Part shown: one piece after another, positions 1 to 33,093 of the stretch
Numbering within the stretch: position 1 is the first letter of the stretch
Layout of the letters: each line of letters starts with the position of its first letter
From: Nitrososphaerales archaeon
Lineage (GTDB): Archaea; Thermoproteota; Nitrososphaeria; Nitrososphaerales; JACAEJ01
Assembly (NCBI GenBank): GCA_049699795.1
Contig: JBNAWJ010000022.1
Location: forward strand, 1-33,093
Reading direction: 5' to 3'
DNA length: 33,093 nt
Notes under the pieces: generated by a model
What the model saw: only the letters and a program-made list of their open reading frames with translations
Told to the model about the DNA's origin: nothing
The model's database searches: none
Program-made: the position numbers and the translations under genes

Positions 1-87
1 AAAGATTAAAACAGAGGAGGGGCTCAAACAATAAAGAATTAAGCCACAAAGCAAATTTGTTAAAATTCGAATTCAATTTGATGGGTC

Positions 88-228
88 TTGTCGGAGGCTG
101 ACGTTGTAACTGTTAGGAAGAGAGCCGTATGCCCACGTTGTGGGATGACGGTTTATGAGGGTGCAGAGATGTTCAGAAGCCTAACAACCTCTACAAGCCT
201 TAAACCAGAATCCAAAAGCAGGTTATAA
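88..228 (+). pseudogene. Probable truncated zinc-ribbon protein (N-terminal stub), not in ORF track
   Basis: TTG at 88 opens MSEADVVTVRKRAVCPRCGMTVYEGAEM..., with one CPRCG knuckle (130-144). No second CxxC; after ~170 the frame runs antisense into the integrase fragment to TAA at 226-228. Confidence 0.4.
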
Positions 229-633
229 GCCACTTGATACTTTAGCGGATCAGACGCTAATCGCCTCAAGTCCGAAATTATTTGGTCTTCATCTGGAACT
301 TTAATGTCTATGCCCATCTCATCCTTTGGAATAGCCCTTCGCAGTCCGTCCAGAAACTCTTTAAACTGCCCGTTTGGATGGTTAATTTCTAAACATTTAA
401 ACCACGCCCGCATAGCGCGGTTCAAATGATGCCTCTGCCCAGCAGTTAAAGGCGAAAACAATCGCATAACATCCATAGGAGAAGTTATAGGCTGCTTAAC
501 AAACCTATCCAAATAATTCAGCATGTTCCGCGCATTGGCAGGCTCGTAACGCTTAAACTCAAGATACTGCAGAAACATTTGCCTCGTTTCAGGCCAGCTT
601 AAAACAAATCCTTCGCCCGAAACACCGCCAGTA
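153..633 (-). pseudogene. Fragment of an archaeal (SSV/plasmid-type) tyrosine integrase
   Basis: YNLLLDSGLRLVEVVRLL contains the first catalytic Arg box. The ORF stops about 6 codons later and lacks HxxR and the Tyr nucleophile. The frame stays open upstream of ATG 578 (...SWPETRQMFLQYL). Confidence 0.7.
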
Positions 634-648
634 AAATCCCTTGATTCG

Positions 649-885
649 ATGATAAGTTTCTTTGACGCTGATGAAAAAAGAGTAATTGAAGTTCTAAAAG
701 AGGCAGGAGGTAGTATGCTCCAGAAGGAAATTACATGGAAGACAGGCTATTCAAAGGTGAAGACCCATCGCATAGTGCATAGGCTTGCCAAGAGAGGAAT
801 TTTAGAAGTGGAGAAATACTTCAATACGAACAAGGTCAGAATTAAGAACAATTTACTAGGCGAGCCTAATAATATAGGGGAGTAA
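649..885 (+). CDS. Winged-helix HTH protein, probably the C-terminal domain of a membrane-anchored HTH family; may be 5'-truncated
   Basis: DEKRVIEVLKEAGGSMLQKEI...GYSKVKTHRIVHRLAKRGILEVEK is a typical wHTH pattern; no N-terminal membrane part is present. Confidence 0.6.
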   Translation: MISFFDADEKRVIEVLKEAGGSMLQKEITWKTGYSKVKTHRIVHRLAKRGILEVEKYFNTNKVRIKNNLLGEPNNIGE

Positions 886-888
886 TCT

Positions 889-1515
889 TTACTCGGCTTT
901 TCTTAAGCTGAGCAATTGCTTCGCTATCATGAGGTCCTTAGGCGTGTTAATATTGACAAATTCTTCACTATCGATTATGAATATCTCTTGATCTAACTCT
1001 TTCTCGAATTCTTCTCTTTTTACTTTATCCCCATCTAAAACATTTATTCCAGCAGGGACCAATCTCTTACCTTTATAATCAAGAATAAGGTCTATGCTTA
1101 CTCCTAAGCCCTCAAACCTCTCTGCGGGAACCATTACAGCCATGACTGGTTTGTCACAATTTTCATAACGCTCTATGATCCTATCAATAGTCTTGCTCTT
1201 TAGAAGAGGCAAATCTGCTGAAACTGTTATTATATGCTCTAATCTTAACTTCTTTACTGCTTCACGCAAATCTATTACGTAATCCTTGCCAGACGTTTCT
1301 ATTACTTCGATTGAGAGTTCCTTTGATCTCTTGGCTGTTTCAGGAGTATATTTACTAACAGCAACGATTATTCTATCCACTTTTTTAGAATTTTTCAAAG
1401 CCTCTATAACATGCTCTATAAAGGACTTATCATCAATCTTGATCAAAGGCTTCTCTTCTCGATTTTTCATTCTAGTTCCTTTACCGCCAGCCATTATCAA
1501 CGCTGTTACAGCCAT
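889..1515 (-). CDS. cobY: GTP:adenosylcobinamide-phosphate guanylyltransferase
   Basis: NTP-transferase signature ALIMAGGKGTRM...EKPL, ADLPLL, NINTPKDL; overlaps the cobS stop; cob cluster context. Confidence 0.9.
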   Translation of the reverse strand: MAVTALIMAGGKGTRMKNREEKPLIKIDDKSFIEHVIEALKNSKKVDRIIVAVSKYTPETAKRSKELSIEVIETSGKDYVIDLREAVKKLRLEHIITVSADLPLLKSKTIDRIIERYENCDKPVMAVMVPAERFEGLGVSIDLILDYKGKRLVPAGINVLDGDKVKREEFEKELDQEIFIIDSEEFVNINTPKDLMIAKQLLSLRKAE

Positions 1516-2282
1516 GTAATCATCGCCAAGATCATGATCAAAGAGGTCATGCGAGTGATCTCATTCGTAGCCCCAAAGACATCCCCTGTAATGCCTTTGA
1601 AGTGCCTATTAGAGATCAACACTATGATTAGGCTTACGATGATAGATGAGATTATCGCAATAGAACCGATAATGAACATTACGAAATTACTGATGAGCAT
1701 CAAAAGTATCACTACGCTAAAGCATATTATCAAAGGTATTATCAATCGAAGAACTCTATAATTACTATGCATAGCATTTACAACGTAAGTGCCAAGGCCT
1801 TTATGAGCAGACTTTCCAACCCAAGCTAAGATCACCATAGCCAACTTTGCAGAAACTTCAGCCAAAATCAAACTCTGAATAACATTATCAATAGTCAAAA
1901 AAGAGATGCTTAAGGCAGTTGCCATTAAAATTATCAGCCCAAAGGATAGACCGCCGGCTCCAGTCTGCTTATCATGCATGACTTCTATCTTCTTCTCTGG
2001 TGGACCTTGGTACATTATTCCATCTCCAAAGTCTAATAATCCATCTGTATGATGAAGACCAGTTATCAAAAGAATAAAGCCCAAGGTCAGTATTCCAACT
2101 ATTAAGCTAGGTATCAAATGAAGAAGAGACCAGGCGAATATTCCGCTGAGCAGTCCTATTAATAGTCCAACTAAAGGGAAGAGGGGCATATAATTTCCCA
2201 TATCTTCTAATGAGTTATCCTTCCCTACTGGAATTATGGTGAGAAAGGCTATTACGCTCTTTAACCCTTTAACGATCTTCAA
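1506..2282 (-). CDS. cobS: Adenosylcobinamide-GDP ribazoletransferase (cobamide synthase)
   Basis: FLTIIP, TGLHHTDGLLDFGDG, GITGDVFGATNE; polytopic membrane protein. Confidence 0.95.
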   Translation of the reverse strand: MKIVKGLKSVIAFLTIIPVGKDNSLEDMGNYMPLFPLVGLLIGLLSGIFAWSLLHLIPSLIVGILTLGFILLITGLHHTDGLLDFGDGIMYQGPPEKKIEVMHDKQTGAGGLSFGLIILMATALSISFLTIDNVIQSLILAEVSAKLAMVILAWVGKSAHKGLGTYVVNAMHSNYRVLRLIIPLIICFSVVILLMLISNFVMFIIGSIAIISSIIVSLIIVLISNRHFKGITGDVFGATNEITRMTSLIMILAMITWL

Positions 2283-2288
2283 AATCTT

Positions 2289-3410
2289 TCACTTTTCTCT
2301 TGATTTACTATATATTTCAGATAGAACCCCAGCTATCAAGCCACCTATAGCATCGTCGAGAAAAGGTCCTAGTTTCCTTATTATACCAGGTTTCTTCCTC
2401 TCAAGGTAAAGGAAGTTGTAAAAGCCCCATGTCCCTGATATGTAGTTCGCTATAGCTATCCCAATATTTTCATCTGCTATCAAAGATATTGGATCCTTCA
2501 GAAATTCATCTCTGGTTAAACTAGGTATCAACCCTAATTCTCCATCTTCTTGTAATCTAAGAGCAGCTAATATCAAAGCCGATACATTAAAGTCTGATAA
2601 AGCCCTTATCAAACCCTCTCTCAACAATTCTGCTGCTTTTTCTTTACTTTCAACCTCATGAGATGGTATGAATAATTCAAGACCAGCATCTACAATATCA
2701 TCAATAGTTATACCTCTTTCTTCCAACCTTTCTATAATAGGTCTGCTCGATAGAGTACCGTCCTGCTTTTGAATGCCTTCTTTAGTTGCTTCTTTAACAG
2801 TCTTTCCTATCATCATGCCTATCTCAGTACTAGTGCCAGCAAATTCTAAAAGCTCTCCAGTTCCTGTGCATGCCACTGCTATTGCATCAGTAGTAGAACC
2901 AGTTGCAACACTATTAGAGAAATGGCTTCTAATGTCCAACTCTCTTATAGCAACGGTCTTTGCTTCTATAGCGGTTTGTATGCAATTGACCATACAGCCC
3001 TCAGTAAGATTTCCATCGATGAGAAGTATTATGTTGACAGTCCCTACTTTATTGTTTTGAATTGTATCATCGCCGGCTGCAGCTGGATATAATGAAGCAA
3101 AGCCTGCTGTAACCAATGCACTAACAGTCAAATCTTTAGCCTTCTCAACTCTTATGGCCATGTTTGGAATTTCAACAGCAGTCATAAATCCTACAGTATC
3201 ATCAGGCAGTCCTAGACCTTTTGCAACATTTCTCAATACACCTTCAGGATCTTGATGGTCAAAGTTTTTTGGGACATGATGGTTCATTATCGCCCTTGTT
3301 TTGCGCAATCCACCGTTTAATACTGCTGAACTTAGAATCTTCATGGGCTCATCGAATCTTACTACAAGAGTGTTGTTCTGAATCTCACATTTCACTTTTT
3401 TGATCTTCAC
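2289..3410 (-). CDS. cbiZ: Fused adenosylcobinamide amidohydrolase (CbiZ) / alpha-ribazole-phosphate phosphatase (CobZ), CbiS-type
   Basis: N-half LSSAVLNGG, GFMTAV, GTVNI, EAKT, ATGSTTD (CbiZ). C-half DFNVSALILAA, LIADE.IG, YISGTWGFYNF...KPGI...LGPFLDDAIGGLIAG (CobZ). Confidence 0.88.
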   Translation of the reverse strand: MKIKKVKCEIQNNTLVVRFDEPMKILSSAVLNGGLRKTRAIMNHHVPKNFDHQDPEGVLRNVAKGLGLPDDTVGFMTAVEIPNMAIRVEKAKDLTVSALVTAGFASLYPAAAGDDTIQNNKVGTVNIILLIDGNLTEGCMVNCIQTAIEAKTVAIRELDIRSHFSNSVATGSTTDAIAVACTGTGELLEFAGTSTEIGMMIGKTVKEATKEGIQKQDGTLSSRPIIERLEERGITIDDIVDAGLELFIPSHEVESKEKAAELLREGLIRALSDFNVSALILAALRLQEDGELGLIPSLTRDEFLKDPISLIADENIGIAIANYISGTWGFYNFLYLERKKPGIIRKLGPFLDDAIGGLIAGVLSEIYSKSREK

Positions 3411-3424
3411 GTCTATCTTCTTTC

Positions 3425-4402
3425 TTATGGCAGAATCCCTCCAAAAAATCCTTGCATTATTATAATCATCGGCAAAACTATTATCATAACGAATAGAAAA
3501 GTTGTCAGCTTCATTATCCTTATGGCTCTTGGTATATGATCAGGCTTTAAAGAGTTTATAGAATCACCTAGAATGTAAAAGCCAGGCTTCTCTAACTGGG
3601 CATTGAACGCTCCTGCCACTGCTGACATAGTCCAGCCTGCGTTTAGGCTTTCGGTCTTATTCTTATCTCTCTTCAATATCTCCCATGATTTTCTCCAATC
3701 TTCATGTAATAGCCATGCAGATACTACCATCAAAACGGCTGTAATTCTGGCTGGGATATAGTTTGCTAGGCTATCCATTCTTGCTGAAAACCATCCGAGA
3801 TTTACATGCTCTTTATCCTTGTAGCCAACAGTAGAGTCTAGAGTGTTTATTGCTCTATATGCAATAGCCAATGGTAAGCCTAAGATGCTGTAATAGAAGA
3901 GAGAGGAAGTTATACCATCGACAGTACTTTCTGCTACACATTCAACAGTTGCTGATATTATCTTCTGGTCATCGAACTTTGTAGGGTCTCTCCTCACGAT
4001 CCTTCTTAACATTTTCTTTGCATCTTCTATCCTGCCCTCTTCGATGGCTTTTCCTATAGGTCTTGATAATTTGTCCATGCACTTTATAGCAAATGTAGTC
4101 TTTAATAGAAGACCTGCAAATACGATGTAAATTATTATGATAATGTATTGTTTTAAAAGAATCAGCAAAATGTAAACTATCACAGCAGGAATGATGATTA
4201 CGATCAAGCCAAGGATTATGCCTTTTATCTTCTCCATCTTAGGATTACTGTCTTTAAATCTTGGCTTCAAAAACTCTATGGTTTTTCCTATCCATACTGT
4301 TGGATGAAGCTTTTCTGGAGGCTCACCAAATATCAAATCCAAAACTAACGCTAAAAATAGAATGAGTATAGATTCTAGTATGGAAGTAAGATTGAGTAGC
4401 AA
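3425..4402 (-). CDS. cbiB: Adenosylcobinamide-phosphate synthase CbiB
   Basis: LDLIFGEP...HPTVWIG, IVRRD, AESTVDG, YRAINTLDS.VGY, PARITA, SLNAGW. Confidence 0.95.
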   Translation of the reverse strand: MLLNLTSILESILILFLALVLDLIFGEPPEKLHPTVWIGKTIEFLKPRFKDSNPKMEKIKGIILGLIVIIIPAVIVYILLILLKQYIIIIIYIVFAGLLLKTTFAIKCMDKLSRPIGKAIEEGRIEDAKKMLRRIVRRDPTKFDDQKIISATVECVAESTVDGITSSLFYYSILGLPLAIAYRAINTLDSTVGYKDKEHVNLGWFSARMDSLANYIPARITAVLMVVSAWLLHEDWRKSWEILKRDKNKTESLNAGWTMSAVAGAFNAQLEKPGFYILGDSINSLKPDHIPRAIRIMKLTTFLFVMIIVLPMIIIMQGFFGGILP

Positions 4403-4407
4403 ATTTC

Positions 4408-5967
4408 TCAGCCTTTGATAGGAGGAATGTCTAAGATTTCACAAACTCTTCTCATGTCAAGGCTATTCTTTACAACATTAGAGAATTGTCTCAGACTCTT
4501 CTTCCACTCTGCTCTTATATCTCTTATAGTCCTGTTCCTAAATTTCATCTTCTTATTTCTCATCAAGAATTCGATCAAGCCTTTTCTTAAAGGAAGTCTA
4601 TCAAAGATTCCGTGAATATAAGTTCCTAAAATCAATCCATCTTTATCTATTGCGCCATCAAAATCATCAACTTGTTTATCTCCCCTTTTGATTATTCTAA
4701 AGGCTGGTCTAGCATCTTTTCCTAGAGAGGTATTTCCCATGTGAATCTCGTATCCTATGATGGTCTTTCCTATGCATGAATCTAATATGGGACTATCTGC
4801 AAATATCTTGGCAGTAACTCTCTTCGTCAATTTATCATATTCAGAGAATTCTGTTATTACATCGAGAAGTCCTAGACCATCGAATTCTCCTGCTCTTCCT
4901 CCTTCAATGCCCTTCTTGTCTATAATTTTCTTTCCGATGATCTGATAGCCTCCACAAATTCCAAAGATGGGAATTCCTTGCTTTGCCAATCGAACTATCT
5001 CTCTTGATAATCCTTTCTCTTTCAACCATAACAGATCCTGAATGGTATTCTTAGTGCCAGGTATTATTACAGCATCTGGCATTCCAAGCTCTTTCACAGA
5101 TCCAACATAGTGAACATTGATAGATGCTTCTGCCTCTAAAGGATCAAAGTCTGTGAAGTTAGAAATTCTTGGAAGTCTGATTATGGCTATAGTTGCTTTT
5201 TTCTCATCATAACGAAAATCTCTCTCAAGAGACATGGAATCTTCATCAGGCAGTATAAGGTCTTGAATGTAAGGAACTATTCCTAAAACAGGCTTGCCAG
5301 TTATCTGCTCCAATCTCCTTAAACCTGGCTCCAATAATGTAATTTGTCCCCTGAACTTGTTTATTATGAAGCCTTTAACAAGCTCTTTATGCTTGGGCTT
5401 GAGAAGTTCCAAAGTTCCAACTAAACTTGCAAAAGCACCTCCTCGATCTATATCAACTACAAGAAGGACAGGAGCATTAGCTAATTCGGCTATGCTCATA
5501 TTCGCTATATCTTTTTCGTAAAGGTTTATCTCTGCTGGACTACCTGCTCCTTCTATAAATATAATATCATAATCACTCATTAGCCTTGATAATGATGCTT
5601 TTACGCTCTCTATCCCTTCCTTTAGAGCGAATTCTGAGTAGTAATCACTTGCACTAGTATCCTTGTAAGGCTTGCCATGAAGAACTATCTGACAGAACAT
5701 ATCTCCTTTAGGTTTGAGAAGGATTGGGTTCATGTCTGCTGTAGGCTCTATATCACAGGCAAAGGCTTGAAGGGCTTGGGCACGAGCTATCTCCTCACCG
5801 TTTTCGGTAACAAAGGAGTTTAAGGACATATTCTGGGCTTTGAAAGGTGCAACTCTATAACCAGCATCCTTGAAGATTCTACAAAAAGCGGCTACGAAGA
5901 GGCTCTTGCCACAATAAGAAGATGTGCCTTGAACCATTAAAGCTTTGGATTTCTTTGATTTATTCAT
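4408..5967 (-). CDS. cbiP: Cobyric acid synthase CbiP/CobQ
   Basis: QGTSSYCGKS, PFKAQNMSLNS, EGAGSPAEINL, DIDRGG, ISNFTD, GICGGYQ, GYEIH, GTYIHG. Confidence 0.97.
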   Translation of the reverse strand: MNKSKKSKALMVQGTSSYCGKSLFVAAFCRIFKDAGYRVAPFKAQNMSLNSFVTENGEEIARAQALQAFACDIEPTADMNPILLKPKGDMFCQIVLHGKPYKDTSASDYYSEFALKEGIESVKASLSRLMSDYDIIFIEGAGSPAEINLYEKDIANMSIAELANAPVLLVVDIDRGGAFASLVGTLELLKPKHKELVKGFIINKFRGQITLLEPGLRRLEQITGKPVLGIVPYIQDLILPDEDSMSLERDFRYDEKKATIAIIRLPRISNFTDFDPLEAEASINVHYVGSVKELGMPDAVIIPGTKNTIQDLLWLKEKGLSREIVRLAKQGIPIFGICGGYQIIGKKIIDKKGIEGGRAGEFDGLGLLDVITEFSEYDKLTKRVTAKIFADSPILDSCIGKTIIGYEIHMGNTSLGKDARPAFRIIKRGDKQVDDFDGAIDKDGLILGTYIHGIFDRLPLRKGLIEFLMRNKKMKFRNRTIRDIRAEWKKSLRQFSNVVKNSLDMRRVCEILDIPPIKG

Positions 5968-7076
5968 GATCTTGTCACTTTCTTTAATGAACTTATCAGA
6001 TACTCATTCTCCTTTCTCGTCCTTATGGCAACTCTGATGTAATATTCATCAAGCCCTTTGAAAGAATCACAATCTCTAATCAATATTCCAAAGTTCAACA
6101 ATTTACTCTTGAGCTCTTTCGCCTTTAAGCCAGTCTTCTCTATGTTTATCAGAAAGAAGTTAGCATCTGAAGGAGTTACATCAAAGCCTTTGATCTGGCT
6201 CAACTCTCTCATTAGAAAATCTCTCTCTTCTTCAATCAATCTATAAGTCTTATCTGAAAATTCTGAATCTTCCAAGGCTGCTATGGCTGCAACTTCAGCC
6301 AAACAATTTATATTCCAAGGTATCTTCGCCTTCGACATGATTTCTATAACTTCACTATTGCTTACACCATAGCCTATTCTAAGCCCTGTCAGTCCAAAGA
6401 ACTTGGTGAAGGATTTTAGGATGAAAAGATTTTGACAAGAATTGATTTCTCTAATAAGAGATGAGTTCTTTTCTTTAGGAGAAAAATCCATGAAGTCTTC
6501 GTCTAAGAATATTAATGTATCTTCCTTCTCTGCTTTATCAACTATATTAATCAGATCGTTGAACGGTATAAGCAAGCCTGTAGGGTTGTTTGGATTACAT
6601 AGAAAGGCAACTTTCACACCCTTTATTTTTTTAATGAATTCCTTAGTATCGATTTTGAAGTCATGAGTTAAAGGCAAATACTCGATTTTACCATTTGCTT
6701 TCAGTACAGCCATTTCATACTCTCCAAAAGTTGGTGCTGGGATCAGCGCTTTTTCACTATCTCTCATGAATACATCTGTAAAAAGGTAGATTATCTCGGT
6801 TGAGCCATTTCCTATGATCAAATTATCAGGACTTACACCTATGTATTTAGATATGGCTTCTTTAAGAGAAGTGCTACTAGAATCTGGATAGAAAGGAATC
6901 TTCCAAAAGCTGTCCATTATGGCATCTATCGCTTTAGGAGATGGACCTAACGGATTTACGTTAGCGCTAAAATCAAGAACTTTTTTCTGATCATATTCTA
7001 ATTGCCAGACTTCTCCACCATGTACGCACGGCTTCAAATTCTTGATGTGATCCTTGGCTAAATCATATATTCCCAT
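5964..7076 (-). CDS. cobD: L-threonine-O-3-phosphate decarboxylase (PLP)
   Basis: HGG, DFSANVNPLG, GNGSTE, CNPNNPTG, SFTKFFGLTGLRIGY, IRDC; 4-bp overlap with cbiP. Confidence 0.88.
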   Translation of the reverse strand: MGIYDLAKDHIKNLKPCVHGGEVWQLEYDQKKVLDFSANVNPLGPSPKAIDAIMDSFWKIPFYPDSSSTSLKEAISKYIGVSPDNLIIGNGSTEIIYLFTDVFMRDSEKALIPAPTFGEYEMAVLKANGKIEYLPLTHDFKIDTKEFIKKIKGVKVAFLCNPNNPTGLLIPFNDLINIVDKAEKEDTLIFLDEDFMDFSPKEKNSSLIREINSCQNLFILKSFTKFFGLTGLRIGYGVSNSEVIEIMSKAKIPWNINCLAEVAAIAALEDSEFSDKTYRLIEEERDFLMRELSQIKGFDVTPSDANFFLINIEKTGLKAKELKSKLLNFGILIRDCDSFKGLDEYYIRVAIRTRKENEYLISSLKKVTRS

Positions 7077-7164
7077 AAAATTTGTCGCCTTTTAGTTTCA
7101 GTGCATTTTATAGAAGCTTAAAGATTGCTATGGTGCTTTTCGTCATTTCTCACCCGCTTGAGCT

Positions 7165-8445
7165 TTATACATGAATTCCTAGTTTGCATTCCAACTCTTG
7201 GAGAACAGGTAGAACTTCACCGTAGCTCTTGACAAATATTGCGCCTCTTTTCCTCAACTCTATGTAGGAGTCTTGAGCATATCCCCCTGTGAAATCCCTT
7301 TCTTGAATGGGTTTTTCATTGACTATTATCGTCGCCAATCCTTTTTCTAAAGCCATCATAGCAGCTCCAAGGTTCCTAAGATTACCACGACCGAAGGGAG
7401 CATCGCTCAATATTACTACATTTGCATCTTCTATCATTCTTAAATTAGCCTTGTGGGCTTCCTCTGTTATTGAAGAGAAAGGAGCATCACTTACTACAGG
7501 TATGCCTAGAGTGCAAGCCGCTTCGTAATCTGTATCCAATACATTAAGAACTCCTGCACTTACTTTATATCCATGCTCTAATAGCATTCTCATCAAAGAA
7601 GCTCCTGTGCCACCACCACATATTATATGGACTTTTAGGGCTCTTGGCTGAACACTCTTGAGCTCAGGTGTGCACAAAGGTACAACGTAGAGGGAATCGG
7701 TTATGGGATGCCTCTTTACTATTGCGCTTATATGGAAGGCTCTTTTGATATTCTCATCGGTTAGAACAGAGCCTATGGGCCCTATGGAAATCACCTTTCC
7801 TTCACTTAGAAGAATGGCAGAATCACAGAACAAAGATGCAAGGTTTACGTCATGTAATGCTCCTATAGTAATCAGATTTCTTTCTTTTGTAATTCTTTTG
7901 ATAAGACCAAGAACTTCAATTTGGTGCCTTATATCAAGATGGGCTACAGGCTCGTCTAAGAGTAAGACTCTTGCTTCTTGAGCCAAAGCCCTTGCAATCA
8001 GAACCTTTTGCTTCTGGCCATCACTGAGTTCATTGAACCTTCTTGTAACGAAATCCTTTATGTCGAGTATCTCCAAGGCTTTGTTAATACTACCTATGTC
8101 CTTAGAGCTAAGAGAGCCTAACCAGCCTGTCCATGGATGCCTTGCAGTGGCTATTATGTCGAATACTTCCATCTGAGGCGTCTCTATAGCATTTGTGAAG
8201 ACTACGGAGAAAATTTTTGCTAGATCACTCCCTGAAAAGATTTCTAAACTCTTGCCATCGAAGAAGATAGATCCTACCTTTGGCTTGAGCATCCCGCTCA
8301 AGCATTTCAATAATGTTGTTTTACCCGAACCATTTGGACCGAGTAAGCCCACAAAGGCTCCACTTTCAATCTTAGCCGTTACGCTCTCCAATGCCTTTAT
8401 CGATTTATAATTGAAGTTAAGCCCTTCAATTTCAATGTTCACCAT
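7165..8445 (-). CDS. btuD: Corrinoid ABC transporter ATPase with a C-terminal extra domain
   Basis: Walker A GPNGSGKT, signature LSDGQKQ, Walker B LLLDEP, LHD; ~155-aa extension beginning VHIICGGGTG. Confidence 0.85.
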   Translation of the reverse strand: MVNIEIEGLNFNYKSIKALESVTAKIESGAFVGLLGPNGSGKTTLLKCLSGMLKPKVGSIFFDGKSLEIFSGSDLAKIFSVVFTNAIETPQMEVFDIIATARHPWTGWLGSLSSKDIGSINKALEILDIKDFVTRRFNELSDGQKQKVLIARALAQEARVLLLDEPVAHLDIRHQIEVLGLIKRITKERNLITIGALHDVNLASLFCDSAILLSEGKVISIGPIGSVLTDENIKRAFHISAIVKRHPITDSLYVVPLCTPELKSVQPRALKVHIICGGGTGASLMRMLLEHGYKVSAGVLNVLDTDYEAACTLGIPVVSDAPFSSITEEAHKANLRMIEDANVVILSDAPFGRGNLRNLGAAMMALEKGLATIIVNEKPIQERDFTGGYAQDSYIELRKRGAIFVKSYGEVLPVLQELECKLGIHV

Positions 8446-8447
8446 GC

Positions 8448-9497
8448 TTAACCGCCTCTACCTCTTTTGAGCAATAAATAGATGAACAATGGTGCACCTA
8501 TCATAGATGTCACAACTCCTATTGGTAGCTCTGATGGCCTTATTATAGTTCTTGAGAGAGCATCTGACAAGGCTAGAAAAGATGCGCCTATAAGGGCTGA
8601 TGCTGGCATTAAGAATTTGTTGTCATAACCTAGAAGAAGCCTTGCTATATGAGGTATCACCAACCCTACGAACCCTATTATCCCAGCAGACGCAACAGAA
8701 ACTGAGACAAGTATGGCTACAACGATGATAAGATATTGAGTAAGGCTTTTTATGTCCACTCCGAGCTGTTTAGCATACTCTTCTCCTAGCAGTATAGCGT
8801 TAAGACTCTTTACCTTTATGAAAAGTAGAAACAAGCCCAATGGAATAATTATTGCCATTATCTGAACATGGCTCCAATGAGTGGCTGAGAAGCTTCCCAT
8901 CATCCAAGAAAAAATTATGTGAATGTCCTTCAATACTAAATATTGAAGAAAAGTTACCATAGAGGATAAGAGAAAGCTGAAGGCAAGACCTATCAACAAT
9001 ACAGATACTGGTCTTAGACCGAAGGCTTTACTTATCGTGTAAACTAGGAAGGTTGTGAAAAAGGCACCAAAGAAGGCCATGAACGTCATTGTATAGGGAC
9101 CAAGGGGCTGATAAGAAATTCCTAATGCTACTATTATTGAAACTCCAAGAAGGGCTCCACTTGCAATCCCAAGAATATATGGTTCTGCTAGTTGATTTCT
9201 GAACAAAGTTTGCAAACTTACCCCGCTCGTAGCTAGAGCAGCTCCTATGAATAACGTTGCAATAACTCTTGGAAGGCGAACATCGAATAATATCTTTGTA
9301 TACATGCTCTCACTAGGGTTAGAATTGAATAAGATTTCGATGACACTGCTTAATGGTATATCGACAGCGCCTACAGATAAGCCTAAAAGGAAAGAGAAGG
9401 CAAGCAATATAACTAAAGCTAAAAAAATGAGCTTACCTAACTTAACCCTTTTACGATGGTAATCAGATGGACTTGATTCATTATAATGAGAACTCAT
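8448..9497 (-). CDS. btuC: Corrinoid ABC transporter permease (FecCD family)
   Basis: VRLPR, QTLFRN.LAEPYILG, LGEEYAKQLGV, IGFVGLVIPH, ELPIG. Start moved to ATG 9497 to avoid overlap with the upstream gene (stop at 9499). Confidence 0.9.
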   Translation of the reverse strand: MSSHYNESSPSDYHRKRVKLGKLIFLALVILLAFSFLLGLSVGAVDIPLSSVIEILFNSNPSESMYTKILFDVRLPRVIATLFIGAALATSGVSLQTLFRNQLAEPYILGIASGALLGVSIIVALGISYQPLGPYTMTFMAFFGAFFTTFLVYTISKAFGLRPVSVLLIGLAFSFLLSSMVTFLQYLVLKDIHIIFSWMMGSFSATHWSHVQIMAIIIPLGLFLLFIKVKSLNAILLGEEYAKQLGVDIKSLTQYLIIVVAILVSVSVASAGIIGFVGLVIPHIARLLLGYDNKFLMPASALIGASFLALSDALSRTIIRPSELPIGVVTSMIGAPLFIYLLLKRGRGG

Positions 9498-9498
9498 T

Positions 9499-10260
9499 TT
9501 ATCGCTCTTTTTTTGGATAAATGCTAATAACCTCTCTCTTAGTTTTTGTTTCGCTGTGAATATAATGAACATTTTCTAAATGCCTCTTAGCTATCTCTGA
9601 TGCCTTGATCACCTCTTCTGGAGAAGGAGCTCTCCAAGGTGTATCGCTGATAGGGATAAAGCCATCTATTCTATATGGTATAGATGGATCGATGCTTGCA
9701 ATGAATCTAGCTATTCTCTCAATTTCATCGTGCTCGATTAATCCTGGGATCAAGACACTTTCTGCCATCAACTCAATTCGGCTTTTGCTTAGAAGCTTAA
9801 AATTATCTAAAACTGGTTCATTGGTCTGCCCTGTGTAGAATCGATGAATATCATTATCATAAGCCTTAATGCTTACGTAAGTGCTAGAAAGTCCTGCTTC
9901 TTCTAGTTTTTTTATGAAATTTTCATTTAAAATATAGCCATTAGTCAATAAGTGAGTTTTAACATCAAGGGCAGTAAGCATACTGATTATATCTAGTAGC
10001 TCTTTATCAAGAGTAGGCTCTCCTCCTCCTAATATAGCTCTTTTTACATCAATTTCTTTAACTATAGCTCTAAATTCATTCAAAGATAATCTTCTTAAAT
10101 CTTTAATGGCTTGAAGAGCATGCTGATCCTCATCATTAAGATGGCAGTCCCAAATTAATTGCTTTAATATGCATCCTTTACATTGAAAGTTGCATCCTTG
10201 AAAGAAGACATATATAGAGTTGTCATGAGTATGATGTGCGATATGATAAATGTTTGTCAT
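9499..10260 (-). CDS. Radical SAM protein (PFL-activase-like), function unknown
   Basis: GCNFQCKGC (CxxxCxxC), GGGEPT, TNG, SIKA; ATGA overlap with the upstream cbiZ paralogue. Confidence 0.85.
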   Translation of the reverse strand: MTNIYHIAHHTHDNSIYVFFQGCNFQCKGCILKQLIWDCHLNDEDQHALQAIKDLRRLSLNEFRAIVKEIDVKRAILGGGEPTLDKELLDIISMLTALDVKTHLLTNGYILNENFIKKLEEAGLSSTYVSIKAYDNDIHRFYTGQTNEPVLDNFKLLSKSRIELMAESVLIPGLIEHDEIERIARFIASIDPSIPYRIDGFIPISDTPWRAPSPEEVIKASEIAKRHLENVHYIHSETKTKREVISIYPKKER

Positions 10261-11018
10261 AATTCATTAACACTCTTATTATCTCTTTTGAGCTTTTCCT
10301 GTTTAAGGATAGCTTCTTTTACTGCCGAGGTTACCGCTTTGGCTATAATCTCTCCTGCCTTGGCATGTCCGCCTACATAAGTTATCTTTGGACCAAAACC
10401 TGATACCACTATAATATTATCTGTTCCTGTACCTGTGGCTTGGATTTTAGGGTTATAAGAACTCCTTATATCTAAATCTTGTAAAGAAATCGTCTTTGCT
10501 TCTGTAATAGTAATTATACTTCTTACCATGGCTCCATCTGTAAGTGAAGCGTTTGTTAAAAGGATGATATTGATTGTTCCCAAGGTTTCAAATTCACCAT
10601 CTTTCTCTATATTTTTAGCTTCATCTACACCGATTCTTTGAGCATTAGATTTTACTCCTGCAGTTACACAAGCACAAATCTTAATATCTCTATATTCTTC
10701 TGTTTTTATAGAGATATTATCCATGTCTGCACCTGTGTATAACATTGCTGTATAATCGTGCTTAACTCCTATATCAGCAAAAATCCATTCTTTATATTCT
10801 TCTTCCTTCTTATTTTTGTAAAGAGAATCATGAAGTTGTACTGGAGCATAATGATTACCAACAAATTTTACTTTTTTAAATCCTTCTAAGGTTGATAGAG
10901 CCCTTCTCATAATTCCAAGATCGACAAGAAAAGTCTTTACTTCTACATCTTGAAATCTATGATAAATTATCTCTGCCTTTGTTCCTTCTAAATTTAAGTC
11001 AATCTCTCGTCTCCTCAT
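10257..11018 (-). CDS. cbiZ: Second, stand-alone adenosylcobinamide amidohydrolase
   Basis: LYTGADM, VTAGV.SNA, GTINIILL, ITEAKT, ATGTGTD, GGH. Confidence 0.85.
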   Translation of the reverse strand: MRRREIDLNLEGTKAEIIYHRFQDVEVKTFLVDLGIMRRALSTLEGFKKVKFVGNHYAPVQLHDSLYKNKKEEEYKEWIFADIGVKHDYTAMLYTGADMDNISIKTEEYRDIKICACVTAGVKSNAQRIGVDEAKNIEKDGEFETLGTINIILLTNASLTDGAMVRSIITITEAKTISLQDLDIRSSYNPKIQATGTGTDNIIVVSGFGPKITYVGGHAKAGEIIAKAVTSAVKEAILKQEKLKRDNKSVNEL

Positions 11019-11941
11019 ATCCTTTCTCCTTTAAATAGAACCTGATCCATTGTGAAATATTGGAGATCCCAATTCTTATTGACTGATTTGGCTATTTTAT
11101 CGACCTTTCTAAAATTATCTAAAAGCTCGTCTGACCTAACCTCGACGATCTTATAATTAGGATCATAAGCTGTTTTATAGCCAGAAATCTTACTTTCAGG
11201 ATAGACAAAGAATTCAACATTATTCAGATATTTTCTAGCAATGTTAAAGGCTTTCAACATCTCTTCTTCTGTAGGTTTTCTTGAGAGCTTAACATCTAAT
11301 TGTTCAGGAGCGAATTCATATAATCTGTAGAGTATATTCTTATCAATACTACTCAAGAATTTTGCAATTTTTTCAATTTCAGGGACATCTATTATATTTG
11401 GGATAAATATCGTTCGAACATAAAAATTTAAGCCATAATCATGTAGCAACCTTACAGCTCTTAAAACATTGGCATTGCTCTTGCCAGTGTACCACTTATG
11501 AATTTCTTCAGTGTATGCCTTTAAGTCCAACTTGATATAATCCACGAGGGATTTTAACTTTTCAACTAAATCTTTATCAAGCATATGACCGTTGGTTGAT
11601 ATGCCGATTTTATTAATCCTAAGCTTTCTTAAACCTTGGATAAGATAGAGTAAATAATCTGGGTCTTTTGTTGGCTCACCACCAGTCATTTGAACTTCTT
11701 CAACTAAACCACCATAAATCAATTGGCAAGACTTGACCAATAAGTCAAGAAGACCGTTGACTGATAATTCTCTTCCTACATCTTTTTTAGCAATTGCAAA
11801 GCAACCTTTGCAATTGAAATTGCACCCAGAAAGGTTTATCTTTACTTTTTTACGAGGACTTACTTCACAAGTTAAGAAAGGCACTTTTTTAAAGATCGTC
11901 TTACTCTCTTTGATTATCTCTTTTGATAGCATTGCTGTCAT
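11015..11941 (-). CDS. Radical SAM protein (PFL-activase-like), paralogue of 9499-10260
   Basis: GCNFNCKGC, TGGEPT, STNG, DLKA, HKWYTGKSN; ATGA overlaps on both sides. Confidence 0.85.
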   Translation of the reverse strand: MTAMLSKEIIKESKTIFKKVPFLTCEVSPRKKVKINLSGCNFNCKGCFAIAKKDVGRELSVNGLLDLLVKSCQLIYGGLVEEVQMTGGEPTKDPDYLLYLIQGLRKLRINKIGISTNGHMLDKDLVEKLKSLVDYIKLDLKAYTEEIHKWYTGKSNANVLRAVRLLHDYGLNFYVRTIFIPNIIDVPEIEKIAKFLSSIDKNILYRLYEFAPEQLDVKLSRKPTEEEMLKAFNIARKYLNNVEFFVYPESKISGYKTAYDPNYKIVEVRSDELLDNFRKVDKIAKSVNKNWDLQYFTMDQVLFKGERI

Positions 11942-12732
11942 TTTATTGACCTCTTAATCTCCTTGGCTATGGATATATCATATGTTGCGAATATTATTCC
12001 ATCAGAATAGTTAGATGCAGAAACCATGGCTTTTATGATATTTTTAACAAATGGTCTTGGATGGCCTGCATAAAGTTCAATATAAAGCGGTACTTTAATT
12101 CGTCTACGGAAGTATCGCGCCAAGATCTCTATCCAGTACGTTGTCGAATAAGTTTTATCATAAAGCGGGATTACTAAAAAGTCAGCATACTTAGCAAGTG
12201 CAGTAAAATCTATACCAAACCTTTCTTTGGATGAGCACGGATCTGGGGGTAGTGTTATAGAGAAATTTACTTTCACTAGCTTTGAAATCTCTTCTACAAA
12301 TTCGTTAATTATATTCGACTTCCACCTAGCCCATTTTAGCTTACTCTCTTTCCACATTTTTGTGCATCGTTGGCATGTACAATATTCTTCTTCTGGAAAA
12401 TGAACACAGTCAAGATGTATGCCTGCTATGTTCACTTTTGACGCTTCATCGATCAGATCAAGAATATATTTCACATAATCTTCATTTGTGGGGCATATCC
12501 AATCCCAAAGAAAATTATGCCTTTTATTTCCTCTAGTCGCTTTATCTTGCTTAGATAAAGCGACCCACTCAGGCTTCTCACGAGCTGTCTTATTATCACC
12601 AAAACAGCTAACTATATTATACATTCGCTCTGCTGCCTTATTTATTCTACCGCTTACAGGTTTGATATGGTAAAAAGTCAAGTCGAAATCTTCTACAGGC
12701 TCTGGTTTGTCTAATACGACCCCTAGTCTCAT
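11938..12732 (-). CDS. Putative glycoside-hydrolase-like TIM-barrel protein (GHL10/DUF4015-like) with CxCxxC
   Basis: KPEW...WICP.NEDY.KYILDLIDE...AGIHLDCVHF...YCTCQRC...FGIDF...D...IPLY. Start set at ATG 12732, just past the btuF stop, with a purine-rich leader. Confidence 0.55.
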   Translation of the reverse strand: MRLGVVLDKPEPVEDFDLTFYHIKPVSGRINKAAERMYNIVSCFGDNKTAREKPEWVALSKQDKATRGNKRHNFLWDWICPTNEDYVKYILDLIDEASKVNIAGIHLDCVHFPEEEYCTCQRCTKMWKESKLKWARWKSNIINEFVEEISKLVKVNFSITLPPDPCSSKERFGIDFTALAKYADFLVIPLYDKTYSTTYWIEILARYFRRRIKVPLYIELYAGHPRPFVKNIIKAMVSASNYSDGIIFATYDISIAKEIKRSIK

Positions 12733-12748
12733 AATACTTCCCTGACTA

Positions 12749-13783
12749 TCAGATTTCGATTCCATGAATTAGCTCAGCAAAGATTTCTATAGCCTCAGCA
12801 GTTCTCGGACCTGGCTGTATAAAGAATTTTGGTACTGCAAAGACTCTTCCTTCTTTTACTGCTTTGATTTCACTCCAAGATGGGAAGAGGCTTAAGAGAT
12901 CATTAACATTCGATATTCCTGGATGTCCTTCACTGAAAGCGATAACATCAGGATTTTGAGCCAAGACTTCTTCAGGGCTTACTGTAGGCCAAGCAATATT
13001 TACGCTCCCAAAGATATTTACTCCCCCAGCTGCTTCGATAAGTGCGTTGATAAAGCTAGGTCCTCCAGCTGACATGAGAGGATCGTGCCAAGACATCCAA
13101 AAAACCTTAGGTTTTGGTAAGTTAGCTACTGCATTAGATACTTTGGTGATATTTTGTTTCATTTCACTTACAAGATTTTCTGCACTATCTTTTGCTCCTG
13201 TTAATTTGCCAATTAACGTTATAGCACTATATATGCTATCAAGACTATTTCCATAATCTACACCCACTACAGGATAGCCTAAATTTTTTAACTTTTCCAC
13301 ACCCTCAGGTCTCATAAAGGTTGGTACTAGGATCAAGTCAGGATTTGCCGCAACAACTTTCTCAACTTCAGGATCTACGATGCTATTAAAAACGGTAAGA
13401 TTGCCTGAATTTTTTCTATCTACCATCTCTGGAGGCCATTCACACCATTTAGTAACTGCAACAACTTTATCGCCTAAACCTATAGTGAATAACGTTTCAG
13501 TTATGCTAGGAGCAAAGGAGGCTATCCTTTGAGGAGGAACTCTGACTATAGTTCTATCAAAACTTAATATTTCTGGAACTTCGATGCCTTGTGGAACAAT
13601 GAGTATTGTGCTACCATAAACATCCTTGAAGACTTCGACACCGAAAATAACATTAAGATTAGCAGTAAGTTTGTCTATCTTCTGGTTTAGTTGAGATATT
13701 GCGTAGAAGTTATACGCTGTCACAGAACCTGTTAGTATGATCAAAACAACTAAAACCGCTAATCCAGTTTTTCCTTTTTGCAT
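12749..13783 (-). CDS. btuF: Corrinoid ABC transporter substrate-binding protein
   Basis: N-terminal membrane anchor; PQRIASFAPSITETLFTIGLGDKVVAV, AGGVNIF, EEVLAQNPDVI, AVKEGRV, PGPR. Confidence 0.88.
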   Translation of the reverse strand: MQKGKTGLAVLVVLIILTGSVTAYNFYAISQLNQKIDKLTANLNVIFGVEVFKDVYGSTILIVPQGIEVPEILSFDRTIVRVPPQRIASFAPSITETLFTIGLGDKVVAVTKWCEWPPEMVDRKNSGNLTVFNSIVDPEVEKVVAANPDLILVPTFMRPEGVEKLKNLGYPVVGVDYGNSLDSIYSAITLIGKLTGAKDSAENLVSEMKQNITKVSNAVANLPKPKVFWMSWHDPLMSAGGPSFINALIEAAGGVNIFGSVNIAWPTVSPEEVLAQNPDVIAFSEGHPGISNVNDLLSLFPSWSEIKAVKEGRVFAVPKFFIQPGPRTAEAIEIFAELIHGIEI

Positions 13784-13815
13784 GGCTGGATAATCCTACC
13801 AGCCAATTATTAAAG
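13783..13815 (-). promoter_or_regulatory. btuF promoter: TATA box plus a GC-rich inverted repeat (candidate operator)
   Basis: Minus-strand CTTTAATAA at 13807-13815, ~27 bp before the ATG. TGGCTGG (13783-13789) N9 CCAGCCA (13799-13805). Confidence 0.5.
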
Positions 13816-13827
13816 TTTTTGGTTTAT

Positions 13828-14877
13828 TTATGAATCACTTACACGATCTAAAATACAGACTTTATCCTCAGCAAAGTAGTCTCCAAACATCCAATAGGCT
13901 CTGGCTCTACAGCCTCCACAAACTTCCTTGAAAGAGCATTTGCTACATTTTCCTTTAACACGATCGACATCACACAAACCTTGTAAGAATCTATCTTTCT
14001 TTAACCTTCTCCAAAGATCCTTTAGACCATTTTTCATTACATTGCCCAGTGAGTAAGGTATGTAGGGACATGGTCTTACAGAGCCATCTTCCATCACGTG
14101 CATGGTTTGGGATAATGAACATAGCCTACCTGGAACTTCAAAACCTTTACTAGACATTAGAGCAGAGTAAGACGGCTCATAAACAGATACCTTGCTAAAT
14201 CCTTTATAACCTATAGCATTCATGGGCAATGCATGCCATTCATCAAAAAGCCTGGTCATCAAATTTTTGTAGCTATGAAGCTTTGGTAGTATCTCTGATT
14301 TGGCTCTGCCCATAGGAATTATCGCTAAAGCATCGCAAGTTAATCCTTGACTTTCAGCAAAGCGTATTACCCCCTCAACATCGTCTATATTTACGCTAGT
14401 AACAACTGCTCCAACACTGACCGATAAACCCTCCTTCAGTAAAGCATTCAAAGCCATCATTTTCTTAGAGAGAGAGGATGGAATCCTTGTAAACTTCACA
14501 TGCGTTTCTTCAACTAACGTGGGGAGATTTATTGCTATGGATGCCTTGCTTTCCTTAAAGGATTCTATATGATCAGGAGTCATTAGCGTAGCGTTAGTTG
14601 CTATAACAGGAGTCATTCCTAAATCTCTTGCAAATCTTGCTAGCTCTAGAATATCATTCCTAAGCAAAGGCTCACCTCCAGTGAAAACGAAACTCTTAGT
14701 GCCAAGATCAGAAGCTTGTTTTATCAAATTCTTTGCCTGTTTATTTGTCAACGTCTTGCGTGGGTTATAGGCCGCATAGCAATGAATACACTTTAAGTTA
14801 CACTTATAAGTACACTGCCAAGCTATGTGCACTAGCTCACTAGAACTCAAAAATATCACTATAATGGAAACTTTCAT
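13828..14877 (-). CDS. Radical SAM/SPASM protein (AhbC/AhbD/NirJ-like)
   Basis: WQCTYKCNLKCIHC, FTGGEPLLR, DGSVRPCP, CSKCSFKEVCGGCRARAY. Start is uncertain (ATG 14877 or TTG 14850). Confidence 0.8.
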   Translation of the reverse strand: MKVSIIVIFLSSSELVHIAWQCTYKCNLKCIHCYAAYNPRKTLTNKQAKNLIKQASDLGTKSFVFTGGEPLLRNDILELARFARDLGMTPVIATNATLMTPDHIESFKESKASIAINLPTLVEETHVKFTRIPSSLSKKMMALNALLKEGLSVSVGAVVTSVNIDDVEGVIRFAESQGLTCDALAIIPMGRAKSEILPKLHSYKNLMTRLFDEWHALPMNAIGYKGFSKVSVYEPSYSALMSSKGFEVPGRLCSLSQTMHVMEDGSVRPCPYIPYSLGNVMKNGLKDLWRRLKKDRFLQGLCDVDRVKGKCSKCSFKEVCGGCRARAYWMFGDYFAEDKVCILDRVSDS

Positions 14878-14927
14878 AACGCTAAAATACTTTTTAATAT
14901 AGCATCTTAAATATGGAAAGTGCATCT
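14858..14927 (+). repeat. 70-bp direct repeat, copy 1
   Basis: ACTATAATGGAAACTTTCATAACGCTAAAATACTTTTTAATATAGCATCTTAAATATGGAAAGTGCATCT, identical to 15922-15991. Confidence 0.95.
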
Positions 14928-14951
14928 CTGTGTTATTTCAACAATACAATT

Positions 14952-14977
14952 TTTTTCAGCAGAGCTCTGCTGAAAAA
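14952..14977. repeat. Perfect 26-bp palindrome
   Basis: TTTTTCAGCAGAGCTCTGCTGAAAAA equals its own reverse complement. Confidence 0.9.
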
Positions 14978-15159
14978 TCCTGTCAAAGACCATTGTAAGA
15001 ATTAAGATCATACTAACCCGCACAGAACCAACGTAAAACCGCTATCATTAACCACTGTAAAGCATCCTTTCTGCACGTATACTTTTAAAATAATGATGAA
15101 GTTAATACTAATAATATATATTAAAGTAATGTTTAAATGTAAATCCTATATTAATATTT

Positions 15160-15396
15160 TTGGTGATGTTGTTGCGTACTATCACTGTAAAAGTTGATGA
15201 AGAATTAAAAAGGAAGATGAAACTCGTTAAGGTCAATTGGTCAGAATATATCAGGGAAAGTATTCAGCGGAGAGTAGAATTGGAAGATAGAAAAAGTGCA
15301 GCAGAGAAGCTTCTAGAAGGATTAAAAGAAGGGAAATGCGTTGCTCCTAAAGGATTTATAAATAAAACCATAAGGGAGACGAGGGAAAACCGTTGA
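15160..15396 (+). CDS. vapB: VapB-type ribbon-helix-helix antitoxin
   Basis: TITVKVDEELKRKM...VNWSEYIRESI is typical of archaeal RHH antitoxins; 4-bp overlap with the PIN gene. True start may be 15166 or 15172. Confidence 0.8.
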   Translation: MVMLLRTITVKVDEELKRKMKLVKVNWSEYIRESIQRRVELEDRKSAAEKLLEGLKEGKCVAPKGFINKTIRETRENR

Positions 15397-15830
15397 CTGT
15401 TTATGTGGTGGATGCCTCTGTTGCATCTAGATTCATATTGGTTGAAGATTTATCTGACAAAGCAAAATTGGTTCTGGAAGACTTTCTTGAAGGAAAACTC
15501 GATTTAAAAGCGCCAAAACTATTAGTTTATGAGGTGGGAAACACCTTATGGAAAGCTGTTAAACAAGGTTTCATAAACCTAGATGAGGCTTTAAAAAATT
15601 TTTCGCATTTTATAAAGCTTAGAATAAATTCAATCGAATTAGATGGAAAAGAACTTGAAGATGTTCTATGGTGGAGTGTTAAAAACCAGACATGCTATTA
15701 TGATAGCGTGTATGTAAAATCATCGAAAAAGATTGGGGCACCCCTCCTAACCGCCGATGACACATTATGTGAGAAAGCTCGTAAAGAAATTCTAACCCTA
15801 CATTTAAAAGACTACCAGAAACAGGTTTAA
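15393..15830 (+). CDS. vapC: VapC PIN-domain toxin
   Basis: VVDASV, APKLLVYEVGNTLWK, YYDSVY, LLTAD: the acidic PIN residues are present. Confidence 0.9.
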   Translation: MTVYVVDASVASRFILVEDLSDKAKLVLEDFLEGKLDLKAPKLLVYEVGNTLWKAVKQGFINLDEALKNFSHFIKLRINSIELDGKELEDVLWWSVKNQTCYYDSVYVKSSKKIGAPLLTADDTLCEKARKEILTLHLKDYQKQV

Positions 15831-15921
15831 CTCAAGAACAATTTTAGCCTATTTAGTTTTATTTTATCAGGAAGTTCAATCTTATCATAGATACCTGTAT
15901 AGAATACTGACAAACTCAAAA

Positions 15922-15991
15922 ACTATAATGGAAACTTTCATAACGCTAAAATACTTTTTAATATAGCATCTTAAATATGGAAAGTGCATCT
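15922..15991 (+). repeat. 70-bp direct repeat, copy 2
   Basis: Identical to 14858-14927; includes the first five codons (MESAS) of the 15977 gene. Confidence 0.95.
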
Positions 15992-18070
15992 AGAAGGGTA
16001 AGGAGCATATATAATGCCATAGCCTCCCCAACCAGATTAGAGATTCTTAGAATTCTTAACGCTAAAGGACCTTTAAGCTACTCTGACCTTAAAACGCTTG
16101 CTGGCTTTAAGTCTAAGAAAGAATCAGGAAAGTTTGCCTACCATCTGAGGAAACTTGTGAAGCAGGCATTGGTCTCTTTGGACAGGGGTGAGAGGAAGTA
16201 CAGCATATCAAGCCTAGGTAGATTAGTGCTAAATCTTACAAGGCAGGTGGAGGAGCGGTCCATGCTGGAGAGTGGCAAGTTCTATGTTAGGACGTCAAGG
16301 CATACCATGGAAGAATTCAACCCAGATAGAATACTTCAATCTCTTATAAGAGAAGCCGGGATGCCTGTAGAACTTGCAAAAAGAATATCTGATGAGGCAG
16401 AAGCAAGGATATCCAAATTTCAAACAGCTTACTTGACAGCTCCTTTGATAAGAGAAATGGTCAATGCTTTACTCATAGAGCATGGTTACGAAGAGTATAG
16501 GCACAAATTGACAAGATTGGGCTTACCAGTATTTGATGTAACAGAATTGGTGAATAGAGCCAGCAGAGCAAAAGAAGGGTTGTGCACAGTCTTGGCACAA
16601 ACAGCCGAATCAGTCTTTTCAGAGTATTTGCTTCTTACTCAACTTCCCAGAGATGTATCTGATGCTCATCTTTCTGGGGATATCCATCTATCTGACGTAG
16701 GTTTTTGGGGCTTGATGCCGGATACTCTCTTCATGGACTTATCATCACTAAACAACAATGGTATTAAATTAGGAAGATTGTCCATGATGCCAAAACTAGG
16801 CCCTCCTGATAGCCTCGAGGAAGCAATGAACGAATTGTCGATCCTAACTTCTTTTTTGAGCTTAGAACTGGCATCTGAAATCACTTATGAAAATTTTCCA
16901 AAATATATTGGAGATTATGCTAAAGGGAAGAGCCATAAAGAGCTCAAGGAAGCCATTCTAAATGCCCTTCTATTAATTTCGTCAAATCTGGCAATTTCAT
17001 ACAACAAGCCCAAGATAGCGATAAACATTGACCCTTACTCTAATAATTTGGAAGAAAAACTGAACAATAAAATAATGCTGGCTACCCTTGATGCTTACAA
17101 AGATTATTCTGAAAGAATTCCTTTGCCACAGATAGGATTAGTCATTCTTTTGGATAAAGTTTCAGATAAAGATTTGACAAAGCGTATAGCATCCATCGTA
17201 AATTCAGGAGGGTGCATTTCAATATCAACTCAACGTAACCTAATTCGATCTTATAGTGGTTTGAAGAAAGTTTCTTCAGATGCAGAGCATGAAATCGATA
17301 ACTTCAGCCTAATTCACTCTTTATCTCTGAACCTTCCAAGGCTTTCTTATGAATCGAATAAAGATGAAACTTACTTTAGGGCGAAGATGGCCATGCTTAT
17401 TCAACTATCTGTAAACGCCCTGGCTAAAAGAAGAAAGATGATAGGGGAAGTGATCAACAAAGGACTATTGCCCATACTGGCTCAGAATCAGAATATTATA
17501 TCTACTGATTTTATGCCTGCTGCAATCAACCTTATTGGATTAGATGAAGCCATGATGAATCTAGTAGATGAAAAGACAAAGCAGCAAGAAAGGAGGGCGA
17601 TAATTGAAAAGGTGATAGGGACTGCTACAAAATTTGTAGGTGAAAGAGTTGTTAAGCCTGAAGAGAGCACGGGAATAGCCATCTTACAGAGCGATAGTGC
17701 AGAACGCTTTTACAATCTAGATTTAGAAAAGTACGGCAAGTCTGTTGTAACCAGTAAAGATAGAAGGAACGCCTATTCACAAGTTCCATGGATTCAAAGT
17801 ACAGACCTTCATAATGAGAATATAGTAGATGAATTGAATTACTTATCCAAAAACTTGAGCAGTGGCTTTTCCACCATCATAAATATTCCCACAAAGGCTG
17901 ATTTAGATTCTGTCGAAAAAACGATTTCAGAAGCCATAGGAAAGCTTGATTACTTCAAGCTTAGCAAGAAGATTACCATATGTAAGAATTGTGGAGCAAA
18001 ATTTTCGACAGAAGTTGAGAGATGCAAAGTATGCAAGTCTACAGCCTTGGCTTACCACTCTACAGCATAG
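15977..18070 (+). CDS. ArsR-type HTH + ATP-cone + degenerate class III ribonucleotide reductase (NrdD-like) fusion; probable regulator
   Basis: IASPTRLEILRIL...GKFAYHLRKL (wHTH); VRTSRHTMEEFNPDRI...LIREMVNALL (ATP cone); AHLSGDIH, LNLPRL, LIGLDEA, CKNC..CKVC (NrdD). No RxxGY glycyl-radical loop. Confidence 0.8.
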   Translation: MESASRRVRSIYNAIASPTRLEILRILNAKGPLSYSDLKTLAGFKSKKESGKFAYHLRKLVKQALVSLDRGERKYSISSLGRLVLNLTRQVEERSMLESGKFYVRTSRHTMEEFNPDRILQSLIREAGMPVELAKRISDEAEARISKFQTAYLTAPLIREMVNALLIEHGYEEYRHKLTRLGLPVFDVTELVNRASRAKEGLCTVLAQTAESVFSEYLLLTQLPRDVSDAHLSGDIHLSDVGFWGLMPDTLFMDLSSLNNNGIKLGRLSMMPKLGPPDSLEEAMNELSILTSFLSLELASEITYENFPKYIGDYAKGKSHKELKEAILNALLLISSNLAISYNKPKIAINIDPYSNNLEEKLNNKIMLATLDAYKDYSERIPLPQIGLVILLDKVSDKDLTKRIASIVNSGGCISISTQRNLIRSYSGLKKVSSDAEHEIDNFSLIHSLSLNLPRLSYESNKDETYFRAKMAMLIQLSVNALAKRRKMIGEVINKGLLPILAQNQNIISTDFMPAAINLIGLDEAMMNLVDEKTKQQERRAIIEKVIGTATKFVGERVVKPEESTGIAILQSDSAERFYNLDLEKYGKSVVTSKDRRNAYSQVPWIQSTDLHNENIVDELNYLSKNLSSGFSTIINIPTKADLDSVEKTISEAIGKLDYFKLSKKITICKNCGAKFSTEVERCKVCKSTALAYHSTA

Positions 18071-18254
18071 ATATTGTAGATTGAGTTAGACGAATAATGA
18101 ATAGTAATTTCAAGTCAAGTTAATTTTACTATATCATCTCATTAACGGTGTTTTAGAAGAAAAAAAGGTTAGATGCGTAATTCTAGTCAATATTTCTTAA
18201 TCTATCATTAAAAATCATAGCCTGATTCATATTACATGTTATCAGTGGGATTAA

Positions 18255-21200
18255 TTGGTTTTAGCTACAGAAAAAGAAATTATTGAACATAAATTTTCAC
18301 CTAACGCTTTGAAGGTATTGGAGAAAAGGTACCTAAGAAAAGACGAAAACGGAAAGATCATAGAGACTCCTGATCAGATGTTCCGTAGAGTTGCCAAAGC
18401 TATAGCAGAGGTGGATGCTCTCTATGATCCAAACGCAGATGTTCAAAAGACTGAAGAAGAATTCTATAGGGTTATGAGCGAATTAGAATTTTTGCCAAAT
18501 TCTCCAACTTTGATGAACGCTGGGACAGAATTGGGCCAGCTTTCTGCATGTTTTGTATTACCAGTAGAAGACTCTATAGATAGCATTTTTGATGCTGTCA
18601 AGGCTACTGCCTTAATTCATAAATGTCTAACAAAAGATACACTAGTGTTTACAAATCCAGGAATTAAACCTATAGTAGAGATTAGAGTTGGTGATCGAGT
18701 GGCTACGGATAGTGGCTACCAGCGTGTTTTTGATACTCACTATGTAGGTATTAAAGAGGCACTTCGCGTTAAAACTTTACATGGCTATGAAATAACCGGC
18801 TCAAGAGAACATAAATTGAGGGTAATAGATGAGAATGGAAATTATGTTTGGAAAGAAATAGGCGATTTAAAGATAGGCGACTGGCTGGCTATACAATTAT
18901 TCGATCGAAAGGATGGCGATAATACCTTACCTAAGTTCGATTACCATCCAAAGCTTTATAATCGAACTTCTTTTAAAGCAAGGATAAATGAGCTTCCACA
19001 AATCTTAACGACAGATTTGGCTTATCTTTTTGGTGCTTTTTTGGGAGATGGTAGTTTTCACAAAAAAGACTATGGAAAAATAAGATTTACGATCGGCGAA
19101 GATAAGAGAGAATTAGTAGAGAAAATAAGCAGAATAATAAAAGAAATCTTTAGCATAACACCAAAAATAAGAAAAGATAAAGGTGCGTATGAGATAAGTT
19201 TTCAAAGCGTTCAGATCAGAGAGTGGTTTGAGTTTTTAGGTATTAAAAAATCCAGTGCTCGAAAGATTCGTATACCTTCTTTTATATTCAAGGCAAGTGG
19301 TGATAGAATCGGAGCTTTTCTGCAAGGTTTATTTGATACAGATGGTTGTATAAATGCTAAAGGTTACATTTCTCTTACATCATCATCTGAAAGAGGCATT
19401 AAGGAAATTCAGACATTACTTTTATTATTAGGCATACCAACAATTAAACGTGAGCTCAAAAGTGTAAAAAGTTGGCAGATAACGATAACAACATTACGAG
19501 GGTTAGAAAACTTTGCTAAAAAAATTTCTTTCTCAGTCAAACAAAAAGCTGAGAGATTAGCTAATATTGATTTTAACAAACTGTTCAGAAAAGATTACCT
19601 ACCTAATCAATATAAGGTTCTTTCAAAATATTTACATGGCAAACTTAGAAAGAAATATGATAGGATTGTTAGAGGAGAGCGACAACTTAACATAAGGCAA
19701 GCTAAAGAAATACTTTCTTACATCAACATACCAGAATTGGCAAATATGATGGCACGCAATCAATTCTACACCCAGGTTTCTGAGATAGAAAATTTAGGAC
19801 CTCAAAAAATGTACGATCTCACAGTTCCAGTATCAAACTGTTATATTGCAAACGGTTTTGTGTCACATAATTCTGGCGGTGGGACTGGTTTTTCTTTTTC
19901 AAAAATAAGGCCAAAGAACGATGCAGTAAAGTCTACAGGTGGAATAGCATCAGGTCCTGTCTCATTTATGAGGGTATTTGATGTAGCGACTGAAGTAATA
20001 AAGCAAGGAGGTAGGAGAAGAGGAGCAAATATGGGCATATTAAGAGTAGATCATCCAGACATAATCGAATTCATAACATCGAAGGAAGAGAGCATCGCCT
20101 TCAATAACTTCAACATATCAGTAGCTTTAACAGACAAGTTCATGAGAGCTTTGGAGAAAGAAGAAGATTATGAGCTAATAAACCCACGCACAAAACAGAT
20201 TGTTAAAAAGCTACCAGCCAAGGATATCTTCGAATTGATCGTGACCATGGCTTGGAAGAATGGTGAACCTGGAATAATATTCATAGATAGAATTAATGAA
20301 TTTAATCCTACTCCTCATGTTGGAGAGATAGAGAGCACGAACCCATGCGGAGAGCAGCCACTATTACCATATGAATCTTGTAATCTTGGTTCTATAAATC
20401 TGTCAAAGATGGTAAAAGATGGCAAAGTGGATTATGATAAGTTGATAAAAACTGTTAGAATAGCTGTTCATTTTCTTGATAATGTGATAGATGTAAATAA
20501 GTATCCATTAACTCAAATAGAAAGCATTACAAAAGCTAATAGGAAAATAGGCTTAGGAGTAATGGGCTTTGCAGACATGCTCATAAAGCTTGGCATACCA
20601 TATGACTCTGAAGAAGCAATAGATATTGCTGAGAAAGTTATGAAGACCATCAAAGAAGAAGCGAGAAAGGCATCTTCTGAGCTTGCAGAGGCAAGAGGGT
20701 GCTTCCCGAATTTTAAGGGGAGCATTTACGATTTTCCAGGAGGAATTAAGTTAAGGAATGCTTCTTTAACAACTATTGCTCCAACTGGCTCAATTTCTAT
20801 AATAGCTGGCTGTTCTAGTGGCATAGAACCTCTTTTCGCAATTTGCTACACTCGCAATGTTCTTGAAGGCCAAAGGCTTATAGAAATAAACCCATTGTTT
20901 GAGAAAATAGCTAAGATGGAAGGTTTCTACAGTGAAGAGTTGATGAGAGAGATAGCTGAGAAAGGGTCTTTAAGAGATATTAATGGTATACCTGAGCATA
21001 TAAAAAGAATCTTCGTTACTGCTCATGATATAACTCCTGAGTGGCACGTAAGGATGCAGGCAGCCTTTCAAAAATACACGGATAATGCAGTGTCTAAGAC
21101 CGTCAACTTCCCTAACAGCGCCAAAATCGATGATGTGAGAAAAGTCTACATGCTGGCCTACAGATTAGGTTGCAAAGGCGTTACTGTTTATAGAGATGCC

Positions 21201-21719
21201 AGCAGAGAGGAGCAAGTTCTAGAGACCAAGAAGACTGAAATGGAGAGGAGATCCCAGAAGACCAAAAAGGAAACGCCGGAGAAGGCTTATGGAGTGCGTT
21301 TAAGAAAGAAGACAGGATGTGGCAATATTTACACAAAGGTCTTCAGCAATGAACACAACGAGCCTGTTGAAGTCTTCATTACTTTGGGCAAAGCTGGAGG
21401 TTGCGCTGCTGCTTTCACAGAGGGATTAGCGAGAGCTTGTTCACTAGCTTTGAAGTATGGTGCAAGTTTAAAGGAGTTGGAGGATGAACTCATGGGGATA
21501 AGTTGCCATAAGCAAGAGGGTATAGGTCAAAACAGAGTCCTCTCATGCATAGACGCTGTAGCCAAATCAATACAAGAAATGTTCGGGCAGAAAACTGATC
21601 AAAAAATAGATGATAAGAAATCTAATAGCTTAGGTGCATGCCCAGTTTGTGGGAGTCAAGTGATATACACTGAAGGCTGCCTAAGATGCATATCTTGTAA
21701 CTTCTCTCAATGTGAATGA
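18255..21719 (+). CDS. nrdJ: Adenosylcobalamin-dependent (class II) ribonucleotide reductase with one intein
   Basis: [58 protein letters not shown]-terminal TSCPD-like domain and CPVC..CLRCISC. 738 aa after intein removal. Confidence 0.95.
18624..19871 (+). mobile_element. Intein with LAGLIDADG homing endonuclease (416 aa)
   Basis: ALIHK|CLTKDT ... YDLTV...[10 protein letters not shown]|SGGGTG; block B TGSREH; motifs [10 protein letters not shown] and [10 protein letters not shown]. Confidence 0.95.
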
Positions 21720-21721
21720 AT

Positions 21722-22669
21722 TTAGAATAAAGCATAAGGATCATGATTAAGAATAGATGCTAATAAAGCTCCTCTTATAACCTTCCCATAATATATCTGA
21801 AGGAAATACTTTGCATTTGGCATTTTATCGACTTCAGGCTTTATTTCTCCTACTCTTGGGAGAGGATGCATAACTATACAATCTTCTTTACCGCTTTTTA
21901 ATAAATCAGCATCTATCACATAAGAGCCCTTTACTTTTTCATACTCATGAGGGTCTGGGAATCTCTCTCTTTGAATTCTAGTTATATAAATTACATCTAA
22001 ATTTTTTATTATTTCTTTTAAATCTTCATGCTCTGAAAACTTGATTTTATCACTAATATTGAATAAAGCCTCATCTCTAACTTTTAGCTGTGGTGGTGAT
22101 ACCAAAAATATTCTGGGGCTATAATTCGATAATGCATAGATAAGAGAGTAAACAGTTCTCCCATACTTCAAATCTCCAACTATGGCTATATTCAATCCAT
22201 TTATCCTTCCCTTTACCTTCATTATTGTGTAAAGGTCTAGCATGGCTTGAGTTGGATGCTCTTCAGTGCCACTACCGGCGTTTATTACTGGCTTTGAAGC
22301 AATCTCTGCCGCGAAACGGTTAGCTCCTTCCATAGGATGCCTTAGAACTATGGCATCTACATAACTCTCGACAGTCCTTACAGTATCTGCAAGGTTCTCT
22401 CCCTTTTCAACAGAAGACATGCTAGGATGTGCAAACCCTAAAACACTTCCCCCTATAGATAGCATGGCAGCCTCAAAGCTCAACCTAGTCCTTGTGCTAG
22501 GTTCAAAGAACAATAGTCCGAGAATCCTTCCTTTCGCTAACTCTTTCTTCTTTTCATAATCTAATTTTTCAATCTTATCGGCTATTGAGAAAAGATACTC
22601 AAGTTCAGAGCGAGTAAATTCTTTTATTGAGATTACATCCCGATTGTAGAAGGGATTCTTCATGATCAT
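21722..22669 (-). CDS. pyrB: Aspartate carbamoyltransferase catalytic subunit
   Basis: FFEPSTRTRLSF, KGE, HPTQ, GDLKYGRTV.SL, TRIQRER, MHPLPR. Confidence 0.98.
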   Translation of the reverse strand: MIMKNPFYNRDVISIKEFTRSELEYLFSIADKIEKLDYEKKKELAKGRILGLLFFEPSTRTRLSFEAAMLSIGGSVLGFAHPSMSSVEKGENLADTVRTVESYVDAIVLRHPMEGANRFAAEIASKPVINAGSGTEEHPTQAMLDLYTIMKVKGRINGLNIAIVGDLKYGRTVYSLIYALSNYSPRIFLVSPPQLKVRDEALFNISDKIKFSEHEDLKEIIKNLDVIYITRIQRERFPDPHEYEKVKGSYVIDADLLKSGKEDCIVMHPLPRVGEIKPEVDKMPNAKYFLQIYYGKVIRGALLASILNHDPYALF

Positions 22670-22681
22670 TCCTAATTTATA

Positions 22682-22701
22682 GGATATTTATTTAAGTATC
22701 C
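22682..22701. promoter_or_regulatory. Putative bidirectional TATA core flanked by an inverted repeat
   Basis: GGATA-TTTATTTAAG-TATCC, centred ~27 bp from both a pyrB ATG (22663) and ATG 22718. Confidence 0.5.
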
Positions 22702-22717
22702 ATAAACTAGGTTGAAT

Positions 22718-22858
22718 ATGGCATCTTATCCAAAAATTTACAGATATGTCTGCCGAATTTGTGGTCTAATAATAGAGGATTCTCACCCTGTTGTTTTTGT
22801 TCAGAAGATAAAATTACATGAAAAGGAGCATAAGAAAAGACCAGCTGGCGTTGCTTGA
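22718..22858 (+). CDS. 46-aa C2H2 zinc-finger microprotein (not in ORF track)
   Basis: MASYPKIYRYVCRICGLIIEDSHPVVFVQKIKLHEKEHKKRPAGVA*: C-x2-C-x18-H-x3-H; TATA ~27 bp upstream. Confidence 0.75.
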   Translation: MASYPKIYRYVCRICGLIIEDSHPVVFVQKIKLHEKEHKKRPAGVA

Positions 22859-22907
22859 ATCAAATACATTCAGAAGGTTTTTAAAGACTATTTTTGTAAG
22901 GGGTTGT

Positions 22908-24890
22908 ATGGCTAGAGTGTTACAATCCCTTCCTATGACAAGTTTCTATCTTGCCATACCAAGACCTTATGAAGACGAAGTTGTTGAAGAGCTTGGAAGG
23001 CTTGGAATAATTCAGCTTACCAAAGAAAGAGTTGAAATCGGTGAAGAAGTTAGTGAACTTACAACCTATGATAAATTTCTAAGAGTTAGTGATAGAGTTT
23101 CAACCCTTCTAACATCTATAGAAGGTTTCCTTGGCTCTAAAGAAGATTATGGTAAAGTAGAGAAAAATTTGAAGATGAGTCTTGAGGAGATGGAGAAGTT
23201 TAGCGAAGAGTATGGAAAGATGGTCGATGAAATAGCCAAAGAATTTGATAATACTCAAAGGGAGAATGAAGAACTGAAAAGCATGGTAAGCAATCTTGAA
23301 TTTTTAAAGACATATAAGATAAGACTCGATGAGATAGGAGATTTCAAACATGTGTTTGTGAAGGTTGGTTTCCTTCAAAACGTATTTCTCACTAAACTCG
23401 AAGAGTATTTTAAAGATCTAGAAACAGTCTTCGAAGCAAAGCCTGGAAGGCCAAAAGAATCCTTTGTGATGATTGTAGGAAACTTGGAGTATAAATCAAA
23501 CGTTGAGAAAGCTCTAACCCTATTGAATTTTGAAGAATTAAAGTTTCCAAAATGGGTCAACCCTGATCCTGAATTGGCATTACAAGACATAAAGAAAAGA
23601 ACGGATTCGAATGTTGAAAAAATTCGAGATCAATATAAAAAACTGATAAAACTGAATGAAAAAATCTTGGAGAGAAAGCCCTATGTGAACTTCATGAAAG
23701 AAGCCAAATCCTCGCTCTTTAGGACCAAAAGTCTTAGCCTGCTTCGTGGTTGGATTCCTGCTGAAAAGAGCGATATTTTGAAGGATAAAGTTGAATTCCT
23801 TACTGGAAAAGTTATGTATCTAAAGTTTGAAGGACCAAAGCATGAAGAAGCAGTCCCAGTAAAACTTAGGGACAAAGGGATACTAGCCAAGTTTGAGCTA
23901 CTCACTATCTTAAGAGGCATTCCAGACTATCGTGAGATAAATCCAACACCAATATTCATGATACTTTTCATACTCATGTATGGGATGATGTTCGGAGACT
24001 TCGGAGAAGGAATAGTCATCTCATTGTTAGGAGCGTTCTTTGCAACTCGAAAGAAAGCAGTCTTAGGCATAGGTCGTAGAGGCATAAACAAACTTGGCTG
24101 GATAATGATCTTTTCAGGGATTGTTGCAACATTCTTCGGACTACTTTATGGAGAAGTCTTCCTATACGAGTCTCATCTTCTTGAGGAAGTAAGACATTCT
24201 CTAGGTTTACCAGCATTAGGACCTCTCTCTGAAATGGAGAAGATCACGCAGATGATAGTAATAGCACTAATCTTTGGGGTGATACAGTTGACCATAGCCC
24301 TAACCTTGGGCTTTGTAAACAGGTTTTTAAAAGAAGGTGCAGTGGAGGCTATTTTTAACGGCAGAGGGCTTTTAGGGCTAGTAGTATATGTTACTGGTGT
24401 ATTTCTCATTGTTAATGTTATACAAAGCGGGATGAGTCTTAATGCCTTCCTCTTTCCAGAGAACATACCCCTCACAGCGATCTGCCTAGCCTCTCTTATG
24501 TTGATATTTGGCTCTCCGGTTATAGCTCCAATCTTAGAGAAACGTAAAGTTCATCTTTCAGAGAAGGTCATGGAGGGCTTTGGTGAAGGCATAGAGACGT
24601 TTTTGAGTTTTCTGGCTAACTCCTTCTCATATCTCCGTGTTGCTGCCTTCGCTATAGCCCATGCAGCCCTAGGACTCTCAGCAGTAATGTTATCACAGAT
24701 GGCTGGACCAATAGTAGGATACCTTGCAATGAACGTTATCGGGATACTTATAGAAGGATTTGTTGTAGGCATTCAGACTATGAGGCTTTTGTATTATGAA
24801 TTCTCAACGAAGTTCTATAGTGGCGGAGGAATTATTTACAAACCTCTGACACTGCCTATAACTTTCGAAAAAGATATAAAGGGATCTTAA
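22908..24890 (+). CDS. atpI: A/V-type ATP synthase subunit I (a)
   Basis: GWIP, PDYREINPT, YGMMFGDFGEG, LYGEVF, NSFSYLRVAAFAIAH, RLLYYEFSTKFY. Start moved to ATG 22908 because a TTTTTAAA box lies at 22878-22885 and the longer ORF overlaps the zinc-finger gene. Confidence 0.95.
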   Translation: MARVLQSLPMTSFYLAIPRPYEDEVVEELGRLGIIQLTKERVEIGEEVSELTTYDKFLRVSDRVSTLLTSIEGFLGSKEDYGKVEKNLKMSLEEMEKFSEEYGKMVDEIAKEFDNTQRENEELKSMVSNLEFLKTYKIRLDEIGDFKHVFVKVGFLQNVFLTKLEEYFKDLETVFEAKPGRPKESFVMIVGNLEYKSNVEKALTLLNFEELKFPKWVNPDPELALQDIKKRTDSNVEKIRDQYKKLIKLNEKILERKPYVNFMKEAKSSLFRTKSLSLLRGWIPAEKSDILKDKVEFLTGKVMYLKFEGPKHEEAVPVKLRDKGILAKFELLTILRGIPDYREINPTPIFMILFILMYGMMFGDFGEGIVISLLGAFFATRKKAVLGIGRRGINKLGWIMIFSGIVATFFGLLYGEVFLYESHLLEEVRHSLGLPALGPLSEMEKITQMIVIALIFGVIQLTIALTLGFVNRFLKEGAVEAIFNGRGLLGLVVYVTGVFLIVNVIQSGMSLNAFLFPENIPLTAICLASLMLIFGSPVIAPILEKRKVHLSEKVMEGFGEGIETFLSFLANSFSYLRVAAFAIAHAALGLSAVMLSQMAGPIVGYLAMNVIGILIEGFVVGIQTMRLLYYEFSTKFYSGGGIIYKPLTLPITFEKDIKGS

Positions 24891-24903
24891 ATAGGATTTG
24901 TGA

Positions 24904-25272
24904 GTGGTAATGAGAATGAACTTCAAAAAAATCATTGAATTCTTCTCCAATCCAAAAAGGCTTTTCACGTTTCTTATCTTCTTCAACGTTGCAGTACTTG
25001 CGATTTCTCTTCTCGCGTTCCAACCGTCTATAGCAAAAGCTCAGGAAGGCTTAACACCTGAAATAGGGATGGGATTAATGGCTGCGGCTGTTGCAGTAGC
25101 AGGGTCAGGCATAGCAGCAGGTATAGCTGTATATGGTGCAGCTACAGCCGGTGCAGCAGCGATGGCTGAAAGACCTGGTATAGCCACATGGATCATCATA
25201 CTTGCTGGACTCGGCGAAGGAATTGCTATCTACGGTCTTATCATCGCCATAATGATCCTCGGAACACTATAG
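24904..25272 (+). CDS. atpK: A/V-type ATP synthase proteolipid subunit K (c), single hairpin with leader peptide
   Basis: GIAAGIAV...AERP...GLGEGIAIYG with the ion-carrying Glu; hydrophobic leader ending AKA|Q. Confidence 0.93.
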   Translation: MVMRMNFKKIIEFFSNPKRLFTFLIFFNVAVLAISLLAFQPSIAKAQEGLTPEIGMGLMAAAVAVAGSGIAAGIAVYGAATAGAAAMAERPGIATWIIILAGLGEGIAIYGLIIAIMILGTL

Positions 25273-25302
25273 TAAGCTTAAACTTCCTTTTTTATTATTG
25301 AT

Positions 25303-26361
25303 TTAAAGATAGAGAATATTTCTTAATTTATCTTCTGAAAGACCGAGCTGTTTTGCTGTAGTTATACTCATTATATTCTTTGCTTCAAACTCACATAATG
25401 AGAGATACGCTATTACAAAGGCTAGTCTGAAAGGCTTTTCATGCATAGTCTTCAGGTCTTCATGGTAAAGAGAATTAAATACAGAGTGTTCTATCTCGCT
25501 TATTGTACCCTTCTCTATTTCATCCCTTAATTCTAGGAAGTACTTCTTATAGTATATTCTTGACAAGGCATCAAAAATAGATTCTGGTCTCCCTCTAACA
25601 AGGCTTGAAACTATTCTTTTATTCAATTTGTAATATTCCTTAATCAAAGACTCTTCAATCAGCTCAGCAGGCATGTTTTTTGCCTTTAAACCTAGAATCA
25701 GAATCAAGTTTTTAAGATCCATCTCCTTACCAACCCTCTTCTTAACATCATTTTCGAAGAGCTCTTTCACGCTTCTCCACAATTCTCCAAAGTATATGCT
25801 ATCCAATACTCCCTCAAAGATGAGTGTAGTATTGTATTTCTTGTAGAGTTCTATTTTGTCAATAAGAGGAGCATATAAGGTCTCTTTTAGAATCCCTACA
25901 CTCTCCTCAAGATCTTTCGCTCCCAACATGGCTGGAAAATTTACAGTAGTATATTCTCTTGGTATAGGTATGAGCAATTCCTCTGTGATGATCTCTTTAC
26001 CATGTTTTGTCCTCAATATTCTTTTTATATTCTCAACTTCAAGCCTCTTGGCATAATCTTCAAAGAACTTTCTTAAAGAGCCTTTAGTTATCTTGACAAG
26101 GAAGTAAAATCTGTCAGCAAGCTTTTTGTAAAATACTTCTGTTAGGCTTACAGCATTGATCCTTTCAGAAGGTATGGCACTTACATCTTGAGCATAATCT
26201 CCCTTTAAAAGAGCTTCAACTATAACAGATAGATCTGATGCCTTGCTTAAACTTGATATATCCTCAGGCTTAAACAAATGAGTTCTGAGTCCATGGACCC
26301 TTGTTATTAGATAGATTACCTCTGGCGATCTTGGCTTTGGAATCTTTTTGAGAAAACTCAT
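25303..26361 (-). CDS. atpC: A/V-type ATP synthase subunit C
   Basis: YLITRVHG, EVENIKRILR, E..LD..Y, DLKNL, EFEAKNI; last gene of the F-H-E-A-B-D-C run. Confidence 0.88.
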   Translation of the reverse strand: MSFLKKIPKPRSPEVIYLITRVHGLRTHLFKPEDISSLSKASDLSVIVEALLKGDYAQDVSAIPSERINAVSLTEVFYKKLADRFYFLVKITKGSLRKFFEDYAKRLEVENIKRILRTKHGKEIITEELLIPIPREYTTVNFPAMLGAKDLEESVGILKETLYAPLIDKIELYKKYNTTLIFEGVLDSIYFGELWRSVKELFENDVKKRVGKEMDLKNLILILGLKAKNMPAELIEESLIKEYYKLNKRIVSSLVRGRPESIFDALSRIYYKKYFLELRDEIEKGTISEIEHSVFNSLYHEDLKTMHEKPFRLAFVIAYLSLCEFEAKNIMSITTAKQLGLSEDKLRNILYL

Positions 26362-26972
26362 TCTCTTCTCCTTCTTATCGCTTCTCTAACATGCTTAGTT
26401 CTTATAAACTCCTCTAACATTTCCTCGTAAAGCCTTCCTTCAATATATCTTATTGTATTTGCTATGGATGGTATTACTATTCGCTCTAACGCATTTACCT
26501 TTCTATTCGTTGACATGAATTCATCCACAAGCCTTTCTATCTTCGCTTCGCTCTCACCAAGCTTTATGATCTTTGCAATTAAAGGTGAAAGTTTTTCTGC
26601 AGCCTCATAAGCCACTCCTGAAGGAATATTGCTTATATCAGCCTCTTTTTCAATTCTCAACTCTGGAACTATCACTCCCATTACGCTATAAGTTAATCCA
26701 CTTACATCCATTTGACCAACTGTTAAAGCCATAGACTGAAGGTTTTGATAACCAAGCATGGAATGGGCTTTTTTTAAATATTCATAGGCTTCCATTATTT
26801 CCCTTTCTAACTCTCCCCTTATCTTCACTTCAGCCAAAAGACGATTTATCTCCCCCGCTAGTTGCTCCCTTTTCATCTTCAGTATTTCTTTCCCCTTTTC
26901 AATGAATCCAAGTTGCTCTCTAAGCCTTAGGAGCACTCCTTTTGTAGCGGCTGCTCTTACCGCAAAGCTCAT
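26358..26972 (-). CDS. atpD: A/V-type ATP synthase subunit D
   Basis: LKMKREQL, VMGVIVP, TNRKVNALERIVIP. Confidence 0.93.
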   Translation of the reverse strand: MSFAVRAAATKGVLLRLREQLGFIEKGKEILKMKREQLAGEINRLLAEVKIRGELEREIMEAYEYLKKAHSMLGYQNLQSMALTVGQMDVSGLTYSVMGVIVPELRIEKEADISNIPSGVAYEAAEKLSPLIAKIIKLGESEAKIERLVDEFMSTNRKVNALERIVIPSIANTIRYIEGRLYEEMLEEFIRTKHVREAIRRRRE

Positions 26973-26990
26973 GGCATTTCCTCCTAACTT

Positions 26991-28397
26991 TTAGCTTGTC
27001 TTCCTGTATTTTGGATGATATATTTTGATATGCTCTTCCTTTATCCTAACGAGCTCTTCTTCAGGAAGAATTGAGAGGACATCCCATGCTATATCAAGGG
27101 TCTCTTCTATGCTTCTATTCTCAAACTCTCCTTGACTCACAAACTTCTTCTCAAATTCATCTGCAAAGAGGAGGAATCTCCTTTCACGGTCGCTTAGACC
27201 CATCTCTCCTACGATTCTTGCAAGGTCTCTAGCCCTCATACCCCTTGAATAAGCATCGTAAAGCTGGTCTGAAACGCCTCCATGATCTTCTCTAGTCTTT
27301 CCCTTGCCTATTCCTTTCCTCATCAATCTACTTAAGGATGGAAGGATGTTTATTGGAGGGTATATGTCACGAGCGTTAAGGGTCTTGTCAAGGATCACTT
27401 GACCTTCTGTTATGTAGCCAGATAAGTCTGGGATGGGATGGCGAAGGTCTCCTCCTGGCATTGTTAGGATGGGCATCTGTGTTAATGATCCTTTCCTACC
27501 AGTTATTATTCCAGCTCTCTCATATATTGATGCAAGATCACTGTATAGATAACCTGGGTATCCTCCTTTTCCAGGCACCTCTTCTCTGGCAGCACTCATC
27601 TCTCTCAAGCTCTCTGCATAATTTGTCATATCGCTAAGGATGGCAAGAACGTGCATGTTAAGGTCAAAGGCAAGATATTCTGCAGCAGTAAGGGCAATTC
27701 TTGGGGTAAGAAGTCTCTCGATGGCAGGATCATCTGCCAAGTTCATTACTACGACCGATCTTTCTATTACTCCAAACTTCTTGAATTGGTCAATAAAGTA
27801 TTGGGCTTCCTCATGCTTCAAGCCCATGGCTGAAAATACGAGCGCGAACTCCTCAGCCTCTCCTCTCACTGTTGCCTGTCTAGCTATTTGAGCCAAGATT
27901 CTATTATGAGGTAGACCACTTTCAGAGAAGATGGGTAATTTCTGCCCCCTAACAAGCGATAGACAACCGTCTATGGTAGAAACTCCTGTCTGAATAAAGT
28001 TGTTAGGATAGACTCTTGCCTTTGGATTTACTGGCGATCCATTGATATCTCTCAAATCGTCTGAAGAGATAGGAGGCATACCATCTATAGGTCGGAACAT
28101 TCCATCAAACATTCTTCCTAATACTTCATCAGAAAGAGGAATTCTCATGGCTGAGCCCGAGAATTTTATAACACTTTCAGCTTGAAGACCCATCTCTCCA
28201 CCAAAGACCTGTATGACTGCCGTGTTCTTGCTTACATCTAAGACTCTGCCCATTCTATCTATGCCATCTGGAGACCTTATCTTGACTATTTCATCATAAG
28301 CTACGTTCTTTACACCTTCAACGAAAAGAAGCGAGCCTCTTACTTCTTTTACTCCTTTATACGAAAGACCATATATATCTTTGATTGAGGTAGCCAT
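26991..28397 (-). CDS. atpB: A/V-type ATP synthase subunit B
   Basis: [53 protein letters not shown]. Confidence 0.97.
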
Positions 28398-28401
28398 ATC
28401 A

Positions 28402-30228
28402 TCACCATACCTTATATTCTGATGCTATCTTGTTCAACTCCCCAATGACCTCGTCCATCAATTTCTCTATTACTGATAACTCTTTCGCTTCCTCCTTGAC
28501 CCTGATCATCTTTGAAATCTGCGGGATCGACCTTATCCTTTCGACAGGAACTCTGCTCAAGATCAGACTTTTTGCCTTTCTATGAAAATCGATCATCATC
28601 CTCAAAAGCAATGCTTGCTTCTCTGGTTCACAGAAAGCATCAATATCATGATAAGCGTGCTGTCTTAGAAAGCCTTCTTTCAAAAGCTCTGCAGTAAGGA
28701 GAATGAGCCTCTGATCATCAGGCAAAGCACTTTCACCTATGATTCTTGCTATAGACTCTATCTCTGCTGCTGTACTCAATATGGTAAGGGCTTCACCTCT
28801 GTATTCAGGAAAAGCCTCAAAGGTTTCTTTCCACCACTCGATGACCTTATGTGAGTATTGAGATATACTCTCAAGCTTCGGTGCCAGAGTCATACTATCT
28901 GCGAGACGGCTAGAGTAGAGGCTGTAGCTCCTAAGCCAGTTTATGGCTGGAAAATGCCTGCTGTAAGCAAGTTCAGCATCAAGAGCCCAAAATACTCCAG
29001 TGAATCTGAGGGTGTGTATCGTGACAGGCTCGTTGAAGTCTCCACCTGGTGGTGAAACTGCGCCCATAAGAGTTACAGACCCTTCCCTCTCAGGCTTTCC
29101 TAGAACTTTTACCCTTCCAGCCCTTTCGTAGAATTCTGCTACTCTATCAGGAAGATAGGCAGGATAGCCTTGTTCGACGGGCATCTCTTCTAATCTACCA
29201 GATATTTCTCTTAGCGCTTCAGCCCATCTTGATGTTGAATCTGCCATCAAGGCTGTATCATAGCCCATATCTCTATAGTATTCTGCCATTGTCACGCCCA
29301 TGTATATGCTGGCTTCTCTAGCCGATACAGGCATGTTGCTAGTATTGGCAATGAGTATGGTCCTTTCCATAAGAGGTCTACCCGTTCTAGGGTCTTTTAG
29401 CTCAGGGAAATCTGTTAAAACTTCACACATTTCGTTGCCTCTTTCACCACAACCAATGTAAACAACAACCTTTGCTTCACTCCACTTTGCAAGCTGGTGA
29501 AGCATTACAGTCTTTCCTGTTCCAAACCCTCCAGGTATACATGCTGCTCCACCCTTGCTTACAGGGAAAAATGTATCTATGACCCTCTGACCCGTTATTA
29601 AGGGCGTAGTCAATGGTAATCTCTCATGATAAGGCCTTGGTATTCTTACTGGCCATTCTTGGTACATCTTTAGACCGATCTTTTCTCCATTCGACTTTAT
29701 TACAGCGATATCATCATCGACCTTAAATTCCCCTTCTTCAATTTTGACTATTTCGCCTTTCACTCCGACTGGGACTAGGATCTTATGTTTGATCGCTTGA
29801 GTCTCGTCAACTTCACCTATTATATCCCCTTCACTAACCATCGTTCCAGTTTTCACTGTAGGCTTGAAGAGCCATTTAGCCTTACGTGATAAAGCGTTAA
29901 CCTTGACTCCTCTACCTATCAAAGGACCTTGTAATCTTATTATTTCTTCTAGAGGCCTTTCTATCCCATCGAATACGTTATTTAAGAGCCCTGGACCTAG
30001 TTCAGCAACTAACTTTTTACCAGTCGCAACAACCTTTTCGCCAGGCCTTATACCACTGGTCATCTCATAAACTTGAACTGTAAAAAGTTTACCAGATTCG
30101 TCTATCCTGATGACTTCTCCTATTAAGCCCTCTTCTCCAACTTCAACAACCTCTCCTATAAAAACATCCTCGATTCCTGAAGCGACGATTACGGACCCTG
30201 TTATGCGTTCTATTTCTCCTTTTCTCAT
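28402..30228 (-). CDS. atpA: A/V-type ATP synthase subunit A
   Basis: P-loop [45 protein letters not shown]; no intein. Confidence 0.98.
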
Positions 30229-30861
30229 CTAACTTCCCTCCTCAAATAGCATGGTCAAGAGTTTTCCCTTTGACTCTTCAAACGTTCTACTTAACCTAGC
30301 CTCAAAGGTGTTATTGTAAATCTGTTTACCATCCTTTGAATATACTATGACTCCACCAATGGTATCGATGGGTTTATTGTCTAATTCTATGTCCACCTCA
30401 TTCTTCTTCATCTTTGAAATAATGCCTCTTATAGCCTGAAGGTTCTTTCTTAAAGCGTCAAGATCACTTTTGTTCGCAGAAATCTTCACTTCTTTACTAT
30501 CGATGTTAGACACTGCTTCTACTGTTAGATCCGTAAGTATTTCCTGATACTTTTCACTCATTTTACTTGATGAAAAACTTTTCAACCTTTTTTCAACCTC
30601 ATCCAACACTCTCTTTAAGAACTCTTCCTTGACATCCATGACCTTTTTTCTTCCATCCATTTTTGCAAAGGAAATTCCTGCCTTCTCCTTTTCGTCCATC
30701 TCTTTCTTTATTTTTTTAAGTTTCTCATCTTTTATTTGAGCAGCCTTAATCTCAGCCTCTTCGATCATCTTCTTGGCAGTGTTTTCAGCCTCGCCTATGA
30801 TCTTCTTCACTTCCTCATCCGCTTTACTTCTAATGTAAGTTTTAAGTTCTTCTTTACTCAT
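30229..30861 (-). CDS. atpE: A/V-type ATP synthase subunit E
   Basis: Charged coiled-coil N-terminus; IGGVIV...YNNTFEARL. Confidence 0.9.
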   Translation of the reverse strand: MSKEELKTYIRSKADEEVKKIIGEAENTAKKMIEEAEIKAAQIKDEKLKKIKKEMDEKEKAGISFAKMDGRKKVMDVKEEFLKRVLDEVEKRLKSFSSSKMSEKYQEILTDLTVEAVSNIDSKEVKISANKSDLDALRKNLQAIRGIISKMKKNEVDIELDNKPIDTIGGVIVYSKDGKQIYNNTFEARLSRTFEESKGKLLTMLFEEGS

Positions 30862-31177
30862 GCTTAACACCTAAAACCTTCTCCAAAATAAAGTCTGCGA
30901 CCTTACTCAAGTTTTTATCAGCCTTTTTAGATAGCTTCTCACATTCATCCTCAAACTGCTTCAATATCATCTTCTTCTTCTCGCCTATCTCTCTTATCCT
31001 TTCCTCGATAAGATCTTGGAAGGACGCTTCTTTTTGAGCCTTTTCTACGATTTCCATCGCTCTTCTTTTTGCATCTTCTAAGATTTCGTCGGCTTTCTTC
31101 TTTGCTTCTTCCAAAGCCTTCTCAGCCTTCTTCTCTTCTTCAATAAGCTCTGTTAACTCTAGAGTCATAACCATCAC
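30854..31177 (-). CDS. atpH: A/V-type ATP synthase peripheral stalk subunit H (G)
   Basis: E/K/A-rich coiled coil (EEEKKAEKALEEAKKKADEILEDAK) between F and E. Confidence 0.75.
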   Translation of the reverse strand: MMVMTLELTELIEEEKKAEKALEEAKKKADEILEDAKRRAMEIVEKAQKEASFQDLIEERIREIGEKKKMILKQFEDECEKLSKKADKNLSKVADFILEKVLGVKHE

Positions 31178-31488
31178 TCGAGTTTAAGCCTCACCCCAAC
31201 TGCTTGGCTCACAAGGAAATAGAGTTCATGTAACCTTTCACCCTTGGGTCCTTCTAAACCCGGCACGATGGCAAAGATAGGATAAACTTTTCCCCTCCAT
31301 TTCTCTCTGTCTTTCTTCAACTTTATCGCCATGCTTTCTGAAATAACTACTATTTTACATTTTTCTTCCTTAATGAGCTCTTCTATCTTGTCTCTAGCTT
31401 CTTCTTCATTTTTTACCACATGACCTGAGACTCCTGCCAATCTAAAGTTTGTAACGAAGAACTCATCGCCTAAAACTACTATGCTCAT
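31174..31488 (-). CDS. atpF: A/V-type ATP synthase subunit F
   Basis: IVVLGDE.FV.NFRLAGV...P...AVGV. Confidence 0.92.
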   Translation of the reverse strand: MSIVVLGDEFFVTNFRLAGVSGHVVKNEEEARDKIEELIKEEKCKIVVISESMAIKLKKDREKWRGKVYPIFAIVPGLEGPKGERLHELYFLVSQAVGVRLKLE

Positions 31489-31632
31489 AACTGTCCCTTC
31501 GGCTTTATTCGCAGTACCATTGTTATATAAAAGTTACTTAAATTAGAGAGAGATAGAGTTTTTCTGAGTAATTCTACAAATAATATTGTAGCTAAAAAAG
31601 TATAATTAAGCAATTTATCTTTATCCATCTTC

Positions 31633-32088
31633 ATGAGCGAAGAGCAACTTGTTGTTAGGAAGATAAAAGAGGGAACTGTTTTAGATCATGTTGAGCAAGG
31701 GAGGGCTCTAAAGGTATTAGAAGCCTTGAATATAGATGGTAAAGATGGCAATGTAGTAACAGTGGCCATGAATGTATCCAGCAAAAAACTTGGTAAGAAA
31801 GACATAATAAAGATAGAGAACAGGTTTCTGAAGCCAGAAGAGACGAACAGAATAGCCCTAATAGCTCCTAAAGCAACTGCAAATCTAATAAGAAATTATC
31901 AAGTTGTAGAGAAGAGAAAGGTAGAGATTCCAGATAAATTTGTTGATGTGTTTAAATGCCCAAACCCAACATGTATATCTAATTCTAACGAGCCTATATC
32001 ACACATAATAGATGTTGTAAAAAAGGATCCACCTACCCTTAAGTGCAGATACTGTGGTAGATTGCTCTCACCGAACGAATTAATTTAG
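31633..32088 (+). CDS. pyrI: Aspartate carbamoyltransferase regulatory subunit
   Basis: IKEGTVLDH, KKDIIKIE, CPNPTCISN, CRYC. Confidence 0.97.
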   Translation: MSEEQLVVRKIKEGTVLDHVEQGRALKVLEALNIDGKDGNVVTVAMNVSSKKLGKKDIIKIENRFLKPEETNRIALIAPKATANLIRNYQVVEKRKVEIPDKFVDVFKCPNPTCISNSNEPISHIIDVVKKDPPTLKCRYCGRLLSPNELI

Positions 32089-32108
32089 CACTATCAATCT
32101 AAAGAAGG

Positions 32109-32230
32109 GTTCTGTTAACTTAACTATGATGAGTTAACTTCCCCGCATCGAGTCGACGGATTAGGCCTAAGCCGTTCCGCCATCATCCCTTCAAATGCGA
32201 GGCCGTTAGGGCCGAACCTCAGCCCTCTAG
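32109..32230 (-). ncRNA. Putative TnpB omegaRNA scaffold / IS200-IS605 right end
   Basis: Minus strand: hairpin GGGCTGAGGTTCGGCCC (32209-32225), long-range pair CCTCGCAT/ATGCGGGG (32195-32202 / 32141-32148), terminal hairpin GTTAACT..AGTTAAC (32114-32138), then AGAAC. Boundaries are inferred. Confidence 0.55.
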
Positions 32231-33093
32231 CTAGGATATTCCTAGCTGCGTTTAAATCTCTATCTATTGAGATTTTACATTTCGGACACCAGAGCTGCCT
32301 ATCCGTGCTGTTCGGGTTTAACCTTGACCCACATATCGCACATAGGCTCGATGTGCCTTTGGCATCCACATAGATTACTTTCAATCCTTCCCATTTCGCT
32401 TTATACTCGATCTGTCTTTGAAGCTCATAATAACTCCAAGAGTTCATTCTTGCTCTATAATTTCTTCCTTGACCATTCCCTTTTCGATACAGCTTTCTTA
32501 TTCCTTTTAACTTCTCCATAACTATGCCGTAGCCCTTTTCCTTAGCCTCCATCACGATATCCTTAGAAACCTTGTGCAGTCTTTGAATAACCCTATCCCT
32601 CTCAAGCCTGCCATATTTTGAAAATATCCATCTTCTTATCCTTACATCATTCCTTCTGAGGCGGGACTTCACAACTCTATAAACAGACTTGATCTTGGTG
32701 CATTCTGATAGGTCGTATTTGATGACTTCACCGTCGCTCGTAGCTATGGTTACGTTATCAAGGTTTCTATCCAGCCCTACGTATCCGCTCGGCTCCACCT
32801 CAGCCGTCCCTTTCGAGAAGCTGATGGTTAGCGTGCTAGCGGTCAGTGTGATGGAGCCGAGTTTTAGACCAGGGTTGGATAGAACCTTCTTCACATACTC
32901 ATTTAAAGGTGTCTCTATGTATCTTCTTGGCTGAATAGGTAGTTTTAACAGCCCGTCTTTGATGGTATAAGCTTGATTGCCTAATGAGGCAAAAGGTTTG
33001 ACCACGTAGGGTCTTCTAACCTCCTTAACCTTTCTCTTGGTCTTTCTGTAGTTTTTGAGTATAGCACAAGCCTTCTCTACTGCACCAAGAATA
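32124..33093 (-). mobile_element. tnpB: IS200/IS605-family RNA-guided endonuclease TnpB (5' part outside the window)
   Basis: RuvC-I VGLDRN, RuvC-II IVMEKL, zinc finger CAICG..CPKC, RuvC-III DRDLNAARNI. The frame stays open from 33005 to the window edge (ILGAVEKACAILKNYRK...). Confidence 0.93.

What the first reader, a model, noticed from the sequence alone, without database searches (positions are those of the whole stretch)
15977..18070. Dead class III ribonucleotide reductase fused to a DNA-binding HTH: candidate nucleotide-sensing regulator (functional NrdR analogue)
Seen: N-terminal ArsR-like wHTH, then an ATP cone, then an NrdD-like barrel (AHLSGDIH, LNLPRL, IGLDEA, C-terminal CxxC..CxxC). 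The protein ends ~10 residues after the zinc site and lacks the RxxGY glycyl-radical loop. By eye, the segment expected to carry the thiyl-radical Cys reads YSGLKK. Established: class III RNRs need the glycyl radical, ATP cones bind ATP/dATP, and bacterial NrdR couples an ATP cone to DNA binding. Inference: a pseudoenzyme transcription factor reading dNTP pools, possibly also through retained specificity sites. It lies directly upstream of nrdJ and diverges from the B12 operon. Similar fusions probably occur in related archaea, annotated as anaerobic RNR; the regulatory role is untested.
Basis: partly seen in the sequence, partly recalled or inferred. Interest (0 to 1): 0.78.

Follow-up and report, generated by a model that had tools for sequence, protein, structure and literature searches.

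The report
Dead reductase turned RNR-gene regulator
This archaeal gene encodes a catalytically dead copy of the anaerobic DNA-precursor enzyme fused to a DNA-binding domain, and it most likely controls transcription of the working reductase gene next to it, a role for which no archaeal regulator has been described.

Summary
ORF 15977-18070 (+, 697 aa) is wHTH + ATP-cone-like domain + NrdD-like barrel + Zn ribbon. It has no glycyl-radical tail, neither active-site cysteine, and no hidden tail in any frame.

The predicted fold is class III RNR. HTH and cone are far more conserved (69% and 65% identity) than the barrel (24-42%).

The gene is near-universal in Nitrososphaeria: 159 of 161 high-quality genomes sampled. 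nrdJ lies beside it in 72 of 80 loci; the other 8 run out of contig.

New here:
- A conserved GTCAA-N6-TTNAC dyad array lies upstream of nrdJ (window 18114-18141), about 70-fold enriched. It follows the nrdJ promoter even where the two genes are convergent.
- A half-site lies on the regulator's own core promoter in most relatives, but not in this window.
- In other Thermoproteota, dead HTH-type copies sit directly upstream of intact nrdD genes.

Caveat: the cone has lost the canonical Lys-Arg phosphate-binding pair, so ATP/dATP sensing is unproven.

Verdict: probably a dedicated RNR-gene transcription factor; its ligand is open. I found no paper on it. This scan noted the same family at least 12 times on other genomes, with the same reading.

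The parts
15977..18070 (+). Gene for the 697-aa wHTH + cone-like + dead NrdD-like protein (candidate RNR-gene regulator)
   Evidence: ORF; Pfam domains; the 120 homologues listed are all 658-713 aa
16007..16231 (+). Winged helix-turn-helix (residues 11-85; putative recognition helix includes the invariant block S50 G51 F53 A54 Y55 H56 L57 R58)
   Evidence: Pfam DUF7347 E 1.6e-10 and HTH_20 E 1.1e-7, both over cutoff; mean pairwise identity 69%, 37 of 88 columns at least 90% identical
16283..16498 (+). ATP-cone-like domain (residues 103-174); canonical hairpin K-R replaced by T106-S107
   Evidence: Pfam ATP-cone 33.7 bits against cutoff 25.8; hhalign to canonical cones 89% probability, E 2e-6; 37 of 90 columns invariant in 20 sequences
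16586..18043 (+). NrdD-like alpha/beta barrel without catalytic residues (residues 204-689)
   Evidence: Pfam NRDD E 7e-33; Foldseek best hits are class III RNRs, E 9e-21; NCBIfam NrdD equivalogs all below cutoff
17258..17263 (+). G428-L429: remnant of the GC(R) finger-loop motif; Leu replaces the thiyl-radical Cys
   Evidence: hmmalign with genuine NrdD P0244; G428 invariant in A1
17981..18034 (+). C-terminal Zn ribbon CxxC-N10-CxxC (C669, C672, C683, C686); the protein ends 11 residues later, with no glycyl-radical loop
   Evidence: Invariant cysteines; aligned to the Zn site of T. maritima and T4 NrdD
18114..18141 (+). E1: candidate operator, GTCAA-N6-TTTAC dyad followed by CTCA (profile match 18101-18148)
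   Evidence: The strict pattern occurs once in the 1.29-Mb genome. Best nhmmer hit in the genome, E 0.034. Core dyad found in 46 of 69 nrdJ-upstream spacers, 3.11 per kb against 0.043 per kb elsewhere
18186..18190 (+). E2: proximal GTCAA half-site, starting 21 nt before the start of the TATA-like box of nrdJ
   Evidence: GT[CT]AA starts 18-32 nt upstream of a TATA-like box in 21 of 34 loci; shuffles mean 1.2, max 4; coordinates
18207..18215 (+). TATA-like box ATTAAAAAT, 48 nt upstream of the nrdJ start codon (inferred, not mapped)
   Evidence: Sequence; position matches the AGATATATA-like boxes of relatives
18255..21719 (+). nrdJ, class II (B12-dependent) RNR without an ATP-cone, interrupted by a LAGLIDADG intein: the presumed regulated gene
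   Evidence: NCBIfam PRK08665 1158 bits over cutoff; Pfam intein and LAGLIDADG domains; no ATP-cone in the N-terminus
15955..15965 (+). TATA-like box TTTTTAATATA, ending 12 nt before the regulator's ATG (spacing fits a leaderless transcript, inferred). No GTCAA/TTGAC site here, unlike in 70 of 79 loci
   Evidence: Sequence; own-promoter survey

Best explanation
The gene encodes a transcription factor dedicated to ribonucleotide reductase genes. It arose from a duplicate of the class III RNR catalytic subunit (NrdD) that lost catalysis and gained an N-terminal winged helix.

Proposed mechanism:
- It acts as a dimer held by the old NrdD interface.
- Its flexibly tethered wHTH domains read GTCAA/TTGAC half-sites spaced about one helical turn apart.
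- In this window the sites lie upstream of the nrdJ core promoter (E1 18114-18141, E2 18186-18190). That position fits activation or recruitment better than simple occlusion.
- In most relatives a further half-site lies between the regulator's own TATA box and start codon, which predicts autorepression.
- The highly conserved cone-like domain, possibly together with the dead barrel, is the signal input.

Shown: domain architecture, loss of catalytic residues, fold, phyletic distribution, synteny, and the conserved DNA sites and their positions.

Inferred: that this protein binds those sites, the direction of regulation, dimerisation, and ligand sensing. A nucleotide ligand is plausible by descent but unproven.
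For: Dead enzyme:
- No Gly loop, no thiyl Cys and no second Cys.
- NrdD equivalog models score far below their cutoffs, e.g. TIGR02487 101 bits against 326.
- No NrdG model passes its cutoff in the 91%-complete genome.

Fold: AF2 model with mean pLDDT 82.2 and pTM 0.74. Best Foldseek hits are class III RNRs, E 9e-21, TM up to 0.69 on the target. The next glycyl-radical enzyme scores 1e-7.

Selection sits on the N-terminal domains: mean pairwise identity 69% (wHTH), 65% (cone), 24-42% (barrel).

Distribution: 177 of 201 class genomes carry it, 159 of 161 high-quality ones. At least 572 species-level genomes encode a relative.

Synteny:
- nrdJ is adjacent in 72 of 80 loci; the other 8 have at most 640 nt of contig left.
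- In other Thermoproteota, HTH-type dead copies lie directly upstream of intact nrdD (7 loci), a degenerate NrdD-like gene (1) or a class II RNR (2), among 15 informative loci.

DNA sites:
- Core dyad in 46 of 69 nrdJ-upstream spacers, 3.11 per kb against 0.043 per kb elsewhere.
- All 17 profile hits in loci not used to build the profile fall in that spacer.
- In three convergent loci a perfect GTCAA-N6-TTGAC lies on the far side, upstream of nrdJ.
- The strict element occurs once in the own genome.
- Own promoter: the word occurs within 100 nt upstream in 70 of 79 regulator genes against 48 of 302 control genes. It lies 20-29 nt upstream in 39 of 79 against 7 of 302.

Homodimer model of residues 200-697:
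- ipSAE 0.64 against a best of 3 controls of 0.01.
- The mark was reached by 20 of 30 proteins solved as pairs and 1 of 23 solved as single chains.
- The runs agree in at least 80% of contacts, and the partner's pLDDT is at least 85.
- NrdD dimers are solved, so the pass may reflect likeness.

No NrdR candidate: the genome has only two ATP-cone matches, this protein and a second RNR.
Against: - No experiment links the protein to the sites.
- The motif was derived post hoc from the same spacers, and the species are related, so the counts overstate independence.
- The window's own E1 is a weak version (14.5 bits, E 0.034). Its left arm is degenerate, and the window's own promoter has no site.
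- 31 of 80 loci gave no profile hit, including marine Nitrosopumilales.
- Transcription starts are not mapped, so 'upstream of the core promoter' rests on TATA-like words.
- The cone has lost the canonical K-R hairpin pair and matches no solved ATP-cone by sequence at E up to 10.
- T4 Gln114 of the specificity site is not conserved in the alignment.
- 8 of 66 neighbouring nrdJ genes keep their own cone.
- The second RNR of this genome (C51) shows no site.
Confidence: 0.65

Rival explanations
1. It is an RNR-gene regulator, but it does not sense ATP/dATP. The cone-like domain and barrel would bind another signal (another nucleotide or cofactor, a redox or metal signal at the Zn ribbon) or serve only for oligomerisation, so it is not a functional NrdR analogue in its input.
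For: - The canonical K-R of the cone hairpin is replaced by T/S-S/T throughout the family. Those residues contact the phosphates in E. coli and S. thermophilus RNRs (PMC12662201, passages).
- No solved cone is hit by sequence.
- The specificity-site Gln is not conserved.
- The barrel is only 24-42% conserved.
Against: - The domain still passes Pfam's ATP-cone cutoff and aligns to canonical cones.
- It keeps basic and aromatic residues in its last helix (Y174, R175, H176, R180 invariant or nearly so).
- 37 of 90 columns are invariant, which argues for a precise function such as ligand binding.
Confidence: 0.2
2. The conserved GTCAA elements belong to something else, such as another factor's site, a promoter element or an RNA leader. 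In that case the protein binds DNA elsewhere or has another nucleic-acid role, and its adjacency to RNR genes reflects descent by tandem duplication rather than regulation.
For: - No direct link between protein and sites.
- TSS unmapped, and no RNA run was available.
- The profile finds nothing in 31 of 80 loci.
- Tandem duplication by itself explains adjacency to nrdD.
Against: - Adjacency persists after the partner changed from class III to class II RNR, and over about 40% protein identity.
- The same 5-mer marks both the nrdJ promoter and the regulator's own promoter, but not 302 control genes.
- No Rfam match in 14800-18400.
- The left arm of the dyad varies without compensating changes. 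The centre was fixed by my selection, so this test is partial.
Confidence: 0.1
3. It acts mainly at the protein level, as a regulatory partner that supplies a cone in trans to the cone-less NrdJ or forms a mixed dimer with it. The wHTH would then play a secondary role.
For: - 58 of 66 neighbouring nrdJ genes, and the window's, lack an ATP-cone.
- The barrel keeps a confident NrdD-like self-interface in the model.
- Cones supplied by another subunit are known in class I RNRs (PMC5794259, abstract only).
Against: - The wHTH is the most conserved part of the protein.
- Conserved DNA sites exist.
- No interaction with NrdJ was tested here.
- In anaerobic relatives the neighbouring nrdD genes have 110-135 residues ahead of the barrel, room for a cone, though Pfam reported none at E 1e-5.
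Confidence: 0.05
4. It is still an enzyme: a reductase or other radical enzyme that uses an unknown radical source.
For: - Asn452 in NLPR and the Zn ribbon are retained.
- The genome's best NrdG2-like radical SAM (80 bits, cutoff 131) lies 4 kb upstream, at 11015-11941.
Against: - Gly loop absent and both cysteines replaced.
- That radical SAM sits inside the cobalamin cluster. Upstream neighbours (rSAM-SPASM, btuF) recur only in the closest relatives; the gene itself was not queried.
- The barrel is poorly conserved.
- The hosts are mostly aerobic ammonia oxidisers (names; physiology recalled).
Confidence: 0.02

Closest known systems
NrdR (bacterial RNR-specific transcriptional repressor; Zn ribbon + ATP-cone, about 150 aa)
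   Same: A DNA-binding module joined to an ATP-cone-type domain. It is genetically tied to RNR genes, and repeated sites in helical phase lie upstream of them (NrdR properties from abstracts listed: PMC9110341, PMC12176259, PMC12051234).
   Different: - DNA binding is by an N-terminal wHTH, not a Zn ribbon.
- It is 697 aa with a whole dead NrdD barrel.
- The cone lacks the canonical K-R.
- The sites are GTCAA dyads, not NrdR boxes.
- The nrdJ sites lie upstream of the TATA-like box.
- No homology outside the cone.
- No NrdR candidate in this genome.
Class III ribonucleotide reductase NrdD (T4 1h78/1hk8, T. maritima 4coi/4coj, P. copri 8p23, S. thermophilus 9d3x)
   Same: Barrel fold, NLPR motif with the conserved Asn, C-terminal Zn ribbon, N-terminal cone as in cone-bearing NrdDs, and a predicted dimer through equivalent helices.
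   Different: No glycyl-radical loop, no thiyl Cys and no second Cys. No activase passes its cutoff. An extra wHTH is present. It falls below all NCBIfam NrdD cutoffs.
HTH-type NrdD-like paralogues of other Thermoproteota (groups B and D of this report; Bathyarchaeota and Aigarchaeota names)
   Same: Same wHTH + cone + NrdD-like order, same loss of the cysteines, and the same position directly upstream of an RNR gene, often with pyrB beyond it.
   Different: - Many keep a roughly 35-residue vestige of the Gly-loop tail, with Gly mostly substituted.
- The partner gene is usually an intact nrdD rather than nrdJ.
- The exact GTCAA-N6-TTNAC dyad was not found in any of their 9 spacers examined. 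4 of the 9 spacers, from one lineage, hold GTCAA words, as a direct repeat in 3.

Membership tests
Class III RNR (NrdD), functional enzyme | C-terminal glycyl-radical loop (RxxGY-type) | tested here: not met
   The Pfam match stops at profile position 530 of 562. Stops follow in all frames and the motif is in none of the six frames of the window. Genuine neighbours in relatives show SRITGYYQ.
Class III RNR (NrdD), functional enzyme | Thiyl-radical Cys on the finger loop (GCR; T4 Cys290) and second active-site Cys (T4 Cys79 region) | tested here: not met
   G428-L429 aligns with the G-C of P0244, and 'MPDT' with 'RPVC'. The T4 alignment also gives a non-Cys column.
Class III RNR (NrdD), functional enzyme | Ten-stranded alpha/beta barrel fold with C-terminal Zn ribbon | tested here: met
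   Foldseek E 9e-21 to 9dca_A; TM on target 0.67-0.69 for 4coj_A and 1hk8; four invariant Cys.
Class III RNR (NrdD), functional enzyme | NrdG activase encoded in the genome; NCBIfam equivalog score over cutoff | tested here: not met
   TIGR02495 best 81 bits against 131; TIGR02491 best 29.5 against 126. TIGR02487 101 against 326. The genome is 90.9% complete.
NrdR | [quoted passage not shown] | tested here: not met
   The N-terminus is DUF7347/HTH_20. The only Zn ribbon is the C-terminal NrdD one. Length is 697 aa.
NrdR | Nucleotide-dependent binding to paired boxes upstream of RNR operons | not testable with these tools
   Conserved paired sites exist upstream of nrdJ, but binding and its dependence on nucleotides need experiments.
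ATP-cone (PF03477) | Profile match over the gathering cutoff | tested here: met
   33.7 bits against 25.8; 36.8 bits in the genome search; hhalign to canonical cones 89% probability.
ATP-cone (PF03477) | Hairpin Lys-Arg that contacts the nucleotide phosphates (Ec K9/R10, St K19/R20; PMC12662201 passages) | tested here: not met
   They align to T106-S107. The family has T/S-S/T, while 9 of 9 canonical cones have K-R.
ArsR/SmtB-type wHTH regulators | wHTH profile match | tested here: inconclusive
   Pfam HTH_20 32.1 bits against 27 (met). NCBIfam HTH_metalloreg 27.4 against 55 (not met). The best match is DUF7347. Metal sites were not examined.

The most novel reading that the evidence does not exclude
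A phylum-wide, ancient regulatory module. A tandem duplicate of nrdD lost its radical chemistry, gained a winged helix and became the dedicated transcription factor of the neighbouring RNR gene. The module survived the replacement of its partner (class III by B12-dependent class II) when Nitrososphaeria became aerobic. The dead barrel and the remodelled cone read the nucleotide pool in a way different from NrdR. The protein activates nrdJ from upstream dyads and represses its own promoter. It would be the first RNR-specific regulator of archaea, and the first transcription factor built from an RNR catalytic subunit.
Probability: 0.35. Interest if true: 0.85.

Novelty: new variant of a known kind. 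Interest (0 to 1): 0.74.

Why it matters
How archaea control RNR gene expression is, as far as my searches show, undescribed; the abstract of PMC9110341 places NrdR in most bacteria and only some archaea. This protein is present in nearly every ammonia-oxidising archaeon sampled. These organisms are, by my recall, globally abundant and depend on a B12-dependent RNR.

If it is the RNR regulator, it gives a direct handle on DNA-precursor supply and growth control in them. It would also correct a widespread misannotation ('anaerobic ribonucleoside-triphosphate reductase' in aerobes). And it would be a clear case of an enzyme's catalytic subunit being recycled into the sensor and scaffold of a transcription factor.

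The candidate operators defined here make the hypothesis testable with simple binding assays.

Tried and rejected
- **Hidden tail.** A glycyl-radical tail hidden by a frameshift is rejected.
- **Known RNA family.** The Rfam e-value scan of 14800-18400 gave only two sub-threshold chance hits.
- **Upstream k-mers.** Words enriched upstream of the regulator (CCGGATTTGAACCGG type) look like a tRNA T-arm of a neighbouring tRNA gene, not an operator (not checked with a tRNA finder).
- **Expression data.** No RNA holder was listed for window 15700-18900, so no reads were laid and no TSS evidence was obtained.
- **Cone against solved structures.** Nothing relevant at E up to 10.
- **Second RNR (C51).** No element by regex or profile.
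The core dyad occurs once in the window, at 18114.
- **'1 TGA inside' flags.** In 3 of 3 genes inspected, the only stop met is the gene's own terminal stop, at the end of the match.
- **Exact dyad outside Nitrososphaeria.** Absent from all 9 spacers examined.
- **Literature.** Searches, and a term search inside PMC9669993, found no description of this protein. Subscription journals and supplements were not seen.
Full report
**What is there**

ORF 15977-18070 (+) encodes 697 aa. Pfam finds three domains:
- a winged helix (DUF7347 and HTH_20, residues 11-85);
- an ATP-cone (103-174, 33.7 bits against a cutoff of 25.8);
- the NRDD family (204-689), matched only to profile position 530 of 562.

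NCBIfam's NrdD equivalog models all score far below their cutoffs, for example TIGR02487 at 101 bits against 326. The TAG at 18068-18070 is followed by stops in all three frames. No glycyl-radical-type motif occurs in any of the six frames of the window, so the missing tail is not a sequencing artefact.

The neighbours:
- a minus-strand cobalamin salvage and transport cluster (889-14925);
- a vapBC pair (15160-15830, +);
- the target gene;
- nrdJ with a LAGLIDADG intein (18255-21719, +);
- pyrB (21722-22669, -);
- the A/V-ATPase genes.

It is separated from the B12 cluster by vapBC.

**A dead enzyme**

On a family HMM, the genuine Methanocaldococcus NrdD (P0244, named) aligns 'AMGCRTR' with the target's 'YSGLKKV'. 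The family-invariant G428 is therefore the Gly of the GCR finger-loop motif, and Leu429 replaces the thiyl-radical Cys. The second active-site Cys ('RPVC') reads 'MPDT'.

A profile search of PDB aligns T4 'SPMGC(290)RSF' a few residues differently, but again onto a column without Cys. The NLPR motif with its Asn and the four Zn-ribbon cysteines are invariant.

The own genome is 1.29 Mb and 90.9% complete.
- It has no other NRDD match over cutoff.
- No NrdG model passes its cutoff.
- The best NrdG2-like radical SAM (about 80 bits against 131) lies at 11015-11941, inside the cobalamin cluster.
- Only two ATP-cone matches exist: the target, and the N-terminus of a second class II RNR on contig C51. 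No NrdR candidate was found.

An AlphaFold2 model has mean pLDDT 82.2 and pTM 0.74. It was built on alignment A1, whose first row P0001 differs from the window's protein at three positions. Low confidence falls only in the linkers around residues 90-110 and 179-183 and in the loop at 434-438. Foldseek puts class III RNRs first (9dca_A E 9e-21; TM on target 0.67 for 4coj_A and 0.69 for 1hk8). They are far ahead of PflD (1e-7) and class I RNRs.

**The family**

A word-indexed search scored 8000 candidates, and 4832 had E up to 0.001. The best 120 are all 658-713 aa and share the cone plus NRDD architecture. Those that carry names are from Nitrososphaerales, Thaumarchaeota or Methylarchaceae. They are annotated either 'anaerobic ribonucleoside-triphosphate reductase' or 'ArsR family / HTH domain-containing'.

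Of the 80 best loci, those with a specific name are Nitrososphaerota; two are labelled 'bacterium' and several only 'archaeon'.

In a sample of the class, 177 of 201 genomes have the gene, and 159 of 161 genomes that are at least 90% complete. It is missing from whole families (f8 0/14, f13 0/2, f14 0/1). One of the 177, G132, is an unpublished genome; it enters only this tally.

Conservation is concentrated in the N-terminal domains:

| Region | Mean pairwise identity | Columns at least 90% identical |
|---|---|---|
| wHTH | 69% | 37 of 88 |
| cone | 65% | 31 of 83 |
| barrel segments | 24-42% | 5 to 13 per segment |

**Link to RNR genes**

By tblastn, nrdJ lies immediately downstream in 72 of 80 loci. 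The 8 without it have at most 640 nt of contig left. It is on the same strand in 69 loci. It is convergent in the three most distant loci, two of them labelled Conexivisphaerales, at about 40% identity. pyrB follows nrdJ in 17 loci.

The neighbouring nrdJ lacks an ATP-cone in 58 of 66 loci, as in the window, and has one in 8.

Outside the class, a representative search shows longer HTH-bearing relatives (740-800 aa). Their tail after the Zn ribbon is a degenerate copy of the Gly-loop segment, for example 'GRSSAIYIPLTLW' against the genuine 'SRITGYLQNISNW'. One cluster is named Bathyarchaeota. A shorter form is named Aigarchaeota.

Seven were chosen because one search listed two adjacent matches. 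Nine were taken from the top of the list. The gene directly downstream of the HTH-type gene was:

| Downstream gene | Loci |
|---|---|
| Full-length nrdD (Pfam NRDD 1-562, 488-537 bits) | L126-L129, L131, L132, L136 (7) |
| Degenerate NrdD-like gene | L130 (1) |
| Class II RNR | L133, L135 (2) |
| pyrB or pyrI | L137, L139, L140 (3) |
| Unrelated genes | L138, L141 (2) |
| None: contig end | L134 (1) |

Among the nine unbiased picks, 3 of 8 informative loci have an RNR gene next door.

The enzyme-type neighbours carry 'RPFC' (7 of 8), 'SQCCR' (6 of 8) and 'SR(I/V)TGYYQ' (7 of 8). The HTH-type copies beside them have no Cys at the second-Cys column (0 of 15). They keep the thiyl Cys in 1 of 15 (L136, 'TGCR'). 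They either end after the Zn ribbon or carry a degenerate tail; L135 has an ambiguous 'ASGY'.

A dead, DNA-binding paralogue beside a live RNR gene is thus the general pattern. The window shows its aerobic version, with nrdJ as the partner.

*The composite element.* k-mers enriched in the regulator-to-nrdJ spacer share a GTCAA/TTGAC core. In place they form a composite element, (TTGAC-N5-)GTCAA-N5-(G/T)TTCAC-N7-9-CGTCTCAT. Its half-site-like words sit about one helical turn apart. In some lineages it is flanked by an outer inverted repeat, ATGAGACG...CGTCTCAT.

*The window's copy.* It is GTCAAGTTAATTTTACTATATCATCTCA at 18114-18141. This strict pattern occurs once in the 1.29-Mb genome.

*Profile scan.* I built a profile from 35 aligned elements.
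- In the own genome its best hit is the window site (E 0.034); the next hit has E of 2 or more.
- In 17 of the 46 loci not used to build it, it finds a hit at E up to 1. All 17 lie between the regulator's stop and the nrdJ start, on the + strand.
- 31 of 80 loci have no hit, among them marine Nitrosopumilales.

*Core dyad.* GTCAA-N6-TTNAC is present in 46 of 69 nrdJ-upstream spacers. That is 50 sites in 16,054 bp against 31 sites in 723,213 bp elsewhere, or 3.11 against 0.043 per kb. TTGAC-N5-GTCAA occurs 14 times in spacers and never outside.

*Convergent loci.* In all three, a perfect GTCAA-N6-TTGAC lies upstream of nrdJ on the far side. The element therefore follows the nrdJ promoter, not the regulator's 3' end.

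*Proximal site.* A second GT(C/T)AA starts 18-32 nt upstream of a TATA-like box in 21 of the 34 loci where such a box is recognisable. Shuffles give a mean of 1.2 and a maximum of 4. The window has GTCAA at 18186-18190, starting 21 nt before ATTAAAAAT (18207-18215).

*Own promoter.* 70 of 79 regulator genes have GTCAA/TTGAC within 100 nt upstream of their own start. Shuffles give a mean of 13.2 and a maximum of 23; control genes in the same loci give 48 of 302. The word lies 20-29 nt upstream, directly after a TTAAATACA-like box, in 39 of 79 regulator genes against 7 of 302 controls. The window, L017, L019 and six other loci lack this site.

*Other checks.* No Rfam family matches the region. 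The left arm of the dyad varies without compensating change. That test is partial, because my selection fixed the central GTCAA.

*Caveats.* The motifs were found and counted on the same set of related genomes. No TSS is mapped.

**Sensor domains**

The cone-like domain is homologous to canonical cones: hhalign gives 89% probability and E 2e-6 against nine nrdJ cones. But the two canonical invariant hairpin residues K-R align to T106-S107, and the family has T/S-S/T there. Passages of PMC12662201 state that these residues sit at the phosphates in E. coli (K9/R10) and S. thermophilus (K19/R20).

The domain hits no solved cone by sequence. It nevertheless has 37 of 90 invariant columns across species whose whole proteins are 40-97% identical to the window's.

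The same paper names T4 Gln114 as a conserved specificity-site contact. In the alignment that residue falls on a variable hydrophobic column, but the alignment is low-confidence there.

Ligand sensing is therefore the weakest step. A nucleotide is plausible by descent but not supported by residue conservation.

**Oligomer**

A homodimer prediction of residues 200-697 passed.
- ipSAE was 0.64 (runs 0.64, 0.61, 0.64) against a best of 3 controls of 0.01.
- The mark was reached by 20 of 30 proteins solved as pairs and 1 of 23 solved as single chains.
- The runs agree in at least 80% of contacts, and the partner's pLDDT is at least 85.
- The contacts run through helices 281-297 and 325-342, plus 200-214 and 492-499.

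NrdD dimers are solved, so this shows likeness rather than proof. With flexible linkers, a dimer could place two wHTH domains on inverted half-sites of either polarity.

**Comparison, novelty and verdict**

Functionally the closest known system is NrdR: a cone plus a DNA-binding module tied to RNR genes. The protein fails NrdR's defining architecture. It also fails the defining catalytic features of NrdD, while keeping NrdD's fold.

Six literature searches and a term search inside PMC9669993 found no description of it. Subscription papers and supplements were not seen.

This scan has noted the same family on at least 12 other genomes, with the same reading. Those notes agree with mine but are not independent evidence.

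I rate it a new variant of a known kind, namely an RNR-specific regulator. The regulator role is probable (0.65). The nucleotide input is open.

Noticed in passing
window 18255-21719: The window's nrdJ carries a LAGLIDADG intein (Pfam intein and LAGLIDADG domains between about residues 124 and 540). The nrdJ spans of close relatives L017-L019 are about 2.2 kb, which suggests no intein, while L016 has the long form.
   Followed up: partly
G000 contig C51, locus L003:1-1791 (-): [quoted passage not shown] Neither the regex nor the profile found a GTCAA element at its promoter.
   Followed up: partly
window 11015-11941 (-): A radical SAM protein inside the cobalamin cluster is the genome's best match to NrdG2 (80 bits, cutoff 131) and to the YjjW-type glycyl-radical activase (83 bits, cutoff 250). 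Its substrate is unknown. A second such protein lies at 9499-10260.
   Followed up: no
window 15160-15830 (+): A vapB/vapC (PIN) toxin-antitoxin pair sits between the cobalamin cluster and the regulator gene. A vapC query found no match in any of the 80 related loci.
   Followed up: no
window 21722-22669 (-) and loci L126, L130-L132, L136, L137, L139: pyrB lies convergent to the RNR gene, or directly beside the HTH-type gene, across the phylum. The order regulator, RNR, pyrB recurs in 17 of 80 Nitrososphaerota loci and in several others. This may point to a wider nucleotide-metabolism neighbourhood.
   Followed up: partly
L130:3177-5081 (-): One 'enzyme-type' neighbour is itself degenerate: its tail reads 'SRSIAFY' instead of SRITGYY, and its NRDD score is only 255 bits. 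Some genomes may therefore hold two dead copies.
   Followed up: no
L095:5001-7092: In this relative (71% identity) the regulator ORF closes at 5864 although the tblastn match runs on to 7092. This could be a frameshift or an assembly error.
   Followed up: no
proteins P0214, P0219, P0220, P0222, P0228, P0230, P0236: Shorter forms (565-590 aa; one cluster is named Aigarchaeota) keep the HTH and cone but lack the NLPR region and the Zn ribbon. This looks like a further stage of barrel erosion.
   Followed up: no
window 32124-33005 (-): A TnpB-family RNA-guided endonuclease gene lies at the window's end (NCBIfam 125.5 bits, cutoff 100).
   Followed up: no
L092-L094, upstream of the regulator gene: A stretch upstream of the regulator looks like a tRNA gene ending in ...GGTTCAAATCC...CCA. 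It probably explains the T-arm-like k-mers enriched upstream of the regulator in many loci. It was not checked with a tRNA finder.
   Followed up: no
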